Below are positions 1 through 34,489 of a stretch of 34,489 nucleotides of DNA, one piece after another. Source of the DNA: a virus. Taxonomy: Duplodnaviria > Heunggongvirae > Uroviricota > Caudoviricetes. How positions within the stretch are numbered: position 1 is the first letter of the stretch; each line of letters opens with the position of its first letter. The notes under the pieces are model-generated. The model worked only from the letters and a program-made list of their open reading frames with translations. It had not been told where the DNA came from and made no database searches. The position numbers and the translations under genes were made by a program. The DNA is taken from the IMG/VR virus record IMGVR_UViG_2541047695_000003, one strand, 5' to 3'.

Positions 1-100
1 AAATTAGATACTAAATATATACGTGAAGGATGTTGAGCTGGTCAACGTCTACGGGGGAGAACATCCCCCGCTAACCTTTTTCTTATTTGAGGATTTACCT

Positions 101-202
101 ATGGTTGAATTTTTGATTTATCTGGCTGTAGGATTAACTATCGTATATTCACTGGCACATATTGGCATTTCTACTTTGTGTAACGCTTTCAAGTATCATT
201 AA
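101..202 (+). CDS. Small hydrophobic peptide (33 aa, MVEFLIYLAVGLTIVYSLAHIGISTLCNAFKYH), hypothetical
   Basis: ATG at 101 preceded by GAGGA Shine-Dalgarno (91-95); uninterrupted to TAA at 200-202; predicted single TM helix. Below the 60-aa cutoff of the ORF track. Confidence 0.25.
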   Translation: MVEFLIYLAVGLTIVYSLAHIGISTLCNAFKYH

Positions 203-255
203 TTAAATCGATGAATTGAACTATAGATGATGGTCGTTTTCAAAGAGGATTATCT

Positions 256-429
256 ATGGATCTTTTTGTCTACTTTGCTACTCTGCTGTTTTTGACTATC
301 GTCGCTGGCATTAAATTGATTTTTATATCGCTGGTGGTATTTTTCAAATTTCTAATCGGTACGCCTTACGGCTGGGTATGTTTAATCCTGTTTATTCTTT
401 TTAGTTGCTGTAAATCAGACACTAAATAA
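256..429 (+). CDS. Small membrane protein (57 aa, two hydrophobic segments), hypothetical
   Basis: ATG at 256 preceded by AGAGGA SD; ORF runs to TAA 427-429; strongly hydrophobic product MDLFVYFATLLFLTIVAGIKLIFISLVVFF...; followed by two + strand terminators. Confidence 0.3.
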   Translation: MDLFVYFATLLFLTIVAGIKLIFISLVVFFKFLIGTPYGWVCLILFILFSCCKSDTK

Positions 430-588
430 TATTGTAATCTGCCTTTTCTCCTTATGTGGTTTTAACAGGGAATTTTCGAAAGAGAGTTCCCGATTAAAAG
501 CCATTAAAACACACTCCAGTACAGTGTTTTCATAGTCAGTGATCTATACAACACAAAAACATAACAAGTATAGATTGAGTATTAATCC

Positions 589-616
589 TCCCGCCCCGAA
601 GGGGGCGGTTATTTTT
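589..616 (+). terminator. Rho-independent terminator (hairpin CCGCCCC-GAAG-GGGGCGG plus T-run)
   Basis: 7-bp GC stem 591-597/602-608 followed by TTATTTTT. Confidence 0.55.
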
Positions 617-693
617 CTGGCTTTAAAGAATAATGTAGCATTATGTTCATTATAACCTCATCTTTGTTGTGCAAACCTAACCTAAACTTACTA

Positions 694-717
694 GGGACTC
701 TTCGGAGTCCCTTTTTT
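694..717 (+). terminator. Rho-independent terminator (GGGACTC-TTCG-GAGTCCC plus TTTTTT), possibly bidirectional
   Basis: Perfect 7-bp stem with UUCG loop and T6 on + strand; A-rich on the other side; overlaps the stop codon of the minus-strand gene 716-1660. Confidence 0.5.
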
Positions 718-1660
718 ATTGGCAGTAAGAAAAGTTAGTACCGTACATTTCATCATGAAGCATTGCAACATTGCGTTTCTGTTCTTCTTCCTCGTCTACC
801 GCATCACTAGAAAAATGAGATTTGCCCTTAAAAGAACGAAGCAATTGCAGTGCAGCCATCGGATCACGCATCACATCGATTTTCACTTCTACTTCATCAT
901 TTGCGGCCTCATCAGCCGCATTTTCAACTACTGCCACCGGAGCAACTTCTTTAGCTTTCAGTTCTTCAATCTCAGCTTTCTGTGCTTCGATGATCTGGTC
1001 TTTTTCTTTCAGTGCAGCTTTCAGTTCTGCGATCTGTGCTTCCAGTGCAGAGAAACGATCTTCAACAGCAACCGGAGAAACAGCATTAACCTGTGCTTCC
1101 AGTTCTACGAAAGCGTCGCAAGATTCAATACGTGCTTTTTCTTCACCTTCATATGCAACCAGTTCTACTACTTCTTTCTCAGTAGCGTGGCTGTTAAAGA
1201 ATACAGCAAAGTAAGGATTGCCGGATTTGGTGAAGTTCAGTTTAGCTTTTCCGGTAACTTCTTTACGACGACCAAAGGTAATGTTGCAATCAGCGGTATC
1301 CTGAAAATCCATGTTAGGAGCGGAAACGATAGCAGTATCACCAGCAATCACTAGGTGGAACAGTTCAGAAGAGTTCTTAACGGTGAAAGTAACGATGTGG
1401 TCTACTGCAACGTCTTTAGCAGGTTTAACGCGGTCGATTGCTTTACGAATGCCGTTAGGCAGTTTACCGTCAACACCAAAGCCAGCCGCGATCAGTGCTT
1501 CACGATGTGCTTTAAAGCCAGCGAAAGCGGATTTCTGCTGCGCAAAGGAAACATGAGCAACAACTTTCGGCTGAATCTTCTTGTTTGCTTCGGTGCCAAA
1601 TTTGATAACTGCTTTAGCGTTGGTTACTTCGTTAGTGAAAAAGTTAGCGGAAAATAACAT
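716..1660 (-). CDS. Hypothetical early protein (314 aa): globular N-terminal region, central coiled-coil, acidic C-terminal tail
   Basis: Long ORF with diverse composition; AGGAG SD 9 nt upstream of ATG (1660); the + strand overlapping ORFs are low-complexity Phe/Ser-rich artefacts. Function not recognised. Confidence 0.75.
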   Translation of the reverse strand: MLFSANFFTNEVTNAKAVIKFGTEANKKIQPKVVAHVSFAQQKSAFAGFKAHREALIAAGFGVDGKLPNGIRKAIDRVKPAKDVAVDHIVTFTVKNSSELFHLVIAGDTAIVSAPNMDFQDTADCNITFGRRKEVTGKAKLNFTKSGNPYFAVFFNSHATEKEVVELVAYEGEEKARIESCDAFVELEAQVNAVSPVAVEDRFSALEAQIAELKAALKEKDQIIEAQKAEIEELKAKEVAPVAVVENAADEAANDEVEVKIDVMRDPMAALQLLRSFKGKSHFSSDAVDEEEEQKRNVAMLHDEMYGTNFSYCQ

Positions 1661-1704
1661 TATAAATACTCCTGTGGAAAGTTAGTTTTAATTGTTCATT
1701 TCAA

Positions 1705-1742
1705 GCCTCCTTTGCTGCAACAAGGGAGGCTTTTTCTTTTTT
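1705..1742 (+). terminator. Hairpin plus T-run (GCCTCCTTTG...CAAGGGAGGC TTTTTCTTTTTT) between two minus-strand genes
   Basis: 10-bp stem (1 mismatch) followed by T-run on the + strand; on the minus-strand RNA the same hairpin lies in the intergenic leader of gene 716-1660 and contains an AGGAGG sequence. Confidence 0.4.
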
Positions 1743-1774
1743 AAAGCCATCATATAATTCTCAGTGAAAGTGGA

Positions 1775-1954
1775 TTAACAAACTTGAACGTTAATCTTTA
1801 CCTGAATTTCGTATTTCTTCATTAGCTTGTAGAATCCGCTTCTATCAATTCCTTCCTTCTTAAAGAAGTTTTCCCCGCCTCGCTCAGTGTCGCTGTAAAA
1901 GCGTTTAGCAATATCAACAATCATTTCACGAGTGAACTTAACAGGTCTAGCCAT
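1775..1954 (-). CDS. Small HTH DNA-binding protein (59 aa, MARPVKFTREMIVDIAKRFY...GIDRSGFYKLMKKYEI), paralog family A
   Basis: ATG at 1954 (minus) with GAGGA SD 8 nt upstream (the track ORF starts at an upstream TTG, 1969). Shares the RPxxF...DIA...GI...FYKxMKK motif with 5372-5599 and the C-terminus of 5634-6239. Confidence 0.6.
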   Translation of the reverse strand: MARPVKFTREMIVDIAKRFYSDTERGGENFFKKEGIDRSGFYKLMKKYEIQVKINVQVC

Positions 1955-2053
1955 AAGTAGATTCCTCAAATGTGGATTAATAAGGACAATAAAAAGAGCT
2001 TTTCGCCCTCGATACTTCTATTTATAAAAGTCATTTCAGAAAACCCTGCAAAA

Positions 2054-2075
2054 CCACTGTGTATCTGATCAGTGG
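2054..2075. repeat. Inverted-repeat site CCACTG-N10-CAGTGG (operator-like)
   Basis: Perfect 6-bp arms; a near-identical copy lies at 2139-2160; adjacent to a candidate leftward promoter (-35 TTGCAG 2050-2045). Confidence 0.4.
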
Positions 2076-2138
2076 GAGCACGAATTGCTAAAGAGAAGAT
2101 TAATTATTAATCAATTCGTACAATATTCAACCGAAAAA

Positions 2139-2177
2139 GCACTGTATATCTAACCAGTGCTGTATGAATTAGCAGTG
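2139..2177. repeat. Inverted-repeat site GCACTG-N10-CAGTGC followed by a third CAGTG half-site
   Basis: GCACTGTATATCTAACCAGTGC (2139-2160), then CAGTG again at 2173-2177; direct repeat of the 2054-2075 element (CACTGT-TATCT-A-CAGTG core). Confidence 0.4.
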
Positions 2178-2296
2178 AATCAGGAGATTTTCAGAAGTGA
2201 ACAATCATTTCACACATGTATTTATAACGTGGAAATTCTTGCTTATCATCTATATGGGGACTGTTTAGAAAATTTCAACCCCCACCAGTGAGAAAA

Positions 2297-2325
2297 AGTA
2301 TAAAATAATCCTTGACAGTTGTCAA
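2297..2325 (-). promoter_or_regulatory. Candidate sigma70-type promoter reading leftward (-35 TTGACA, 17-bp spacer, -10 TATACT), overlapping palindrome TTGACAGTTGTCAA
   Basis: Minus-strand TTGACA at 2325-2320 and TATACT at 2302-2297 with exact 17-nt spacing; the perfect 14-bp palindrome 2312-2325 could also be an operator. Confidence 0.4.
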
Positions 2326-2519
2326 TGCACTTGACCTAAGCGAGAAATGACTATCAAAATTTTTGTTTGAAAATGGTAGATCAGGATTATCAACCTTTAT
2401 AACCTATTATAGCGCGGAGACCTTTTGACAATTCTTTTTAAATCATTAACTTACGCCACTTTTTGGTGATTTTTTGATTAAATAATATACAAGAATTTTC
2501 TATCAAAATATTTGATGGG

Positions 2520-2770
2520 AATTGCCCCTGAAATTCTGAATTTTTGCCCCCGAATAAAATCCCCAAGATTCTACTATCCCATTTTTGCCCCTGAAACCTA
2601 CTATTTTTGCCCCTGAAATTCTGGGAAACAGTGATTTTGCCCCTCATTTTTGCCCCTGAAATGCCAATAATTGCCCCTGAAAATCTAATTTTTGCCCCTC
2701 ATTTTTGCCCCTGAAAAGGATTGGTGAGAAAAACCCTTTATAAAACATTAACTTAGCGAGGGGCAAAAGC
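2520..2770. repeat. Iteron-like array: ~9 direct copies of (T)TTTTGCCCCTGAAA (core GCCCCTGAAA / GCCCCTCA) plus one inverted copy (GAGGGGCAAAA)
   Basis: Cores at 2524, 2555 (variant GCCCCCGAAT), 2587, 2609, 2639 (GCCCCTCA), 2652, 2673, 2694 (GCCCCTCA), 2707; inverted copy 2759-2769; irregular spacing of roughly 13-32 bp; no spacer regularity, no coding potential. Confidence 0.75.
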
Positions 2771-2859
2771 GGGGGATCGGGCGTGCATAGATATTATATA
2801 ACACATTCGCTACGCTCATGTGTAAAACTAAAAACAACAAATAACCAAAAAGATAATTA

Positions 2860-2878
2860 GGAGGGCGTAGCCCGACTG
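2860..2878. repeat. Direct repeat copy 1: GGAGGGCGTAGCCCGACTG (contains GGGC-N3-GCCC mini-hairpin)
   Basis: 16/19 identical to copy at 3291-3309; the two copies bracket ~430 bp of repeat-rich non-coding DNA. Confidence 0.5.
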
Positions 2879-3055
2879 CGCGAAGCGCTAACCAATTACT
2901 TCTAGTAACAACTAATTTAAACTAGATGATACTAGATGGTCTTAGAAGGAATTAACTAGTTTGCTCGCTCGCTTCGCTCACTCTCAAACGTCTGCGACGC
3001 CACTGCGTGGCATCGAGAATCACTTCTGAAAGGATTTTCTCGAAAGGGATTTAAT

Positions 3056-3142
3056 ACTAGTTACTAACTGATTCTAGAAAGATAGTAATAATCACTTTGA
3101 AGATAATAGTAGTTAACTGGTTACTAGATGATTCTAGATCAC
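3056..3142. repeat. Tandem imperfect repeats of a TTACTA(A/G)(C/A)TGATTCTAGA-containing unit (about 60-bp period); related ACTAGATGATACTAGATGG at 2921-2940
   Basis: TTACTAACTGATTCTAGAAA (3061-3080) vs TTACTAGATGATTCTAGATC (3121-3140), 17/20 identical; each followed by CACTTT(G/A)A. Confidence 0.45.
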
Positions 3143-3167
3143 TTTAATGATCATGAAAGGTATTGGT

Positions 3168-3196
3168 ATCCCTTCGGGATTGCAACCTTCGGTTGC
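3168..3196 (+). other. Two adjacent GC-stem hairpins with TTC(G) loops (ATCCC-TTC-GGGAT; GCAACC-TTC-GGTTGC), no T-run
   Basis: Back-to-back stable stem-loops seen directly in the sequence; not followed by a U-run, so not a canonical terminator. Confidence 0.3.
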
Positions 3197-3290
3197 TAAA
3201 TTGCTTCCTGATTATTATTTCTCCAAAAGAAAGATTATTATATTCTAAAGATACTTCTTCGTTTTGATCATAATTTAATCAAATCATGAA

Positions 3291-3309
3291 GGAGGGCTTT
3301 GCCCGACTG
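3291..3309. repeat. Direct repeat copy 2: GGAGGGCTTTGCCCGACTG
   Basis: See copy 1 at 2860-2878. Confidence 0.5.
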
Positions 3310-3398
3310 AATACAATCACCTTTCATAATAACAAGAATTTTCTCTTTATAAATAATAGTGAACTTACTTGATTCACTTTCTTTTAGAGGATACCACT

Positions 3399-3848
3399 AT
3401 GATCAATACTAAAACTCCTTTCGTACTTCTGGGTCTGGACTCTGAAAACTATGGTAACTTCCATATGCTAGAAGTTTTCGCTCATCGTGGTTATAACATC
3501 ATTCGTCATTCCGAAGACTCCAACTACTCAACTGCTTTCTACGCTTTAAAACGAAATGGTCGTCCTACTGTGATCATCGACTGTTTTACTGATGAGGGTC
3601 GTCTTCAATACAACGATATTCCAGCAATTATTGTTCGTGATGATCTGCCGTTTCAAGTCCGTTCCGGTGACATTGACCTGGGTAGCTTCTTGACTCTTCG
3701 TGAACTGGATGAAGCAATGTTTAATTACGGTAAAGAAACCGCTCAGGAAGCCCCAGAACAAGATGAGGAAGACGAAGACTACGCACCAATCGCTTTCTCT
3801 TCTCACGGTGGCTTCTACGGTTACGACGAAGGCTTAGATATGCTGTAA
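3399..3848 (+). CDS. Hypothetical early protein (149 aa) with strongly acidic C-terminal tail
   Basis: ATG at 3399 (MINTKTPFVLLG...) with GAGGA SD; the track ORF starts 10 codons earlier without an RBS. C-terminus EAPEQDEEDEDYAPIAF... is acidic. Confidence 0.7.
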   Translation: MINTKTPFVLLGLDSENYGNFHMLEVFAHRGYNIIRHSEDSNYSTAFYALKRNGRPTVIIDCFTDEGRLQYNDIPAIIVRDDLPFQVRSGDIDLGSFLTLRELDEAMFNYGKETAQEAPEQDEEDEDYAPIAFSSHGGFYGYDEGLDML

Positions 3849-3883
3849 GTTAGGTCAACCCTTTGGCATCTTGTCAAGGGGTA

Positions 3884-3912
3884 TTGACAAAAATTTCTGA
3901 CTTTTTTATGAT
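3884..3912 (+). promoter_or_regulatory. Candidate sigma70 promoter (-35 TTGACA 3884-3889, 17-bp spacer, -10 TATGAT 3907-3912); -35 embedded in inverted repeat TTGTCAAGGGGTATTGACAA (3871-3890)
   Basis: Consensus -35 and near-consensus -10 with 17-nt spacing about 55 nt upstream of the 3969 start codon; a second TTGACA lies at 3921-3926. Confidence 0.5.
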
Positions 3913-3968
3913 TATCGAACTTGACAACTTTGAACCTATTTGACCTAGATTTGTAAAGAGGATGTAAC

Positions 3969-4301
3969 ATGAAAGAATTTACCATCACTAAATCCCTGTA
4001 TGACTGGACTGTTAAAATCTCCGGCAAAACCGTTTCTGTAACCCCTAGCCATGTAGAAAATGATTGGGGCGTATCCCGTGAAACTATCTCCCGTAGTATG
4101 CATGTTCCGTTTGATCTGATGACCTTAACTGGTATTCATGCAATGCTGGAAGTTCGCGAGCAATTCGAAGCTGGTAATCACAATGCAACTCCAGTTAGCA
4201 ATCACCTTCTTACTAATGAAGAACGTGAAATCATCGAAAACTGGCGTTATGAATATGCGATTCCTTATTATGAAGAAGACCAAGTAGAAATCGATTGGTG
4301 A
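3969..4301 (+). CDS. Hypothetical protein (110 aa)
   Basis: ATG with AGAGGA SD 7 nt upstream; promoter candidate immediately upstream; no recognisable motif. Confidence 0.75.
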   Translation: MKEFTITKSLYDWTVKISGKTVSVTPSHVENDWGVSRETISRSMHVPFDLMTLTGIHAMLEVREQFEAGNHNATPVSNHLLTNEEREIIENWRYEYAIPYYEEDQVEIDW

Positions 4302-4389
4302 TAAATTTCTATTATAAATAAAATTGTTCCGGTTGAGATGCCGGAACTAGGAGGATCAATCACTAAACCGTTTAAGGGGAATTAATACT

Positions 4390-5196
4390 ATGAATACTGT
4401 TACCGTTATGAATACTGCTAAAACTGCTTCCGTGTCTCTGGTTGTTGATAACACCAAACCGCTGACCATGTCTTCCCGTCAGATCGCTGAATTTACCGGA
4501 AAGAAACACTTTCACGTAAAACGCGACATTCGCGAAATGCTGATTACCTTAGAATTAGATGAATCCAAATTTGGATGCATCTTTTTTGACCAATATGGAC
4601 GCGAGCAAACAGAATATCACTTGAATGAAGAACTGACTCTGACTCTTGTCACTGGTTACAATATCCAGATGCGAAACGCGGTTATTCAGGAATGGAAGCG
4701 ACTGAAAGAAGAAAATGAAAAACTTCGCTCTACTCCGGTTAACCCGTATGCAGACTTTGAAGAAACAGACTGGATCGAACTGGCATTAAAGAAAACTCGC
4801 GAAAATAAAAAGCTGATTGAACTTCATGTTCGCAAATCCGTAGATAGCCATTCAATGACGCGTCTGTTAGGCGCTAAAAAGGGCGCTACGAAGGTTAAAG
4901 AAGCACTGACGGCCTTACGTACTGCTGGATACATCGAGCGCGTCTATGATGAAAATAACAAGCCGTGTGGGTATGTTGCTAATGATTCTTCTCTCTCTTT
5001 CTGCCGCATGAATGCTCACTACCAACTTGAGTTTACTGTTGATGTGCTTCCGGTGCTGGTTGAATTGGGTGTTTTGGAAGAAGAACAAAAAGCAACTCTG
5101 AATCTTCCTAAGCCGAACAACACTATTCTGATTCAAAATAAAGCGGCTGAACGTCTCCGTCAGAATGTTGGATCACTGGAAGTCTTCGGACTGTAA
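4390..5196 (+). CDS. Rha-family phage regulatory protein / antirepressor-like (268 aa)
   Basis: N-terminal SRQIAEFTGKKHFHVKRDIREML matches the conserved Rha-domain signature (HxxVxRDI) as I recall it; AAGGGG SD; followed by a strong terminator. Confidence 0.75.
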   Translation: MNTVTVMNTAKTASVSLVVDNTKPLTMSSRQIAEFTGKKHFHVKRDIREMLITLELDESKFGCIFFDQYGREQTEYHLNEELTLTLVTGYNIQMRNAVIQEWKRLKEENEKLRSTPVNPYADFEETDWIELALKKTRENKKLIELHVRKSVDSHSMTRLLGAKKGATKVKEALTALRTAGYIERVYDENNKPCGYVANDSSLSFCRMNAHYQLEFTVDVLPVLVELGVLEEEQKATLNLPKPNNTILIQNKAAERLRQNVGSLEVFGL

Positions 5197-5202
5197 TTAA
5201 TC

Positions 5203-5236
5203 GCCCGGCGCATAATTGCGCTGGGCTTTTTGTTTT
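5203..5236 (+). terminator. Rho-independent terminator (GCCCGGCGC-ATAATT-GCGCTGGGC plus TTTTTGTTTTT)
   Basis: 9-bp stem with one G-U pair followed by a T-run directly after the 4390-5196 stop. Confidence 0.7.
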
Positions 5237-5330
5237 TATAGATAACAGCATTTTTGCTGGCATCTATAGATCAGTCCAGATTTGGACTCAACTTAGAAAT
5301 GAGCGCAGTTTTGCGCCGATTGTTTTACAT

Positions 5331-5356
5331 ACAAAAAAGCCACTCCGAAGAGTGGC
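5331..5356 (-). terminator. Rho-independent terminator for the leftward operon (GCCACTC-TTCG-GAGTGGC plus U-run on minus strand)
   Basis: Perfect 7-bp stem 5339-5345/5350-5356; A6 on + strand (5333-5338) gives a U-run after the hairpin on the minus transcript; 15 nt beyond the stop of 5372-5599. Confidence 0.6.
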
Positions 5357-5371
5357 AAAGAGAATCAAAAC

Positions 5372-5599
5372 TCAAAAACCTGTTGCTTCTACGATCTGAC
5401 CATCACCGATCTGAACATAGAATTTAATGTCTAACTTCTTCATATTCTTATAGAATTGGGCAATTGAAATCCCATGTTCACTAAGAATCTGTTCTTTCGC
5501 TTCCTTACCACGATCCGCTGTATAATAAGCGTAGGCAATATCAGCCATTTGTTCAGCGTTAAAACGGGCAGGACGACCGCGAGTAGCTTTAGTAGTCAT
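5372..5599 (-). CDS. Small HTH DNA-binding protein (75 aa, MTTKATRGRPARFNAEQMADIAYAY...GISIAQFYKNMKKL), paralog family A; resembles terminase-small-subunit / AlpA-type N-terminal HTH
   Basis: Second in-frame ATG (5599) has GGAGAA SD at 6-nt spacing; the first ATG (5605) abuts the SD. GRP-x-RF...DIA...GIS..FYK.MKK motif shared with 1775-1954. Confidence 0.6.
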   Translation of the reverse strand: MTTKATRGRPARFNAEQMADIAYAYYTADRGKEAKEQILSEHGISIAQFYKNMKKLDIKFYVQIGDGQIVEATGF

Positions 5600-5633
5600 A
5601 GTCATTTCTCCAAATTAAAGTGAATGTTCACTT

Positions 5634-6239
5634 TTATTTAGAGGACTTACATTTTATCGGAAAAAGTTCTCCATCGTCAATACTCATAAAGAACTCTGCC
5701 TTAATCCCGTACTTCTTCAACCGTGAATAGTATGTACCCCGACTTATATCAACCTTGCGCAGCACTTCAAAGAACCCTTTAGGATCGTTGTAATAGTGGC
5801 TGTATCGCACGTTAGCGAGTTCTACAAACAATTCCCTTGTATCACCATAGCCTTTCTTGAAAGCCTCGTTACGATAGCGTGTAATAGCGTGATTCAATCT
5901 CTTCTGTTTCAACACTTCTCGGATCGGCTTCCACTGCAACCTATAGATAGGACCGTCATCAATGCGATAATAACGCTTGATATCAAAATCAAACCAATCT
6001 CGGACTCGCTGAAACTCTGTCTGTGAGGTGCGATACTTCTTAAAGAAGTTATGAATATCGGTATACCCATGATCACGATACAACTCGATTAAAATCTGTT
6101 TAGCTTCCTCACGACTAAAGCCAGATGTTGTGTAATCAGTCTTCTTGTGATGGTGCTTAACTGGCAAACGATATTCATGATCGGTACAACAAGAAAAGGC
6201 TAATTCTACTTCATCTCTTTGTTGCTGATTAATTAGCAT
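5634..6239 (-). CDS. Hypothetical protein (201 aa) with C-terminal HTH-like segment ([16 protein letters not shown]) related to paralog family A
   Basis: AGGGGG SD 5 nt upstream of ATG 6239; divergent from the terminase gene; function unknown. Confidence 0.7.
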
Positions 6240-6326
6240 ACAACCCCCTTAAATATTAATACCCGTATTTATCAAAATATCAACAATTTAATAAATACCT
6301 TCATATTTCGTAATGAGGGTAATTAC

Positions 6327-8234
6327 ATGAAACTAATTTCTAATAAGGCCAAATTAAAAAAGATTCTCAGAAATGCAGCCAAATATATTACGCCACCGCC
6401 TAAACTCCTTCCATCGGAATGGTGCGAAGCTAATATGGTGCTGGTAGATGGTCCTCAAGCTGGGGATAAAGTTAAATTGCTGTCATTCCAGAAAGGTATG
6501 ATTGATGCTCCTTTCCTTGAGAACAAGAAAAAGTATGTTCTGATGACCAGTGCGCAGATCGGAAAGACTACCATCCTGAACGGCATCCTGTTTAACCAGA
6601 TGGCTAACGATCCATGCAATATGATTATCGGACAATCAACCGCTAAAGAAATGTCTCAATATCTCGCTGGTAAGATCCGACCGTCTATCGAAGCATGTGA
6701 TGCATTAAAAGACGTGGTTACAGACAAGAATGATCGCAATGCGGTTAACAACAATAACCAACTCCAGCTAAAAACGAATCACTTCCTGTACATGGTATCG
6801 CTTACCAGTCCATCAACCCTGCGCGGTAAGACTGCAAAGGTCGGACTACTAGACGAAATCGATGCTGCTACAGCCTCAGAAGAAGGTGATCCGGTGGCAC
6901 TGGCTGCTAACCGTTTAACTACCTTTGGCGATGAAGGCCGATTAGTCGTATCCAGTACCCCGACCAGTAAGCTCGGAAGCATTAACCAGCAATGGTTATC
7001 AAGCGATATGCGTATGTTTTTTGTTCCGTGTCCTCATTGCGGGGAACACCAGGTGATCGAGTGGGAAAACGTTCAATTTGAATGGCGTAACATCGATGGT
7101 AAGAACTTACCCGATCCTGATACCGCTCGTTATATTTGCCCCCACTGTAAGAACGCATGGACAGAAGGGGAACGAATCAGGGCAGTAGCGCAAGGCGAGT
7201 GGAGAGCAACCCGTGAAAGTGAAGTAGCAGGATTCTGGATTAGCCGTCTGTATTCACCTTTCAGCACGATCCGCGCTTGTGTGGTTGATTTTAGTCATGC
7301 GTGGCAATCCTTTGATTTACAATCATTTTATAACACCGTGTTAGGCAAGGTATACGATGATCAGGACACGGCAGTAGAAGCAAATGAACTGGAACAACTC
7401 AAAACAGATGTTTCTATCGAGAATATCCCTGATGACGTGATTTTCTTGTGCTCAGGAATTGACCAGCAATTGGATCGCGCAGAATCTACCATCTTAGGTG
7501 TAGCGAAAGATAAGGTTTACATTCTGGATCACCGTAGCTTTTACGATCATAACTGTGAACGATACGAATCACCTGTATGGGATCGTCTGGTTAACTTCAA
7601 GAAAACCAAATTCTATAACGTTAATGGTGAACGTGTGCCAATGCTCGCCAGCTTCCTCGATACATCAAACGGTCGATTCACTCAAGCCGGATACCGTATT
7701 TGTGGTAAGTGGAAGAACCTACACGCTATTAAAGGTAGTTCATCTGGTAATGCTCCAGTGATTCCGGTTAAACCTACCCGCACAGGTGGTCATGAATTGC
7801 TTATGCTGGGCGTTAACGTTGGTAAATCCGCTGTTCGTGAAATGCTGGTTAGAAACCTGAAAGATAATCCTCATATTGGCTTAGAAATATCAGAAACCGT
7901 TCCTGATGATTATCTCGATCAGCTTTTGAGTGAATCCATCAAGCGTACTACTACTGGTGTTCGTTGGGTGAAAAATCCAGGTAGTACCCGAAACGAGGCT
8001 CTCGACTGTCTGGTTTATAGCTATGCTGCTTCTCGCTACGTCCTTTCAAAAATGTCATGGGATAAACTCATTGCAATGAAAGACAGCTTAAACAGCGTTA
8101 AAGAAGAACCCGTAAAAGCTCCTGAATCGCAATCTGACGAGCAAATCGAAGAAACTAAGCCAATCACACGACCGCAACGTCAAAACATCGCCAGACGCCC
8201 AAATAGAGGCCGTAGCTGGGTAACATCGTTCTAA
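6327..8234 (+). CDS. Terminase large subunit, lambda gpA family (635 aa)
   Basis: By recall of lambda gpA: matching N-terminal EW-x-ANxxL...FQ segment, Walker-A-like SAQIGKT, CPHCGE...YICPHC zinc-ribbon-like pair, and C-terminal RNEALDC(L/F)VY motif; GAGGG SD; first gene of the long rightward structural operon. Confidence 0.9.
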
Positions 8235-8240
8235 TAACTC

Positions 8241-8262
8241 GCCGTCCTTCGGGGCGGCTTAC
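8241..8262 (+). terminator. Hairpin GCCGTCC-TTCG-GGGCGGC after terminase gene (weak or attenuating terminator)
   Basis: 7-bp stem with UUCG loop; downstream only moderately T-rich, so termination is probably partial. Confidence 0.3.
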
Positions 8263-8306
8263 TCCTAAATATTGTTAATCCAATAACAATTAAATAAGGG
8301 GTAATT

Positions 8307-8804
8307 ATGAGTTTAGAACTAATTCCCTTAGTAATTCGTAAAGGCGAAAAAATCACGCTGGCGAATGAAGAGGGTGTAACAATTCAGGTAGGAAATAATA
8401 ATAAAGGTATCATTTATCAGGTTGATGATACTCCGGCTAATCACGAGATTAAAACCTTAGATTTTGCCGAAGGTAAATATACCATCGTAATAACTTTGGA
8501 AGAAGAACTGATATCAATGCAGGAATTAACTGTTTTACCAGTATTCGCCAAACAATCCAAAAAAGAATATCTGCGGGAAACTATCGCCTTAATCGAGCAA
8601 GTTATTTTCGCCCGTTTATCTGGGGACGAAGCCGCATTATCAGCAATGACAGTGAAAGGGAATACTTTCGCCTATGAGTCATTGGCTGTTCTCCAGACTC
8701 TAAAAGTCGATTATGAACGTCAACTGTCTAAATTAATTCAAGCCGAACGACGTAAACAGGGAATTAGCCCGATTAAAAATATCAAATTACGTCTTACGCG
8801 ATAA
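8307..8804 (+). CDS. Hypothetical protein (165 aa) between terminase and portal
   Basis: AAGGGG SD; position corresponds to small head-completion or joining genes in lambdoid head modules, but no motif recognised. Confidence 0.65.
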   Translation: MSLELIPLVIRKGEKITLANEEGVTIQVGNNNKGIIYQVDDTPANHEIKTLDFAEGKYTIVITLEEELISMQELTVLPVFAKQSKKEYLRETIALIEQVIFARLSGDEAALSAMTVKGNTFAYESLAVLQTLKVDYERQLSKLIQAERRKQGISPIKNIKLRLTR

Positions 8805-8814
8805 GGGGTAAATC

Positions 8815-10326
8815 ATGTTTAATCTTTTTCGACGCAAAAAGGCGGTAGAAACTCCAGTTAAAACTAATCACCGCCAGCAACAACCAAAAATTTTCATCGA
8901 TAAGCAAGTAGAAAAATTCCAGAAATCTCTGGCGACTCGTAGTTTAGGACTGGTTGGTGATCGTATTGATGGATCACTTCAACAAGACACCATTACAGGA
9001 ACCTTCAATAAGGCTCTCAAATCGAATGGTAAGCGCCTTTATGATCAGGGTCGTACTCTGGCCTTAAACACTTCCGTAGGCAGTCGCTACACGCAATACA
9101 TCACCGATATGGTGGTAGGTACTGGCCTAGATCCGAAGCCGTCAGTTGTTAAACCAAATGGAAAACTTGATAGCGCACTGAATAAGCAGATCGAGAATGC
9201 TTTCTGGAAGTGGGCGCAGAATGCTAAACGCTTCTCTCGCAATGGTCGTTTTAACTTCCGTGAATTGCTGGTAATGGCTGAACGTGAGCGCGTTATGGGT
9301 GGTGAGTGTTTCATCGTTTTAACTAAAGAAAACAATGAGTTAAATGTTTCTATCCTGTCTGCTGATAAATGCGACTGGTCGCTAAACCGTGAAATAAGCA
9401 AAGAGCGTGCGATATATCAAGGTGTGGAGTATGACGTAGAGACGATGAAGCCCGTAGCATACTGGTTTCGTAAAATCAACCTACTGACTCAGACCTACAC
9501 TGGTGATAACTATCGCGTCGATGCTTCGCAAGTATGCCATTATTATCAACCACTTGCGGCTGAATCCCTGCGTGGTGTGACTGACTTCCTGCCAGTGATT
9601 AAGGATATCGCACATCAAGACGCATTCCGCGAAACTGCGATCGTCCAGAAACGTATTGCGGCTAGTTCTATGGGCTTTATCGAACGTCCGAAAGATTCTG
9701 GTGACGATTTTGATACTGGTGAAGAGGATGAACAATATCAAGCGCCGGAAGTAGTACAGGATTTTGCACCTGGTACTATTCAGGAATTACCGGAAGGGGC
9801 AACGATCAAGAGCATCCAGGCGACGCAAAGCGGTGATGATTTCAAATCCTTTAACGATGCGATGTATGGTAGCGTCGCGATGGGCTTAGGCGTGTTTAAA
9901 CAGGGCTTGACTGGTGACACTAGCCAAATAAATTACAGCGCCAGTAGATTCGGTGATTTAATGCAACGACACCGCGTTAAAGCACTGCAAAACAAATTGA
10001 TTGAAACAGTGGTATTGCCAATTTTCGAAGCATATCTACGCCATTATTCCGCGCGTGGTATTGTTCCGATTCGTATTACTGCAATTCCGCATATTATCGA
10101 TAACACTACTATTATTCGTCCTCGTTTTGAATCCGTCGATCCATTTAAAGACGTAAGCGCCGAGATTGCTTTAATTGATAACGGACTTAAATCACGTACT
10201 GCCGTTATTCTTGAACGTGGTGATGATCCTGAAAAAGTATTCTCAGAGATTCAAGCCGAAAAGAGCGCACTAAATATTATCGTTAATGGCGAGGGTGAAG
10301 AAAAAAATTCCCCAGCCGATCCCTAA
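8815..10326 (+). CDS. Portal protein (503 aa), putative
   Basis: Size and position immediately downstream of terminase large subunit and upstream of protease/capsid; AAGGGG SD. Assignment is by synteny; not verified by homology. Confidence 0.7.
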   Translation: MFNLFRRKKAVETPVKTNHRQQQPKIFIDKQVEKFQKSLATRSLGLVGDRIDGSLQQDTITGTFNKALKSNGKRLYDQGRTLALNTSVGSRYTQYITDMVVGTGLDPKPSVVKPNGKLDSALNKQIENAFWKWAQNAKRFSRNGRFNFRELLVMAERERVMGGECFIVLTKENNELNVSILSADKCDWSLNREISKERAIYQGVEYDVETMKPVAYWFRKINLLTQTYTGDNYRVDASQVCHYYQPLAAESLRGVTDFLPVIKDIAHQDAFRETAIVQKRIAASSMGFIERPKDSGDDFDTGEEDEQYQAPEVVQDFAPGTIQELPEGATIKSIQATQSGDDFKSFNDAMYGSVAMGLGVFKQGLTGDTSQINYSASRFGDLMQRHRVKALQNKLIETVVLPIFEAYLRHYSARGIVPIRITAIPHIIDNTTIIRPRFESVDPFKDVSAEIALIDNGLKSRTAVILERGDDPEKVFSEIQAEKSALNIIVNGEGEEKNSPADP

Positions 10327-10371
10327 TAACCAACGGGGGCGCAATGTCCCCAATTAATTAAAGGTGATTAA

Positions 10372-12372
10372 ATGCTTAAATTTCGCCGCGATCTTAACGG
10401 TTACGGTGGAGTTATTAACGAAGGGCATAACGATCAATACGAATTTGAAATTGCTTTCTCCAGTGAACAGCCGTATCAGCGCCAATTCTGGGATGAGCAA
10501 AATCAAGAGATGGTGGTACTAGATGAAATTCTGGTACATACACCGGAAGCGGTTGATCTGTCTCGTCTGAATAATAACGCTCCGTTGCTGTTCAATCATA
10601 ATTTCGATAATCATTTAGGTGTAGTCTGCGACGCTCGAATCGATGCGGATAACGTAGGTCGTGCTCTGGTTAAATTCTCTAAGCATGGCACTTTGGCTAA
10701 TGATATTCGCAATAAAGTCATTGAAGGTACGATGGAAAAAATTTCTGTCGGCTATGACATTAAAGAATATCACATCGATTACGCCAAAGGGCAATTGATT
10801 GTTACTAAGTGGGCGCCCTATGAACTCTCATTTGTCACCGTTCCTGCTGACGATACGGTCGGTTTAAATCGCTCTCTAAATACTATCACAGTTAATTTGG
10901 AGGCTAAACGCGATATGACTAAAGAACAAATTGAAGAAATCAAAGAAGAACAAGAATCCGCTCAGGTTGAAGAAACTCCGGTAGAAGAAATTAAAGAATC
11001 GGAAGTTGAAGAAACTCAAGAGCGCCAAGTTGAAGAGAATAAAGAAGATGAAAATCTCGAAGACGGAAAAGACGCTGAACATCCTGAAAGTGTTGATGAT
11101 GATAGTTCAACTGTTCGGGAAGAAGAAATAAAAGAAGAACGTGAAGCTGCTCCGGTTGAAGAAGAAAAAATCGAAGAAGTGGCTGAACGTTCCGAAGAAG
11201 ACGAATTAGAAATTCGCGAAATTGCACGCGAACTAAATATTGATGACGAAGAATTGAAACGCGCATTGGCAATTAAAGACATGACGCCGGAAGCATTCCG
11301 CACTAAGGCACTAAATAATCTCGTCAATGCTCAACGTAATAACGAACAAATTAAGGACTCTAAAATGGAAAAAACTTTTGACCTGAACAACGTAATTCGC
11401 TCTCTGGTAGATGGTGCTGCTCTGGGTGCTAACGAAGCTGAATATTCCTCTATGGCTGCTGGTGCTGCGATGCAGCGTGGTCGTGCTGCTCGTGGTGGCT
11501 CTGTATTCGTTCCGGCTGCTGCTCTGCGTGCTGCTGCTGATGGTAACACCAAAACTACTCTGACCGCTGTAACTGACGAAAAACTGATGACTGAATCCTA
11601 CATCGAAATGCTGATGCCGGAATCTGTTCTGGGTCGTCTGGGTGTGACTGTTTACAGTGGCTTGAACTCCCCGACCGCTATTCCAAAAATGACCGCTTCC
11701 AGCGTTGACGCTTTCGGCTTCGTTGATGAAAACGGTGCTGCACCGGAAAGCAAAGCTGAATTTGCGAACGTGAAACTGTCTCCGAAAACTTTTGCTGGTG
11801 GCAACCCGATCAGCCGTCAGTCGCTGAAAACCGTTCCGGGCATCGCTACCCTGATCACTGATCACATTAACAAAGCTGTTCGTATCAAACTGGAACAACT
11901 GATTCTGTCTGATAAAGAAAATGCTCGTGGTCCGGCTGGTCTGGTTAAGCAACTGGTAGACGCTAGCCGCGTTACCAAGAAAGCTGCTTTCTCTTATAAA
12001 GACTTCCTGAAAGAAATTGCAGCACTGACCGACGCTGGCGTTCCTGCTCAGGCGATCAAGTTTGCAATGAGCGGTGCAACTGCTGCTGAACTGGAATCTA
12101 CCCTGAAAGATAACGGCGTTTCCGGTTATATCATCGAAAACGGCAAACTGGCTGGTTACGAAGTAGTTACTTCTGGCGTTATCCCGGCAGACCACATCGT
12201 TCTGGGTGACTTCTCCGGTATTACTATCGGTGAGTGGGGAGGTCTGGAACTCGACATGGATCTAACTACATATAGGGATCGTGGTGCGGTAGTGCCTCGT
12301 ATCTTTGTAGATTTGGACTACGTTGTAGCACAGCCGGAAGCCCTGAAAGTTCTTCACATCTCCGCTGAATGA
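10372..12372 (+). CDS. Fused prohead protease (HK97-type, S78-like) - acidic scaffold-like linker - major capsid protein (666 aa)
   Basis: N-terminal ~180 aa carry His (LFNHNFDNHLGVV) and Ser (EKISVGYDIKEY) motifs typical of HK97-family prohead proteases; residues ~190-330 are Glu-rich and coiled-coil-like; C-terminal ~330 aa have capsid-like composition (MEKTFDLNNVIRSL...AAGAAMQRGRAARGG...). Strong terminator follows. Confidence 0.85.
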   Translation: MLKFRRDLNGYGGVINEGHNDQYEFEIAFSSEQPYQRQFWDEQNQEMVVLDEILVHTPEAVDLSRLNNNAPLLFNHNFDNHLGVVCDARIDADNVGRALVKFSKHGTLANDIRNKVIEGTMEKISVGYDIKEYHIDYAKGQLIVTKWAPYELSFVTVPADDTVGLNRSLNTITVNLEAKRDMTKEQIEEIKEEQESAQVEETPVEEIKESEVEETQERQVEENKEDENLEDGKDAEHPESVDDDSSTVREEEIKEEREAAPVEEEKIEEVAERSEEDELEIREIARELNIDDEELKRALAIKDMTPEAFRTKALNNLVNAQRNNEQIKDSKMEKTFDLNNVIRSLVDGAALGANEAEYSSMAAGAAMQRGRAARGGSVFVPAAALRAAADGNTKTTLTAVTDEKLMTESYIEMLMPESVLGRLGVTVYSGLNSPTAIPKMTASSVDAFGFVDENGAAPESKAEFANVKLSPKTFAGGNPISRQSLKTVPGIATLITDHINKAVRIKLEQLILSDKENARGPAGLVKQLVDASRVTKKAAFSYKDFLKEIAALTDAGVPAQAIKFAMSGATAAELESTLKDNGVSGYIIENGKLAGYEVVTSGVIPADHIVLGDFSGITIGEWGGLELDMDLTTYRDRGAVVPRIFVDLDYVVAQPEALKVLHISAE

Positions 12373-12509
12373 ACTCCTGTAGAACCTTCTGAACCTTCCC
12401 CCGATTTGGGGGAAGAAAATCTGATTCCATCTCAGGAAGAAGAAGTTCAAGAGGTTACGGCGAAAGCCACAGTTAAAAAAGAACGTAAGACTAAAGCAAA
12501 ATAATAATT

Positions 12510-12537
12510 AGCCCTGCCTTAATGGTGGGGCTTTTTT
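12510..12537 (+). terminator. Rho-independent terminator after capsid gene
   Basis: GCCC...GGGGC hairpin followed by TTTTTTG at 12531-12537. Confidence 0.6.
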
Positions 12538-12567
12538 GTATGTAAATACTCCATAAAGGGGGTAACT

Positions 12568-12858
12568 ATGTTCAAATTATCAGAATCACAATTATCAAGA
12601 ATGTTTCGAAGTGCTCCTGTATTTTCGGTGGAAGGTGGTAAATCAATTCGTGCTTATCATGAAATTACCACTACCGACGAACAAGGGGTAATTACAGAAT
12701 CAGAATTTCTATTTTGTCGTGAGGGAGACTTAAATCAGGGTGATGTTGTCATTGTAGACGGTGAACGCTTCAAAGTTCAATACGTTAAGCGCAATGGTGA
12801 TAATACTTCTGATTGCTTTATTGCTCGTGCAGGGGGTACACATGCTCGCTACCGTTAA
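12568..12858 (+). CDS. Hypothetical head-tail connector / head completion candidate (96 aa)
   Basis: Small ORF immediately after the capsid gene and terminator; assignment by position only. Confidence 0.6.
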   Translation: MFKLSESQLSRMFRSAPVFSVEGGKSIRAYHEITTTDEQGVITESEFLFCREGDLNQGDVVIVDGERFKVQYVKRNGDNTSDCFIARAGGTHARYR

Positions 12859-13264
12859 TAATATGCCTAGACTGAAAATTAAACGCGCCTTGCAGGATAT
12901 TATCGAACAAGATTTAGGTCTGGCTTTAAACGTAGAACAAACTCAGCAAGGCTTTAGTGATGATGTGGTTTGTTGGATTACCGGAATGAATGAGACTTAC
13001 AATAGGGTCCGTGGTGGTAATGCAATGCAAGCTGAATGCGTTATCGAAATGCAGTTGTATTCTCAGAATCATGAAACCAAAATTCATGAGGGTATTTGCC
13101 AGATAATCCAGATTCAGCCTGATAATCCACGTTTTAAAGATTTGGGCTTCTCTATTTCAGATATCACTCCAGTAGCTTCTAATACCGATTATGACGATGA
13201 TTCTAGTGATGGGGGTATCGTTGGGACACTTAGCCTTAAATTTTCTTATCTAGCGCGTTTTTAA
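12842..13264 (+). CDS. Hypothetical head-tail joining candidate (141 aa)
   Basis: Start reassigned to ATG 12842 (AGGGGG SD at about 7 nt) rather than track start 12761; overlaps the previous gene by 17 nt in a different frame. Confidence 0.55.
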   Translation: MLATVNNMPRLKIKRALQDIIEQDLGLALNVEQTQQGFSDDVVCWITGMNETYNRVRGGNAMQAECVIEMQLYSQNHETKIHEGICQIIQIQPDNPRFKDLGFSISDITPVASNTDYDDDSSDGGIVGTLSLKFSYLARF

Positions 13265-13273
13265 GGGGTAATA

Positions 13274-14107
13274 ATGAATATTACACAAGATAACTTAGAC
13301 ATTTTCACGGGGTCACATGTTGAAGTCTCCGTGTCTACTATGGTGGATAACCAGCCGGACTTTTTCGATCCTGCATTTAGTCCTATCGAGAACATCGCAG
13401 CATTCCCGACGATAACCGAATCCACAGAGATCCAGACGTTAGAAGAGTATGATCAGGACGCTACGGGGAAACTTGCTGGTTATCGTAAACTTGAATCAAC
13501 TACGTTAGTAGTAAACCGTGTTCTGGATGACGAACATCAAGACATGTTGATGAAAGCGGTGAATGATAAAACTCCTTTACGCTTTCGTATGTTCTATGTT
13601 GTGAACTCTGGCTATAGTGCTGCTAACACAGGTTACTACGTCATTTTTGACGCTTATGTCTCGTCACATAAAACAAAATCCGGTGATAACAAAGTTACTA
13701 CAATCGAGTTTAAATTAGAACCTGATGGCGGGATTCTAGATCGCGGTATTGCTACCGAAGGCCGGATCTTACGTCAAGGTGATTTTGGTTTGGGCGCTGG
13801 TGTACATCCATTCACAGGTCCGATTGATAGCGAAGCATTAGCCGGAAACCGTTTCGTAACTTATCAGGGATCGAGCGTATCTAATCCATTTAGTGCTGAT
13901 ACTTCACTAATTCACGTTCAACCTAATGAAGATGGTGGATGGCAATTAACTTGCACCGCTTCCGGCGCACCACGTTTACGAGTTCGCACAGTCCAGAAAG
14001 ACGGTAATTCTGGATGGGTGAAAGTGTATTCCACAGAAGAAAAACCGACACCAGCCGAGATTGAAGCCGTTTCTATCCATGACCGGATCGACTTCGGGGA
14101 ATACTGA
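13274..14107 (+). CDS. Tail-tube-like protein, long paralog (277 aa) with C-terminal extension
   Basis: N-terminal ~160 aa align by eye with ORF 18705-19175 (DIF(T/S)G...I-x3-AAFP...H-x2-(L/M)-x-KA...DG); C-terminal part carries a KPTPAEI motif identical to one inside the tail fibre (14181-17705). Confidence 0.65.
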   Translation: MNITQDNLDIFTGSHVEVSVSTMVDNQPDFFDPAFSPIENIAAFPTITESTEIQTLEEYDQDATGKLAGYRKLESTTLVVNRVLDDEHQDMLMKAVNDKTPLRFRMFYVVNSGYSAANTGYYVIFDAYVSSHKTKSGDNKVTTIEFKLEPDGGILDRGIATEGRILRQGDFGLGAGVHPFTGPIDSEALAGNRFVTYQGSSVSNPFSADTSLIHVQPNEDGGWQLTCTASGAPRLRVRTVQKDGNSGWVKVYSTEEKPTPAEIEAVSIHDRIDFGEY

Positions 14108-14133
14108 TTGCTTCTCTAAATAAAACATGACGC

Positions 14134-14165
14134 GGGAGGTTAACGCCTCCCTTATTCCTGTTTTA
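14134..14165 (+). terminator. Hairpin GGGAGG-TTAACG-CCTCCC followed by T-rich tract
   Basis: 6-bp GC stem followed by TTATTCCTGTTTTAT; lies between the tube-like gene and the fibre gene. Confidence 0.4.
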
Positions 14166-14180
14166 TAGTGAGGTGATTCG

Positions 14181-17100
14181 ATGCAGTCGATCCAATTTAA
14201 ACGAACAAATGTTTCTGGCAAAAAACCAACGCCGGAACAATTACAGGTCGGTGAGGTAGCAATCAACCTTAAAGACCATGTTATTTTTACCAAAGACCGA
14301 GATCATGAAGTAGTTCAAATCTCTGTTTCTCCTGAAACTCACGCGGCACTAGAATCTAAAGTTGATGCTAATAAAAAAGAACTGGATAGCACAATTGCAG
14401 TAAATGACCGCAATATTCACGCTAAAGTAGATGAAATTAAACAAACTACTGATGCAACCATCGCAGCAAATCACGCAGAAATTAACAATAAAGTTGATGT
14501 AATTAAACGCGAAACCGACGCGACAATCGAGGCCAATAAAAATAAAGCTGCTTCCGATCTTGCTGGTGTTAAAGCTGAATTGTCGGATACCATCAACGCT
14601 AATAAAAATGCGGCTGCTGTAGCAACTCAGGAACTGGACACCCGCATCAATAAAAAAGTTGATGATATTAAATCCCGTACCGATGCAACCATCGCAAGCA
14701 ATGACAAAGCAATCAATGACAAAGTTGATTTGATTAAGGCAGAAACTGACCGCACTATCGCAGCAAATCACGCCTATGCGGAAAATCAGTTAACTGACAC
14801 CTACAATAACCTTACTGGTGTGATTGCAGCCAATAAGCAAGAGGCAGCGGATAACGTCGCAGCATTAACCCGTGATGTTGAAGCCAAAAATACAGCAATT
14901 CATAGCAAAGTTGACAATAACAAGTCTTACACTGATTCTGAATTGGCACGTTTAGAAAGCCGTATTGATGCAGCCGATGGATCTGCTGATGGCAAGTACA
15001 TCAAAAAACACGTAAACACTTATACTGATGGTTATTTGCTGTCTAAGACCGCAAACTATTTTGATGATCCAAATGCGCGTAATCTTGATTACTTTGGTGC
15101 ATTCCGCATGAATGACCTGGCGGGTCATATTGCAATGATCTTGCATGTTCCGCATCCATCTGGTGTTAATCATGCTCGTGGCTTCGAGTTCACTTATGGG
15201 TCTAATCCACATGCTACTGTAAGAACATACGGCTATGATGAATTGGGACATTTGGCATATTCTCACCGCATGTATCATGAAGGTGATAAACCTACTCCGG
15301 CTGAAATTGGCGCATATTCGAAAGCAGAAATTGACCGACTGTTCCAGAAGACGCTTAATTTTGGTATCGAGGGTGGTTGGTTTAAACTAGGCACTTTGAC
15401 AATGCCACAACAACACGGTCGCACGGCTAAGATCCGTTTGGTTGGTGGTAACGGTTATAACGTAGGACATAATGGACAAGCCAATATTATCGAATTGGTG
15501 ATTCGATGCGGCAACAATAGCCCGAAAGGTGTTGTATTCAATGCGTATTATACTATTTGGCATCATGAACAACATTTTTGCGCTATTCCAACCGATGGCG
15601 ACAATTACGATCTTTACGCTTACTACGGTGCACATACAGGATTTGTTTTAGCAGAATATCAAGTTTCTTCCGGTGGTGTTTCTTTAAACCTGTTGGATAC
15701 TCCTGAATATCTGGGTGGTGAAAAACCTGTTGCAGATGAAATTTTTGATGCTCTTAACATTTCATCGTTCAATAACTTTAGCAACCGTGGGACGTTAAAT
15801 TTTGCTGGCAATCATCAAGGCCAATATGATATTGAGCATTTAAACGAACAACCGACAAATGCTAAAAAGATGTTGCGTCGCTTCCGTAGTTGTGCACCAG
15901 CTACAATCTGGCATGAGACAGTTGATGATAACGCATATCGTCTTGCTACTGGATACGAAGATACAAATCAGGAATTATTGCTGTCAGCAACATCCGGGTT
16001 ACATGTCAAGAAATTAACATTGGATGGCGGTGTTACTGGAAATTCTGGTATTGATATTCGTCGAGGACCAAACGAATCAAGCCATTTTAATTTCATGGAT
16101 TATCGCACTGGACAAGATGTTCGTAATGGCTGGTTTGGCTTCGGTGATGGTCAGACCAAAGATTTTATTTGGTGGAACGATAACGGTCAAAACTCTATAA
16201 ACCTGATTGAAGATGGTGAATTGCATATTACTGGCGGTAAAGGCCAGAAAATTGTAATGAATAGCGAAGTTGCATTATCTGAAAATGCTCGTTTGGCTGT
16301 CAAAGGTGGTAACTATGGTTTAATCCTTCGTAATGATGGTTCTAGCTTCCATATTCTTACTACCGATTTAAAAGATTCCTTTGGGACGTGGAACACTCGT
16401 AGACCATTTAGTTATGATTTCGCCGAAGGTGGATTAGATCTAGGTGGCACAGCTACCGCACGCTGTTTACATCTGGGAATTGATGGTAGCACCCGCATCG
16501 AAGATAATATGGTGTTTAGATCAGGGTCTCGTCAGTCAATGGACTATATTGAATTAATCCATTGGGGTAACAGTAATACCGCTCGTAACAACGTTTTGAG
16601 TATGAAAGACTCGAAAGGATTCCTTGCTGAATTTGAACGCGTGGGGGGTACTAACGGCGTTAAAACCAGATTCTTTGGCGAAACATTCACTGACGGTACA
16701 TTATACCTAAATCAGATGAATAATAGCTCTGAACGATTCTCTATCAATAACTGGGGAAATTCAGAAGTTGGTCGCGCGGCAGTGATGGAAGTCGGTGATT
16801 CCAAAGGTTATCACTTCTATACTGAACGTAGGACAGATAACAGTTTGATGTTTGATGTTGCTGGCGCTTTTACTGTGCATGGACCTTCCGGGATTACTAT
16901 CAAAAACTCTGCTGGTGCTCGCCACGTCTGGTTTAGAGATGATAGCGATACGGAAAAGGCTGTTATCTGGGCTACAGATGAGGGTATTTTACATATTCGC
17001 AATAACCACGGTGGACAATTTACACATCACTTCCAGGGCGCGATGATTAAACTGGAAGGGCGTGTTCCTTATGCCGCAGATCAAGGACTTATCCGTGGTG

Positions 17101-24108: not shown

Positions 24109-27100
24109 TGGGATTTGAAATATTAGTAGGCGCGGTGATCGCTGGTGCTTCGGCGGGGATGGCGGCAGCCGCAACATTTTCTGTTATGACCGCAGTCGCT
24201 ATCGGTATGGCTGCTGGTGCAATGACCTTGATCGCTTCCACTGTAGGCGCACCAAAAACACCGAAAGTACAAAGCCCAGATAATGCGGTGACACTAGGAA
24301 CATCAAACGATCCGAAAACAGTATTACCCGTTCTTTTTGGTACTACCCGCACGGGTGCAATCTGCGTTTACAAGGCAATTTCACAGCGTGAAAATAACAA
24401 GCTGGTACAAATTTTTGCTATTGCCGAAGGTGAGATCGATCACTTTAAAGCACTGCACATCGATAATAAAAACGTTCTCATTAGCCAGAATATGACAATT
24501 CGTGATGGCATTCTCGATAAAGGAAACATTAAAGACGAATACCGCAAAGTTTTAGAAGTCGAGTTTCGCACGGGTAAAAATCCTAACACTGCATTGGATT
24601 TAGCTAAACATCATTTGGGCGCTGATTGGGATGATCGGTATCAGGGTAACGGCATTGCGACCATGTGTATTGTTTTACGTCGTGATGACAAATCTTTGGC
24701 TGCTGGTGTTGATATTCTCCAGCCTAATAGCCAGGTAGCGGTCGATGTTATGGGCTTAAAGATTCGTAACCTTGAAACCAATGCTATTGAGGCTAGCACT
24801 AACGGCGTGGACCAGATTTTCCATTATCTGACAAATACAAAGTATGGTCTTAGTGTACCGATTGAAAATATTAACGTTGATTCATTCCTGAAAGTGCGTA
24901 AACAAGTACGCCAGATGGATTTACATTCCAACGGTGCATGTGATCCGAACGCCAGCTTTAAAGAGAACTTAACTAGCCTTATGCAGACTTTCGGCGGGGT
25001 GATGTTCGAATCCTTTGGACGTATTACGCTGAAACTGGATGCTCCTGATATTGTTAAGCATACCTTCAATGAAGACAATATCATGATGGGAAAAGTATCA
25101 CTGAAAACAGGTGGCACTAACGGTTATTTCAATACCATTAACGCGATGTATCAAGAACCATCAATCGACTATTCAGAGCAAATGCTACGTTATCCGGCTG
25201 ATGCTGAAAACGATGCTACTATTCGTCAAGATGGTCGAATTATCGCTAAAGATATTGAATATCGTTTTGTTAAGTCTAAAGCCCAGATTGATAAACTTGC
25301 GAGTGTAGAACGAAATAAATCTCGTATCACTCAGGTTATCAGCTTTATGACTACTGACGCATTCACCGCCGAAGTATGGGACGTTATCAGCGTAACCTAT
25401 GATGAATTGAAACTGAATAATTCACTTTGGCGCATTACTGCAATTGATCGTTCTATTGATTCTGGTATTGCTGGGATGATGACTATCACCGCCACAGAAT
25501 ATAATTCTCAGGTTTATACTGACCTGAACTATGCGGCAACTCCAGACAATAGACCTACTGGTTTACCGGATTCAATGACAGTACAGAAACCGACTAATTT
25601 CAGAATTAAGGCAACTGGTGAGACAATCCACGGTAAAAACGTTACTTTGACATGGGATGCACCGGAAGATTTTAACCGCTACGGTTTCCAGATTGATTAC
25701 CGTGTAAGTGGATCGCCTAACTGGATTAAGCTGGGGCAGACTTCACAGCAAATTTTCAATATCAATGCACTGGCAAAAGATCGCTCCTACGATTACCGCG
25801 TTTGTGCTTTCGGTATTATTGCTCGTTCCGAATGGGTGGAACTGGTTAACCAGAATCCTACTGTTACCTATGAATTGCCGACTCCGGTTATTCGAATCAA
25901 AAATCAGGGTAGCACGCCTGGTACTTTCGAAGGCAATGATCTGATTATCGAATGGGAAAATCAGCAACAATTAGATGTGATGATCAACGGTGAAGCTAAC
26001 AAGTTTAGTGACCTGTTTGAAGCATACATTATCAAGGTAACTAACAAGGCTGGTAAGTCTATTCAGTACCGTACCCGCGATCCTGAATCATGGACTTATA
26101 CGCTTGATATGAACCAGTTTAACGGCCTTTCCCGTGAATTGACGGTAGAAGTATCAGTCAAGGGCTATAACAACTCAGAGAGCGCCCCAGCGCGTTTAGT
26201 GGCTATCAACCCACAACATAAGCCGATGAAAGGTTTTAGTGCGCGTGGTGGCTTTAATACTGCGTTTGTTAGCTGGGCGGATGACGTAGAACATGACTAT
26301 GCAGGGTCAATCATCCAGTATGCAACCGATAATACTTTCTCCGATGCAAGGGCAGTGACTACCAATAGCGTTAGTCATACTTCCTTTGATTTGGCTGACG
26401 GTGATTATTATATCCGTGGTGCTCACTATGATATTTTCGGTATGGATGATGCTGTTTGGTCTGAACCGTATTTCATGCAAATGAAATCTACCATTAGCTG
26501 GGACGATCAGGACAAAGAAGCACTGGAAGACCTGATTGGTTTACAAGATCGCTTAGATGAAACCATCGCGGATGCTATTGCTCAAGCTGGCGCTAATGCC
26601 GATGCTAAGATTGATGCAATGCATAAACAGATTACTACCGAGACAGGGCAGACGGTCCAAGCCTCAGCCGATACTCTCAAGAGTCTGATTGCTACCAGTG
26701 AGCAAGCCAGCGCAACTAAGATTGATCAGGTTAAAGCTGAACTGAAAGGCGATATCACCAAAGAAGTTAGCGCATCCGCTACTACCCTGAAACAAGCAAT
26801 TGCTACCAGTGAGGCAGCAAGCGCAAGTAAGATTGATCAAGTTCGGGTAGAAATGGATGGCAAGATTGCTGGTGTGAATCAGGAAGCAGATGTAAAAATC
26901 GATGCTTTGAAGGGAACCATTAACAGCAAATATAATCTGGCAGTTAATGCAGATGGTCGCGTGGCTGGTATTCATATGAGCGCAACCAATGATCCGGCAG
27001 AACCGACAAGAATCATCTTTACGGCTGATAAAATCGCGGTAGCTCCACAAGACGGATCAGAAGTTTGTCCGTTTGGCATCGAAGATAACAAAGTTTATCT

Positions 27101-27854
27101 TGATAATGCGATGATTCGTAATGCTGCAATTGGCACAGCCCAGATTAGTGATGCTAGTATCACCACGGCTAAGATCGGCACAGCCCAGATTAACGGCGCT
27201 CACATCCAACACGCACAGATCGGAACAGGTCATATCATTGATGGCTCTATCGATAATGCTAAAATTGGTAACTATATCCAGTCTTATAACTGGAATGGTA
27301 ACGATGGATGGTATATCGGCAAAGATGGCACTTGTCATTTTAGACACGCTAATATTCGTGGTCATTTGGTGGCTGATTCCGGCGAAATGAACAACGTAAC
27401 GATTAATTCAAGTTGCCGCATTTTGGGTATGCTTGATGCTAATCAGGTGCGTGGTGACTTCGTGAAAGTGGTTGGTAGGAGTTTCCCGCATCGCCAACCA
27501 AACTGGCCTGATGGTGCAATCACTGTAAGGGTCGAAGATGATCATCCATTCGATCGCCAAATAGTGATTCCAGCGATTCATCATAACGGGTCTGTTCGTA
27601 GTGGCGAAAGTAGCGATCATTGGGATACTTGCCGACTAATCGTTAAGAAAAATGGTGGTGTTCTATATGATCGCACTGCAACTTCTGGCTGTATGTACAG
27701 TGGAGTTATTGACATGCCAGCCGGACACGGGGCAGTAACAATGACTTTTGAAGTTTACTGTAAGGGCGTTAACAACTATAACCCAAGTGCATATATCAGC
27801 GATCTAACGGTAATGGTAACTAAGAAAGCCGCTACTGGTATTTCTGTTTCTTAA
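24108..27854 (+). CDS. Tail tip attachment / host-specificity protein, lambda J-like (1248 aa) with N-terminal lambda gpI-like hydrophobic segment
   Basis: By recall of lambda: C-terminal ~150 aa match the lambda J receptor-binding region (DDHPFDRQIV, DMPAGxGxVxxTF, VMVxKKxAxGISV); N-terminal ~95 aa resemble the C-terminal half of lambda gpI (hydrophobic Gly/Ala stretch, APKTPK, VLPVLFG); central region has Ig/FN3-like segments and repeats ATSE(Q/A)ASA(T/S)KIDQV. Confidence 0.9.
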   Translation: MGFEILVGAVIAGASAGMAAAATFSVMTAVAIGMAAGAMTLIASTVGAPKTPKVQSPDNAVTLGTSNDPKTVLPVLFGTTRTGAICVYKAISQRENNKLVQIFAIAEGEIDHFKALHIDNKNVLISQNMTIRDGILDKGNIKDEYRKVLEVEFRTGKNPNTALDLAKHHLGADWDDRYQGNGIATMCIVLRRDDKSLAAGVDILQPNSQVAVDVMGLKIRNLETNAIEASTNGVDQIFHYLTNTKYGLSVPIENINVDSFLKVRKQVRQMDLHSNGACDPNASFKENLTSLMQTFGGVMFESFGRITLKLDAPDIVKHTFNEDNIMMGKVSLKTGGTNGYFNTINAMYQEPSIDYSEQMLRYPADAENDATIRQDGRIIAKDIEYRFVKSKAQIDKLASVERNKSRITQVISFMTTDAFTAEVWDVISVTYDELKLNNSLWRITAIDRSIDSGIAGMMTITATEYNSQVYTDLNYAATPDNRPTGLPDSMTVQKPTNFRIKATGETIHGKNVTLTWDAPEDFNRYGFQIDYRVSGSPNWIKLGQTSQQIFNINALAKDRSYDYRVCAFGIIARSEWVELVNQNPTVTYELPTPVIRIKNQGSTPGTFEGNDLIIEWENQQQLDVMINGEANKFSDLFEAYIIKVTNKAGKSIQYRTRDPESWTYTLDMNQFNGLSRELTVEVSVKGYNNSESAPARLVAINPQHKPMKGFSARGGFNTAFVSWADDVEHDYAGSIIQYATDNTFSDARAVTTNSVSHTSFDLADGDYYIRGAHYDIFGMDDAVWSEPYFMQMKSTISWDDQDKEALEDLIGLQDRLDETIADAIAQAGANADAKIDAMHKQITTETGQTVQASADTLKSLIATSEQASATKIDQVKAELKGDITKEVSASATTLKQAIATSEAASASKIDQVRVEMDGKIAGVNQEADVKIDALKGTINSKYNLAVNADGRVAGIHMSATNDPAEPTRIIFTADKIAVAPQDGSEVCPFGIEDNKVYLDNAMIRNAAIGTAQISDASITTAKIGTAQINGAHIQHAQIGTGHIIDGSIDNAKIGNYIQSYNWNGNDGWYIGKDGTCHFRHANIRGHLVADSGEMNNVTINSSCRILGMLDANQVRGDFVKVVGRSFPHRQPNWPDGAITVRVEDDHPFDRQIVIPAIHHNGSVRSGESSDHWDTCRLIVKKNGGVLYDRTATSGCMYSGVIDMPAGHGAVTMTFEVYCKGVNNYNPSAYISDLTVMVTKKAATGISVS

Positions 27855-27872
27855 AATTTAATTCTAATAATT

Positions 27873-27913
27873 AATCCCGCTTAATTCTTTTGAGTTAGGC
27901 GGGATTATTTTTA
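27873..27913 (+). terminator. Hairpin AATCCCGC...GCGGGATT plus ATTTTTAT after tip protein gene
   Basis: 8-bp perfect stem, 18-nt loop, T-rich tail. Confidence 0.5.
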
Positions 27914-27959
27914 TCTAAATAATTCTGCCATTAAATTATATAAAAATATCGGGGGCGTA

Positions 27960-28238
27960 ATGACTGAAATTATATATGGCGGTATCGGTGTTATCGCCTT
28001 AATTTGTGGTGGGCTTTGGAGACTTCACCGAAATCAATTAGCCACAGAAAATAGATTGTCGAAATTGGAATCCAGCGACGCATTGTTAAACCAGAAGTTT
28101 GAGACGATGCAGAATAACCATACTCAGATTGCTGAACGTGTTTACCAAATGGAACAAACACTACACGGTATAGAGAAGAAAGTGGTTGCGATGGACGCCA
28201 AATTTGACCAAGTTCTCGACATACTCAAACAAAAATAA
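27960..28238 (+). CDS. Lysis-associated membrane protein (92 aa): N-terminal TM helix plus coiled-coil; holin or i-spanin-like
   Basis: IIYGGIGVIALICGGLW TM segment followed by heptad-like helical region; first gene of the cassette that ends with the endolysin; GGGGGCG SD. Confidence 0.5.
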   Translation: MTEIIYGGIGVIALICGGLWRLHRNQLATENRLSKLESSDALLNQKFETMQNNHTQIAERVYQMEQTLHGIEKKVVAMDAKFDQVLDILKQK

Positions 28239-28256
28239 TAATAAAGGGGTGAATAT

Positions 28257-28427
28257 ATGAAGAATAAACTTAAGAAATATTTTGGTTATCTCTTGATTGT
28301 CGCCCTCACTTATAACGTAGCTATTAGACCTCTGCTAACGTCCTTTGGGCTTGAACTCCCGGCTATGACCGTGGATGAACAATTGCTAAGGACACTGGCG
28401 GGGGTCTTTTCGTTATTAGGGGGCTAA
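28257..28427 (+). CDS. Small membrane protein (56 aa), holin-like candidate
   Basis: ATG 28257 (GGGGTGAATAT upstream), MKNKLKKYFGYLLIVALTYNVAIRPLLTSFGL...; below track length cutoff; stop overlaps next start (28429). Confidence 0.35.
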   Translation: MKNKLKKYFGYLLIVALTYNVAIRPLLTSFGLELPAMTVDEQLLRTLAGVFSLLGG

Positions 28428-28428
28428 C

Positions 28429-29112
28429 ATGGCAACCAGTACCAATAAACGAAACGCTCTAAGGACAAAGAAAGCGTTACGCCAATGGACTGATAAAGCA
28501 ACCGATACATTCGAAAGGGCGATAGGGGAAGGGGCGATCTTTGCTGCTCGTGCACTCCAGAAGAAGATTAACAAGAATGTTGATAGACCTACTCGATGGA
28601 CTCAGCAAGCTGTAGGTAATACCAACTACAAGAACCGATCAGGGACGAGACACCAAATCTTCATCAAGGGCGCAAGGGATAAGGACAAGAAGATCGGCAG
28701 TCAGGATGACTATCTGAAACACTATTTCGATGGTGGCAAAATCAATAAGCTAGTTCCAATCGCTAACGGCAAGGTCTTAGACGCCCACGGGAACATTAAG
28801 GCCATCAAAGGCGGTAAGATGATGCGTAACCTCGAAAACGGCAACTTCATCAAGGTAGAGAACAAGGAAGGGACTTTTATCATGAAGAAGTACAAGCCTA
28901 AGAAATCCCGAACCAAACGCGCTAGGAATGGATCGGCGGTGGCAAAACGTCGCTTAGAGAAACGCATACAGAAACAGAGCAAGCGAATTGTTGCCGTTAA
29001 ATCGGATAAAATTTCTACTCGTTATTCGACGCTAGGATCGTGGGAAAGCAACGAAGCAATGATGCTTGAAAACATCAATAAGCACATTAAATCGCGCATG
29101 AAATACGTTTAA
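28429..29112 (+). CDS. Highly basic hypothetical protein (227 aa, Lys/Arg-rich)
   Basis: Real-looking ORF with GGGGG SD; composition suggests nucleic-acid binding; function not recognised. Confidence 0.65.
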   Translation: MATSTNKRNALRTKKALRQWTDKATDTFERAIGEGAIFAARALQKKINKNVDRPTRWTQQAVGNTNYKNRSGTRHQIFIKGARDKDKKIGSQDDYLKHYFDGGKINKLVPIANGKVLDAHGNIKAIKGGKMMRNLENGNFIKVENKEGTFIMKKYKPKKSRTKRARNGSAVAKRRLEKRIQKQSKRIVAVKSDKISTRYSTLGSWESNEAMMLENINKHIKSRMKYV

Positions 29113-29150
29113 TCCATAAATACCCTCATAGAAACTTATGGGGGTATAAC

Positions 29151-29498
29151 ATGGCTAAAAATATTTTCACTGAATTTCCTACTTATCCGGTCGATCAGCT
29201 TTCCGGTATTTTTATTAATGGCATTAGCCCAGAATCTATGACACATGATTTTGAGGCGAAGAGAGTTAAACATAAACAATATAAAGAATGTATCCGCGAT
29301 CATGAAAAAGGGACCGTGTTTTGTGTCGCTACATTGGCTAAACGTCCTAAGTATCGTTTTCGTGTAGGACAAGAAGTTGATGTGGTTAATCCTTATAGCT
29401 TTAACTGTCTGGGCGATGCACGCGCGGTGTGTGTAGGCACTGCTCCTTATTATATCAAGGGTATGCGCTTTATTGGTTATATCTTCGAAATGATCTAA
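29151..29498 (+). CDS. Hypothetical protein (115 aa)
   Basis: ATG with GGGGGTATAAC upstream; no motif recognised. Confidence 0.6.
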   Translation: MAKNIFTEFPTYPVDQLSGIFINGISPESMTHDFEAKRVKHKQYKECIRDHEKGTVFCVATLAKRPKYRFRVGQEVDVVNPYSFNCLGDARAVCVGTAPYYIKGMRFIGYIFEMI

Positions 29499-29507
29499 GG
29501 GGGTAAT

Positions 29508-29861
29508 ATGTTAAGTAAGCATTTTTCTCGCAAGGAATTTAAATGTAAATGCGGAAAATGTGATTATGATACAATCGACGCTGAATTACTGGTGATTCTT
29601 GAGGATGTACGAGAGCACTTCGGTAAACCAGTGATTATTAACAGTGGCAACCGTTGCCCGACTCATAACAAGAATGTAGGCGGGGCAGCCAATAGCTATC
29701 ACGTTCGAGGCCGCGCGGCTGACATTGTTATCAAGGGTGTCTCGCCTGATATTGTTCATGCTTATCTTGATGGGAAATATCCTACTCAATACGGCTTAGG
29801 AAAATATAAAACTTTTACGCATATTGATTCCAGATCAAAAAAATCACGGTGGAATGGATAA
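29508..29861 (+). CDS. Endolysin, peptidase M15 family (L-alanyl-D-glutamate peptidase-like, 117 aa)
   Basis: SRKEF-x-CKCG...SGNRCPTHN...SYHVRGRAADIVI...THID matches the zinc-peptidase M15 signature found in small Gram-negative phage endolysins; strong terminator follows. Confidence 0.8.
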   Translation: MLSKHFSRKEFKCKCGKCDYDTIDAELLVILEDVREHFGKPVIINSGNRCPTHNKNVGGAANSYHVRGRAADIVIKGVSPDIVHAYLDGKYPTQYGLGKYKTFTHIDSRSKKSRWNG

Positions 29862-30225
29862 AACAAAAGCGCCTCTGGTGGGCGCTTTTTTGTTAGAATA
29901 TGCTGGCGATGTTAGCTATATTTCTGACCATTTTTTCATTATAGACAAATATACCGCAGATGATAAAGTTGTATTCGACGAAGTTGATCCGTCTCTGGTT
30001 GAAGCAATGAAAGAACCTGAGATCGTCATTGAAGAAACAAAAGAAGAATCTCCAGCAGTTGAACCAGTGGTCGAAGAAGTTAAGTCAGATGTTGAAGAAG
30101 CACCGGAAGTTAAAGTGGAATCTCCGGTAGCCAACATTTTCTCTGACGAAGCAGAACATCGTTCCCCAGCACATGACACTGATTCATTTTGCGATCTTAC
30201 TGGTTTCCAAAACTACAATAATTAA
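29824..30225 (+). CDS. Acidic hypothetical protein; start uncertain (first in-frame ATG after the terminator is at 30007)
   Basis: Track ORF overlaps the endolysin 3' end and the terminator hairpin, so the real start is probably downstream (TTG 29890 or ATG 30007); the Glu/Val/Pro-rich product could also be non-coding. Confidence 0.3.
   Translation: MIPDQKNHGGMDKTKAPLVGAFLLEYAGDVSYISDHFFIIDKYTADDKVVFDEVDPSLVEAMKEPEIVIEETKEESPAVEPVVEEVKSDVEEAPEVKVESPVANIFSDEAEHRSPAHDTDSFCDLTGFQNYNN
29868..29892 (+). terminator. Rho-independent terminator (AGCGCC-loop-GGCGCT plus TTTTTTG)
   Basis: 6-bp GC stem, 7-nt loop, T6 run directly after the endolysin stop; marks the end of the late operon. Confidence 0.75.
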
Positions 30226-30271
30226 TTCTTATAAATAGTAGTGAATATTATTTTATTGAGGATTCACTACT

Positions 30272-31270
30272 ATGAATACTACTTTAGCAAAGGATATCGA
30301 ATTTACCGCAAAAAGCAAACGTGCGACCCCTCCGGTCGAATATGAAACCAGAATCATTAAAGTTTGTCAAGTGCATGGATGGTTATACAGTGGTTTTGTG
30401 CTTCCTGTAAAGAAACCATTCCAGAACACCAAAGTTTGCATAGAAGTTAACGGAAAGGTTAAAACGCCATGTATTAGTCATGTTCTAACTGGTCAGTTTA
30501 CTGGCAAAGATAGAGTATCACCGCCTAAGAAGAAGTTTAGATTTACCGAAGAAGAACACTTAGAAAACGCTCGCAAGTTCTACAAGCCGATAGGGTGGGA
30601 TGTGTTAGGTCTGGCTGAACCTTATCAGGGTGTTGACACTAAACTAATTCTTCGTTGTAAGTGCCACGGAAAGATTCACAAGAAAGGTGATTTACACAAT
30701 AACCGCAGACAAGGCGGGTTAACATGCCCTTTGGTTAGGGGTGTACTTAAATCAATTCAGAATGGTAGAAAACAGGTTATCAGAAACAAGTTTGCACAGC
30801 GCCCTATGCACTTTTATCTAATTCGTGTTGGCGAGAAGTTTTTCAAATATGGAATTACCACTCGCAAAGATCCGATGCAACGGGTAAGAGAACACCAGAA
30901 GCACACCAGCGAGAAAATCACCTTTGAATGCTCACATTTGTTTAACATTGGATGGAAAGCTGGTGATTTAGAAATGGGGATTAAAAAGAATATTCAGGGC
31001 AAGAAAATCCCACGTAAGGTAATGAATAGCGGATTCACAGAAACGCTACCGATTAGCAAGCTGAAAGATGTTAAATCATTCATCAATGAATACATCCACA
31101 CCAACCCATCTAAGCCAATGTATTTTGATGATACCAACGCAATCAATCTGAACAACTACATTAGTGATGAAGACATAGAACGAGATTTATCGCAGTGGAT
31201 GAATGCACCGTTAGCTGATTTAACACCGGAAGACTTAGAACTCGATTTAAGCCCTTTAGAGGCTCTTTAA
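30272..31270 (+). CDS. T5orf172 / GIY-YIG-like domain protein with N-terminal Cys/His-rich region (332 aa)
   Basis: HFYLIRVGEKFFKYGITTRKDPMQRVREH matches the T5orf172 (MUG113) signature of the GIY-YIG superfamily as I recall it; N-terminal CQVHGW...C...CKCHGKIHKKGD suggests a zinc-binding module; GAGGA SD. Confidence 0.7.
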   Translation: MNTTLAKDIEFTAKSKRATPPVEYETRIIKVCQVHGWLYSGFVLPVKKPFQNTKVCIEVNGKVKTPCISHVLTGQFTGKDRVSPPKKKFRFTEEEHLENARKFYKPIGWDVLGLAEPYQGVDTKLILRCKCHGKIHKKGDLHNNRRQGGLTCPLVRGVLKSIQNGRKQVIRNKFAQRPMHFYLIRVGEKFFKYGITTRKDPMQRVREHQKHTSEKITFECSHLFNIGWKAGDLEMGIKKNIQGKKIPRKVMNSGFTETLPISKLKDVKSFINEYIHTNPSKPMYFDDTNAINLNNYISDEDIERDLSQWMNAPLADLTPEDLELDLSPLEAL

Positions 31271-31285
31271 TACAATTAAATTAAA

Positions 31286-31308
31286 AAGGGGTACAGATGT
31301 ACCCCTTA
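31286..31308. terminator. Bidirectional terminator hairpin (AAGGGGTACA-GAT-TGTACCCCTT) between convergent genes
   Basis: Perfect 10-bp stem, 3-nt loop, A/T-rich on both sides; sits between the stops of 30272-31270 (+) and 31344-33023 (-). Confidence 0.55.
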
Positions 31309-31343
31309 AAGTGTTTAGCTCGTTATACGTCGATTTAGGCCGC

Positions 31344-33023
31344 TTAAATTCCAAATTCCTGTAATGGACCTGGTATTTCCTCTTCTGGTTTCCAGTTCTT
31401 ATCTGTCAGCATGTCTAAACATGGATGCAGAACAAGCCCGTTGCTCTCCAGAATCTGCCTATCATTGATAGTTTTCAAATCAATGAATATCCGGCCTTTC
31501 CTCGTTCCTCTTGAATTTTCTATTACAACTCTCTGGGTCTTTCCATCGATGTATTCCAGCACAAACAAGTTTTTATTTCTGTCAATCCTGCTACACCCGA
31601 TCCGCTTTAGAGCTTGCTTAATCTTAAACCGGACCTTTAGTCGTTCCTCGTTATAAACATCTTCTAAATCAAATTCTGCGAGCTTCTCCCAGCCTTGAGA
31701 GTCCACAGAATACATTTCCTCTTCTGCCATCTTGATCTGATTGTAGAGTGTTTCACGCTCGCTATTGAGGGTAGTAATCTGATCGGCTAGCTCCTTCGTT
31801 GCTCCTGTCATAGCAGAAAGGGCAATCAGGTTATCAATCTTGCGTGATATTTCATCAACCTGTACTTTCAACGCCGGAACCGGATTAGCCTTGTCCTCAG
31901 CAATCCATATTTTATCAGCCAGCAATTGCAATACAGCTTTCTCTAATTGATCACCTCGAAAACTCCAGTTTGGATGCTCGCAATCAAGTCTACGTGAACG
32001 GGTCGCATCACATGTATAACGATACTGGTCAGAACGTTTGTTCGTTCCCTTCACTTTAACCATAGCGCAACCGCAATGATCACATTTCAATAGGCCAATA
32101 CCACTAAGCAGGGGGATCGGTTTAACTTCTTCCTTGTCTCCAAAGTTCCATGCTCTAGCACCAATATTTTTCTTAAGGTGATAGAACGTAGCATCATCAA
32201 TAACACGAGGGTAATAATCCTTTAACTCATAGTTAACACCATCTACAGAGACTTCCTTGATACCAATCAAAGCGCGGGTATGGAACAACCTTTCAACCAT
32301 TGCCCGTGACCATTTTGAATGCTTCTTGTTGCTTACTGCTGGTGGCGGTGTATATGTCTCGTTAAGGTGATCCAGTATCTCGGCGGTTGAACGTCCATTC
32401 TTCCGTAATTCCACAATCTCCTGAACAACAGGGAAGTATGTAGGATGAGGCAACACATAACCGGAAGTGGTATCCGTCCACCACATATTCTTTCCAACTT
32501 CCTCGATTGCCACTGCCGGATTCTGGGGATTTTCTTGATGGGCTTTAATCTTAATCAGTGCGCTTGAGTTAGTACGATTGCGCTTAGTCTGGCTTTCCTC
32601 ATTACCACGGATGAATAAAAGGATGGAGAACATCAGGTCCATCGGGTTAGCGGTAACAGTATCCAGCGAGTAGATCTTGTTATCCATGCCAGTAACAATG
32701 GTTATTCCCCTACGGATGATTGAAAGGAATAACTCCTGCGCACTGACAATATCGGCACGGGATAAGCGGTCCAAGTTTTCAATGAATAGCCAGCTACCAA
32801 CAGGAACGGATCTACCAATTGCATCAAGGAAACGAGATAGCGCCCCTGTTTTAGAGTTAGCACCCTTAAACGCAGATACACCCAGATCCTGATAATCATT
32901 TACCAGTTCAAGGTCATACTTTGCCGCAACCTCTCTCGCCATCCTGATTTGTCGTTCATAACTCGAACCATCATTCTGACGCATAGACGAGAAGCGAATA
33001 TACGAATACAGTTTAGTTTTCAT
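31344..33023 (-). CDS. Large serine recombinase (serine integrase, 559 aa)
   Basis: N-terminus MKTKLYSYIRFSS...Q with catalytic-Ser resolvase-type domain, then a recombinase domain, Cys cluster (CDHCGC...C-x-A...CEH) and C-terminal coiled-coil, the architecture of phiC31/Bxb1-type integrases. Start taken at ATG 33023 rather than the upstream TTG 33038 of the track. Confidence 0.9.
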   Translation of the reverse strand: MKTKLYSYIRFSSMRQNDGSSYERQIRMAREVAAKYDLELVNDYQDLGVSAFKGANSKTGALSRFLDAIGRSVPVGSWLFIENLDRLSRADIVSAQELFLSIIRRGITIVTGMDNKIYSLDTVTANPMDLMFSILLFIRGNEESQTKRNRTNSSALIKIKAHQENPQNPAVAIEEVGKNMWWTDTTSGYVLPHPTYFPVVQEIVELRKNGRSTAEILDHLNETYTPPPAVSNKKHSKWSRAMVERLFHTRALIGIKEVSVDGVNYELKDYYPRVIDDATFYHLKKNIGARAWNFGDKEEVKPIPLLSGIGLLKCDHCGCAMVKVKGTNKRSDQYRYTCDATRSRRLDCEHPNWSFRGDQLEKAVLQLLADKIWIAEDKANPVPALKVQVDEISRKIDNLIALSAMTGATKELADQITTLNSERETLYNQIKMAEEEMYSVDSQGWEKLAEFDLEDVYNEERLKVRFKIKQALKRIGCSRIDRNKNLFVLEYIDGKTQRVVIENSRGTRKGRIFIDLKTINDRQILESNGLVLHPCLDMLTDKNWKPEEEIPGPLQEFGI

Positions 33024-33030
33024 ACCATTT

Positions 33031-33072
33031 CCAAACAAAAACGCCCCTACCGCGTATTATAACGATAGGGGC
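33031..33072 (-). terminator. Hairpin GCCCCTA...TAGGGGC followed by U-rich tract on minus strand
   Basis: 7-bp stem with 16-nt loop; minus-strand downstream GTTTTTGTTTGG; sits between 33087-33506 and the recombinase start and overlaps the alternative TTG start. Confidence 0.4.
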
Positions 33073-33086
33073 TAGGTGATTAAAGA

Positions 33087-33506
33087 TTAAAGAATTTCAC
33101 GGCAGCTAATCAGGGAATAAGACGTATCACCTTTTTTAACATCAAATATAGGAGAACCATCAATAGAATGCAGATATTTGATGTAAGACTTACCATCTTC
33201 GGAACCATAATATTCTTCTTTCTCGTTCTTATCTTCTTTCAGTTTCGGGCTTTTGATTGTTTTATCAAATACCGGATCGTTGAAAGCAAATTGACTATTA
33301 TCATCATTCACTCGAACCTTTACACCGATAAAACCACGGTATTTGCCAGACGGCGCATGATAATAACGGTCGCCATCACTCAGGTAGCGTGTATCATCTC
33401 CTTTATGTTCGAAGTAGGAATTGCACACATAATAGGTATAGGTATTAGCATTCGCAGCACCAACCAAACCCAGAGCAAGAACAACACCCGCGATAATCTT
33501 TTTCAT
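33087..33506 (-). CDS. Secreted/periplasmic protein with cleavable signal peptide (139 aa), moron-like
   Basis: MKKIIAGVVLALGLVGAANA signal peptide with A-N-A cleavage-site motif; mature part Tyr/Asp/Lys-rich with two Cys; GAGGA SD 9 nt upstream. Confidence 0.75.
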   Translation of the reverse strand: MKKIIAGVVLALGLVGAANANTYTYYVCNSYFEHKGDDTRYLSDGDRYYHAPSGKYRGFIGVKVRVNDDNSQFAFNDPVFDKTIKSPKLKEDKNEKEEYYGSEDGKSYIKYLHSIDGSPIFDVKKGDTSYSLISCREIL

Positions 33507-33551
33507 AGTAGAATTTCCTCTTGTTATTTGAATTACGATATATTTATATCG

Positions 33552-33677
33552 TTAAAAGTTGATGCTGATTACCAAACCAAACACAACCGCACCAATCAAA
33601 TCAATCCAGTTAATACACAATCCGCTATATTCTTTCTTGAATGTCTTAGATGAAATGCCATCATGAAATTGTTTCAT
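33552..33677 (-). CDS. Small tail-anchored membrane peptide (41 aa), hypothetical
   Basis: ATG 33677 (minus), MKQFHDGISSKTFKKEYSGLCINWIDLIGAVVFGLVISINF; weak SD; below track cutoff. A second 26-aa hydrophobic ORF with GGAGA SD lies at 33681-33761. Confidence 0.25.
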   Translation of the reverse strand: MKQFHDGISSKTFKKEYSGLCINWIDLIGAVVFGLVISINF

Positions 33678-33775
33678 TGCTCACCCCATACTAACGACAA
33701 GATAAGAAAGACTAATAATAGTTGTGAGACTACCTCCCACGAATGAGATAAAAGCTAACATGTTTGATTCTCCAT

Positions 33776-33803
33776 TTAAAAAGCGGTGGGAATTGCACCC
33801 ACC
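33776..33803 (-). terminator. Rho-independent terminator on minus strand (GGTGGG-loop-CCCACC plus U-run)
   Basis: 6-bp stem 33785-33790/33798-33803; A5 on + strand at 33778-33782 gives U-run on the minus transcript, 15 nt after the stop of 33818-34204. Confidence 0.55.
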
Positions 33804-33817
33804 AAATTAGAAATTAA

Positions 33818-34204
33818 TTAAGCGCGAACGATGGTCAGAGTATCCAGCAAACCTTTTTCGTATAATTCGAAACACGTTTTATATTGCTCAATCTGGAAAC
33901 CATAGCGGGTGATCTTATTCAGTAGGACAATCGCGCTATTCTCATCTAGGTATTGTCCTTGCTGTCCAATTACATAAGTCTCACGATTCAATCTCAGCTT
34001 ACGGAAACCTTTAACACCTAATTCCTTAGCCACCGCTTTAATCTCTTTAATCTCACCCTCAGCCGCAACATATTCAGCGTCGATAATCTCAGGTGATGAT
34101 CTCAGTGCTACCAGAACTAAGGCCATTGCTTCTTCTTCTGTACGCGCAACACCAGCTTTCTCGAAAGTCATCTCACCAAATTTACGAATCATGATATTGA
34201 ACAT
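33818..34204 (-). CDS. Hypothetical protein (128 aa)
   Basis: Clean ORF with its own terminator; no motif recognised. Confidence 0.7.
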   Translation of the reverse strand: MFNIMIRKFGEMTFEKAGVARTEEEAMALVLVALRSSPEIIDAEYVAAEGEIKEIKAVAKELGVKGFRKLRLNRETYVIGQQGQYLDENSAIVLLNKITRYGFQIEQYKTCFELYEKGLLDTLTIVRA

Positions 34205-34216
34205 TGTTTTGCTGCC

Positions 34217-34489
34217 TTACTTCTTGCTGATAAACTCTTTAGCGATAAAGTTGATTACTTCTTTCAGCTTCTTGTCTGTATCGATGCACGCCGGTAATTC
34301 TTCTTTAATCTCCTGCGGCAGATACACATTCCCTTTAAAGTGGAGGAAACCATCATTACCAATCATGTAGGAGAACATCCATTCACAATCGTTATCCGCT
34401 TCCCAGAACGCTACGGTCTCATCGCCAATCAAGGTAATGTCCATGTTGCGACGTGCTGCGTAGTTGATGATTGCTTTGCCGATGTTCAT
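34217..34489 (-). CDS. Hypothetical protein (at least 90 aa); start coincides with window edge and may lie beyond it
   Basis: ORF runs to the last base of the window (ATG at 34489-34487 on minus strand), so the N-terminus may be truncated; 12-nt gap to the downstream gene suggests an operon. Confidence 0.55.
   Translation of the reverse strand: MNIGKAIINYAARRNMDITLIGDETVAFWEADNDCEWMFSYMIGNDGFLHFKGNVYLPQEIKEELPACIDTDKKLKEVINFIAKEFISKK

What the first reader, a model, noticed from the sequence alone, without database searches (positions are those of the whole stretch)
10372..12372. Single 666-aa polypeptide combining prohead protease, acidic scaffold-like linker and major capsid protein
One continuous ORF contains an HK97-type protease-like N-terminal domain, a ~140-aa Glu-rich helical segment with scaffold character, and a capsid-like C-terminal domain. 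In most HK97-like phages protease and capsid are separate genes with the scaffold as a capsid delta domain; a full three-part fusion implies self-processing of the capsid precursor and possibly internal translation starts (for example Met at MEKTFDL, about nt 11365) to set stoichiometry.
Basis: partly seen in the sequence, partly recalled or inferred. Interest (0 to 1): 0.6.

Follow-up and report, generated by a model that had tools for sequence, protein, structure and literature searches.

The report
Nested protease–scaffold–capsid fusion gene
This E. coli prophage gene really does encode head protease, scaffold-like linker and major capsid protein in one reading frame, which is a common and already described arrangement, but sequence evidence suggests that most capsid protein is made from a second ribosome start inside the gene, and that a few copies gain an extra tail by reading through the stop codon.

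Summary
ORF 10372–12372 (+) encodes 666 aa: an S78 prohead protease domain (H76/S125/E151 invariant in 65 diverse relatives), a disordered acidic linker (170–269), a helical module (270–392) and an HK97-fold capsid domain (~397–666).

The fusion is not rare. An identical protein is in NCBI; it matches PHROG 617 along its full length; nearly all of the 150 best-scoring 50%-identity clusters have fusion length; "protease-scaffold-capsid fusion" is described in the literature.

- E. coli codon adaptation jumps from background (0.27) to highly-expressed level (0.67) at codon 329 (support interval 320–338).
- ATG 11365 has AAGGA 7 nt upstream and the least-structured mRNA in the ORF.
- An equivalent SD-ATG occurs in 65/65 related genes.
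- Of 150 in-frame internal ATGs in the window, only this gene's M182 and M332 pass the filter.

Most likely the gene is nested, like λ C/Nu3: minor full-length protease-capsid, major 35-kDa capsid precursor.

Separately, the gene ends in TGA-A, and the frame stays open 43 codons. This holds in all 44 TGA-terminated relatives, suggesting readthrough. None of the expression claims has protein-level evidence.

The parts
10361..10367 (+). Shine-Dalgarno-like AAGGTGA for the first start codon (ATG 10372)
   Evidence: Sequence read; anti-SD pairing -6.9 kcal/mol, spacing 4.
10372..12372 (+). 666-aa protease-linker-capsid fusion ORF (73.4 kDa full-length product)
10432..10878 (+). Prohead serine protease domain (residues ~21-169; MEROPS/Pfam S78, HK97 gp4 type)
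   Evidence: Pfam PF04586 aa 40-162, E 5.6e-10; AlphaFold pLDDT about 88-97 over 21-165.
10597..10599 (+). Codon of His76, putative catalytic His
   Evidence: Invariant in 65 diverse family members.
10744..10746 (+). Codon of Ser125, putative catalytic nucleophile
   Evidence: Invariant in 65 diverse family members.
10822..10824 (+). Codon of Glu151, putative third catalytic residue
   Evidence: Invariant in 65 diverse family members.
10879..11178 (+). Acidic linker (residues 170-269; 41% Asp+Glu; predicted disordered)
   Evidence: Composition; pLDDT <50; length and sequence highly variable in the family.
10899..10917 (+). Secondary candidate internal start: GGAGG (10899-10903) and ATG of Met182 (10915-10917), at the protease/linker border; product 485 aa, 52.7 kDa
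   Evidence: Anti-SD -9.3 kcal/mol with a long 10-nt spacing; local fold -3.5 kcal/mol, 6th percentile; one of only 2 of 150 internal ATGs passing the filter. The linker codon adaptation is at background, so use at high level is unlikely here.
11179..11547 (+). Helical scaffold/delta-like module (residues 270-392)
   Evidence: AlphaFold helices 275-287, 292-300, 306-334, 338-347, 353-368, 382-393 with pLDDT 75-96; conserved E..R..EI...AI..G.S...F motif in the family consensus; no Pfam family.
11353..11367 (+). Principal candidate internal ribosome-binding site: AAGGA (11353-11357), 7-nt spacer, ATG of Met332 (11365-11367); product 335 aa, 35.2 kDa
   Evidence: fold -1.5 kcal/mol, 2nd percentile; SD-ATG in 65/65 genes, 26 variants; control.
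11365..12200 (+). High codon-adaptation block (CAI 0.65-0.95, against 0.27-0.36 upstream and in neighbouring genes)
   Evidence: change-point at codon 329, 2-lnL support 320-338; Leu CTG 5/23 before against 22/23 after.
11548..11589 (+). Hinge containing the predicted maturation cleavage site (residues 393-406; mature N-terminus about L397 = nt 11560)
   Evidence: pLDDT <50; the R4C mature chain 8gta starts at G362 of 629, aligned to about residue 397 here.
11560..12369 (+). HK97-fold major capsid domain (about 270 aa, 28.7 kDa mature)
   Evidence: Pfam PF05065; phmmer 8gta_A E 3e-24; Foldseek 8gta, HK97 1ohg/2ft1, D3, GTA.
12370..12373 (+). TGA stop followed by A; candidate leaky stop
   Evidence: 22 of 24 genes in the window use TAA; all 44 window-type and PE15-type relatives have TGA|A.
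12373..12507 (+). In-frame 43-codon extension (acidic/Pro-rich spacer plus basic tail TAKATVKKERKTKAK), closed by TAA TAA
   Evidence: open in 44/44 loci, 25 distinct sequences, 8 length classes that are all multiples of 3; the other two frames are closed.
12510..12538 (+). Intrinsic terminator hairpin and T-run ending the capsid transcript unit
   Evidence: 9-bp stem, 6 G-C pairs, T-run; conserved across relatives.

Best explanation
This is the head-assembly gene of an uncharacterised temperate E. coli siphophage. It merges the equivalents of lambda C (protease), Nu3 (scaffold) and E (capsid) into one ORF directly downstream of the portal gene.

Shown: the domain architecture, the catalytic residues, the HK97 fold, and membership of a very large family of such fusions.

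Inferred step 1: the full-length 73-kDa protein co-assembles into the procapsid through its capsid domain. That carries the S78 protease and the linker inside.

Inferred step 2: the protease then removes everything N-terminal of about residue 397, leaving a 28.7-kDa mature capsid protein, as in roseophage R4C.

Inferred step 3: the gene is nested. A second ribosome-binding site (AAGGA, 7 nt, ATG 11365) inside the ORF produces a 35-kDa capsid precursor (Met332-Glu666) that lacks the protease and acidic linker. Judging from codon adaptation, this is the predominant translation product. Protease:capsid stoichiometry would then be set by the relative strength of the two starts, as in lambda C/Nu3, HSV-1 UL26/UL26.5 and HFTV1 gp17/17.5. 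A third start at Met182 may give a scaffold-capsid form at low level.

Inferred step 4, more tentative: a small fraction of ribosomes read through the TGA-A stop and add a 44-residue tail (Trp at the UGA plus 43 codons), likely exposed on the capsid exterior.
For: Architecture: PHROG 617, aa 21-661 against profile 24-621/626, E 2e-94; invariant H76, S125, E151.

Processing: (8gta chain = residues 362-629 of R4C gp6).

Genomic context: TerL, head-tail joining protein, lambda-type portal, then the fusion gene, with no separate protease or scaffold gene.

Internal start:
(a) CAI with Glu/Lys excluded is 0.28 (protease), 0.26 (linker), 0.83 (332-396) and 0.63 (capsid). The same step occurs in all 10 E. 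coli-host genes, 0/300 permutations each.
(b) The change-point is at codon 329, support 320-338. No comparable step occurs in TerL, portal, fibre, tape measure or tip genes.
(c) The step begins about 65 codons upstream of the mature N-terminus, and it does not coincide with the observed mosaic joint near codon 180-200.
(d) A host-independent codon test places a significant switch within 12 codons of the equivalent Met in window, PE15, P0127 and P0124, and 20 codons from it in P0136.
(e) SD-ATG is present in 65/65 genes and 26 variants. AAGGA is retained while the encoded amino acids change (IKDSK, NKEKN, NKEQI, NKESI).
(f) Local mRNA fold is -1.5 kcal/mol, the 2nd percentile of the ORF.
(g) Only M182 and M332 pass among 150 in-frame internal ATGs.

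Precedent for nested starts: bioRxiv 10.64898/2026.09.13.751334.

Readthrough.
Against: There are no protein, ribosome-profiling or transcript data for this phage or any close relative.

The SD of Met332 (-3.7 kcal/mol) is weaker by pairing energy than that of Met1 (-6.9), so the claimed excess of the short product rests on codon bias alone.

The CAI weights were entered from memory (Sharp and Li 1987), although the host-independent test agrees with them.

In DCP80 and CK01361 the codon step begins earlier (about codon 180), so the dominant start may differ between lineages.

In the other large subfamily (VP882, R4C, Murka) the equivalent position is G-[M/L]-[S/T] and is not obviously a start, so the mechanism may not be general.

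A Met332 product would lack most of the helical module, because helix 306-334 is cut. It is untested whether such a protein can assemble.

For the readthrough tail, the peptide shows only weak purifying selection (25 synonymous to 33 nonsynonymous changes, no third-position excess) and background codon usage.
Confidence: 0.7

Rival explanations
1. Simple polyprotein. Only the full-length 666-aa protein is made, so every capsid subunit carries its own protease and linker (1:1), and all are trimmed after assembly. The intragenic codon-usage step and the SD-like motif are by-products of mosaic ancestry and of Lys-Asp/Glu coding.
For: This is the default reading of the annotation (PGAP calls a single CDS) and of the literature on such fusions (PMC7302621). 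Modules of this gene are clearly exchanged by recombination: the protease module of CFSAN061761 is only 47-54% identical while its linker is 96-100% identical. The last ~45 codons of the window gene are a low-CAI mosaic patch. AAGGA can arise from K-D/E codons.
Against: If only one product were made, every codon would be translated equally often, so translational selection could not differ between halves. Yet the step persists in lineages as diverged as 40-44% aa identity, which argues for ongoing selection rather than a relic. The step is at codon 329, not at the observed recombination joint (about 180-200), and not at the mature N-terminus (397). AAG is the non-preferred Lys codon, but it is used in every AAGGA variant. 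The SD is kept when the amino acids change. None of the other 148 in-frame internal ATGs in the window passes the same filter.
Confidence: 0.2
2. Two transcripts rather than two translation starts. An internal promoter upstream of 11365 produces a shorter, abundant capsid mRNA, as for HSV-1 UL26.5, and Met332 is simply its first AUG.
For: It would equally explain the codon-usage step and the conserved SD-ATG. The herpesvirus precedent uses a separate promoter (from memory).
Against: No sigma-70-like promoter is found anywhere in 10200-12700 (0 found, 3.4 expected in shuffles). Phage late operons are usually read through as long polycistronic transcripts. The scan covers only the sigma-70 consensus, so phage-specific late promoters are not excluded.
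Confidence: 0.08
3. The sequence after the TGA is non-coding spacer, or a separate tiny gene, rather than a readthrough extension.
For: The peptide is low-complexity, shows no third-position excess, and has background codon usage. A single 43-codon open stretch has about 6% chance probability. Basal UGA readthrough in E. coli is low (from memory).
Against: The frame is open in 44/44 loci and 25 distinct sequences, with 8 length classes that are all multiples of 3, and the other two frames are closed. The extension always abuts the TGA with no intervening stop, despite mosaic joints on both sides. There is no conserved start codon: the in-frame TTG is Ser in L021 and L133. TGA is used in this gene but in only 2 of 24 window genes. 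Sister lineages reach a similar basic tail by in-phase A_AAA_AAG or A_AAA_AAA heptamers, or encode it constitutively.
Confidence: 0.4

Closest known systems
Protease-scaffold-capsid fusion genes of tailed phages (PHROG 617 and 4523; NCBIfam NF045541; actinophage clusters EE, AN, AX, FE, CW, DM, EL, Rhodococcus RRH1; Rhodobacter RcC cluster; Xanthomonas Murka/FoX; Pseudomonas PPpW-3; Vibrio VP882; Halomonas phiHAP-1; roseophage R4C)
   Same: Single ORF after the portal gene with an N-terminal S78 protease domain, a variable linker and a C-terminal HK97-fold capsid domain. Full-length profile match to PHROG 617. 27-33% identity to the named phages. [quoted passage not shown]
   Different: None of these descriptions, as far as I could read, reports internal translation starts or C-terminal recoding. 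This E. coli prophage lineage has no isolated, characterised phage relative above 44% identity. It scores below the cutoff of the NCBIfam fusion model (131 against 525 bits), so it belongs to a different sub-lineage.
Nested protease/scaffold genes: lambda C/Nu3, HSV-1 UL26/UL26.5, Haloferax virus HFTV1 gp17/gp17.5
   Same: One ORF with an N-terminal protease. An in-frame internal start gives an abundant N-terminally truncated product that shares the C-terminal part, so the protease is targeted into the procapsid and its dose is set by start-site choice. The head module here is lambda-like in order and in its portal and terminase families.
   Different: In those systems the short product is the scaffold, and the capsid protein is a separate gene. 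Here the inferred short product is the capsid protein itself with a 65-residue N-terminal propeptide. The protease is S78 (HK97 type), not S49 (lambda C) or S21 (herpesvirus). Evidence here is indirect only.
HK97 gp4 protease plus gp5 capsid protein with N-terminal delta domain
   Same: Same protease family (Pfam PF04586) and same capsid fold (Foldseek 1ohg, 2ft1). No separate scaffold protein. An N-terminal capsid extension is removed by the protease.
   Different: In HK97 the two are separate genes, and the protease is targeted by its own C-terminal tail (from memory, Duda et al. 2013). Here they are covalently linked in the full-length product. The TIGR01543 equivalog model is not reached (35 against 59 bits).
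T7 capsid proteins gp10A/gp10B (-1 frameshift) and Qbeta A1 (UGA readthrough of the coat gene)
   Same: A minor capsid protein with a C-terminal extension made by recoding at the end of the major capsid gene. T7 gp10B is the frameshift product of gp10A, and its C-terminus is surface-displayed (PMC3444042). Qbeta reads through a UGA (from memory).
   Different: Readthrough of a capsid-gene stop has not, to my knowledge, been described for a dsDNA phage. The tail here is short, disordered and basic at its end rather than a folded domain. It is untested.

Membership tests
Prohead protease-scaffold-major capsid fusion proteins (PHROG 617 / 4523 type) | N-terminal HK97/S78-type prohead protease domain in the same polypeptide as the capsid domain | tested here: met
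   Pfam PF04586 aa 40-162, 40 bits against cutoff 21; phrog_4523 'major head and protease protein' E 9e-41.
Prohead protease-scaffold-major capsid fusion proteins (PHROG 617 / 4523 type) | C-terminal HK97-fold major capsid domain | tested here: met
   PF05065 E 2e-26; 8gta_A E 3e-24; Foldseek TM 0.6-0.75 to R4C, HK97, D3 and GTA capsids.
Prohead protease-scaffold-major capsid fusion proteins (PHROG 617 / 4523 type) | End-to-end similarity to the family profile | tested here: met
   phrog_617: aa 21-661 against profile 24-621 of 626, E 2.4e-94.
Prohead protease-scaffold-major capsid fusion proteins (PHROG 617 / 4523 type) | Located directly downstream of the portal gene with no separate protease, scaffold or capsid gene | tested here: met
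   Portal 8815-10326 (PF05136, E 1e-62), fusion gene from 10372; neighbours carry no such functions.
Prohead protease-scaffold-major capsid fusion proteins (PHROG 617 / 4523 type) | N-terminal protease and linker removed from the virion capsid protein | not testable with these tools
   Inferred from the R4C homologue, whose solved capsid chain is residues 362-629 of 629.
NCBIfam NF045541 'prohead protease/major capsid protein fusion protein' (scaf_prot_MCP2) | Score at or above the curated cutoff (525 bits) | tested here: not met
   131 bits, and only aa 22-349 aligned. Same architecture, but not a member of that specific curated family.
MEROPS S78 / HK97 gp4 prohead serine protease | Conserved catalytic His and Ser (plus acidic third residue) | tested here: met
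   H76, S125 and E151 are invariant across 65 sequences at 25-43% identity. Assignment of these positions as catalytic is by analogy with HK97 gp4 and T4 gp21 (from memory).
MEROPS S78 / HK97 gp4 prohead serine protease | TIGR01543 equivalog cutoff (59 bits) | tested here: not met
   35 bits. It is a domain-level relative, not an equivalog of stand-alone HK97 gp4.
MEROPS S78 / HK97 gp4 prohead serine protease | Proteolytic activity on the capsid precursor | not testable with these tools
   Requires expression and an S125A control.
Nested (in-frame internal start) head-assembly genes, lambda C/Nu3 type | In-frame internal start codon with its own ribosome-binding site | tested here: met
   AAGGA, 7 nt, ATG 11365; minimal local structure; conserved in 65/65 genes; only 2 of 150 internal ATGs pass the filter. 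These are sequence features only.
Nested (in-frame internal start) head-assembly genes, lambda C/Nu3 type | The shorter product is made independently and in excess of the full-length product | tested here: inconclusive
   Supported indirectly by the codon-adaptation step at codon 329. No protein or ribosome data.
Nested (in-frame internal start) head-assembly genes, lambda C/Nu3 type | The shorter product is the scaffold protein | tested here: not met
   The Met332 product would be the capsid protein with a 65-aa propeptide. Only the minor Met182 candidate would include the scaffold-like part.
Recoded C-terminally extended capsid proteins (T7 gp10B, Qbeta A1) | Recoding signal at the end of the capsid gene, with a conserved open frame beyond it | tested here: met
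   TGA|A in 44/44 loci; the frame is open for 27-45 codons; 8 length classes all multiples of 3; sister lineages carry in-phase A_AAA_AAG or A_AAA_AAA.
Recoded C-terminally extended capsid proteins (T7 gp10B, Qbeta A1) | Extended protein present in virions | not testable with these tools
   Needs MS or SDS-PAGE of purified virions.

The most novel reading that the evidence does not exclude
One ORF serves as a complete, self-dosing head-assembly programme. Up to three in-frame N-termini (Met1 protease-scaffold-capsid, Met182 scaffold-capsid, Met332 capsid) and two C-termini (UGA stop, or readthrough into a surface-exposed acidic-spacer/basic tail) would set the ratios of protease, scaffold, capsid and decorated capsid from a single mRNA. 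Sister lineages reach the same C-terminal tail by three different decoding modes: constitutive, -1 programmed frameshift on A_AAA_AAG, and UGA readthrough. This would be the first nested capsid gene of this kind, and the first stop-codon readthrough reported in a dsDNA phage capsid gene.
Probability: 0.3. Interest if true: 0.65.

Novelty: new variant of a known kind. Interest (0 to 1): 0.42.

Why it matters
Protease-scaffold-capsid fusions are annotated in hundreds of phage lineages, but the annotation leaves a puzzle. A T=7 shell would carry about 415 proteases and linkers if the gene made only one product. Separate-gene phages such as HK97 use far fewer proteases than capsid subunits (from memory).

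The sequence evidence here offers a concrete, testable answer for at least one large subfamily. The gene would be nested, with an internal ribosome-binding site making the bulk capsid protein, and the full-length form acting as a capsid-anchored protease delivery vehicle. That extends the lambda C/Nu3, herpesvirus UL26/UL26.5 and HFTV1 gp17/17.5 strategy to a case where the capsid protein itself is the nested product.

Practically, it means genome annotation misses the main capsid precursor (35 kDa, not 73 kDa). It may also miss a minor extended capsid species. This matters for proteomics, for capsid engineering or display, and for interpreting defence systems that sense capsid or protease proteins.

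If only the plain fusion is real, the finding is ordinary.

Tried and rejected
(1) Frameshift, stop or assembly artefact separating protease and capsid. Rejected: a single ORF in the window, an identical protein in NCBI, and an intact gene in 63 of 65 loci. An IS1 insertion splits it in one strain.

(2) N-terminal domain not a protease. Rejected.

(3) CAI step as an artefact of the Glu/Lys-rich linker, because GAA and AAA are both optimal and AT-rich. Corrected by excluding Glu and Lys; the step then sharpens and moves clearly to codon ~329.

(4) CAI step as a mosaic joint. The observed joint is near codons 180-200, not 329.

(5) 'Only the retained mature part is optimised'. Rejected, because residues 332-396, which are removed, have the highest CAI.

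(6) The low-CAI last 45 codons as a functional slow-down before the stop. Rejected as lineage-specific: VTB96775v has 0.86 there.

(7) An internal sigma-70 promoter. None found.

(8) A Pfam family for the linker/helical module or for the extension. None found.

(9) An independent small ORF for the extension. There is no conserved start codon.

(10) Generalising the internal start to the VP882/R4C/Murka subfamily. The position there is G-[M/L]-[S/T] and is not convincing.

(11) The R4C structure paper does not mention the protease or cleavage, so the mature N-terminus is taken from the deposited chain only.

(12) Liu and Mushegian 2004 (PMC421614) could not be read.

(13) A first motif regex failed and was replaced by an alignment-based approach.

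(14) Literature searches for internal starts or readthrough in such fusions found nothing relevant. The library is limited to open-access papers, so absence there is weak evidence.
Full report
OBSERVATION. The window contains one uninterrupted ORF at exactly 10372..12372 on the + strand: ATG start, 666 codons, TGA stop. Pfam places a Caudovirus prohead serine protease domain (Peptidase_S78, PF04586) at residues 40-162 (E 5.6e-10, above the gathering score). It places a Phage_capsid domain (PF05065) at residues 407-662 (E 2.1e-26). The gene directly follows a lambda-family portal gene (8815-10326; PF05136, E 1e-62). That in turn follows a large terminase gene and a head-tail joining gene.

ORIGIN. 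The window is a temperate E. coli phage. The capsid gene is found at 80-96% nucleotide identity in 49 of 5,426 complete E. coli genomes. It is always chromosomal, and PGAP annotates it as a single 'phage major capsid (family) protein'. An identical protein is already in NCBI. In one strain an IS1 element splits the gene, and PGAP then labels the two halves 'HK97 family phage prohead protease' and 'phage major capsid protein'. No isolated phage is closer than 43% identity.

IS THE FUSION UNUSUAL? No.
- The protein matches PHROG 617 end to end (aa 21-661 against profile 24-621 of 626, E 2e-94). It also matches phrog_4523 'major head and protease protein'.
- NCBIfam has a curated model named 'prohead protease/major capsid protein fusion protein', which this protein hits below its cutoff.
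- tblastn finds the same architecture in 94 phage records, including Xanthomonas Murka ('major capsid protein and protease'), Pseudomonas PPpW-3, Vibrio VP882, Halomonas phiHAP-1, Rhodobacter RcCronus and roseophage R4C.
- An exhaustive HMMER search of 1.84 billion cluster representatives gives 486 clusters at E <= 1e-30. Nearly all of the best 150 are 565-700 aa long and match at both ends.
[quoted passage not shown] It calls this a common feature of several small actinophage clusters (PMC7302621). [quoted passage not shown]

ANATOMY. An alignment of 65 family members at 25-43% identity has seven invariant columns: E52, H76, G83, S125, Y128, E151 and G612. H76, S125 and E151 are the His/Ser/acid set expected of an active HK97/T4-type prohead protease; assigning them as catalytic is by analogy, from memory. 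An AlphaFold2 model built on this alignment (mean pLDDT 81) gives:
- a confident protease domain (about 21-165);
- a disordered stretch, 170-269, which is the acidic part (41% Asp+Glu);
- a confident helical module, 270-392;
- a low-confidence hinge, 393-406;
- a confident capsid domain, 407-666.
So the Glu-rich segment is predicted disordered rather than helical, and the scaffold- or delta-like helices lie after it. Foldseek against the PDB returns HK97-fold capsid proteins, led by the R4C capsid 8gta and followed by phiXacJX1, D3, HK97 and RcGTA.

PROCESSING. The R4C gene encodes 629 residues with the same architecture. The deposited capsid chain 8gta_A has 268 residues and corresponds to residues 362-629. 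Its first residue aligns to about L397 of the window protein, inside the low-confidence hinge. By inference, residues 1 to about 396 are removed here too, leaving a 28.7-kDa mature protein. The R4C paper itself does not discuss the protease or cleavage, so the exact site is approximate.

THE INTERNAL START. Reading the DNA showed AAGGA 7 nt upstream of ATG 11365, and a visible change of codon style at that point. Quantified with E. coli relative-adaptiveness weights (entered from memory), CAI is:
- 0.36 for codons 1-331;
- 0.84 for codons 332-396;
- 0.66 for codons 397-666;
- 0.31-0.35 for terminase and portal;
- 0.63 for the tail tube gene.

GAA and AAA are both optimal and AT-rich, so I repeated the analysis without Glu and Lys. 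The values are then 0.28 (protease), 0.26 (linker), 0.83 (332-396) and 0.63 (capsid). Leu CTG goes from 5/23 to 22/23 and Asn AAC from 6/24 to 11/12.

A least-squares change-point falls at codon 329, with a 2-lnL support interval of 320-338. None of six other long genes in the window shows a comparable step (R2 <= 0.034 against 0.13).

All ten E. coli-hosted fusion genes I fetched show a significant step (0/300 permutations each). This includes lineages only 40-44% identical to the window protein (PE15, EN-1077, 2021CK-01361, DCP80). In DCP80 and 2021CK-01361 the rise begins earlier, at about codon 180.

A host-independent version scores codons by each locus's own mature-capsid region against its own portal gene, and is applied only to the untrained part of the ORF. 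It places a significant switch next to the equivalent Met in window, PE15, P0127 and P0124, and 20 codons from it in P0136. In DCP80 it falls next to Met180. It lacked power in the other seven loci tested.

The step cannot be explained by optimisation of the retained mature part, because it starts 65 codons upstream of the mature N-terminus. It also does not coincide with the observed recombination joint near codons 180-200.

If the ORF had only one translation product, all its codons would be read equally often. Translational selection could not then differ between halves. A step maintained across deep divergence therefore argues that the 3' part is translated more often.

THE SITE ITSELF.
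- In 65 of 65 related genes (26 distinct sequence variants) there is an ATG within 22 codons upstream of the conserved F/Y-D/S-L...IR(S/A) segment. It is preceded at 4-9 nt by AAGGA(A/T), AAGGTGA, GGTG(G/A) or, in four loci, the weaker GGCGGTA.
- Within the window-type clade the encoded peptide changes (IKDSK, IKESK, NKEKN, NKEQI, NKESI) while AAGGA and its spacing are kept.
- The motifs are built from non-preferred codons (AAG, GGA, AGA, ACG, GTG).
- The 61-nt window centred on ATG 11365 folds at only -1.5 kcal/mol, the 2nd percentile of the ORF. Met182 folds at -3.5 and Met1 at -5.8.
- As a control, I examined 150 in-frame internal ATGs in 24 genes of the window. Only two pass a combined filter (anti-SD <= -3.7 kcal/mol, spacing 4-10, fold >= -4), and both are in this gene: Met182 and Met332.
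- No sigma-70-type promoter is present in 10200-12700.

MECHANISM PROPOSED. The gene is nested.
- The full-length 73-kDa protein would be a minor species. It co-assembles through its capsid domain and so anchors the protease and linker inside the procapsid.
- The 35-kDa Met332 product would be the bulk capsid precursor.
- A 53-kDa Met182 product (GGAGG with a long 10-nt spacing) may add a scaffold-bearing form. It may be more important in the DCP80 lineage, where the linker has intermediate codon adaptation.
- After assembly the protease removes everything N-terminal of about residue 397.
This is the lambda C/Nu3, HSV-1 UL26/UL26.5 and HFTV1 gp17/gp17.5 logic. The last of these was recently demonstrated by ribosome profiling and MS (bioRxiv 10.64898/2026.09.13.751334). 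The difference is that the nested product here is the capsid protein rather than the scaffold.

The domain architecture and the sequence features are shown. The relative abundance, the cleavage site and the assembly roles are inferred. Weak points:
- Met332's SD is weaker by pairing energy than Met1's.
- A Met332 product would lack half of the helical module.
- In the VP882/R4C/Murka subfamily the equivalent position (G-[M/L]-[S/T]) is not obviously a start.

BEYOND THE STOP CODON. The ORF ends TGA followed by A. The same frame then runs 43 more codons (TPVEPSEPSPDLGEENLIPSQEEEVQEVTAKATVKKERKTKAK) to TAA TAA at 12502-12507, two bases before a strong intrinsic terminator.
- I collected 59 loci from E. 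coli genomes and IMG/VR. All 44 window-type and PE15-type genes end in TGA|A and keep the frame open for 27-45 codons.
- There are 25 distinct extension sequences in 8 length classes, and every length is a multiple of 3. The other two frames close within 5-34 nt.
- No start codon is conserved within the extension.
- TGA is used by only 2 of 24 genes in the window.
- The peptide itself is under weak constraint (25 synonymous to 33 nonsynonymous single-nucleotide codon differences, no third-position excess). Its codon usage is at background. Both fit a disordered tail made at low level, but they equally fit non-coding DNA.

The TAA-terminated sister lineage shows three patterns.
- Some genes encode an Ala/Lys-rich tail constitutively (for example ...YEKGTPAEAKAAKQ).
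- Others have the tail only in the -1 frame, reachable through in-phase canonical slippery heptamers: L060 A_AAA_AAG and L064 A_AAA_AAA.
- Others have only degenerate A-runs at that position.
So a similar tail appears to be reached by three decoding modes. The known analogues are T7 gp10A/gp10B, where the frameshift product has a surface-exposed C-terminus (PMC3444042), and Qbeta A1, made by UGA readthrough (from memory). Stable hairpins follow the stops, and I did not analyse them further. I rate translation of the extension by readthrough at roughly 0.55-0.6.

VERDICT. The finding as written is real but ordinary: the gene is a member of a large, named family of single polypeptides joining protease, linker and capsid. 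That turns a stoichiometry puzzle about a widespread gene family into a directly testable model. I found no prior report of this, though the searchable library is limited. The candidate readthrough and frameshift tail is a second, more tentative, new feature. Neither has experimental support.

Noticed in passing
window 12370-12507 (and terminator 12510-12538): TGA-A stop of the capsid gene is followed by a 43-codon in-frame open stretch (acidic/Pro-rich spacer plus basic tail) ending in TAA TAA just before the terminator. This is conserved as an open frame in 44/44 related loci, with 8 length classes that are all multiples of 3. It is a candidate UGA readthrough extension of the capsid protein.
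   Followed up: yes
L060:3115-3140 and L064:3085-3105 (approx.; last 6 codons of the capsid ORF); also L008, L010, L001: In the TAA-terminated sister lineage a similar Lys-rich tail lies in the -1 frame. In two loci it is reachable through in-phase canonical slippery heptamers (A_AAA_AAG, A_AAA_AAA). Other relatives (L056-L059, L063) encode an Ala/Lys tail constitutively.
   Followed up: partly
window 12392-12416; L004, L021, L008, L060, L001 just after their stop codons: Stable hairpins lie 7-24 nt downstream of the capsid stop codons. The window has an 8-bp G/C-rich stem (ttccccc...gggggaa). L008 and L060 share an 8-bp stem with a compensatory change. These are possible recoding stimulators, or merely coding sequence.
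   Followed up: partly
window 14181-17705 (nt identity over about 15267-18666): The 1174-aa tail fibre gene is 85-93% identical at the DNA level to long tail fibre distal subunit (gp37-type) genes of T4-like E. coli phages (KFS-EC, phiS, G37-3). This points to recent horizontal exchange of a receptor-binding module between a temperate siphophage and virulent myophages.
   Followed up: no
L001 (PQ671644.1, Escherichia phage DCP80, positions 1-13786): This record is classified as Straboviridae/Tevenvirinae and is 141 kb long. Yet it begins with a lambda-like head module (TerL, portal, protease-capsid fusion) in which all genes are annotated 'hypothetical'. It may be a chimeric assembly of a T4-like phage with an induced prophage.
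   Followed up: no
L003:1501-4281 (E. coli FXCREC043): An IS1A insertion splits the fusion gene within the linker. PGAP then names the halves 'HK97 family phage prohead protease' and 'phage major capsid protein'.
   Followed up: yes
window 10372-12372 compared with L006 (CFSAN061761) and other variants: The gene is mosaic at domain boundaries. The protease module can be swapped (47-54% nt identity) while the linker stays 96-100% identical, making it the most conserved part at the nucleotide level. The last ~45 codons of the window gene (about 12235-12369) form a low-CAI patch that is only ~70% identical between variants.
   Followed up: partly
window 13274-14107 and 18705-19175: Two genes hit the same major-tail-protein family (phrog_158): a 277-aa protein and the 156-aa high-CAI tube protein. 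The 277-aa gene is the only other gene in the window that ends in TGA (TGA|T).
   Followed up: no
L054 and L062 (IMG/VR contigs): Two related contigs carry frameshifted, broken copies of the fusion gene. The capsid part continues in the +1 frame. These may be decaying prophages or sequencing errors.
   Followed up: no
L014-L020 (metagenome/genome relatives P0127, P0132, P0129, P0136, P0140, P0156, P0186): In these relatives the called start of the fusion gene overlaps the end of the portal gene by about 45-50 nt, and the next gene follows the stop within 4-20 nt, so there is no extension. The true first start codon may lie further downstream than called.
   Followed up: no

What the first reader, a model, noticed from the sequence alone, without database searches (positions are those of the whole stretch)
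12370..12504. 43-codon in-frame open extension immediately after the capsid TGA stop
After the TGA at 12370-12372 the same frame stays open for 43 sense codons (TPVEPSEPSPDLGEENLIPSQEEEVQEVTAKATVKKERKTKAK) and ends at a TAATAA doublet just before the terminator hairpin. The extension is low-complexity Pro/Glu/Lys-rich, typical of surface-exposed capsid appendages, and has no start codon with RBS of its own. This is consistent with programmed TGA read-through producing a minor C-terminally extended capsid species. By my rough estimate, chance alone would leave this frame open in this AT-rich context only about one time in eight.
Basis: seen in the sequence. Interest (0 to 1): 0.55.

Follow-up and report, generated by a model that had tools for sequence, protein, structure and literature searches.

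The report
Leaky stop extends phage capsid protein
In this E. coli prophage the capsid gene ends in a weak TGA stop followed by a short in-frame coding tail, kept intact in every relative examined, so a small share of capsid subunits probably carries a charged C-terminal tail made by stop-codon read-through, which is known in RNA phage Qbeta but which I did not find reported for tailed DNA phages.

Summary
In detail: the 666-codon protease-scaffold-capsid gene (10372-12372) ends in TGA. The same frame then stays open for 43 codons to TAATAA (12502-12507), just before a terminator.

In this one sequence that is only mildly unusual (about 1 in 17). Comparison with relatives makes it compelling:
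- **Stop codon:** all 81 related loci (about 50 contigs, E. coli, Shigella, E. albertii) keep TGA followed by A.
- **Frame:** it is open in all 34 haplotypes. The 11 length classes (27-45 codons) all differ by multiples of three, and the other forward frames carry stops.
- **Start codon:** none is conserved.
- **Cassette:** it follows three capsid alleles only 39-44% identical, and in relatives also the tail-tube gene.
- **More distant relatives:** they encode a similar tail in the -1 frame behind slippery heptamers (A_AAA_AAG, G_GUA_AAG) plus a hairpin, or fuse a short tail directly.

The tail's amino-acid sequence is weakly constrained, except a basic GRxPK end in relatives (dN/dS 0.17).

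Best reading (about 0.77): selected UGA read-through gives a minor, externally displayed, tailed capsid subunit. No protein evidence exists, and the efficiency and function are unknown. This is a new variant of a known kind.

The parts
10372..12372 (+). Gene for a fused prohead protease, acidic scaffold-like linker and HK97-type major capsid protein (666 codons). The capsid part starts near Met332 (11365).
   Evidence: Pfam Peptidase_S78 matches residues 40-162 and Phage_capsid matches 407-662. The closest solved relative is 8gta_A, a major capsid protein, E 1e-24. Homologues are named phage major capsid protein in E. coli, Shigella and E. albertii. The capsid part is strongly codon-optimised (Fop 0.87 against 0.51-0.60 for other genes).
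12370..12373 (+). UGA stop codon plus the following A: the proposed leaky (recoded) stop.
   Evidence: TGA followed by A is invariant in 81/81 related loci, although the flanking codons vary: GAA/GAC/GAG before the stop, ACT/AAT then CCT/AAC/AGC after it. Only 3 of the window's 33 large ORFs end in TGA; the other 30 end in TAA. UGA is the leakiest stop in E. coli and is read by Trp-tRNA (PMC10570021, PMC4989110).
12373..12501 (+). 43-codon in-frame extension: an acidic, proline-rich first part (TPVEPSEPSPDLGEENLIPSQEEEVQE) followed by a basic end (VTAKATVKKERKTKAK).
   Evidence: Translation. The frame is open in every haplotype and lengths of 27-45 codons are always multiples of three. The core V-T-A-K-A-T is conserved. 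In relatives the GRxPK end shows S=7, N=3, dN/dS 0.17, P=0.007, a post hoc test. Fop is 0.63, the background level.
12395..12415 (+). Local RNA hairpin CUUCCCCC-GAUUU-GGGGGAAG inside the extension, starting 22 nt after the UGA. Its role is unknown.
   Evidence: Minimum-free-energy fold, z = -2.4. The stem is invariant in all long-form haplotypes. Short-form relatives carry a different 11-12 bp hairpin 10-11 nt after the UGA. Most substitutions in it keep pairing, including one double compensatory change. L089 has one U-C mismatch by hand pairing.
12502..12507 (+). Tandem TAA TAA that ends the extension.
   Evidence: The six bases at the end of the extension are TAATAA in 71 of 81 loci, TGATAA in 3 and a single TAA in 7.
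12510..12538 (+). Intrinsic-terminator-like hairpin with a T-run. It lies after the extension, not after the TGA.
   Evidence: 9-pair stem with 6 G-C pairs, then TTTTTT. The 71-column stretch between the end of the extension and the next gene is almost invariant (pi 0.009, against 0.096 in the extension).

Best explanation
The window is a siphovirus-type prophage of Escherichia. Its major capsid gene ends in UGA followed by A. Most ribosomes terminate there through RF2. A small fraction inserts an amino acid, most likely tryptophan from near-cognate Trp-tRNA, and translates 43 more codons to a tandem TAATAA. The result is a minor capsid subunit with a flexible tail of 44 residues that is acidic and proline-rich first and lysine-rich at the end.

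The C-terminus of HK97-fold capsid proteins points outward. The tail is therefore expected to be displayed at low copy number on the outside of the head, from fewer than one to roughly 15 per particle of about 415 subunits. This copy range assumes a T=7 shell with 415 subunits, which was not tested, and read-through of about 0.1-4%.

The unit made of TGA, tail, tandem stop and terminator behaves as a module. It is attached to three different capsid alleles and, in related prophages, to the tail-tube gene. More distant relatives deliver a similar tail by -1 frameshifting or by direct fusion.

Shown here: the sequence anatomy, conservation of the stop, conservation of the frame, absence of a start codon, purifying selection on the basic end in relatives, and the parallel cassettes. 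Inferred: that read-through actually occurs, its efficiency, the inserted amino acid, the outside location and any function. The likeliest function is weak adhesion to polyanionic surfaces, as proposed for the Ig-like extensions that other phages make by frameshifting.
For: 1. Anatomy.
2. TGA followed by A in 81/81 loci. There are 34 haplotypes and 11 length classes, all multiples of three, with no stop in frame 0 and 1-7 stops in frames +1 and +2.
3. Rough probabilities: an open frame by chance 0.058; about 63 substitution steps creating no stop 0.08; eight or more indels all multiples of three at most about 1.5e-4.
4. No conserved start codon. The TTG is replaced by TCG, TTA or CTA in L049, L064, L080 and L085.
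5. The same cassette follows capsid alleles only 39-44% identical to this one: L041, L043 and L090.
6. The same cassette follows the tail-tube gene in 10 loci, with 36, 39 or 41 codons, and occurs in 20-22 complete E. coli genomes.
7. Relatives L091 and L097 carry the slippery heptamers A_AAA_AAG and G_GUA_AAG, a 6-nt spacer, a shared hairpin and a -1-frame tail that ends in a lysine-rich stretch (KKAKKAKAE in L091) or GRKPK (L097). L037 has A_AAA_AAA. L036, L038 and L040 have short fused tails.
8. The GRxPK end gives S=7, N=3, dN/dS 0.17, P=0.007.
9. The capsid and tail-tube genes are the most codon-optimised genes (Fop 0.87 and 0.77). Highly expressed genes in all 14 bacterial species surveyed, E. 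coli included, avoid UGA (PMC4989110).
10. UGA read-through by Trp-tRNA runs at 2-4% in K-12 reporters and about 1/15 in Qbeta A1 (PMC10570021, PMC8067240).
11. The HK97-fold C-terminus is exterior (PMC11664910, PMC9962691).
Against: There is no protein or ribosome-profiling evidence.

Across the whole extension selection on the amino-acid sequence is weak. dN/dS is 0.62 (P=0.05), and variable sites by codon position are 9/12/13, against 53/38/133 in the capsid gene.

Natural E. coli carry the efficient RF2 variant. With it, read-through of nudL and pheL was undetectable and UGAA terminated rapidly (PMC5373646), so efficiency in real hosts may be far below the K-12 figures.

No read-through stimulator common to all forms was found. 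The long and short forms carry different hairpins at different distances from the stop.

Invariance of TGA-A is statistically weak on its own, because about a quarter to a third of nearby sites vary. The related loci are not fully independent, since the cassette spreads by recombination. The GRxPK test was chosen after looking at the data, and the window's own variant (KKERKTKAK) lacks that motif.
Confidence: 0.77

Rival explanations
1. Tolerated leak. UGA happens to be the capsid stop, and because the protein is made in huge amounts even rare read-through yields many molecules. Selection has only kept the downstream frame harmless (short, hydrophilic, disordered, ended by a double stop). On this view the tail has no function of its own.
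For: The amino-acid sequence is weakly constrained and shows no third-position excess. The composition is low-complexity. The tandem TAATAA follows. The extension is as variable as coding DNA, whereas the next 71 columns are nearly invariant.
Against: A single G-to-A change to TAA would remove the leak, yet none of 81 loci has it, in a phage where 30 of 33 ORFs use TAA. The basic GRxPK end is under purifying selection. The cassette has been acquired or retained on a second gene, the tail tube, and on three capsid alleles. Relatives have classic -1 frameshift cassettes that actively produce a similar tail. Others fuse a short tail to every subunit.
Confidence: 0.1
2. Separate small protein. The 28-45 codon frame is translated on its own, by re-initiation after termination at the TGA or from a non-canonical start, and gives a free basic peptide rather than a capsid extension.
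For: One database entry calls a 33-residue ORF from the TTG. In relatives L091 and L097 a GTG overlaps the capsid stop (GTGA), so a coupled small ORF is possible there.
Against: In the E. coli group no ATG, GTG or TTG is conserved. The TTG is lost in at least four haplotypes, and no Shine-Dalgarno sequence is present. The frame is open all the way back to the TGA in every haplotype, including the variable first codons. Fused tails in L036, L038 and L040 show that the tail belongs on the capsid protein.
Confidence: 0.06
3. Untranslated 3' region. The stretch is a 3' UTR, perhaps an RNA-stability element or a small RNA built on the hairpins and terminator, and its open frame is a by-product of GAA/AAA-rich composition and shared ancestry.
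For: Stable local hairpins with z-scores of -1.8 to -3.4 and some compensatory changes. No third-position excess. The antisense frame is also open in 23 of 25 haplotypes.
Against: Eight or more indels are all multiples of three, and no stop appears across about 63 substitution steps. Synonymous change is concentrated in GRxPK. Homologous tails in other lineages are fused or reached by frameshift. No Rfam family matches.
Confidence: 0.05
4. Selenocysteine insertion at the UGA, or a sequencing or assembly error that creates a false stop.
For: An in-frame UGA followed by a hairpin.
Against: No match to any Rfam family at gathering thresholds. No hairpin is conserved in sequence or position between the long and short forms, and the loops (GAUUU, GAAA) are unlike the E. 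coli SECIS as I recall it. The TGA is present in about 50 independent assemblies, including complete genomes.
Confidence: 0.01

Closest known systems
Qbeta coat protein / A1 read-through protein (ssRNA coliphage)
   Same: The host is also E. coli. The stop of the major capsid gene is UGA, read at low frequency as tryptophan (about 1/15), which gives a minor C-terminally extended subunit of about 12 copies per particle. The A1 extension also begins with a proline-rich segment (PMC8067240). There are no dedicated trans-acting factors.
   Different: Qbeta is a small RNA phage whose coat fold is unrelated to HK97. Its extension is 196 residues with a globular domain, and A1 has been demonstrated as a protein. 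Here the tail is 27-45 disordered residues on an HK97-type protein of a tailed DNA prophage, and nothing has been shown experimentally.
T7/T3 gene 10A/10B; Lactobacillus phage A2; Listeria phages A118, A500 and PSA (frameshift-made long forms of capsid and tail proteins)
   Same: These are tailed dsDNA phages that make a minor, C-terminally extended form of the major capsid protein by recoding near the 3' end of the gene. In A2 and the Listeria phages the major tail protein is extended as well, which matches the capsid and tail-tube pairing seen here (PMC5009743).
   Different: Those cases use -1 or +1 frameshifting, and the extension is often an Ig-like domain. Here the extension is in frame 0 behind a UGA and is short and unstructured. 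Relatives L091, L097 and L037 do appear to use the frameshift route.
Luteovirus/polerovirus CP-RTD and other read-through capsid extensions of eukaryotic RNA viruses
   Same: The capsid gene's stop is read through to give a minor, surface-exposed extended capsid protein. 3' stem-loops 7-9 nt after the stop stimulate read-through in several viruses (PMC3159437, PMC9553062).
   Different: Those are eukaryotic ribosomes, mostly UAG or UGA-C contexts, with large functional domains. No bacterial read-through stimulator is known. The hairpins here lie 10-22 nt downstream and are unproven.
Background UGA read-through of E. coli genes (nudL, pheL)
   Same: The same chemistry: Trp- or Cys-tRNA competes with RF2 at UGA, and pheL has the UGAA context (PMC5373646, PMC10570021).
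   Different: For those two extensions no function or conservation was reported, and they are undetectable with wild-type RF2. Here the downstream frame is conserved across many lineages and genes.

Membership tests
Programmed stop-codon read-through (Qbeta A1 type) | In-frame open reading frame directly after a leaky stop (UGA), with no start codon of its own | tested here: met
   The TTG at 12406 has no Shine-Dalgarno sequence and is lost in relatives.
Programmed stop-codon read-through (Qbeta A1 type) | Stop-codon identity and the downstream frame are conserved among diverged relatives | tested here: met
   81/81 loci have TGA followed by A. All 34 haplotypes are open, and 11 length classes are all multiples of three. 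This holds on three capsid alleles and on the tail-tube gene.
Programmed stop-codon read-through (Qbeta A1 type) | Protein-coding substitution pattern in the extension | tested here: inconclusive
   For the whole extension dN/dS is 0.62 (P=0.05), with no third-position excess at 9/12/13. For the basic GRxPK end dN/dS is 0.17 (P=0.007), a post hoc test.
Programmed stop-codon read-through (Qbeta A1 type) | The extended protein is detected, with read-through efficiency above background | not testable with these tools
   This needs virion proteomics, reporters or ribosome profiling.
HK97-fold major capsid protein fused to an S78 prohead protease | Sequence match to the Phage_capsid and Peptidase_S78 families and to a solved capsid protein | tested here: met
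   E 2e-26 and 6e-10; 8gta_A, E 1e-24. The AlphaFold model was unusable (pLDDT 31), so the fold itself and the position of the C-terminus were not modelled.
-1 frameshift-made capsid extension (T7 10B type) | Slippery heptamer X_XXY_YYZ near the 3' end of the gene, with the extension in the -1 frame | tested here: not met
   In the window the extension is in frame 0 and the last codons (CAC ATC TCC GCT GAA) are not slippery. The feature is met in relatives L091 (A_AAA_AAG), L097 (G_GUA_AAG) and L037 (A_AAA_AAA).
Selenocysteine recoding | A SECIS hairpin at a fixed distance after the UGA | tested here: not met
   No Rfam family matches at gathering thresholds. The hairpins differ in sequence, loop and distance between the forms.
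AT-hook DNA-binding motif | Match to Pfam AT_hook (GRP core flanked by K/R) above the gathering score | tested here: not met
   The window's tail gives no hit. The relatives' KKVGRPPKAK and KKAGRPSKTAK score 13.4-13.6 bits against a cut-off of 17.4. This is a resemblance only.

The most novel reading that the evidence does not exclude
The unit of UGA, tail, double stop and terminator is a portable recoding cassette that tailed phages graft onto their most abundant virion proteins (head and tail tube), and that interconverts in evolution with -1 frameshift cassettes and with plain fusion. On this reading its read-through is actively stimulated in cis by the downstream hairpin, which would be the first such stimulator in bacteria. 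The number of basic, AT-hook-like tails per virion would then track the host's RF2 and Trp-tRNA state, so that virion surface properties depend on host physiology.
Probability: 0.2. Interest if true: 0.85.

Novelty: new variant of a known kind. Interest (0 to 1): 0.72.

Why it matters
Read-through is a standard expression strategy of RNA viruses, but in bacteria it is rare relative to frameshifting (PMC5373646); Qbeta A1 is the selected example I know of. The tailed-phage cases in the recoding review (PMC5009743) make long forms of capsid and tail proteins by frameshifting.

A conserved UGA read-through cassette on the capsid gene, and in relatives on the tail-tube gene, of a common E. coli prophage family would add a second natural bacterial example. 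That family is present in about 1% of complete E. coli genomes. The host is the most tractable one available. Close relatives reach a similar end by -1 frameshifting or by fusion, which offers a natural experiment on why a set ratio of tailed to untailed subunits matters.

There is also a practical point. Annotation pipelines leave this 130-190 nt stretch as empty intergenic space.

Tried and rejected
- **Related phages and genomes.** Megablast of the capsid region against 50,697 phage records found nothing. The best protein match was 43% identical, so no characterised phage can be used as a proxy. Two scans of the species-representative genome collection also found nothing.
- **Structure.** AlphaFold on a 12-sequence alignment failed (pLDDT 31). 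The outward position of the C-terminus therefore rests on the literature for other HK97-fold shells, not on a model.
- **Selection on the whole extension.** dN/dS and codon-position counts gave only weak signal, so I do not claim strong purifying selection on the tail as a whole.
- **Long-range helix.** The predicted helix in the window's long form (UCCUG/CAGGA, starting 2 nt after the stop) is not kept in TN/NN variants, by inspection of the alignments. It was rejected as a stimulator.
- **Antisense ORFs.** ORFs 12262-12450 and 12266-12430 were rejected. They run into capsid sequence that is replaced in other alleles, they span the 48-nt length difference between the long and short forms, and they carry stops in 2 of 25 haplotypes.
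- **ATG overlapping the stop.** The ATG in GAATGA opens only a 7-codon ORF and is absent where the last codon is GAC or GAG.
- **Suppressor tRNA and known RNAs.** No phage-encoded tRNA was found in the window and no Rfam family matched.
- **Literature.** Full-text searches found no report of capsid read-through in a tailed phage, within the limits of the open-access library.
Full report
**1. What is in the sequence.**

ORF 10372-12372 encodes a 666-residue fusion protein. It has an S78 prohead protease domain (residues 40-162), a long glutamate-rich linker and an HK97-type major capsid protein (Phage_capsid, residues 407-662). Its closest solved relative is chain 8gta_A, named major capsid protein (E 1e-24).

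The gene lies between a lambda-type portal gene (8815-10326) and a small gene with a sub-threshold match to Pfam Phage_attach (head-tail attachment) (12568-12858). It belongs to a siphovirus-type structural module with terminase, tail-tube, tape-measure and fibre genes. The gene ends in TGA at 12370-12372. A terminator-like hairpin with a T-run follows at 12510-12538.

**2. Is it more than chance in this one sequence?**

Only weakly. Shuffles of the 129 nt stay open 5.8% of the time, and 4.7% of all inter-stop runs on the + strand reach 43 codons. Three other things are unusual.
- Stop usage in the window is 30 TAA, 3 TGA and 0 TAG among 33 large ORFs.
- The capsid domain is by far the most codon-optimised stretch (Fop 0.87, against 0.51-0.60 for most genes and 0.77 for the tail tube). 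Highly expressed genes avoided UGA in all 14 bacterial species surveyed, E. coli included (PMC4989110).
- The terminator follows the extension rather than the TGA.

**3. Whose sequence it is.**

Protein relatives are annotated as phage major capsid protein of E. coli, Shigella and E. albertii. All 120 listed clusters end at the TGA, each covering 88% of a query that included the tail. Fifty-four of 5,426 complete E. coli genomes carry the region. NCBI's pipeline leaves the stretch after the capsid gene unannotated. No sequenced phage isolate is close.

**4.

I collected related loci from IMG/VR, complete E. coli genomes and public assemblies. All 81 loci with this architecture, from about 50 distinct contigs, have TGA followed by A. 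This holds even though the codon before the stop varies (GAA, GAC, GAG) and the two codons after it vary (ACT/AAT; CCT/AAC/AGC).

The capsid extensions alone give 27 distinct nucleotide haplotypes. With the tail-tube ones there are 34, and the frame is open in every one. Lengths are 27, 28, 32, 33, 42, 43, 44 and 45 codons, plus 36, 39 and 41 for the tail-tube version described in section 5, always a multiple of three. Forward frames +1 and +2 contain 1-7 stops in every haplotype, and the number varies, so stops do come and go where nothing forbids them.

Rough probabilities under no constraint are 0.058 for the open frame, about 0.08 for some 63 substitution steps creating no stop, and at most (1/3)^8 for the indels. 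These figures are not fully independent, and the loci share ancestry and recombine. Even so, chance is not a credible explanation.

The only start-type codon, TTG, is TCG in L049, L067 and L080, TTA in L064 and CTA in L085, and no Shine-Dalgarno sequence is present. A profile of the tail searched against 5.8 billion predicted proteins found one hit, a 33-residue ORF call from that TTG. It found no capsid protein with the tail fused. So neither a sense codon nor, in the DNA sampled, another stop codon ever replaces the TGA.

**5. Independent replicates of the architecture.**

- The same cassette follows two other capsid alleles. One ends ...TVVQKKVD (L041, L043, L049, L063, L067, L075) and is 39% identical to the window's capsid protein. 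The other ends ...AVIKAGE (L090) and is 44% identical. Each has TGA followed by A and an in-frame tail of 32-44 codons, some before a different terminator.
- In related prophages the tail-tube gene, an allele about 59% identical to window 18705-19175, ends ...FTAG TGA. It is followed in frame by TNEELPEPEPQPEHEAVVIPEVEEVTAKATAKRSRKAKD, then TAA and a terminator. I saw this in 10 loci with lengths of 36, 39 or 41 codons, and it occurs in 20-22 complete genomes. The window's own tail-tube gene ends TAA plus terminator, without a tail.
- So the two most codon-optimised virion genes are the ones that carry the cassette. This mirrors Lactobacillus phage A2 and Listeria phages A118, A500 and PSA, where both capsid and tail proteins have recoded long forms (PMC5009743).

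**6. More distant relatives reach a similar tail by other routes.**

- L091 (capsid protein 40% identical) ends CTG GAA AAA AAG TCT CTG TGA. It has the classic A_AAA_AAG heptamer, a 6-nt spacer and a hairpin that begins at the UGA. Its -1 frame is open: VSVIPPVTDGDGEVSVKKAKKAKAE, stopping just before the same terminator family.
- L097 (61% identical to L091) has G_GUA_AAG at the same position and the same outer hairpin stem. Its -1-frame tail is ...EEVSVKSGRKPKTDN. G_GUA_AAG followed by TAA is also the only possible -1 site for the window's own tail-chaperone gene pair at 19558-19566.
- L037 has A_AAA_AAA and a -1-frame tail...KAKAKAETAE. L034 has the same tail, four codons longer, behind a run of only five A and no canonical heptamer.
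- L036, L038 and L040 fuse short Ala/Glu/Lys tails directly to the protein. L092, L094 and L095 have no tail.
- Among the 150 best family representatives, almost all end within 5-15 residues of the end of the fold.

A tail on a fraction of subunits is thus a recurrent, recoding-delivered trait of this capsid family. In L091 and L097 a GTG overlapping the stop leaves a coupled small ORF as a rival reading for those two loci.

**7. How constrained is the tail?**

As a whole, weakly. dN/dS is 0.62 (P=0.05). Variable sites by codon position are 9/12/13, against 53/38/133 in the capsid gene. Nucleotide diversity is 0.096, as high as in coding DNA, while the 71 columns after the tail are nearly invariant at 0.009.

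What is conserved is the layout: an acidic, proline-rich stretch, then V-T-A-K-A-T, then a basic end. In relatives the basic end reads GRPPK, GRPSK or GRKPK. Its codons differ mainly at synonymous positions (GGA/GGT/GGC, CGT/CGC/CGA, CCA/CCG/CCT), including between frame-0 and -1-frame lineages (S=7, N=3, dN/dS 0.17, P=0.007; a post hoc test).

That end resembles an AT-hook but scores below Pfam's threshold, and the window's own KKERKTKAK has no such match. This pattern fits a disordered, charge-defined appendage, possibly under diversifying pressure.

**8. Mechanism.**

In E. coli, UGA is the leakiest stop. Trp-tRNA competes with RF2, giving 2-4% read-through in K-12 reporters (PMC10570021) and about 1/15 for Qbeta A1 (PMC8067240). 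The window has no tRNA gene and no Rfam match. No SECIS-like element is conserved.

Both forms of the tail contain a stable hairpin. In the long forms, including the window (12395-12415), it is an invariant 8-bp stem 22 nt after the stop. In the short forms it is an 11-12 bp stem 10-11 nt after the stop. Most substitutions in the short-form stem keep pairing, including one double compensatory change. A 9-nt insertion in L090 falls in its loop, and one haplotype (L089) has a U-C mismatch. Whether either hairpin stimulates read-through is unknown. The spacing is longer than the 7-9 nt typical of eukaryotic viral stimulators (PMC3159437).

One real caveat applies. Natural E. coli have the efficient RF2 variant, with which nudL and pheL read-through was undetectable (PMC5373646). 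The efficiency in real hosts may therefore be only a fraction of a percent.

In HK97-fold shells the C-terminus points outward near the capsomer axis (PMC11664910). The P22 coat C-terminus is exterior and tolerates fusions (PMC9962691). The presence of the same tail on the tail-tube protein also argues for an external role rather than an internal DNA-contacting one. My structure model failed (pLDDT 31), so this point is inferred.

**9. Verdict.**

What remains is experimental: seeing the long form, measuring its proportion and finding what the tail does.

Relative to known systems, this is the Qbeta A1 mechanism applied to the outcome known from T7 10B and from phage A2 and the Listeria phages. 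I found no report of this combination. I rate it a new variant of a known kind, with interest 0.72 and confidence 0.77 in the read-through explanation.

Noticed in passing
window 18705-19175; L060-L063, L067, L073, L098-L101: The window's tail-tube gene ends TAA plus terminator. A 59%-identical allele in related prophages ends TGA-A followed by an in-frame 36-41 codon tail homologous to the capsid tail (...VVTAKATAKRSRKAKD), then TAA and a terminator. It is found in 20-22 complete E. coli genomes.
   Followed up: yes
L091 2479-2560; L097 about 1470-1560; L037, L034, L035: More distant capsid genes have -1 frameshift cassettes at their 3' ends (A_AAA_AAG or G_GUA_AAG, a 6-nt spacer and a shared hairpin that starts at the UGA; L037 has A_AAA_AAA). 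These open a -1-frame Pro/acidic-then-basic tail. L034 and L035 have the -1-frame tail behind a run of only five A, with no canonical heptamer. In L091 and L097 a GTG overlapping the stop (GTGA) is an alternative way to express the tail as a separate peptide.
   Followed up: partly
window 19258-19566 and 19596-19937 (site at 19558-19566): The two small genes before the tape-measure gene are arranged like the lambda G/GT tail-chaperone pair. The second ORF is in the -1 frame, which is open only from 19551. The only plausible slip site is G_GTA_AAG, immediately before the TAA stop.
   Followed up: partly
window 14181-17705 and 17744-18650: A 1174-residue tail-fibre gene sits between two tail-tube-like genes. 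Its distal part is 79-94% identical at DNA level to the long-tail-fibre distal subunit (gp37) of T4-like phages. In relatives the gene after the tail-tube gene is annotated as receptor-recognising protein Gp38. This looks like a host-range module shared between temperate siphoviruses and virulent T-even phages.
   Followed up: no
window 13274-14107: A second tail-tube-like gene (277 residues; the N-terminal 154 match the same PHROG family as 18705-19175) carries an extra C-terminal region of about 120 residues. It is one of only three large ORFs in the window that end in TGA; its downstream frame closes after 3 codons.
   Followed up: no
window 12229-12369: The last 47 codons of the capsid gene drop from Fop 0.87 to 0.64. 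This suggests that the 3' end of the gene is a recombinant patch joined to the tail cassette.
   Followed up: no
L085 3691-4737; L090 3486 onward: In some relatives a gene of about 345 residues with a CapR-domain match is inserted between the capsid cassette and the next head gene, downstream of a different terminator. It may be a moron or a defence-related gene.
   Followed up: no
whole window: The window has 41.7% G+C, low for E. coli. It contains five Chi sequences (GCTGGTGG), all on the + strand and none on the - strand.
   Followed up: no

What the first reader, a model, noticed from the sequence alone, without database searches (positions are those of the whole stretch)
27960..29861. Atypical lysis cassette: TM/coiled-coil protein, small membrane protein, basic 227-aa protein and M15 endolysin, with no obvious o-spanin
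The endolysin (29508-29861) is clear, but the upstream genes do not form a canonical holin/endolysin/Rz/Rz1 set. 27960-28238 has i-spanin-like topology (N-terminal TM plus periplasmic coiled-coil), yet I found no lipobox-containing small ORF embedded in or following it. The 56-aa membrane ORF may be the holin. A strongly basic 227-aa protein and a 115-aa unknown sit between them.
Basis: partly seen in the sequence, partly recalled or inferred. Interest (0 to 1): 0.45.

Follow-up and report, generated by a model that had tools for sequence, protein, structure and literature searches.

The report
Spanin-less prophage lysis cassette
This is the cell-bursting gene set of an E. coli prophage: a wall-cutting enzyme preceded by four conserved genes of untested function, with no gene of the usual kind for breaking the outer membrane, which makes it moderately unusual but not unprecedented.

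Summary
Five real, conserved genes lie at 27960-29861 between two terminator-like hairpins. The last is a soluble Peptidase_M15_3 endolysin. No lipoprotein (spanin) gene exists in any frame of the cassette, in the rest of the window, or in the relatives examined.

The interpretation needs correcting in three places.

- **ORF92 is not i-spanin-like.** Its charge distribution predicts N-out/C-in, so the coiled coil is cytoplasmic. That is the architecture of the phage Mu gp25 "releasin" (DUF2730), although sequence homology to that family is not established.
- **ORF56, ORF227 and ORF115 form a conserved trio.** ORF56 is a small membrane protein, ORF227 a very basic protein, and ORF115 a small protein of unknown fold.
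- **The four upstream genes travel as a block while the endolysin is exchanged.** Across E. coli, Salmonella, Providencia and more distant prophages, the endolysin at the 3' end belongs to three unrelated families: M15_3, M15_4 and GH24 lysozyme.

I read this as a spanin-less lysis module. ORF56, possibly with ORF92, most likely supplies the inner-membrane hole. ORF227/ORF115 remain unassigned. ORF227 may be a virion protein (it is a distant relative of RcCronus gp44, with a weak HK97-gp10-like fold), or it may be a cationic outer-membrane factor.

About 13% of phages of Gram-negative hosts lack identifiable spanins, so this is a new variant of a known kind.

The parts
27872..27907 (+). Strong terminator-like hairpin (16-pair stem followed by a T-run) after the J-like tail-tip gene. 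It marks the upstream boundary of the cassette.
   Evidence: sequence
27960..28238 (+). ORF92: a single-pass membrane protein with a 3-residue acidic N-tail, a Gly-rich TM segment (residues 4-20), the basic junction W-R-L-H-R, and a roughly 70-aa coiled-coil domain predicted to be cytoplasmic. It has releasin/DUF2730-like architecture and is a candidate holin partner or regulator.
28257..28427 (+). ORF56: a small membrane protein with a basic N-terminus (MKNKLKK), one TM segment, and a periplasmic tail ending in an amphipathic helix. It matches phrog_2024 weakly. It is the best holin candidate and is always found immediately upstream of, and translationally coupled to, the ORF227-like gene.
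28429..29112 (+). ORF227: a very basic (pI 10.7), fast-evolving soluble protein with the conserved motifs KIN..IDRPT.FT..AV, YL..YF.GG and GNI. It is a distant relative of phrog_1924 / Rhodobacter phage RcCronus gp44 ('minor tail protein'), and its model has a weak HK97-gp10-like fold. Its role is unresolved.
29151..29498 (+). ORF115: a small soluble protein with an invariant N-terminal motif (FPTYP..QL.GIF.NG..PESMT) and a beta-rich C-terminal half. It has no family or fold assignment and is always found directly downstream of the ORF227-like gene.
29508..29861 (+). Soluble Peptidase_M15_3 endolysin of 117 aa with no signal or SAR sequence. The H-x6-D motif (H65, D72) and H105 are present. 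It is 55-64% identical to the endolysins of SP6/K1E-type podophages.
29865..29889 (.). GC-rich hairpin flanked by A-runs and T-runs (a bidirectional terminator-like site) immediately after the endolysin stop codon. It marks the downstream boundary of the cassette.
   Evidence: sequence

Best explanation
The region is the dedicated lysis transcription unit of a siphovirus-type prophage of about 35-40 kb. The prophage has a lambda-J-like tail tip and a large serine recombinase, and in E. coli it is integrated in hicB. The module contains no spanin.

**Proposed mechanism.**
1. Late in infection the five genes are co-expressed.
2. The M15 peptidase is made as a soluble cytoplasmic enzyme, so it needs a large lesion in the inner membrane.
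3. Only two membrane proteins are encoded in the unit. ORF56 (N-in/C-out) is the most probable hole-former. ORF92 (N-out/C-in, with a cytoplasmic coiled coil, built like the Mu gp25 releasin/DUF2730 proteins and like B. subtilis PBSX XhlA) is its partner or timing regulator.
4. After the membrane is permeabilised, the peptidase cuts peptidoglycan cross-links.
5. The outer membrane is then broken either without a dedicated protein or by a non-lipoprotein factor. The only candidates in the unit are ORF227 and ORF115.

**What is shown.** Gene reality and conservation, the endolysin's identity, the absence of lipoprotein genes, and linkage of the four-gene block to three different endolysin families.

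**What is inferred.** Which protein makes the hole, the topology of ORF92 and ORF56, and any role of ORF227/ORF115 in lysis.
For: **The endolysin is soluble and of a known type.** It is confidently a Peptidase_M15_3 enzyme with no export signal. Its closest relatives are the endolysins of SP6/K1E-like phages.

**The block is tied to lysis rather than to one enzyme.** The genes for a ~92-105-aa TM+coiled-coil protein, a ~54-57-aa TM protein, a ~181-227-aa basic protein and a ~101-117-aa protein stay homologous and colinear. The gene at the 3' end varies:
- Peptidase_M15_3 in the window, L003-L006, L008, L009, L025 and L026.
- Peptidase_M15_4 in L011/L012 and L021/L022.
- GH24 Phage_lysozyme in L023/L024.
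- The ORF56/227/115 trio also sits next to a lysozyme-type endolysin in phage record DCP80 and in metagenome contig L013.

**Few holin candidates.** ORF92 and ORF56 are the only TM proteins in the unit. Apart from the TM-like segments of the tape-measure and J proteins, one secreted protein and two unannotated mini-ORFs at the far left end, no other membrane protein is encoded in the window.

**No spanin.** There is no lipobox anywhere, the positive control worked, and relatives end the prophage directly after the endolysin with the integrase or host genes.

**ORF92 architecture.** Its N-out/C-in prediction, its size, the TM-junction basic residues and its position near the endolysin match the published description of Mu gp25/DUF2730. 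That family includes subtypes paired with cytoplasmic endolysins.

**ORF56.** It aligns over 46 columns with an annotated Listeria phage holin (hhalign probability 55%, P 1.2e-4).
Against: **No family match for a holin.** None of ORF92, ORF56, ORF227 or ORF115 matches a curated holin, antiholin, spanin or releasin family in Pfam, NCBIfam or PHROGs above noise.

**The two sequence leads are weak.**
- The ORF56-holin match was picked from a database-wide tblastn at E = 7. TM proteins also align easily.
- ORF92 against Mu gp25/DUF2730 gives hhalign probabilities of only 5.7% and 17.7%.

**ORF56 is an unusual hole-former.** A 56-aa protein with a single full TM segment is not the usual kind of holin for a soluble endolysin.

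**ORF227 may have nothing to do with lysis.** Its only annotated relatives are called 'minor tail protein' (phrog_1924; RcCronus gp44). Fold searches weakly recall HK97-gp10-type neck proteins.

**Other holin candidates exist.** Two small hydrophobic ORFs at 23-202 and 256-429 could in principle be holins encoded elsewhere.

**Coverage and evidence type.** About 2 kb of the left arm of the prophage may lie outside the window. Topologies are predictions from charge distribution only, and there is no experimental evidence of any kind.
Confidence: 0.6

Rival explanations
1. ORF227 and ORF115 are virion proteins (neck, tail-completion or minor tail components) that are merely co-transcribed with a minimal holin(s)-endolysin pair, much as P2 places tail-completion genes R and S after its lysis genes. 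This reading is compatible with the main explanation for ORF92, ORF56 and M15.
For: - ORF227-family member P0084 matches phrog_1924 'minor tail protein' at E 2.4e-33 and phrog_27 'tail completion or Neck1' at E 0.0055.
- ORF227 itself hits phrog_1924 at E 1e-3.
- Foldseek top hits include several 'HK97-gp10 putative tail-component' or 'Type I neck protein' entries (E 0.01-0.7).
- One family member weakly hits Minor_tail_Z (E 0.11).
- RcCronus gp44 is annotated 'minor tail protein'.
- The cassette follows the tail-tip gene.
Against: - There is no Pfam HK97-gp10 hit, and hhalign against HK97 gp10 itself is negative (probability 0.08%).
- All fold scores are weak.
- I found no experimental basis for the 'minor tail' label.
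- The gene never lies inside a neck or tail module. It sits next to an endolysin or just before the terminase.
- It is always translationally coupled to a small membrane protein.
- It evolves much faster than its neighbours: 35% amino-acid identity between E. coli and Salmonella, against 63-86% for the adjacent genes. That is unusual for a neck protein.
- The structural module already has five small unassigned head-tail proteins.
Confidence: 0.3
2. ORF227, possibly with ORF115, is the missing outer-membrane disruptor. In this reading it is a highly cationic protein that reaches the periplasm through the holin lesion and destabilises LPS, making it functionally analogous to the phiKT gp28 disruptin although unrelated and four times larger.
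For: - Net charge is about +37 and pI is 10.7, and all homologues are similarly basic.
- It is conserved next to endolysins of three families in cassettes that all lack spanins.
- It is tightly coupled to the putative holin gene.
- The phiKT paper predicts that other spanin-less phages encode cationic membrane-active proteins (10.1101/515445).
Against: - There is no sequence or size resemblance to gp28, which is 56 aa with charge +7.
- The AF2 model is a folded alpha/beta protein rather than an amphipathic peptide.
- The hints of a virion-protein relationship point elsewhere.
- RcCronus gp44 is not adjacent to lysis genes in the linear map.
- A basic protein could equally bind DNA.
- There is no experimental support.
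Confidence: 0.12
3. One reading: ORF92 is an i-spanin whose o-spanin partner is missing, degenerate or non-canonical.
For: - ORF92 has an N-terminal TM segment plus a coiled coil.
- It gives a weak phrog_739 'Rz-like spanin' hit (E 0.036).
- It lies in a lysis cassette.
Against: - Charge distribution in all four homologues examined predicts N-out/C-in, whereas Rz is N-in/C-out.
- No lipobox ORF is embedded in, overlapping or following it, either in the window or in any relative.
- The single coiled coil of about 65 residues is short, and the soluble domain has no conserved Cys.
- The phrog_739 score is at noise level among a dozen generic coiled-coil hits.
- The absence of a partner is conserved across E. 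coli, Salmonella, Providencia and more distant prophages, so it is not a recent loss.
Confidence: 0.04
4. The M15 peptidase is not the endolysin but a virion-associated or accessory peptidoglycan hydrolase, and the five genes form a tail-accessory or entry module rather than a lysis cassette.
For: The cassette directly follows the tail-tip gene, and ORF227 has 'minor tail' relatives.
Against: - The protein is a minimal single-domain enzyme 55-64% identical to bona fide podophage endolysins.
- In relatives it is replaced at the same position by classic endolysin types, T4-lysozyme-like GH24 and M15_4.
- The family scans of the other window ORFs returned no second peptidoglycan hydrolase.
- The unit has its own terminators.
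Confidence: 0.04

Closest known systems
Phage Mu gp25 'releasin' / DUF2730 (PF10805) proteins (Chamblee et al. 2022, PMC9239132)
   Same: ORF92 shares these features with gp25:
- It is about 92-105 aa long.
- Only about 3-5 residues are on the periplasmic side.
- It has a single N-terminal TM segment with predicted N-out/C-in topology.
- Basic residues sit at the TM/cytoplasm junction.
- It has a helical cytoplasmic domain of about 70 aa.
- It is encoded within a few genes of the endolysin in a late unit.

The paper notes DUF2730 subtypes that are paired with non-SAR, cytoplasmic endolysins and whose role is untested, which is the same situation as here. The alignment places GG-x-W-(basic)...A-T/S-E-x-R-x-x-x-L-E in register.
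   Different: - Sequence homology is not established. There is no Pfam hit, hhalign probabilities are 5.7% and 17.7%, and the only other link is a 'faint' precomputed PF10805 hit on one distant homologue.
- The gene lies upstream of the endolysin, not downstream.
- The host element is not a transposable phage.
- The partner endolysin has no SAR domain or N-terminal Lys pair, so the demonstrated releasin mechanism cannot apply as published.
Lambda-type two-component spanin Rz/Rz1, and the SP6 i-/o-spanin pair that accompanies the closest endolysin homologues
   Same: ORF92 has a TM segment plus a coiled coil and lies in a lysis cassette. The endolysin is 55.6% identical to SP6 gp46, which is followed by an i-spanin and an o-spanin.
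   Different: The predicted topology is the opposite of Rz. No lipoprotein partner exists in any frame. Nothing is encoded downstream of the endolysin except a terminator.
phiKT gp28 disruptin and other spanin-less lysis systems
   Same: This is a phage of E. coli with no lipoprotein gene at all and a cassette holding extra small or basic proteins. About 13-15% of phages of Gram-negative hosts are spanin-less.
   Different: No protein here resembles gp28 (56 aa, net charge +7, no TM segment). ORF56 is the same length but is a TM protein with a net charge of only about +3. ORF227 is cationic but is a folded 227-aa protein.
B. subtilis PBSX XhlA/XhlB/XlyA and other two-component holins (from my own knowledge of Krogh et al. 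1998; not checked with the tools)
   Same: The gene order is the same: a roughly 90-aa membrane-anchored coiled-coil protein, then a small holin-like membrane protein, then the endolysin. In PBSX both membrane proteins are needed for efficient lysis.
   Different: XhlA has its TM segment at the C-terminus. PF10779 XhlA is not matched (only E 0.84 on one homologue). The host is Gram-positive. Two extra soluble genes intervene here.
phrog_1924 'minor tail protein' (for example Rhodobacter phage RcCronus gp44) and HK97 gp10-family neck proteins
   Same: ORF227 shares the motifs DRPT-x-FT, YL...GG and (Y/F)GN(I/L) with RcCronus gp44. Profile links connect them, and there is weak fold similarity to HK97-gp10-type proteins.
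   Different: - ORF227 is far more basic.
- It is always paired with a small membrane protein and a ~110-aa partner in the enterobacterial lineages.
- It lies outside neck and tail modules.
- It has no detectable sequence similarity to HK97 gp10 itself.
- The 'minor tail' name appears to be annotation only.

Membership tests
Two-component spanin (i-spanin + o-spanin) | The o-spanin is a small outer-membrane lipoprotein (signal peptide plus lipobox Cys), encoded embedded in, overlapping or adjacent to the i-spanin gene. | tested here: not met
   There is no lipobox-like motif in any frame of 27800-30000 or in the rest of the window, and none in the cassettes of relatives. The scan recovered the SP6 o-spanin as a positive control.
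Two-component spanin (i-spanin + o-spanin) | The i-spanin is a class II (N-in, C-out) inner-membrane protein with a periplasmic coiled-coil domain. | tested here: not met
   The positive-inside rule gives 0 K/R before the TM segment and 4 K/R in the 15 residues after it, in four homologues. This predicts N-out/C-in. This is a prediction only, not an experiment.
Unimolecular spanin (T1 gp11 type) | An N-terminal lipoprotein signal plus a C-terminal TM segment in one protein. | tested here: not met
   No lipobox ORF was found. No cassette protein has a C-terminal TM segment.
Releasin / DUF2730 (Mu gp25) | A protein of about 100 aa with an N-terminal TM segment, N-out/C-in topology, a very short periplasmic tail, basic residues at the TM-cytoplasm junction and a cytoplasmic helical domain. 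| tested here: met
   compared with the description in PMC9239132
Releasin / DUF2730 (Mu gp25) | A significant sequence match to PF10805 or to Mu gp25. | tested here: inconclusive
   - No Pfam hit for any of six family members at E<=10.
- hhalign against Mu gp25 gave P 0.0067 and probability 5.7%.
- hhalign against a 7-sequence DUF2730 alignment gave P 0.0014 and probability 17.7%.
- There is one 'faint' precomputed PF10805 hit, on the L023 homologue.
Releasin / DUF2730 (Mu gp25) | Paired with a SAR endolysin whose short cytoplasmic N-terminus carries basic residues; found in transposable phages. | tested here: not met
   The endolysin N-terminus MLSKHFSRKEFKCK has no hydrophobic SAR segment. 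The element uses a serine recombinase and a lambda-like gpA terminase.
Holin (generic) / phi-LC3-type holin | A small membrane protein encoded beside the endolysin in the late unit, with membership of a described holin family. | tested here: inconclusive
   Position and size fit for both ORF56 and ORF92. No holin family is matched in Pfam, NCBIfam or PHROGs. ORF56 against the Listeria LP-P111 holin gives hhalign probability 55%. Hole formation cannot be tested with these tools.
Disruptin (phiKT gp28) | A short, strongly cationic amphipathic peptide without a TM segment that complements an Rz/Rz1 defect. | tested here: not met
   ORF56 has a TM segment and a net charge of only about +3. ORF227 is a 227-aa folded protein. 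Complementation cannot be tested here.
Peptidase_M15_3 endolysin | A Pfam PF08291 match above the gathering score, with Zn-binding H-x6-D ... H residues. | tested here: met
   97 bits against a cutoff of 23.2. NSYHVRGRAAD aligns with the H-x6-D motif of the Streptomyces Zn DD-carboxypeptidase 1lbu. H105 lies in the conserved FTHID (sequence).
HK97 gp10 family (neck / tail-completion) | A sequence match to the family (Pfam HK97-gp10_like) or to HK97 gp10 itself. | tested here: not met
   No Pfam hit for any of 15 family members. hhalign against HK97 gp10 gave probability 0.08%.
HK97 gp10 family (neck / tail-completion) | Fold similarity. | tested here: inconclusive

The most novel reading that the evidence does not exclude
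The conserved block of ORF92, ORF56, ORF227 and ORF115 is a previously undescribed, self-sufficient envelope-disruption system that works with any soluble endolysin. In this reading a releasin-like protein plus a mini-holin opens the inner membrane, and the cationic ORF227 (with ORF115) replaces spanins in breaching the outer membrane. That would be a second, protein-sized class of 'disruptin'.
Probability: 0.1. Interest if true: 0.75.

Novelty: new variant of a known kind. Interest (0 to 1): 0.42.

Why it matters
How phages that lack spanins get through the outer membrane is an open question, with one solved example so far (phiKT gp28). What DUF2730-like membrane-tethered proteins do when paired with cytoplasmic endolysins is flagged as unresolved in the Mu releasin paper.

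This prophage family offers a compact, genetically tractable E. coli K-12-compatible test case. It has a five-gene unit bounded by terminators. Three of its genes (ORF92, ORF227 and ORF115) returned only 17-50 close homologues, all from E. coli, Salmonella or Providencia, in a 5.8-billion-protein collection, and an ORF227 family profile found only 12 related clusters among 1.84 billion representatives. The fourth, ORF56, was not searched there and has only a weak phrog_2024 match. The block is naturally combined with three different endolysin types.

If ORF227/ORF115 turn out to be virion proteins, the result is only a modest annotation improvement. The element is also present in about 1% of complete E. 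coli genomes, and in one strain it carries mcr-1, so its ability to lyse and spread has some practical relevance.

Tried and rejected
- **Searching for a hidden o-spanin or u-spanin.** I scanned all six frames with ATG/GTG/TTG starts and a relaxed lipobox, and inspected every Cys by hand. Nothing was found.
- **A 105-aa lipoprotein in the Salmonella and Providencia relatives.** It lies beyond the integrase on the opposite strand and is absent from E. coli. I rejected it as a spanin; it looks like a moron.
- **My recollection that ORF56 resembles the 3-TM GTA holin family.** No Pfam hit was found for any of six family members, so I dropped the idea.
- **Family scans.** Pfam, PHROG and NCBIfam scans of all cassette proteins and of distant homologues gave only noise-level or 'unknown function' hits.
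- **PDB sequence search with the ORF227 profile.** Only chance hits came back; the best was adenovirus pre-protein VI at E 0.15.
- **Direct hhalign of the ORF227 family against HK97 gp10.** This was negative.
- **tblastn against phage genomes.** ORF92, ORF56, ORF227 and the L013 99-aa protein gave essentially nothing. This family is not represented among isolated phages except in the DCP80 record.
- **Foldseek afdb50.** The library was unavailable.
- **Literature on the prophage.** The one search run on the prophage (terms mcr-1, prophage, hicB, PE15) listed no paper describing it. I found no experimental basis for the 'minor tail' name of RcCronus gp44.


Full report
**1. What is there**

The window is essentially one prophage. 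It is E. coli DNA. The 2-kb cassette is 97-98% identical to chromosomal segments in 52 of 5,426 complete E. coli genomes. In strain PE15 the element is inserted in hicB and ends with a large serine recombinase.

The five ORFs named in the finding are at the stated coordinates. The evidence that they are real genes is as follows:
- Each has a GGGG(G) ribosome-binding site.
- PGAP calls the same five CDS.
- The same five genes occur in the same order after the J-like tail-tip gene in Salmonella and Providencia prophages.
- Non-synonymous divergence is far below synonymous divergence, which is saturated in most comparisons.

The unit is bounded by a 16-bp-stem terminator after J (27872-27907) and a bidirectional terminator-like hairpin right after the endolysin stop codon (29865-29889).

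**2. The endolysin**

The last gene (29508-29861) is a 117-aa Peptidase_M15_3 (E 8.8e-28; phrog_894 'endolysin' E 1.7e-45). Its H-x6-D motif aligns to the Streptomyces Zn DD-carboxypeptidase. It has no signal or SAR sequence, so it needs a true hole in the inner membrane.

Its closest relatives (55-64% identity) are the endolysins of SP6/K1E-type podophages. In SP6 that gene is followed by an annotated i-spanin and o-spanin. Here a terminator follows instead.

**3. No spanin**

I scanned all six frames for a start codon followed by a signal-like segment and a relaxed lipobox. I also inspected every cysteine in the three + frames of the cassette. Nothing qualifies.

The only Cys preceded by hydrophobic residues is Cys16, inside the ORF92 TM segment (ALIC, with Ile at position -1). 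It is not conserved in the Salmonella homologue. No credible lipoprotein is encoded anywhere else in the window.

The scan recovered the SP6 o-spanin as a positive control. It found nothing in the cassettes of the relatives. A 105-aa lipoprotein in the Salmonella and Providencia elements lies beyond the integrase, on the other strand, and is absent from E. coli. It looks like a lysogenic-conversion gene.

In all relatives the endolysin is followed directly by the integrase, cargo genes or host genes. The absence of a spanin is therefore a stable property of the whole lineage. In the spanin census of Kongari et al., 91 of 677 phages of Gram-negative hosts had none (PMC6139136).

**4. ORF92 is not i-spanin-like**

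ORF92 has a Gly-rich TM segment at residues 4-20 and a clean heptad repeat at about residues 56-85. In four diverged homologues the N-tail is 3-5 residues long, acidic and free of K/R. The 15 residues after the TM segment carry four K/R in each. This predicts N-out/C-in, with the coiled coil in the cytoplasm, which is the opposite of Rz.

That description matches phage Mu gp25 closely. The Mu paper (PMC9239132) describes gp25 as follows:
- It is a 99-aa type I (N-out, C-in) membrane protein.
- Four residues lie in the periplasm, and the cytoplasmic domain is 73 aa.
- It has a conserved basic pair at the membrane junction.
- It is encoded within a few genes of the endolysin.
- It belongs to DUF2730, which has subtypes that accompany cytoplasmic endolysins and whose function is unknown.

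A distant ORF92 homologue (L023, 105 aa) carries a 'faint' precomputed DUF2730 hit. I tested homology directly:
- Pfam gives no DUF2730 hit for six family members.
- hhalign against Mu gp25 aligns GG-x-W...ATE-x-R...LE in register, but with probability 5.7%.
- hhalign against a seven-member DUF2730 alignment that I assembled from Mu-like phages gives probability 17.7% and P 0.0014.

ORF92 therefore has the releasin architecture, but membership of the family is unproven. The published releasin mechanism, release of a SAR endolysin that has N-terminal lysines, cannot apply to this soluble enzyme.

**5. The ORF56-ORF227-ORF115 trio**

Searches over billions of proteins found very few relatives:
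- ORF92 homologues occur only in E. coli, Salmonella and Providencia.
- ORF115 returned 17 clusters; every one that carries an organism name is from E. coli, Salmonella or Providencia.
- ORF227 returned 6 clusters in the word-indexed search and 12 in an exhaustive profile search of 1.84 billion representatives.

Looking up the loci of the distant ORF227 relatives was the most informative step.

| Loci | Genes after J | Endolysin at the 3' end | What follows |
|---|---|---|---|
| L011/L012, L021/L022 | ...101-102 aa (TM + coiled coil), 54-56 aa (TM), 186-199 aa basic, 105-106 aa | Peptidase_M15_4 | integrase or host genes |
| L023/L024 | the same four genes | T4-lysozyme-like GH24 enzyme | - |

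- In phage record DCP80 and in metagenome contig L013 the trio, without an ORF92-like gene, sits next to a GH24 endolysin and just upstream of the terminase genes. In DCP80 the ORF56-like gene is present but uncalled.
- ORF56-like and ORF227-like genes are always adjacent, with overlapping or 1-5-nt-spaced stop and start codons.

Retention of the upstream block while the enzyme at its end is exchanged among three unrelated families is the main argument that the block belongs to the lysis function rather than to one enzyme.

**6. What the trio members look like**

*ORF56* has a basic N-terminus, one TM segment, and a roughly 30-residue tail ending in a strongly amphipathic helix. It and the L013 homologue match only phrog_2024, a family of unknown function. 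Its single database-wide tblastn hit (E 7) is an annotated Listeria phage holin. A profile comparison gives 55% probability over 46 columns. This is a lead, not a proof.

*ORF227* is extremely basic (pI 10.7) and evolves fast. It is 35% identical between the E. coli and Salmonella alleles, against 63-86% for its neighbours. Its links to known families are as follows:
- One distant family member (P0084) matches phrog_1924 'minor tail protein' at E 2.4e-33 and phrog_27 'tail completion or Neck1' at E 0.0055.
- Through P0084, the family reaches Rhodobacter phage RcCronus gp44, which shares the DRPT-x-FT, YL..GG and GN(I/L) motifs.
- RcCronus gp44 is the last gene before the cohesive end and the terminase genes, and I found no experimental basis for its name.
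- A direct profile comparison with HK97 gp10 is negative.

*ORF115* has an invariant N-terminal motif and a beta-rich C-terminal half. Its model is poor and its fold matches are uninformative.

**7. Most likely mechanism**

The enzyme is cytoplasmic, and the only membrane proteins in the unit are ORF92 and ORF56. The inner-membrane lesion is therefore most probably made by ORF56, the universal member of the block. ORF92 would act as a cytoplasmically exposed partner or timer. This two-component arrangement recalls PBSX XhlA/XhlB (from my own knowledge, not tested here).

Outer-membrane rupture is either unassisted or due to a non-lipoprotein factor. ORF227/ORF115 are the only candidates in the unit. 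The phiKT work predicts that spanin-less phages use cationic membrane-active proteins. However, the hints that ORF227 is related to virion proteins make a structural role about as likely or more so.

I put 0.6 on the overall reading: a spanin-less lysis module with the holin function in ORF56 and/or ORF92. I put about 0.3 on ORF227/ORF115 being virion proteins and about 0.1 on their being an outer-membrane disruptor.

**8. Caveats**

- Topologies are inferred from charge only.
- All remote similarities are weak.
- Two unannotated hydrophobic mini-ORFs at the far left of the window (23-202 and 256-429) could be alternative holins.
- Roughly 2 kb of the left arm of the prophage, seen in PE15, may lie outside the window. 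Its two ORFs are soluble.

**9. Novelty and score**

Spanin-less cassettes and accessory lysis genes are known, so this is a new variant of a known kind. Three things are specific to it:
- A four-gene block with no match above noise to any family of known function.
- Its pairing with three endolysin families.
- A releasin-shaped protein paired with a soluble endolysin.

It is worth a simple genetic test, but nothing computed here shows a new mechanism. Interest: 0.42.

Noticed in passing
window 29953-30208, with 30272-31270; relatives L004-L006, L008, L025, L026: The stretch 29953-30208 is 97-98% identical to the inh gene (prohead-protease inhibitor) of RB49/Phi1-type T4-like phages (Krischvirus). 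It lies just downstream of the endolysin terminator and just upstream of a 332-aa endonuclease-like gene (phrog_681, E 4e-20; weak CapR domain).

Salmonella and other E. coli relatives carry a UvsY fragment plus a UvsW-like helicase at the same spot. In Krischvirus Phi1 the gene order is uvsY - uvsW - inh. This prophage family therefore holds a piece of that T4-like locus next to a putative homing endonuclease. This suggests recent recombination or homing between T-even-like phages and the prophage.
   Followed up: partly
window 14181-17705: A 1174-aa fibre gene shares 79-94% nucleotide identity with parts of the distal long-tail-fibre gene (gp37) of T-even phages. It sits among the head-tail connector genes of this siphovirus-type prophage. 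This is a second block of T4-like DNA in the element.
   Followed up: no
window 29824/29854-30225: An ORF (133 aa from a TTG start; called as 147 aa by PGAP in PE15) starts inside the endolysin gene, reads through the terminator hairpin and continues into the inh fragment. It is probably an annotation artefact made by the captured inh remnant, not a gene of the cassette.
   Followed up: partly
window 23-202 and 256-429 (+): Two unannotated, very hydrophobic mini-ORFs (59 aa with one TM-like segment; 57 aa with three) lie at the left end of the window, far from the endolysin. They might be small membrane toxins or exclusion proteins, or alternative holin candidates.
   Followed up: no
L002 8817-13470 (E. 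coli PE15, NZ_CP041628): In strain PE15 the same prophage carries an ISApl1-mcr-1-PAP2-ISApl1 composite transposon (colistin resistance) in its left arm, close to the position that corresponds to the left end of the window.
   Followed up: no
window 33087-33506 (-); L003 14321-15550; L004 15340-15657: The slot next to the integrase holds different exported cargo in different hosts. E. coli has a 139-aa Sec-signal protein. Salmonella and Providencia have a 105-106-aa lipoprotein, and Providencia also has an OmpW-like porin. These are probably lysogenic-conversion genes.
   Followed up: partly
L015 (phage record PQ671644, 'Escherichia phage DCP80'): This record is filed under Straboviridae (141 kb). 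It contains a siphovirus-type block: a 1252-aa protein, endonuclease VII, an uncalled ORF56-like gene, ORF227-like and ORF115-like genes, a GH24 endolysin, and a protein resembling the HTH-type protein encoded at the left end of the PE15 prophage. The record may be chimeric or mis-classified.
   Followed up: no
window 29112-29151: The ORF227-ORF115 spacer contains an inverted repeat (ATACCCTCAT ... ATGGGGGTAT) whose 3' arm includes the ORF115 Shine-Dalgarno sequence. This could be a translational control hairpin. It was seen by eye and was not folded.
   Followed up: no

What the first reader, a model, noticed from the sequence alone, without database searches (positions are those of the whole stretch)
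30272..31270. T5orf172 (GIY-YIG-like) domain protein with a Cys/His-rich N-terminus between the lysis cassette and the integrase
The central FYLIRVGEKFFKYGITTRKDPMQRVREH segment matches the T5orf172/MUG113 signature. The N-terminus has CQVHGW...C...CKCHGK spacing suggestive of a zinc-binding DNA-recognition module. It sits after the late-operon terminator, convergent with the serine recombinase, a typical accessory (moron or anti-defence/defence) position. T5orf172 proteins are poorly characterised, with reported roles including homing-endonuclease-like and regulatory functions.
Basis: partly seen in the sequence, partly recalled or inferred. Interest (0 to 1): 0.55.

Follow-up and report, generated by a model that had tools for sequence, protein, structure and literature searches.

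The report
Prophage homing-type nuclease beside T4-like DNA
The gene encodes a site-specific DNA-cutting enzyme of a selfish "homing endonuclease" type known from lytic phages, but here it sits in a dormant E. coli prophage beside DNA borrowed from T4-like phages and behind a T4-style "late" switch, suggesting it may act when such a phage attacks.

Summary
The ORF (30272-31270, +, 332 aa) is real. It is a divergent member of the CapR-repeat + T5orf172/MUG113 (GIY-YIG superfamily) homing-type endonucleases. Direct Pfam hits are below threshold. The assignment rests on PHROG 681, BLAST to T5.141, relatives that pass Pfam, GIY-YIG fold matches and invariant catalytic residues.

The N-terminus holds two CapR-like repeats. 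Only the second keeps three of the four canonical cysteines, so zinc binding is unproven.

The endolysin-to-serine-recombinase slot of this prophage lineage is an island of Krischvirus (RB49-like, T4-type) DNA plus one or two T5orf172 genes. The window keeps 256 bp of the inh gene at 98% identity. Relatives carry longer inh, hoc or uvsW pieces. Alleles are swapped independently of the backbone and decay by deletion.

The gene is preceded by a T4-type late-promoter box and a hairpin occluding its start codon, as in T-even homing endonucleases. This element is conserved, with covariation, across diverged alleles.

My best model is a nuclease that is silent in the lysogen and made when a Krischvirus infects. 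This is unproven, because a homologous element precedes a widespread gene of unknown function elsewhere in the prophage. Novelty: a new variant of a known kind.

The parts
29508..29861 (+). Endolysin (Peptidase_M15_3 / D-Ala-D-Ala carboxypeptidase family). It forms the left, conserved border of the variable slot.
   Evidence: RefSeq annotation of relatives. PF08291 on the orthologues. 90-99% DNA identity in many E. coli relatives.
29865..29889 (.). Hairpin GCGCC-N7-GGCGC with T-runs on both sides. This is the end of the late/lysis operon.
   Evidence: Terminator-like site. The sequence is shown and is conserved in PI7 and EC24.
29953..30208 (+). Internal fragment of a Krischvirus (RB49-like T4-type phage) inh gene, which encodes the prohead-protease inhibitor. 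In this window it is a relic: it lacks the 5' part and 56 bp at the 3' end that strain EC24 retains.
   Evidence: 97-98% identity to 48 Krischvirus genomes, with sharp borders. EC24 holds 415 bp at 98.8%. The EC24 ORF matches phrog_1051, Inh, E=4e-21. The deletions relative to EC24 are visible in alignment A2.
30230..30237 (+). TATAAATA box, an exact match to the T4-family late-promoter consensus (-13 to -6). The predicted start of transcription is about 30243-30244.
   Evidence: No sigma-70 -35/-10 pair was found here. Across 15 alleles the box is TATAAATA, AATAAATA or CTAAATA, which is the tolerance reported for T4-like phages (PMC1524935, PMC2988020). That it functions as a promoter is inferred.
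30235..30272 (+). RNA hairpin. The 5' arm (about 30235-30246) overlaps the box and the predicted start site. The Shine-Dalgarno GAGG (30258-30261) lies at the loop/stem border. The 3' arm (30261-30272) covers the spacer and the A of the AUG.
   Evidence: MFE -15.2 kcal/mol, z=-3.7, 0 of 200 shuffles as stable. Across 13 alleles 83% of cells are paired, against 15-59% when the partner is slid. Three pairs change on both sides and there are several G-U pairs. Covariation is 0.167 against 0.111, reached by 1 of 500 shuffles.
30272..31270 (+). The ORF, 332 aa: a CapR-repeat + T5orf172/MUG113 (GIY-YIG) homing-type endonuclease.
   Evidence: dN/dS is 0.09-0.24 between alleles where dS is measurable.
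30323..30511 (+). CapR-like repeat 1 (aa ~18-80): one helix and three strands, with no conserved metal ligands.
   Evidence: Structure model, pLDDT about 90. Alignments A3 and A5.
30533..30736 (+). CapR-like repeat 2 (aa ~88-155) with C129-x-C131-H132 ... C152-P. The fourth canonical Cys is replaced by V155.
   Evidence: Pfam CapR at aa 102-134, E=0.014 and below cut-off. Aligns to the strong CapR repeats of T5.141. The residues are invariant in the 9 closest homologs.
30797..31105 (+). T5orf172/GIY-YIG nuclease core (aa ~176-278): Y182 (GIY), K192-Y-G194 (YIG), R204, E234, and E257 in a G-x-TETLP motif.
31106..31267 (+). Low-confidence acidic C-terminal tail. Its last ~25 codons (PLADLxPEDLELDLSPLEAL) are conserved, also at the DNA level, among alleles that are otherwise unalignable. 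I infer that it serves as the right-hand recombination border of the cassette.
   Evidence: pLDDT 49-69. Alignment A3. 84-88% DNA identity over only the last 6-8% of the gene in L012, L022 and L028. The tail is retained in the PI7 and ETEC4090 deletion alleles.
31286..31307 (.). Hairpin AAGGGGTAC-N4-GTACCCCTT between the convergent nuclease and recombinase genes. The T-rich tail lies on the minus strand.
   Evidence: Conserved at 90-97% in relatives.
31344..33038 (-). Large serine recombinase (integrase). It forms the right, conserved border of the slot.
   Evidence: Resolvase + Recombinase + Zn_ribbon_recom domains. In PEC41 and EC24 the prophage abuts a truncated ycdX gene.

Best explanation
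The gene encodes a free-standing, homing-type, site-specific DNA endonuclease. Two CapR-like repeats recognise DNA, and a T5orf172 (GIY-YIG superfamily) domain cuts it.

The gene belongs to a small nuclease island at the lysis/integrase junction of a ~35-kb temperate prophage lineage of Enterobacterales. That island is built around DNA from the uvsW-inh-hoc neighbourhood of Krischvirus (RB49-like, T4-type lytic phages).

Expression is governed by a T-even-style cassette. Read-through transcripts from the prophage late operon fold a hairpin over the spacer and the AUG, so they are not translated. A late-promoter box ([T/A]ATAAATA) overlaps the 5' arm. Transcripts started there by a T4-type gp55 RNA polymerase would lack that arm and would be translatable.

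The enzyme is therefore predicted to be silent in the lysogen and to be made late in infection by a Krischvirus. Krischvirus DNA is unmodified and homologous to the island. The enzyme would cut phage DNA in or near uvsW-inh-hoc, and the break would be repaired against the prophage copy. This would give gene conversion or marker exclusion, and would explain the 98-99% identical inh fragment.

Shown: gene, family, fold, conserved catalytic residues, slot variability, Krischvirus DNA, conserved box and hairpin, purifying selection.
Inferred: promoter use, trigger, target and outcome.
For: Family and activity:
- PHROG 681, E=4e-20.
- T5.141, 1e-15.
- Relatives in the same slot pass the Pfam cut-offs for CapR, T5orf172 and MUG113, and one aligns to ours at 4e-20.
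- 33 of 40 relatives hit CapR and 16 hit MUG113.
- Invariant Y182, K192, G194, R204, E234 and E257.
- dN/dS 0.09-0.24.

Island of Krischvirus DNA:
- inh fragment at 98% in the window and 98.8% over 415 bp in EC24.
- Other alleles have inh' at ~79%, hoc' at ~72% and uvsW at ~74%. The only matches to the inh' and hoc' pieces are the same 59 Krischvirus genomes, and the best uvsW matches are also Krischvirus.
- Pfam UvsW_N, UvsW-1 and Phage_Inh_N, and PHROG Inh and Hoc, on the slot ORFs.
- The gene order matches Krischvirus uvsW.1-uvsW-inh-hoc.

Resident in the prophage rather than a fresh import:
- No relative above 35% identity in 50,697 phage records.
- IMG/VR relatives are all ~35-kb prophage contigs.
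- Diverged alleles in E. coli, Salmonella and Proteus occupy the same slot.

Cassette swapping: the recombinase is 93-97% identical where the nuclease gene is 65-75% identical or unalignable.

Regulation:
- Exact TATAAATA with no -35 element.
- Box variants T/A at -13 and CTAAATA mirror published T4-family tolerance.
- Krischvirus Phi1 has AATAAATA about 45 nt upstream of its own inh start codon.
- The hairpin is stable and covaries.
- The layout matches T4 I-TevI/II/III, segB and Aeh1 mobE (PMC2988022).
- RB49 DNA is unmodified (PMC4041780).
- The prophage also shares 79-94% identical tail-fibre DNA with T4-like phages, so physical exchange between the two does occur.
Against: - A homologous copy of the box + hairpin + RBS element lies upstream of a widespread gene of unknown function found in E. 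coli/Shigella genomes (orf149, 3399..3848). Five further TATAAATA boxes lie upstream of other non-structural ORFs. The box may therefore be a promoter class used by the prophage itself.
- No T4-like phage carrying this nuclease is known, so a T-even origin of the regulatory cassette is inferred from its design only.
- With homology only in the middle (inh') or on one side (uvsW), the island cannot home into a Krischvirus genome by a simple double crossover.
- The window's own inh fragment is a decayed relic, and many relatives have deleted the nuclease gene. That fits a selfish gain-and-loss cycle as well as any host benefit.
- Covariation support is modest: 13 sequences, with the inner pairs of the stem often unpaired.
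- No target site could be predicted.
- There is no experimental evidence for activity, zinc binding, expression or phenotype.
Confidence: 0.42

Rival explanations
1. It is an ordinary selfish homing endonuclease of the temperate phage family itself. It is expressed from a promoter native to the prophage during its own lytic growth. It cuts nuclease-free copies of the endolysin/recombinase junction in related co-resident or co-infecting temperate phages, and is copied in through the conserved flanks. The Krischvirus DNA is baggage from an old transfer.
For: - Conserved flanks can serve as homology arms: endolysin 90-99%, terminator and recombinase 87-99%.
- Patchy presence, in 18 of 60 genomes.
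- A decay series runs from EC24 to the window allele to the PI7 deletion of 30018-31227.
- An empty site exists in ETEC4090.
- The conserved 3' tail acts as a crossover border.
- The same regulatory element lies upstream of orf149, and other TATAAATA boxes occur in the prophage.
- A further CapR/phrog_681 gene is inserted before the endolysin in ETEC4090 and L027.
Against: - No sigma-70 -35 element or extended -10 accompanies the box.
- No sigma-like or late-activator gene is recognisable in the prophage.
- The hairpin would block translation of read-through transcripts from the prophage late operon.
- It does not explain the 98-99% identity of inh' to present-day Krischvirus when the adjacent nuclease genes are absent from all 59 Krischvirus genomes.
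- It does not explain why every allele carries pieces of the same Krischvirus neighbourhood.
Confidence: 0.3
2. It is an infection-triggered anti-phage effector kept by the prophage for the benefit of the lysogen. The nuclease, possibly together with the truncated Inh protein in alleles that keep it, damages superinfecting Krischvirus and lowers its yield. In this reading it is a defence gene rather than a selfish element.
For: - It lies at a prophage end, in a variable accessory slot.
- Purifying selection acts on both the nuclease gene and inh'.
- inh' ORFs start at Inh Met50 in four diverged alleles, and three of them end at or near CPWW.
- The late-promoter logic would restrict a toxic nuclease to infected cells.
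- GIY-YIG defence nucleases exist; PD-T4-3 appears among the fold matches.
Against: - No significant PADLOC match.
- Frequent loss of the gene.
- Purifying selection on inh' could have acted in the donor phages, with gene conversion refreshing the fragment.
- In the window itself inh' is truncated and fused to terminator sequence, so it is unlikely to be functional.
- Late expression is a poor point at which to stop a lytic phage.
Confidence: 0.15
3. It is a decaying passenger with no current function: T4-like DNA, including a nuclease gene, picked up by illegitimate recombination and on its way to deletion.
For: - The relic state of inh' in the window.
- Deletion alleles are common.
- The prophage has also acquired T4-like tail-fibre DNA.
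Against: - The ORF is intact in all alleles.
- dN/dS is 0.09-0.24.
- Catalytic residues are invariant across 40 relatives.
- The regulatory element is conserved, with compensatory changes.
- The nuclease is not found in any sequenced T4-like phage.
Confidence: 0.07
4. It is a domesticated DNA-binding regulator, like the satellite protein CapR. It would use its CapR repeats to repress or tune transcription, for example of the neighbouring recombinase or of an invading phage, and would no longer act as a nuclease.
For: - CapR homology in the N-terminal region.
- The precedents of PLE CapR and of I-TevI autorepression (PMC8096241 and PMC2988022).
- An inverted repeat overlaps its own promoter.
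Against: - The complete nuclease domain is retained, with invariant Y, R and E residues.
- The G-U pairs in the stem fit an RNA structure better than a DNA operator.
- The CapR zinc site that is needed for CapR DNA binding is incomplete here.
Confidence: 0.06

Closest known systems
T5orf172-family homing endonucleases with repeated CapR-type DNA-binding domains, described in lytic phages (ICP1, T5-like and others; Barth, Dunham & Seed 2023, PMC10448857)
   Same: - The same two-part architecture: N-terminal CapR-type repeats and a C-terminal T5orf172/MUG113 nuclease domain.
- Variable repeat number among relatives.
- Modular swapping of domains and alleles.
- Location at a boundary of genetic exchange between phages.
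   Different: - It resides in a temperate prophage; the word 'prophage' does not occur in that paper's main text.
- The exchange partner is an unrelated lytic genus (Krischvirus).
- The protein is too divergent to pass the Pfam thresholds.
- The zinc site is incomplete.
Phage T5 gene T5.141 'endonuclease' (YP_006969)
   Same: It is one of the closest proteins in the phage collection (Shigella phage JK32 gives a stronger but partial match) and the one with an 'endonuclease' annotation: 27% identity over aa 88-278, BLASTP 1e-15. The match covers CapR repeat 2 and the nuclease core, including the G-x-TET motif.
   Different: - T5.141 has two strong CapR domains plus a treble-clef zinc finger, with complete CPxC motifs.
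- It lies between tail genes of a lytic phage.
- It has no acidic tail.
T4 I-TevI, I-TevII, I-TevIII and segB, and Aeh1 mobE: the regulatory design (Edgell, Gibb & Belfort 2010, PMC2988022)
   Same: A late promoter is placed so that late transcripts lack the 5' arm of a hairpin that blocks translation initiation on longer transcripts. The enzymes belong to the GIY-YIG or HNH homing classes.
   Different: - Those genes sit in T-even genomes, where gp55 is always supplied. Here the cassette is in a prophage that encodes no recognisable gp55.
- The hairpin here covers the spacer and the AUG more than the Shine-Dalgarno sequence itself.
PLE CapR, a domesticated endonuclease relative in a Vibrio phage satellite (Netter et al. 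2021, PMC8096241)
   Same: - CapR-type DNA-binding module.
- Carried by an integrated element that interacts with a lytic phage and exchanges sequence with that phage's nuclease genes.
   Different: - CapR has lost the nuclease domain and acts as a repressor.
- Its four cysteines are essential for DNA binding. Here the nuclease domain is intact and one cysteine is missing.
GIY-YIG structure-specific and defence nucleases (SLX1; PD-T4-3, PDB 9u75)
   Different: There is no sequence-level relationship, the partner domains differ, and there is no PADLOC match.

Membership tests
T5orf172 / MUG113 (Pfam PF10544 / PF13455, GIY-YIG clan) | Profile match above the curated threshold | tested here: not met
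   MUG113 scores 13.4 bits against a cut-off of 22.3 (E=0.13), and there is no T5orf172 hit at E<=10. Relatives do pass: the L007 391-aa protein (MUG113 28.6, T5orf172 20.1) and L010 and L005 (T5orf172 22.4 and 21.1). 16 of 40 relatives hit MUG113 and 4 of 40 hit T5orf172.
T5orf172 / MUG113 (Pfam PF10544 / PF13455, GIY-YIG clan) | Significant homology to accepted members | tested here: met
   BLASTP 4e-20 to the Pfam-passing L007 protein. BLASTP 1e-15 to T5.141. PHROG 681 'endonuclease' 4e-20. The family profile finds 2003 representatives.
T5orf172 / MUG113 (Pfam PF10544 / PF13455, GIY-YIG clan) | GIY-YIG catalytic residues: Tyr of the first motif, the second motif, Arg, and the metal-binding Glu | tested here: met
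   Y182, K192-x-G194, R204 and E257 (plus E234) are invariant in 18 and in 40 sequences.
T5orf172 / MUG113 (Pfam PF10544 / PF13455, GIY-YIG clan) | GIY-YIG alpha/beta fold | tested here: met
T5orf172 / MUG113 (Pfam PF10544 / PF13455, GIY-YIG clan) | Metal-dependent DNA cleavage | not testable with these tools
   Needs purified protein.
CapR homology domain (PF21817) | Profile match above the curated threshold | tested here: inconclusive
   16 bits against a cut-off of 24.2, E=0.014, at aa 102-134. 33 of 40 relatives match. The region aligns to the CapR repeat of T5.141. BFVD hits are named CapR homology domain proteins.
CapR homology domain (PF21817) | Four cysteines, CxxC ... CxC, which are required for CapR DNA binding (PMC8096241) | tested here: not met
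   Repeat 2 has C129-x-C131 and C152-P-x-V155, with H132 conserved as a possible substitute. Repeat 1 has none of them.
Free-standing homing endonuclease gene | Modular DNA-binding + nuclease protein encoded between conserved genes, present in some genomes and absent from others at the same site | tested here: met
   It is present in 18 of the 60 genomes that hold the region. The empty (ETEC4090) and deleted (PI7) sites are defined to the base.
Free-standing homing endonuclease gene | Sits at a breakpoint of sequence similarity (co-conversion or exchange boundary) | tested here: met
   The backbone is 93-99% identical where the cassette is 65-75% identical or unalignable. The right-hand breakpoint lies inside the 3' tail. 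The border with Krischvirus DNA is sharp.
Free-standing homing endonuclease gene | Cleaves the nuclease-free allele and is copied into it | not testable with these tools
   Needs cleavage assays and crosses. The in silico search for a target resembling the operator region was negative.
T-even late-promoter/hairpin-controlled endonuclease genes | TATAAATA-type box immediately upstream, with no -35 element | tested here: met
   Exact box at 30230-30237. No sigma-70 site there. Conserved as [T/A]ATAAATA or CTAAATA in 15 alleles. It is not unique: there are 7 boxes in the window against 2.3 expected.
T-even late-promoter/hairpin-controlled endonuclease genes | Hairpin that occludes the translation start and whose 5' arm is missing from late transcripts | tested here: met
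   The geometry is read from the sequence: the 5' arm is 30235-30246 and the predicted +1 is about 30243.
T-even late-promoter/hairpin-controlled endonuclease genes | gp55-dependent transcription late in infection | not testable with these tools
   Needs RNA mapping in infected lysogens.
Known anti-phage defence systems (PADLOC-DB 2.0) | Match to a defence protein model | tested here: not met
   The only hit is PD-Lambda-1 at E=0.005, over 22 residues of the GIY motif. The partner nucleases hit nothing.

The most novel reading that the evidence does not exclude
A temperate prophage keeps a nuclease, together with a piece of the enemy's own genome, wired to the enemy's late-gene promoter. The weapon is silent and harmless in the lysogen. 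It is switched on by the gp55 RNA polymerase of an infecting Krischvirus (T4-type) phage, and it cuts that phage in the uvsW-inh-hoc region. The prophage-borne homologous fragment then serves as repair template, or bait. This would be inter-viral interference between a temperate and a virulent phage that uses a homing endonuclease and promoter mimicry. Several other TATAAATA-preceded prophage genes might belong to the same infection-sensing regulon.
Probability: 0.2. Interest if true: 0.8.

Novelty: new variant of a known kind. Interest (0 to 1): 0.6.

Why it matters
CapR/T5orf172 homing endonucleases have been described as agents that shape mosaicism among lytic phages and in phage-satellite conflicts. 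This case would extend them to the interface between a temperate prophage and an unrelated virulent phage genus.

It gives a concrete, datable trace of DNA exchange: 98-99% identical inh DNA flanked by nuclease genes that the lytic phage does not carry.

It also offers a simple testable idea, that a prophage gene can be placed under the late promoter of its host's predator.

If the model is true, it would add a trigger principle (promoter mimicry) to prophage-encoded interference. It would also help explain how T4-like genes such as uvsW, inh, hoc and the tail fibres enter temperate phage genomes.

If only the selfish-element reading holds, it is still a clean natural series of homing-endonuclease gain, allele replacement and decay in a prophage.

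Tried and rejected
1. NCBIfam gave no hit. Sequence search of the PDB gave nothing, with the single protein or with the family profile.
2. PADLOC gave no credible defence family.
3. I searched for the nuclease in lytic phages. tblastn against 50,697 phage records gives at most 35% identity, to T5, IrisVonRoten, Whisky and JK32. The partner nuclease gives at most 27%, in Klebsiella siphophages. DNA searches of the EC24 cassette find only the inh part. So I rejected a recent wholesale capture from a sequenced T4-like phage.
4. The Whisky (Krischvirus) T5orf172 gene has an ordinary TTGACA-17-TATAAT promoter and no comparable hairpin. The regulatory element is therefore not a general feature of Krischvirus T5orf172 genes.
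5. IMG/VR gave only prophage-type contigs. The JGI metagenome and GTDB species-genome scans found no relative. The first genome scan failed for lack of a conserved stretch, and the patterns used afterwards were narrow.
6. I tested whether the promoter/hairpin region resembles a site in Krischvirus uvsW-inh-hoc DNA or in nuclease-free prophage junctions, by analogy with the I-TevI operator and homing site. Scores did not exceed shuffled controls.
7. Base composition is uninformative: the whole prophage is 41.7% GC, like Krischvirus at about 40-41%.
8. The Proteus inh' allele has no close phage counterpart, only 73-76% identity over 80-94 bp. 'Every allele is freshly converted by a local T4-like phage' is therefore not supported by sampled genomes.
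9. I considered the inverted repeat as a terminator and rejected this, because there is no T-run and it overlaps the RBS and AUG.
10. I considered ORF 29824..30225 as a real gene. In the window it starts with TTG inside the endolysin gene and runs through the terminator hairpin, so I treat it as a relic.
Full report
**1. The observation**

The ORF at 30272-31270 (+) exists as described: ATG start, 332 aa, with the quoted peptide segments. A GAGG Shine-Dalgarno sequence lies 10 nt upstream of the ATG. The N-terminus M-x-T-x-[FL]-A-K-D-I is conserved in all homologs, so the start codon is sound.

The gene follows the endolysin (29508-29861; Peptidase_M15_3 in orthologues). A hairpin with flanking T-runs sits at 29865-29889. 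The gene is convergent with a large serine recombinase at 31344-33038, which has Resolvase, Recombinase and Zn_ribbon_recom domains. A second hairpin at 31286-31307 lies between the two genes.

The window is an E. coli chromosomal prophage. In relatives it is integrated next to a truncated ycdX gene. No plasmid record matches.

**2. What the protein is**

Direct Pfam evidence is weak. CapR homology domain scores E=0.014 and MUG113 scores E=0.13, both below the curated cut-offs, and T5orf172 gives no hit. NCBIfam and PDB sequence searches are empty.

The assignment is nevertheless secure, for these reasons:
- PHROG 681 'endonuclease' matches aa 87-292 at 4e-20.
- Phage T5 gene T5.141 'endonuclease' aligns over aa 88-278 (tblastn 1e-8; BLASTP 1e-15).
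- A 391-aa protein in the same slot of another E. coli strain passes the Pfam cut-offs for CapR, MUG113 and T5orf172. It aligns to our protein at 4e-20, including the nuclease core.
- A family profile finds 2003 representative clusters. Of 40 of these, 33 hit CapR, 16 hit MUG113 and 4 hit T5orf172.

The AlphaFold model (mean pLDDT 78.7) shows four parts:
- two alpha+beta repeats, at aa ~20-75 and ~93-145;
- a helical linker;
- a beta-beta-alpha-beta-alpha-beta-alpha core at aa 179-277;
- a low-confidence acidic tail.

Y182, K192, G194, R204, E234 and E257 are invariant across 40 relatives. Alleles differ with dN/dS of 0.09-0.24 where dS can be measured. The protein therefore looks like an active nuclease rather than a DNA-binding remnant.

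**3. The Cys/His-rich N-terminus**

The literature describes the CapR domain as a zinc finger with CxxC...24-26 aa...CxC, whose four cysteines are needed for DNA binding (PMC8096241; PMC10448857).

Here repeat 1 has none of these ligands. The conserved C32 lies in a predicted helix. Repeat 2 has C129-x-C131-H132 and C152-P-x-V155. The fourth cysteine is Val, Ile or Leu in the 13 closest homologs, whereas more distant relatives have CPxC.

**4. The surroundings: an island of T4-like DNA**

The 256 bp at 29953-30208, just upstream of the gene, are 97-98% identical to an internal part of the inh gene (prohead-protease inhibitor) of 48 Krischvirus genomes. Krischvirus phages are RB49-like, T4-type lytic phages. 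The borders of the match are sharp, and nothing else in 29000-33200 matches any phage record.

Relatives of the prophage show what this fragment is a remnant of:
- **Strain EC24** has, between endolysin and recombinase, a second T5orf172 gene (193 aa, minus strand; CapR + T5orf172 above cut-off). Next comes 415 bp of inh at 98.8% identity forming a 148-aa ORF (phrog_1051 Inh, 4e-21). Then comes the same 332-aa gene.
- **Other alleles** carry intact uvsW.1 and uvsW genes plus a ~189-aa T5orf172 gene (L010-L013, L007), a truncated uvsW (L027), a longer Inh fragment with the Pfam Phage_Inh_N domain (L029), or the C-terminal end of a Hoc-like gene (L026).

uvsW.1, uvsW, inh and hoc are neighbours, in that order, in Krischvirus genomes. 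For the inh and hoc pieces the only phage matches are the same 59 Krischvirus genomes, at about 79% and 72% identity. For uvsW the best of 1,318 matching phage records are also Krischvirus, at about 74%.

The nuclease genes themselves have no close relative in 50,697 phage records: at most 35% identity for ours and at most 27% for the partner. IMG/VR relatives are all ~35-kb prophage-type contigs. Scans of JGI metagenomes and GTDB species genomes found none.

**5. Dynamics of the slot**

The region is present in 60 of 5,426 complete E. coli genomes, and the 332-aa gene in 18 of them.

Backbone genes can be 93-99% identical while the nuclease gene is 65-75% identical, or unalignable except for its last ~80 nt. 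Cassette alleles are therefore replaced by recombination. The conserved acidic tail and terminator serve as the right-hand border.

A decay series is visible. EC24 has the full island. The window and PEC41 have lost the 193-aa gene, the 5' part of inh' and 56 bp at its 3' end. PI7-type genomes have additionally deleted 30018-31227, joining inh' to the last 14 codons of the nuclease ORF. ETEC4090 has an almost empty slot.

The inh' ORFs of EC24, Proteus, L024 and L025 all start at Inh Met50. Those of EC24, Proteus and L024 end at or near the CPWW motif, although they are only 53-95% identical to Krischvirus Inh. Their dN/dS is 0.09-0.37. This fits either selection on the fragment, or repeated gene conversion confined by the flanking nuclease genes.

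In the window, ORF 29824-30225 starts with TTG inside the endolysin gene and runs through the terminator hairpin. I regard it as a relic.

**6. Regulation**

The sequence directly upstream of the ATG reads cTTATAAATAgtagtgaat-N15-attcactactATG. It has these features:
- TATAAATA (30230-30237) is the exact T4 late-promoter consensus.
- No sigma-70 -35/-10 pair is found there.
- The inverted repeat folds at -15.2 kcal/mol (z=-3.7; 0 of 200 shuffles as stable). It pairs 30235-30246 with 30261-30272, that is, the last base of the Shine-Dalgarno sequence, the spacer, and the A of the AUG.

In 13 diverged alleles (37-100% protein identity), plus two further ones examined afterwards, the box sits at the same place. 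It reads TATAAATA, AATAAATA or, in two alleles, CTAAATA. The stem keeps 83% of cells paired, against 15-59% when the partner is slid. Three pairs change on both sides, and there are several G-U pairs. The covariation score is reached by 1 of 500 shuffles.

Published work places the T4 late promoter at -13 to -6. It reports A or T at -13 in most T4-like phages including RB49, and CTAAATA in Aeh1 (PMC1524935 and PMC2988020). Krischvirus Phi1 has AATAAATA about 45 nt upstream of its own inh start codon.

A start about 6 nt downstream of the box, near 30243, would remove most of the 5' arm of the hairpin. This is the design described for T4 I-TevI, I-TevII, I-TevIII and segB and for Aeh1 mobE (PMC2988022). 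RB49 DNA is unmodified cytosine DNA (PMC4041780). From my own knowledge, the exclusion of cytosine DNA from late transcription that operates in T4 should therefore not apply.

**7. Cautions**

- TATAAATA occurs 7 times in the window, against 2.3 expected. All copies lie in intergenic DNA upstream of non-structural ORFs.
- The copy at 3348 belongs to a clearly homologous box + hairpin + RBS element upstream of a 149-aa ORF (3399-3848). That ORF is a widespread E. coli/Shigella gene of unknown function. The exact 14-mer ATAAATA[AG]TAGTGA occurs only at these two places.
- No sigma-like factor is recognisable in the prophage.
- The box could therefore mark a promoter class used by the prophage itself. 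Alternatively, several prophage genes could respond to T4-type late transcription. This cannot be settled in silico.
- A Krischvirus T5orf172 gene (phage Whisky) uses an ordinary sigma-70-type promoter.
- A search for an operator-like resemblance between the promoter region and Krischvirus or empty-slot DNA was negative.
- Composition is uninformative.

**8. Interpretation**

Shown:
- a CapR-repeat/T5orf172 homing-type nuclease gene under purifying selection;
- its residence in a recombination-prone slot of a temperate prophage lineage;
- constant association with DNA from one neighbourhood of Krischvirus genomes, one piece of it exchanged very recently;
- a conserved T-even-style translational and promoter cassette.

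Inferred:
- that the promoter is read by gp55 RNA polymerase during Krischvirus infection;
- that the enzyme then cuts Krischvirus DNA near uvsW-inh-hoc;
- that repair against the prophage copy explains the near-identical inh fragment.

The main rival is ordinary homing among the temperate phages themselves, from a native promoter, with the T4-like DNA as baggage. A defence reading is a sharper version of the main model. Passenger and regulator readings are less likely, given the conservation of the catalytic residues and of the regulatory element.

The same prophage also shares 79-94% identical tail-fibre DNA with T4-like phages. This shows that the two kinds of phage do recombine. It makes the exchange itself less surprising, but it also makes the nuclease's position at an exchange boundary consistent with PMC10448857.

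**9. Verdict**

The finding is real and the family call is right. The protein is a new, divergent member of a known family. The setting is a new variant of a known kind: a temperate prophage, flanks from a lytic T4-type phage, and T-even late-gene control. It yields a directly testable hypothesis. Interest 0.6.

Noticed in passing
window 15044-18666 (ORF 14181..17705, 1174 aa, and ORFs 17744..18650): The prophage tail-fibre region is 79-94% identical at the DNA level to the long-tail-fibre distal subunit and downstream genes of T4-like phages. Examples are Krischvirus G37-3 at 87.5% over 3.4 kb, KFS-EC at 92.6%, and Tequatrovirus RB3/5/6/7/9 at 88%. This is a second locus of exchange between this temperate phage and T4-type phages.
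   Followed up: partly
window 3340-3401 and ORF 3399..3848: A second, homologous copy of the TATAAATA + hairpin + GAGGA-N-ACTATG element lies upstream of a 149-aa acidic-tailed protein of unknown function. That protein is widespread in E. coli and Shigella genomes (76 clusters).
   Followed up: partly
window 1661(+), 2026(-), 2226(-), 4313(+), 33548(-): Five further exact TATAAATA boxes, all intergenic and just upstream of non-structural ORFs. These include a 64-aa ORF, the Rha/Ant-like 268-aa gene, and a 139-aa ORF with an N-terminal hydrophobic stretch that looks like a signal peptide (not tested), preceded by gaggaaattctactATG. There are 7 boxes in the window against 2.3 expected.
   Followed up: partly
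L012/L013 1480-3845; L010/L011 1772-3846; L007 125-2172; L027 3758-4429: Relatives of the prophage carry intact UvsW.1 and UvsW helicase genes of T4 type (about 74% DNA identity to Krischvirus), or a truncated uvsW, in the same slot. Each is followed by a ~189-aa CapR+T5orf172 gene. Whether the prophage uses this helicase is unknown.
   Followed up: partly
L008 2075-3112 (ETEC4090) and L027 2336-3373: A further nuclease-like gene (345 aa; phrog_681 at 9e-43, weak CapR) is inserted between the 115-aa gene and the endolysin in some relatives. This is a second insertion site for this kind of gene in the same prophage.
   Followed up: no
window 31190-31270 and the same region in L012, L022, L028 and L006: The last ~25 codons of the nuclease ORF (PLADLxPEDLELDLSPLEAL) are conserved at both protein and DNA level among alleles that are otherwise unalignable. 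They survive in the deletion alleles. Whether this reflects a functional peptide or only a recombination border is open.
   Followed up: partly
L005 2992-3573(-), L012 3276-3845(-) versus window 30272-30340: The divergently transcribed partner nuclease appears, on reading its DNA, to start with an M-x-x-x-M-A-K-D-I-x-F-T-x-K-S motif like that of the 332-aa protein. The BLASTP alignment of the two N-termini is only marginal, E=0.02. A conserved CCTATAAG-N-TAAAGTGAGG lies upstream of the partner gene instead of a TATAAATA box.
   Followed up: no
L006 6711-7674; L027 8469-9996; L004/L005 right ends: Closely related prophages (recombinase 75-99% identical) sit at different chromosomal sites: ycdX in most, hicB/ydcR in PI7, and a cytosine/purine transporter locus in L027. 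This suggests shifts in serine-recombinase target choice.
   Followed up: no
whole window: The prophage is 41.7% GC throughout. From my own knowledge, that is far below the E. coli chromosome average. It is similar to Krischvirus loci (about 40-41%). Most of its ~6 kb early region consists of ORFs with no family match.
   Followed up: no
L028 4005-4457: In this allele the ORF in front of the nuclease gene (150 aa) is unrelated to Inh. By eye it looks like immunoglobulin-like repeats, possibly a Hoc-type fragment, but no PHROG or Pfam hit was obtained.
   Followed up: partly

What the first reader, a model, noticed from the sequence alone, without database searches (positions are those of the whole stretch)
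31286..33506. Large serine recombinase in an otherwise lambda-like structural context, implying serine-integrase lysogeny; attP not yet located
The 559-aa recombinase has the resolvase-type catalytic N-domain, recombinase domain, Cys cluster and coiled-coil of phiC31/Bxb1-class integrases, whereas lambda-like phages usually carry tyrosine integrases. With the Rha-like antirepressor it argues for a temperate or formerly temperate phage. No attP-like imperfect palindrome was confidently identified; candidates are the intergenic regions 31271-31343 and 33024-33086, which are also occupied by terminator hairpins. A signal-peptide protein immediately upstream looks like cargo.
Basis: partly seen in the sequence, partly recalled or inferred. 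Interest (0 to 1): 0.6.

Follow-up and report, generated by a model that had tools for sequence, protein, structure and literature searches.

The report
Serine integrase of an E. coli prophage
The gene is a genuine large serine integrase that most likely inserts this uncultured ~36-kb E. coli tailed phage into the host gene ycdX at a 2-bp AA crossover; this is an ordinary mechanism, but the phage family and its three attachment sites appear to be undescribed.

Summary
Window 31344-33023 (- strand) encodes a 559-aa large serine recombinase (LSR) with resolvase, recombinase and zinc-ribbon domains, a predicted coiled coil, and a full-length fold match to the PhiC31 and Bxb1 integrases.

The same element sits in the chromosome of 60 of 5,426 complete E. 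coli genomes. The window's LSR is 100% identical to that of strain PEC41, whose ~36-kb prophage lies inside ycdX.

Comparing attL and attR with empty MG1655 ycdX shows a precise, conservative insertion with exactly 2 bp (AA) shared:
- attB: CATCCCGGA-AA-TCCCAAATATG
- attP: GGGTACATGATATTAGGG-AA-CCCGAACGTAGTCAACCCC

attP is not in the window. Its core lies 43-44 nt beyond position 34489.

Sister prophages sit in hicB and codB, also with AA at the crossover position. The insertion site tracks the allele of the DNA-binding domains (12/12 ycdX, 6/6 hicB, 1/1 codB). The catalytic domain assorts independently, so the gene is mosaic.

No tyrosine integrase was found, and dN/dS is below 0.25 in every domain. 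No intact attP, free phage genome, or recombination directionality factor (RDF, the excision cofactor) was found, so activity is inferred.

Verdict: a new member of a known kind, of modest interest.

The parts
31344..33023 (-). Large serine recombinase (serine integrase) gene, 559 aa plus stop codon. It is 100% identical in protein to WP_001767185.1 of the ycdX-integrated prophage of E. coli PEC41.
32574..33023 (-). Residues 1-150: resolvase-type catalytic domain with the motif Y8-I-R10-F-S12-S-M-R-Q16 and D85-R86..R89. Two versions circulate in the family (0-2 versus 31-32 aa differences), and they assort independently of insertion site.
32439..32573 (-). Residues 151-195: end of the long alpha-E helix (model helix 127-164) and the linker.
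32124..32438 (-). Residues 196-300: recombinase domain (DNA binding). Differs at 17-19 positions in hicB-type alleles and 48-49 in class C alleles (one of which is codB-integrated).
31908..32123 (-). Residues 301-372: zinc-ribbon domain with invariant C314, C317, C338 and C348. Differs at 12-13 positions in hicB-type alleles and 23 in class C alleles (one of which is codB-integrated); 0 differences among ycdX-type alleles.
31674..31907 (-). Residues 373-450: coiled-coil insertion (model helices 382-406 and 410-438).
31347..31673 (-). Residues 451-559: beta-rich C-terminal region of unknown role. The last 12 residues are predicted disordered.
31286..31307 (-). Perfect GC-rich hairpin (AAGGGGTACA..TGTACCCCTT) with T/A runs on both sides, between the convergent 332-aa ORF and the integrase gene. 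It is an intrinsic terminator, not attP.
33043..33072 (-). 11-bp-stem terminator hairpin plus T-run between the signal-peptide ORF and the integrase start codon. It is not attP and probably limits read-through into the integrase gene (inferred).
33087..33506 (-). 139-aa secreted (signal-peptide) protein with no family match. It sits in a slot that varies between related prophages, so it is likely accessory cargo.
33818..34204 (-). 128-aa protein of unknown function (PHROG 14908), lying between the integrase gene and attP.
34217..34489 (-). 90-aa protein of unknown function (PHROG 6147), the last gene before the prophage end. Its start codon is the last base of the window. This exact protein was next to ycdY-ycdZ-csgG in all 10 of the 10 longest contigs read.
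34489..34489 (.). Window edge. In PEC41 and 10 other loci the sequence continues TGTTGTACCCCCTCGTGTTATTGTGGGTACATGATATTAGGG-AA-(ycdX). The attP/attR crossover dinucleotide therefore lies 43-44 nt beyond this base, outside the window.

Best explanation
The gene encodes the integrase of a temperate siphophage of about 36 kb that infects E. coli. Shown: the protein is a complete large serine recombinase. The whole element, which carries this gene 1.5 kb from one end and no other integrase, is inserted precisely inside the host gene ycdX at codon Asn134 of the conserved HPGNP motif. The host and phage sequences share exactly 2 bp (AA) at the junction. Inferred from the established mechanism of this family: integrase dimers bind the imperfect inverted repeat attP (GTGGGTACATGATATTAGGG-AA-CCCGAACGTAGTCAACCCC) on the circularised phage genome, and bind attB (CATCCCGGA-AA-TCCCAAATATG) in ycdX. 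The two dimers synapse through their coiled coils. All four strands are cut at the AA dinucleotide, leaving 2-nt overhangs. One half of the complex rotates 180 degrees and the strands are rejoined, producing attL and attR. AA is not palindromic, so it fixes the orientation of insertion. Excision should require a phage-encoded recombination directionality factor, which was not identified. Target choice is set by the recombinase and zinc-ribbon domains. Sister prophages with variant versions of exactly these domains, and a diverged right attP arm, sit in hicB or codB instead.
For: Domain architecture and catalytic and zinc-binding residues. Predicted structure matches full-length PhiC31, Bxb1 and other serine integrases at E 1e-15 to 1e-17 and the LI integrase C-terminal domain 4kis at 1e-9. 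Chromosomal copies in 60 of 5,426 complete E. coli genomes and none on plasmids. PEC41 prophage bounded by two ycdX fragments between ghrA and ycdY. attL, attR and MG1655 attB overlap by exactly AA, with no duplication or deletion. The same attR junction appears in 11 independent loci and in about 27 complete genomes. The window's LSR is 100% identical to PEC41's. Salmonella homologues (71-76% identity) sit at the orthologous ycdX position with TATTAGGG-AA-TCCAAAG. hicB and codB insertions also have AA at the same offset from the conserved left attP arm. Insertion site tracks the recombinase plus zinc-ribbon allele (12/12 ycdX, 6/6 hicB, 1/1 codB), while the catalytic domain assorts independently. 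dN/dS is 0.0-0.24 in every domain, so the gene is under purifying selection. No tyrosine integrase or other recombinase appears in Pfam or PHROG scans of the window's ORFs or in the PGAP annotation of three full prophages; the only exceptions are IS transposases in some copies. In all 60 genomes the two attP arms break at the same point.
Against: No intact attP, and so no excised circle or packaged genome, was found in IMG/VR, JGI metagenomes, GTDB representative genomes, PLSDB plasmids or complete E. coli genomes. No cultured phage relative exists in INPHARED. Present-day activity of both phage and integrase is therefore inferred. No RDF, repressor or replication gene was recognised. The integrase gene is separated from attP by three small genes and is preceded by a terminator, which is less compact than the usual int-attP pair. 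The hicB site shares 9 bp and the codB site 5 bp with attP, so the 2-bp crossover is pinned by sequence only at ycdX.
Confidence: 0.85

Rival explanations
1. The prophage is grounded (defective). The serine recombinase did integrate an ancestor, but the element can no longer excise or form particles, and the gene is a relic.
For: No free phage genome or intact attP was found in any collection. There is no cultured relative. No recognisable repressor, replication protein or RDF was found. Some copies carry IS5, IS1 or IS3-type insertions.
Against: In the window all large structural ORFs are intact and free of IS elements. The element occupies three different sites, and only about 1% of genomes carry it, which implies repeated recent integration. 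The integrase is under purifying selection within the ycdX class (28.8 synonymous versus 5.2 non-synonymous differences). Segments nearly identical to virulent T-even phages imply recent co-infection and exchange.
Confidence: 0.1
2. The recombinase serves another role, such as multimer resolution, DNA inversion (tail-fibre switching), or an unknown role like the YbcK-type serine recombinases of lambdoid phages. Integration would then be carried out by something else.
For: The closest E. coli phage homologues are YbcK-like proteins (31.6% identity) inside lambdoid genomes that presumably also carry their own integrase (not checked here). The weak PHROG 125 'DNA invertase' hit (1.7e-11) covers the N-terminal part (residues 2-256). 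A large tail-fibre gene with T-even-like modules is present.
Against: No other integrase is present in the element. The gene always lies 0.9-1.7 kb from the prophage end. The junctions have the 2-bp crossover signature of serine integrases. The DNA-binding-domain allele co-varies with insertion site. No inverted repeats were found near the gene, and there is no attP-like copy inside the window.
Confidence: 0.03
3. The recombinase and the variable genes next to it form a separate small integrative island or satellite nested at the prophage end. That island, rather than the phage, is what the enzyme moves.
For: The neighbouring genes are highly variable: a 332-aa endonuclease-like ORF, a GIY-YIG nuclease, a MUG113-type protein, and UvsW/UvsY-like genes in relatives.
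Against: The host-gene fragments flank the whole ~36 kb element. The far (left) arm of attP adjoins the Nu1-like small terminase gene and is conserved between the ycdX and hicB elements. No internal second junction or att-like copy exists.
Confidence: 0.02

Closest known systems
Phage-encoded large serine integrases with solved structures and biochemistry (PhiC31 Int, Bxb1 Int, Listeria A118/LI Int, TP901-1 Int)
   Same: Same domain order: catalytic domain, alpha-E helix, recombinase domain, zinc ribbon with embedded coiled coil. Full-length fold match. Intragenic attB, imperfect inverted-repeat att sites, a non-palindromic 2-bp crossover, and conservative insertion without target duplication.
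   Different: Only 13-17% sequence identity in the structural alignments. The host is a Gram-negative enterobacterium. There is a roughly 110-residue beta-rich C-terminal region. The integrase gene is separated from attP by three genes. The RDF is unknown and no biochemistry exists.
YbcK-type serine recombinases of E. coli lambdoid phages and the DLP12 prophage (e.g. phages 4A7, Lambda_4C10, Perceval)
   Same: They are the closest E. coli phage homologues by sequence: 31.6% identity over 81% of the protein. The domain set is that of a large serine recombinase.
   Different: From my own knowledge, YbcK genes lie inside lambdoid genomes in the late or nin region, those phages integrate with tyrosine integrases, and no integrase role is known for YbcK. 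Here the gene is end-proximal and is the only integrase.
Serine recombinases of Burkholderia phages JC1, Bcep22 and Bcep176
   Same: Best full-length phage hits: 28-30% identity over 85-94% of the protein. The JC1 gene lies at the start of the deposited record (nt 23-1651), and the Bcep22 gene is annotated 'integrase' in its RefSeq record.
   Different: Different phage types and hosts, and low identity. Their att sites were not compared here.
Computationally mined LSR and att-site catalogues (Durrant et al. 2022, PMC10083194)
   Same: Same logic as used here: att sites are inferred by comparing an integrated element with an empty site. That study covers thousands of LSRs.
   Different: The att sequences and the one protein accession (WP_001767185) searched were not found in the supplementary text held for that paper, and none of four accessions occurs in any searched paper. 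Whether this LSR is catalogued elsewhere could not be established.
XisF (fdxN-element excision recombinase) and CcrB (SCCmec)
   Same: Weak NCBIfam similarity: XisF 4e-14, CcrB 2e-3.
   Different: Scores are far below the equivalog cut-offs (52 versus 375 bits), so it belongs to neither family.

Membership tests
Large serine recombinase / serine integrase | N-terminal resolvase-type catalytic domain with the nucleophilic serine and conserved Arg/Asp residues | tested here: met
   PF00239 9.3e-15. Motif YIRFSSMRQ. Y8, R10, Q16, D85, R86 and R89 are invariant and S12 is nearly invariant in 32 homologues.
Large serine recombinase / serine integrase | Recombinase domain following the alpha-E helix | tested here: met
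   PF07508 4e-9, residues 198-287. The model has helix 127-164 followed by a mixed alpha/beta domain. Fold match to 4bqq and 4kis.
Large serine recombinase / serine integrase | Zinc-ribbon domain with four Cys ligands | tested here: met
   PF13408 1e-10, residues 310-368. C314, C317, C338 and C348 are invariant.
Large serine recombinase / serine integrase | Coiled-coil motif inserted in the zinc-ribbon domain | tested here: met
   Model helices 382-406 and 410-438, pLDDT about 80-90. Alignments to full-length integrases span about 550-650 columns. This is a prediction only.
Large serine recombinase / serine integrase | Conservative attP x attB recombination with a 2-bp central dinucleotide and no target-site duplication | tested here: met
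   attL, attR and empty attB at ycdX overlap by exactly AA. The junction is reproduced in 11 loci. AA lies at the same offset at hicB and codB. This is inferred from sequence; the cleavage position was not measured.
Large serine recombinase / serine integrase | Encoded within, and near one end of, the element it integrates, and the only integrase there | tested here: met
   The gene start lies about 1.5 kb from the attR junction and 0.9-1.7 kb from the end in 28 proviruses. No other integrase was found.
Large serine recombinase / serine integrase | Catalytic activity, unidirectionality, and control of excision by an RDF | not testable with these tools
   No RDF homologue was recognised. Recombination assays are needed.
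Small serine resolvase / invertase (Tn3, gamma-delta, Hin, Gin, Pin) | About 180-200 aa, with a catalytic domain plus only a C-terminal helix-turn-helix | tested here: not met
   The protein has 559 aa with recombinase and zinc-ribbon domains. Small-resolvase structures match only the N-terminal part, over alignments of about 140-250 columns (ranks 24-31).
Lambdoid phage (lambda-like lysogeny module) | Tyrosine integrase plus Xis next to attP, with a CI/Cro-type immunity region | tested here: not met
   No Phage_integrase hit in any ORF scanned. No tyrosine recombinase in the PGAP annotation of three full prophages. No repressor was recognised. The structural genes alone are of lambda type.
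YbcK-type recombinase | Close sequence relationship and internal location in a lambdoid genome | tested here: not met
   31.6% identity over 81% of the protein. Here the gene lies at the prophage end in a non-lambdoid genome.

The most novel reading that the evidence does not exclude
This prophage family is a natural experiment in re-targeting a serine integrase. A cassette of about 175 residues (recombinase domain plus zinc ribbon) has been exchanged by recombination (dS 0.38 inside the cassette versus 0.06 in the catalytic domain). This moves the phage between three intragenic sites (ycdX, hicB, codB). The catalytic domain is shuffled independently. Between the ycdX and hicB types, only the right attP arm has changed. 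If so, as few as 31 substitutions define a switch of attB specificity, which would give a directly testable map of specificity determinants. A further speculative layer is that reversible disruption of the hicB antitoxin DNA-binding domain or of ycdX acts as a phage-controlled host switch.
Probability: 0.35. Interest if true: 0.55.

Novelty: new member of a known kind. Interest (0 to 1): 0.35.

Why it matters
It adds a well-defined serine integrase system native to E. coli and Salmonella, with attP and attB sequences and a 2-bp core. Most characterised serine integrases come from Gram-positive hosts or actinobacteria. It also provides three closely related integrase alleles (74-92% identical) with three different chromosomal targets, and a mosaic structure that points to the domains responsible. 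That is useful material for engineering integrase specificity and for orthogonal integration tools in enterobacteria. In addition, it flags an uncultured temperate phage family, present in about 1% of complete E. coli genomes, that exchanges DNA with virulent T-even phages. The mechanism itself is standard.

Tried and rejected
1. Both are intrinsic-terminator hairpins, and no attP-like sequence occurs in the window at up to 3 mismatches.

2. I searched for an intact attP, meaning an excised or packaged genome.
- Exact and degenerate patterns in IMG/VR gave 0 hits and one chance hit in an unrelated GC-rich contig.
- JGI metagenomes gave 15 chance hits, none related by BLAST.
- GTDB genomes gave 8 chance hits.
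- A 600-bp reconstructed attP found no match in PLSDB.
- In complete E. coli genomes the two arms were always split.

3. Literature searches found nothing relevant.
- ycdX + prophage returned only an unrelated Salmonella ycdX frameshift paper.
- hicB + prophage + serine recombinase returned nothing relevant.
- The RefSeq accessions returned nothing.
- A general LSR / E. coli search returned nothing specific.
- The Durrant 2022 supplements held no match.

4. A sequence search of the PDB found only an N-terminal domain match, 3guv. The fold search was needed to see the full-length matches.

5. PADLOC defence models on the neighbouring genes gave nothing significant.

6. A small-invertase reading is rejected on domain content.

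7. A promoter spanning attP was considered. A TTGAC-like hexamer in the right arm faces a TAATAT hexamer in the left arm. By reading the sequence, the spacing is only about 12-15 nt, so I do not claim it.
Full report
**1. What is in the window**

Window 31344-33023 on the minus strand is an intact ORF of 559 aa from its ATG. An in-frame TTG 15 nt upstream would give 564 aa.

The domain evidence is as follows.
- Pfam places a resolvase catalytic domain at residues 6-153 (E 9.3e-15), a Recombinase domain at 198-287 (4e-9) and a recombinase zinc beta-ribbon at 310-368 (1e-10). All three exceed their gathering cut-offs.
- PHROG 95 'integrase' matches residues 2-484 at 4e-63.
- In an alignment of 32 homologues down to 27% identity, Y8, R10, Q16, D85, R86, R89 and the four cysteines C314, C317, C338 and C348 are invariant. 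S12, in the motif YIRFSSMRQ, is nearly invariant.
- An AlphaFold2 model built on that alignment has mean pLDDT 81. It shows the long alpha-E helix (127-164) and two long helices at 382-406 and 410-438, the expected coiled coil.
- A Foldseek search of the PDB returns full-length serine integrases as the top nine hits: 9dxd, 9dxf, 9y66 and 9dxh (deposited only as 'serine integrase' complexes), PhiC31 9rah and 9tep, and Bxb1 9iu2, at E 2e-17 to 3e-14 (most at 1e-15 to 1e-17). Next come PhiC31 4bqq and the LI integrase-DNA complex 4kis.
- Small resolvases match only the N-terminal part of the protein.

**2. Surroundings of the gene**

One is at 33043-33072, directly upstream of the integrase start. 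The other is at 31286-31307, after its stop codon and between convergent genes.
- The 139-aa ORF at 33087-33506 has a Sec-type signal peptide and no family match.
- Two more small minus-strand ORFs follow, at 33818-34204 and 34217-34489. The start codon of the last one is the final base of the window.
- The rest of the window is a siphovirus late region of lambda gene types: a gpA-like large terminase, a portal, a protease-capsid fusion, a lambda-type tail tube, an assembly chaperone, gpT, a tape measure and a J-like tip.
- It also carries a Rha-family regulator and an M15 endolysin.
- There is no nucleotide similarity to any cultured phage in INPHARED, apart from segments shared with T-even phages. 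The best capsid hit is 43% identical.

**3. Integrated relatives and the real attachment site**

The 4.3 kb around the gene is present at 89-98% identity in 60 of 5,426 complete E. coli genomes. It is always chromosomal.

In strain PEC41 the element lies between ghrA and ycdY, flanked by two fragments of ycdX.
- Window position 1 corresponds to a gene boundary about 1.24 kb inside the left prophage end.
- Window position 34489 corresponds to a gene boundary about 45 nt inside the right end.
- The window is therefore a provirus trimmed at gene edges, and both junctions lie outside it.

Aligning the two PEC41 junctions with the empty ycdX of MG1655 gives:

| Site | Sequence |
|---|---|
| attB | ...AAGCCATCCCGGA-AA-TCCCAAATATG... 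|
| attL | ...CATCCCGGA-AA-CCCGAACGTAGTCAACCCC... |
| attR | ...GTGGGTACATGATATTAGGG-AA-TCCCAAATATG... |

- attL matches attB up to and including the AA. attR matches attB from the AA onward. Nothing is duplicated or lost.
- A 2-bp overlap with conservative joining is the signature of serine integrases.
- AA corresponds to ycdX nucleotides 400-401, in codon Asn134 of the conserved HPGNP motif.
- The reconstructed attP is GTGGGTACATGATATTAGGG-AA-CCCGAACGTAGTCAACCCC. By reading the sequence, it is an imperfect inverted repeat: GGG/CCC next to the core, TT/AA at positions 5-6, and TGGG/CCCA at positions 15-18.
- Its core lies 43-44 nt beyond window base 34489, about 1.5 kb upstream of the integrase start.
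- No sequence within 3 mismatches of the central 25 nt of attP occurs in the window.

**4. Reproducibility**

- The window's integrase is 100% identical in protein to PEC41's.
- The same attR junction (GATATTAGGG-AA-TCC[C/G]AAATATG) occurs in 11 independently fetched loci.
- A junction probe finds 12 complete genomes with the whole junction. It finds 15 more in which the contiguous match runs from the phage end into ycdX (one of these was checked).
- The exact 90-aa end protein was adjacent to ycdY-ycdZ-csgG in all 10 of the 10 longest contigs read.
- Salmonella homologues (71-76% identical) sit at the orthologous ycdX position, with TATTAGGG-AA-TCCAAAGTATCC.
- In IMG/VR the gene is found in 28 provirus contigs, mostly of about 30-38 kb (range 8-45 kb). 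It is always 0.9-1.7 kb from a contig end.

**5. Sister elements at other sites**

- At least 22 complete genomes carry a 94-96% identical phage end joined to hicB instead of ycdX.
- In MEI003 the 35.7-kb prophage splits hicB. There, attB is GAATTGGC-AAACCTAAA-CAGG and attP is ATATTAGGG-AAACCTAAA-TGTTGTAAACCCC, with 9 bp in common.
- In 39EVA a related prophage splits codB. There, attB is GGTGGGT-AA-GGCAACC and attP is ATGTTAGGT-AA-CCCCACAGGTCAATACC, with 5 bp (GGTAA) in common.
- In all three cases AA lies at the same offset from the conserved left attP arm.

**6. Specificity tracks the DNA-binding domains**

I compared 41 full-length integrases from the fetched loci.

| Recombinase + zinc-ribbon class | Differences from the window | Insertion site (where known) |
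|---|---|---|
| A | 0-3 in the recombinase domain, 0 in the zinc ribbon | ycdX, 12 of 12 |
| B | 17-19 in the recombinase domain, 12-13 in the zinc ribbon | hicB, 6 of 6 |
| C | 48-49 in the recombinase domain, 23 in the zinc ribbon | codB, 1 of 1 |

- The catalytic domain exists in two versions (0-2 or 31-32 differences), which combine freely with classes A and B. L004 has version 1 with class B. L008 has version 2 with class B. L036 has version 2 with class A.
- Between the window and MEI003, synonymous divergence is 0.06 in the catalytic domain but 0.38 in the recombinase plus zinc-ribbon segment. The gene is therefore a recombinational mosaic.
- dN/dS is 0.0-0.24 in every domain and comparison, so the gene is under purifying selection.
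- This fits the established role of these two domains in reading att half-sites. It is correlative evidence, not a functional test.

**7. Is another enzyme responsible?**

- Pfam and PHROG scans of the window's ORFs find no tyrosine integrase or transposase.
- The PGAP annotation of three complete prophages lists only this recombinase. The exceptions are IS5, IS1 and IS3-type insertions in some copies, which are absent from the window.
- The left attP arm... more precisely, the arm at the far (left) prophage end is conserved between the ycdX and hicB elements and adjoins a Nu1-like small terminase gene. The integrated unit is therefore the whole phage, not a small island.

**8. What was not found**

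- No intact attP was found in IMG/VR, JGI metagenomes, GTDB representatives, PLSDB or complete E. coli genomes. All pattern hits were unrelated chance matches. In all 60 E. coli genomes the two arms break at the same point.
- No RDF, repressor or replication protein was recognised.
- No paper in the searchable library mentions these proteins or a ycdX, hicB or codB prophage of this type.
- The att sequences are not in the held supplements of the large LSR-mining study.
- Present-day excision and infectivity are therefore inferred.

**9. Verdict**

The gene is the serine integrase of an uncultured temperate siphophage family of E. coli and Salmonella (confidence about 0.85). The window's allele targets ycdX at an AA crossover.

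Its candidate attP sites are wrong, and the true attP lies just outside the window.

This is a new, computationally well-defined member of a known kind. The mosaic alleles with three targets add moderate interest for engineering integrase specificity.

Noticed in passing
window 1970-3368 (repeats at 2522-2775 and 2920-3139): This ~1.4-kb stretch has no ORF above 70 aa and is also unannotated in the PEC41, MEI003 and 39EVA prophages. It holds about 10 copies of a TTTTTGCCCCTGAAA-like motif (one inverted, at 2759-2775) and ACTAGATGATxCTAGA repeats. It has no Rfam match. It could be an iteron-type origin or a repressor or terminase binding array.
   Followed up: partly
window 15044-18666: The distal part of the 1,174-aa tail-fibre gene and the small genes after it are 79-94% identical in DNA to the gp37 long-tail-fibre region of virulent T-even phages. 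Some sister prophages also carry a gp38-like adhesin. This indicates recent exchange between a temperate siphophage and virulent myophages.
   Followed up: partly
window 30000-30209: These 209 bp, inside the 133-aa ORF after the endolysin, are 98.6% identical to the 'inh' gene (inhibitor of prohead protease gp21) of RB49/Phi1-like Krischvirus phages.
   Followed up: no
L002 13237-13788 (just left of window position 1): The Nu1-like small terminase gene (PHROG 57, 2.4e-15) sits about 1 kb from the left prophage end. It is separated from the large terminase gene (window 6327-8234) by about 6 kb containing the repeat region, the Rha gene and small ORFs, which is an unusual arrangement.
   Followed up: partly
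window 1775-1969 (-), 5372-5605 (-), 5634-6239 (-): Three apparently paralogous proteins share a C-terminal helix-turn-helix-like motif (...G[IS]xxxxFYKxMKKxxI...) and have no family match. They are possible regulators in a genome where no repressor was recognised.
   Followed up: no
window 30272-31270 (+); relatives L005, L058-L061, L067, L068: The slot between the endolysin and the integrase is hypervariable. The window has a 332-aa PHROG-681 'endonuclease'-like protein there. Relatives carry a GIY-YIG nuclease, a 391-aa MUG113/CapR-like protein, or UvsW-like helicase and UvsY-like genes of T4 type.
   Followed up: partly
L007 9433-9744 / L004 6157-6276 (MEI003 hicB): The hicB-type prophages cut the antitoxin gene hicB at nucleotides 304-312 of 417, removing its C-terminal DNA-binding part while hicA (the toxin gene) stays intact. 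The consequences for the toxin-antitoxin module are unknown.
   Followed up: no
L063, L024, L066 (attR junctions): Some attR junctions have an attB-like base next to the core. L063 reads TTAGGA-AA at ycdX. L024 reads TTAGGC-AAACC and L066 reads TTTGGC-AAACC at hicB. These are either attP variants or footprints of where strand exchange and mismatch correction occurred.
   Followed up: no
window 1 and 34489: Both window edges coincide exactly with gene boundaries of an integrated prophage. The window is therefore a trimmed provirus call that lacks about 1.24 kb on the left and about 45 nt on the right, including both att junctions.
   Followed up: yes

What the first reader, a model, noticed from the sequence alone, without database searches (positions are those of the whole stretch)
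33087..33506. Signal-peptide moron protein adjacent to the integrase
ORF 33087-33506 encodes a 139-aa protein with a textbook Sec signal peptide (MKKIIAGVVLALGLVGAANA) and a Tyr/Asp/Lys-rich mature domain with two Cys, flanked by its own RBS and terminator. Secreted or periplasmic proteins next to integrases in temperate phages are often lysogenic-conversion or superinfection-exclusion factors.
Basis: partly seen in the sequence, partly recalled or inferred. Interest (0 to 1): 0.45.

Follow-up and report, generated by a model that had tools for sequence, protein, structure and literature searches.

The report
Swappable secreted prophage cargo protein
This is a real gene for a small protein exported to the periplasm, sitting in an exchangeable "cargo slot" next to the integrase of an undescribed E. 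coli/Salmonella prophage; it is probably an accessory envelope or anti-phage factor, but its function is still unknown.

Summary
Window 33087-33506 (minus strand) encodes a 139-aa protein with a canonical Sec/SPase-I signal peptide, two invariant cysteines, an RBS and a strong terminator. It lies directly upstream of a large serine integrase near the prophage end, and the prophage is inserted in ycdX.

The gene evolves under purifying selection (dN/dS 0.14-0.54). AlphaFold predicts a confident all-beta barrel-like domain (pLDDT 87). No curated family, solved structure or viral model matches it specifically. An exhaustive profile search finds only about 5 full-length clusters, and every context examined is a prophage of this lineage.

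The main new result is comparative. The mature-domain coding region (33073-33447) is a swappable cassette. In about half of 58 related E. coli prophages it is replaced by an unrelated 81-aa helical protein that keeps the identical signal peptide and terminator. Alleles are shuffled relative to the integrase and to the tail receptor-binding domain.

This supports accessory "moron-like" status. It argues against essential phage functions and against masking of the phage's own receptor. MliC/PliC lysozyme-inhibitor membership was tested and rejected. Function is inferred only: a periplasmic binding or inhibitor protein, probably involved in phage or envelope conflict. The finding is moderately interesting: a new orphan member of a known kind.

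The parts
33087..33506 (-). Target gene: 139-aa secreted protein precursor (signal peptide plus beta-barrel-like domain)
   Evidence: ORF and translation; homologues; purifying selection; AF2 pLDDT 86.9
33447..33506 (-). Signal-peptide coding segment (residues 1-20, MKKIIAGVVLALGLVGAANA). This is the constant 'leader', shared with the unrelated 81-aa cassette protein
   Evidence: Homology with L002/L003 runs through codon 20 and then stops; BLASTP identity covers residues 1-24 only; descriptors
33073..33447 (-). Exchangeable cassette: mature-domain coding region plus stop codon
   Evidence: About 30 of 58 E. coli prophages lack this stretch and carry another ORF between the same flanks. dS is 0.89 here versus 0.06 in the adjacent integrase for window vs L001
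33043..33072 (-). Intrinsic terminator hairpin (T-run extends to about 33033). It is the constant 3' flank of the cassette and sits just upstream of the integrase start
   Evidence: homology with the 81-aa variants resumes exactly at 33072
33507..33530 (-). RBS / translation-initiation region of the target (AAGAGGAAA...ATG). This segment is repeated in front of each cassette in tandem-cassette prophages
33531..33550 (-). Invariant 20-nt element GATATAAATATATCGTAATT containing a perfect palindrome; candidate operator or regulatory site
   Evidence: 100% conserved across 7 E. coli/Salmonella loci despite diverged flanks; unique in the window; not a stable RNA fold
33552..33677 (-). Conserved 41-aa ORF with a C-terminal transmembrane segment, immediately upstream in the same unit
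   Evidence: Coding-like conservation across loci; annotated in some genomes; lineage-restricted homologues
33681..33761 (-). Conserved 26-aa hydrophobic ORF, first gene of the unit
   Evidence: conserved peptide in E. coli and Salmonella loci
33784..33804 (-). Conserved terminator-like hairpin separating the unit from the upstream 128-aa gene
31344..33038 (-). Large serine recombinase (prophage integrase); the likely true start is the ATG at 33023

Best explanation
The gene encodes a soluble periplasmic protein. It is exported by Sec, cleaved after Ala20, and folds into a compact all-beta barrel-like domain, probably clamped by a C28-C135 disulfide. It is non-essential prophage cargo housed in a modular slot. 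The ribosome-binding site, signal-peptide codons and terminator are constant, and the mature domain is exchanged by homologous recombination among related E. coli/Salmonella prophages. I infer that it acts by binding or inhibiting a partner in the periplasm, through its family-invariant surface motif D81-K-x-I-x-S-P-K-L-K90, to protect the lysogen. The most likely role is blocking a periplasmic step of infection by other phages (superinfection exclusion in the manner of T4 Spackle or P1 Sim). Neutralising an incoming envelope-damaging enzyme is the alternative. SHOWN: gene reality, export signal, fold class, cassette exchange, dispensability, independence from integrase and receptor-binding-domain alleles. 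INFERRED: disulfide, expression in lysogens, the binding mode and the protective function.
Confidence: 0.4

Rival explanations
1. It is a periplasmic inhibitor of a peptidoglycan hydrolase (animal lysozyme, a bacteriocin or T6SS muramidase, or a phage tail/endolysin enzyme). It would work like MliC/PliC/ACP/PhiA without being homologous in sequence, inserting a protruding conserved loop into the enzyme's cleft.
Confidence: 0.17
2. It is a lysogenic-conversion factor aimed at the animal host or at general envelope physiology (for example ligand or metal binding, stress tolerance, or adhesion after release), with no role in phage-phage conflict.
For: It occupies the cargo position near att. It is carried by commensal and pathogenic gut isolates. 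The barrel fold class also includes ligand-binding proteins such as YceI, lipocalin-like proteins, hemophilin and TbpB lobes. It is independent of the phage receptor-binding domain.
Against: No ligand-binding family matches. Frequent replacement by an unrelated tiny helical protein and deep allelic shuffling fit an arms-race interface better than a housekeeping ligand binder. The family is confined to one prophage lineage.
Confidence: 0.18
3. It masks the phage's own receptor from the periplasmic side, as the siphophage exclusion factors Llp (T5/FhuA), Cor and Rtp45 (LptD) do.
For: The phage is a siphovirus with a lambda-J-like receptor-binding tip, and small exported proteins are the known exclusion factors in such phages (PMC12685063).
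Against: The known factors are lipoproteins. This protein has no lipobox and has an SPase-I site. Every J receptor-binding-domain allele class carries both cassette types (chi-square p = 0.46, permutation p = 0.51, n = 48).
Confidence: 0.05
4. It has a core phage function in lysis, virion assembly or integration (for example a spanin-like protein or a recombination directionality factor), and its place beside the integrase is functional.
For: It is linked to the same type of serine integrase, with a gap of about 50-70 bp, in every context, including a prophage at a different attB.
Against: Unrelated proteins or a homing-endonuclease-like gene replace it in about half of sister prophages that keep the same integrase. 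An exported protein cannot be a directionality factor. It lies on the opposite strand from the lysis and tail genes, about 3.2 kb from the endolysin gene.
Confidence: 0.03

Closest known systems
T4 Spackle (gp61.3), soluble periplasmic superinfection-exclusion protein
   Same: Both are small phage-encoded precursors with a cleavable Sec signal peptide (22 aa in Sp), a soluble periplasmic mature domain and a single Cys pair. Sp acts by 1:1 binding and inhibition of a partner that arrives in the periplasm (PMC7650644).
   Different: Sp is all-helical, comes from a lytic phage and targets the gp5 tail lysozyme. The target is an all-beta barrel-like domain from a temperate siphovirus in which Pfam detects no virion lysozyme. 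There is no sequence or structural similarity. The alternative 81-aa cassette (helical, two Cys) resembles Sp's architecture more than the target does.
MliC/PliC/ACP/PhiA periplasmic peptidoglycan-hydrolase inhibitors
   Different: There is no HMM or profile match. The SxSGAxY and YxxxTKG motifs are absent at equivalent positions. The target's invariant motif DKxIxSPKLK has no counterpart. DSSP gives 11 strand segments, and the domain is larger (119 aa versus about 85-105).
Llp (T5), Cor (phi80/N15/HK022), Rtp45: siphophage exclusion lipoproteins
   Same: All are small exported proteins of siphophages that act on the periplasmic side of the envelope (PMC12685063).
   Different: Those are about 6-kDa lipoproteins that mask the phage's own receptor. 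The target is not a lipoprotein, is twice the size, lies beside the integrase, and assorts independently of the receptor-binding domain.
Phage 'morons' (e.g. lambda bor/lom, HK97 gp15)
   Same: All are accessory genes with their own terminator, variably present among related prophages and located in a cargo region (PMC3594210).
   Different: No autonomous promoter was found, and GC content shows no clear anomaly. Exchange affects only the mature-domain coding part, behind a fixed leader. This is an in-frame cassette swap, not insertion of a whole transcription unit.

Membership tests
Sec/SPase-I exported (non-lipoprotein) periplasmic proteins | Tripartite signal peptide: basic n-region, 10-15-residue hydrophobic h-region, small residues at -3 and -1 | tested here: met
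   MKK / IIAGVVLALGLVGA (KD 2.66) / A-N-A, conserved in all homologues. AF2 leaves residues 1-19 unstructured. SignalP was not available.
Sec/SPase-I exported (non-lipoprotein) periplasmic proteins | No lipobox (L-x-x-C) and no further transmembrane segment | tested here: met
   The first Cys is at position 28, preceded by YYV. The most hydrophobic 19-aa window in the mature part scores -0.01.
Sec/SPase-I exported (non-lipoprotein) periplasmic proteins | Experimentally demonstrated cleavage and periplasmic location | not testable with these tools
   Needs fractionation, a PhoA fusion or N-terminal sequencing.
Phage moron | Present in some but absent from otherwise closely related phage genomes | tested here: met
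   26 of 58 E. coli prophages have it (25 near full length at 94-98% plus one diverged 135-aa allele). About 28-30 have an unrelated 81-aa ORF, one has a CapR/T5orf172 gene, and a few carry deletions.
Phage moron | Own transcription terminator | tested here: met
   Hairpin at 33072-33043 plus T-run, z = -3.2.
Phage moron | Own promoter (autonomous expression from the repressed prophage) | tested here: inconclusive
   No sigma-70-like site on the minus strand. The only candidate is a weak one inside the 26-aa ORF. The invariant palindrome is of unknown role.
Phage moron | Nucleotide composition distinct from the surrounding phage genome | tested here: not met
   GC is 0.36-0.38 in the slot, and similar values occur elsewhere in the last 6.5 kb.
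MliC/PliC lysozyme inhibitors (PF09864) | Sequence/profile match to the family | tested here: not met
   No Pfam hit for any of 8 members at E <= 10. hhalign against E. coli MliC gives probability 1%, signal peptide only.
MliC/PliC lysozyme inhibitors (PF09864) | SxSGAxY motif on loop 4 and YxxxTKG on beta-6 (PMC5507604) | tested here: not met
   The target has SGKY (53-56) and KGD (125-127) 71 residues apart, versus 12 in MliC. Neither is conserved in allele class B.
MliC/PliC lysozyme inhibitors (PF09864) | Eight-stranded antiparallel beta-barrel with a beta1-beta8 disulfide | tested here: inconclusive
MliC/PliC lysozyme inhibitors (PF09864) | Inhibition of lysozyme activity | not testable with these tools
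   Needs an enzymatic assay.
Llp/Cor/Rtp45-type receptor-masking exclusion lipoproteins | Lipoprotein signal peptide (lipobox) | tested here: not met
Llp/Cor/Rtp45-type receptor-masking exclusion lipoproteins | Specificity matched to the phage's own receptor-binding protein | tested here: not met
   Cassette type is independent of the J C-terminal allele class (p about 0.5, n = 48).
Known anti-phage defence proteins (PADLOC-DB) | HMM match to a catalogued defence protein | tested here: not met
   No hit at E <= 1.

The most novel reading that the evidence does not exclude
The slot is a modular 'periplasmic effector socket'. A fixed RBS, signal peptide and terminator let this prophage lineage swap structurally unrelated periplasmic domains in frame (the 119-aa beta-barrel, a 61-aa helical hairpin, others). 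Each domain would be a previously unknown soluble periplasmic anti-phage or anti-effector specificity, with the barrel using its invariant DKxIxSPKLK motif to bind an incoming phage or envelope component. A more speculative sub-reading: the family-invariant hairpin that resembles ExbD residues 62-88 (E about 0.3) mimics ExbD and interferes with TonB-dependent entry.
Probability: 0.25. Interest if true: 0.6.

Novelty: new member of a known kind. Interest (0 to 1): 0.4.

Why it matters
Soluble periplasmic phage-exclusion or envelope-protection proteins are rare among characterised systems. T4 Spackle and P1 Sim are the textbook cases, and most known siphophage exclusion factors are lipoproteins or membrane proteins. 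If this orphan barrel and its helical alternative are protective, they add new periplasmic defence specificities carried by prophages of gut E. coli and Salmonella, which is relevant to phage-therapy host range. Whatever the function, the fixed-leader, swappable-domain architecture is a clean natural example of in-frame cassette exchange. It also marks a tractable locus for finding further periplasmic effectors.

Tried and rejected
1. MliC/PliC membership. The Pfam scan of all members and hhalign against E. coli MliC were negative. The SG.Y/KGD resemblance is a coincidence of non-equivalent positions.

2. ExbD relationship. The only PDB sequence hit is a 22-27-residue hairpin at E 0.3-0.45. 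It is not significant, and the overall folds differ.

3. P0014, a 1752-aa hit from the exhaustive search (E 7e-5). It is an SprB-repeat/T9SS surface protein, so the hit is compositional or repeat noise.

4. Integron-like or site-specific cassette capture using the invariant palindrome. In tandem-cassette prophages only the RBS and first-codons leader is repeated, and the palindrome occurs once. Ordinary homologous recombination at the conserved flanks is enough to explain the exchange.

5. An RNA element in the intergenic regions. Rfam has no match at E <= 1, and the palindrome's RNA fold has z = -0.45.

6. Own-receptor masking. There is no association with the J receptor-binding domain.

7. 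A virion peptidoglycan hydrolase as a self-target. Pfam finds none in the tape measure or tip proteins.

8. Closer structural relatives. Foldseek against PDB found nothing significant. BFVD gave only weak matches to uncharacterised phage signal-peptide or lipoproteins. The AFDB library was unavailable.

9. Literature on a ycdX-inserted prophage. The one candidate paper concerns ycdX frameshift alleles, not this element.

10. INPHARED phages and PLSDB plasmids. The protein has no tblastn match in either.

11. Homologues of the 81-aa and 41-aa neighbours. All are lineage-restricted 'hypothetical proteins'.

Full report
OBSERVATION

The ORF is real and sits at the stated coordinates, on the minus strand: 33506 to 33087, ATG start, 139 aa.
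- The N-terminus is a textbook Sec/SPase-I signal peptide. The n-region is MKK, the h-region is the 14 residues IIAGVVLALGLVGA (mean hydropathy 2.66), and the c-region is A-N-A. There is no lipobox.
- The 119-aa mature part is hydrophilic with no transmembrane-like stretch. It contains 13 Tyr, 13 Asp, 13 Lys and two Cys.
- An AAGAGGAAA ribosome-binding site lies 9 nt upstream of the ATG.
- A strong intrinsic terminator follows the stop codon: an 11-bp stem at 33072-33043 plus a T-run, -21.9 kcal/mol, z = -3.2 against shuffles.
- The downstream gene (31344-33038, minus strand) is a large serine recombinase with Resolvase, Recombinase and Zn_ribbon_recom domains; it matches PHROG 95, 'integrase'.

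GENOMIC SETTING

The window is most of a siphovirus-type prophage. It encodes a large terminase, portal, major head protein, tape measure, a lambda-J-like tail tip with an Ig_GpJ_C receptor-binding domain, side fibres and an M15 endolysin. It has no close isolated relative: the best TerL identity in INPHARED is 43%.

The right-hand 3.5 kb occurs in 60 of 5,426 complete E. coli genomes, always on the chromosome. In strain PEC41 the window's last base is the prophage end, and the element interrupts ycdX next to ycdYZ and the csg genes.

Reading on the minus strand from the att end, the order is:
- a 90-aa ORF;
- a 128-aa ORF;
- a conserved terminator hairpin (33804-33784);
- a 26-aa hydrophobic ORF;
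- a 41-aa ORF with a C-terminal TM segment;
- an invariant 20-nt palindromic element;
- the target gene;
- a terminator;
- the integrase, followed by its own terminator.

IS IT A REAL GENE?

Yes.
- The 5.8-billion-protein search found homologues of 42-97% identity in E. coli and Salmonella, all 132-139 aa and all named 'hypothetical'.
- The signal peptide, both cysteines and a motif D81-K-x-I-x-S-P-K-L-K90 are invariant.
- Across seven alleles, dN/dS is 0.14-0.54, which indicates purifying selection, though weaker than on the integrase (0.03-0.17).
- An exhaustive profile search of 1.84 billion representatives found only about five full-length clusters plus truncated or frameshifted fragments. 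The family is an orphan. In every context examined (six independent contexts: PEC41 plus loci L004-L010) it lies immediately upstream of the same type of serine integrase. One of these prophages sits at a different chromosomal site, next to ydiJ/sufA.

STRUCTURE

AlphaFold2 with the 8-sequence alignment gives a confident model: mean pLDDT 86.9, pTM 0.78, above 92 across the mature domain. Residues 1-19 are disordered, and 11 DSSP strand segments form an all-beta domain. C28 lies in the first strand and C135 in the last.

- Foldseek against PDB is not significant.
- BFVD gives weak matches (best E 6e-5, TM 0.56) to uncharacterised phage signal-peptide or lipoproteins.
- The AFDB library was unavailable.
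- Pfam, PHROGs, NCBIfam and PADLOC have no match.

THE MAIN NEW FINDING: A SWAPPABLE MATURE DOMAIN BEHIND A FIXED LEADER

blastn of window 33040-33830 against the E. coli genomes shows two groups. Twenty-five genomes have the whole region at 94-98% identity, plus one with a diverged 135-aa allele. About 28-30 genomes match only 33448-33830.

Pairwise alignment puts the breakpoints precisely. Identity of 96-99% runs from upstream through codon 20, the last residue of the signal peptide. It then vanishes, and resumes at 33072, the first base of the terminator stem.

Between these flanks the other prophages carry an 81-aa ORF. It has the identical leader MKKIIAGVVLALGLVGAANA and an unrelated mature part with two Cys. 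BLASTP identity stops at residue 24. AlphaFold predicts a helical hairpin at moderate confidence, pLDDT 67.

Other variants exist:
- Some prophages carry a second cassette in tandem, a 113-aa TM/coiled-coil ORF. Only the 'TAATTCA...AAGAGGA...ATGAAAAAGA' leader is repeated in front of each cassette.
- One prophage has a CapR/T5orf172 homing-endonuclease-like gene in the slot.
- One related prophage, inserted at a different chromosomal site (next to hicB), has lost the slot and the integrase to an IS1.

Within the 139-aa family, allele history is decoupled from the neighbouring gene.
- Window vs PEC41: the integrases are 100% identical (dS 0.06), but the target alleles are 67% identical (dS 0.89).
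- Two Salmonella prophages whose integrases are 95% identical carry targets that are 44% identical.
- Two deep allele classes (A: window, L001, L007, L009; B: L004, L008, L010) are distributed without regard to the integrase tree or host genus.

The slot is therefore a recombination hotspot holding interchangeable, dispensable periplasmic cargo.

WHAT THIS EXCLUDES

Core roles are unlikely. Sister prophages with the same integrase lack the protein, so lysis, assembly or directionality-factor functions do not fit.

Classical own-receptor masking of the Llp/Cor/Rtp45 kind is disfavoured. Those factors are periplasmic lipoproteins matched to the phage's receptor-binding protein (PMC12685063). The target has no lipobox. 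Among 48 prophages, every J C-terminal allele class contains both cassette types (chi-square p = 0.46; permutation p = 0.51).

Membership in the MliC/PliC family was tested against the defining features stated in PMC5507604: an 8-stranded barrel, a beta1-beta8 disulfide, SxSGAxY on loop 4 and YxxxTKG on beta-6.
- The fold and disulfide features are compatible, but I could not superpose structures.
- The HMM and profile tests fail.
- The look-alike SGKY and KGD are 71 residues apart, against 12 in MliC, and are not conserved in allele class B.

The protein is not a member of that family. The 'works like' idea stays open, because ACP inhibits lysozyme with the same fold and none of the motifs (PMC5507604).

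MOST LIKELY MECHANISM (INFERRED)

Sec exports the precursor, and signal peptidase I cleaves it after Ala20. The barrel folds in the periplasm, probably closed by a DsbA-formed C28-C135 bond. It then binds a partner through its invariant DKxIxSPKLK region.

The cargo position, dispensability, exchange for unrelated small periplasmic proteins and deep allele shuffling together fit a conflict interface. My best single reading (confidence about 0.4) is a soluble periplasmic protective factor. It most probably blocks a post-adsorption, periplasmic step of infection by other phages. The functional analogues are T4 Spackle (97 aa, 22-aa signal peptide, one disulfide, binds and inhibits the gp5 lysozyme; PMC7650644) and P1 Sim (cited from my own knowledge).

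Rival readings:
- a peptidoglycan-hydrolase or lysozyme inhibitor (about 0.17);
- a host-directed or physiological conversion factor (about 0.18);
- own-receptor masking (about 0.05);
- a core phage function (about 0.03).

None has experimental support. No promoter was found, so expression from the repressed prophage is not established.

NOVELTY AND VERDICT

Three corrections apply:
- the gene is the last member of a small conserved unit with two tiny membrane ORFs;
- it has no evident promoter of its own;
- only its mature domain is mobile.

It is a new, orphan member of a known kind (prophage-encoded exported accessory proteins). The fixed-leader, swappable-domain architecture is the most interesting aspect. 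Interest is moderate at 0.4.

Noticed in passing
window 33531-33550 (minus strand): The 20-nt element GATATAAATATATCGTAATT, containing the perfect palindrome ACGATATA-AA-TATATCGT, is 100% invariant across seven E. coli and Salmonella loci whose flanking coding DNA has diverged to about 70% identity. It is unique in the window, does not match the sigma-70 consensus, and is not a stable RNA hairpin. It may be an operator controlling the cassette.
   Followed up: partly
window 33681-33761 and 33552-33677 (minus strand): Two tiny ORFs are conserved with coding-like substitution patterns in E. coli and Salmonella, and they precede the target in one unit. One is 26 aa (MLAFISFVGGSLTTIISLSYLVVSMG). 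The other is 41 aa with a C-terminal TM segment (MKQFHDGISSKTFKKEYSGLCINWIDLIGAVVFGLVISINF). Their function is unknown. Homologues of the 41-aa protein are restricted to this lineage.
   Followed up: partly
window 33784-33804 (minus strand): A conserved terminator-like hairpin abuts the RBS of the 26-aa ORF and leaves no room for a promoter. How the 26-aa/41-aa/target unit is transcribed (read-through, attenuation or an internal weak promoter) is unresolved.
   Followed up: partly
L002 2314-2559 (-), L003 2314-2559 (-), L012 2311-2559 (-): This is the alternative cassette: an 81-82-aa protein with the same signal peptide, two invariant Cys and a predicted helical hairpin (pLDDT 67). It is found in about half of the related E. 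coli prophages, is restricted to E. coli and is unannotated.
   Followed up: yes
L003 2589-2930 (-): About 7 prophages carry an extra tandem cassette: a 113-aa ORF with an N-terminal hydrophobic segment (MKKTIYAIIVSVCVGG...) and a coiled coil. Its only PADLOC hits are weak ones to TM/coiled-coil parts of DRT-associated proteins (E about 5e-4), which are probably compositional.
   Followed up: partly
L013 1461-2507 (-); window 30272-31270 (+): CapR-homology/T5orf172 (GIY-YIG-like) homing-endonuclease-type genes occur in this prophage lineage. One fills the cassette slot in strain FDAARGOS_1267, and a related 332-aa gene sits just downstream of the integrase's 3' end in the window.
   Followed up: partly
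window end 34489; L001 15480-15860: The prophage integrates within ycdX, whose remnant lacks its N-terminus, next to ycdYZ and the curli csg operon. Related prophages use other sites (next to hicB/ydcR in PSJ-07; next to ydiJ/sufA in L008). The first minus-strand ORF starts only about 40 bp from the host junction.
   Followed up: partly
window 33247-33327 (residues 60-86 of the target): The family's most conserved hairpin (VKVRVNDDNSQFAFNDPVFDKTI) resembles E. coli ExbD residues 62-88 (VYLSVKADNSMFIGNDPVTDETM), with 11 of 22 residues identical. The database E-value is only 0.3-0.45, so this is most likely chance.
   Followed up: partly
window 27300-27854; The C-terminal receptor-binding domain of the lambda-J-like tail tip protein exists in at least six sharply distinct allele classes (>=98.7%, about 83%, 77%, 75%, 65%, and mosaic) among about 55 related E. 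coli prophages. This indicates frequent receptor-specificity switching in the lineage.
   Followed up: partly
window 33818-34204 (-): PGAP calls this 128-aa protein 'beta/alpha barrel domain-containing' in some genomes. It matches only PHROG 14908 (unknown function). It is present in some lineage members and replaced by other small genes in the Salmonella prophages, so this flank is also variable.
   Followed up: no
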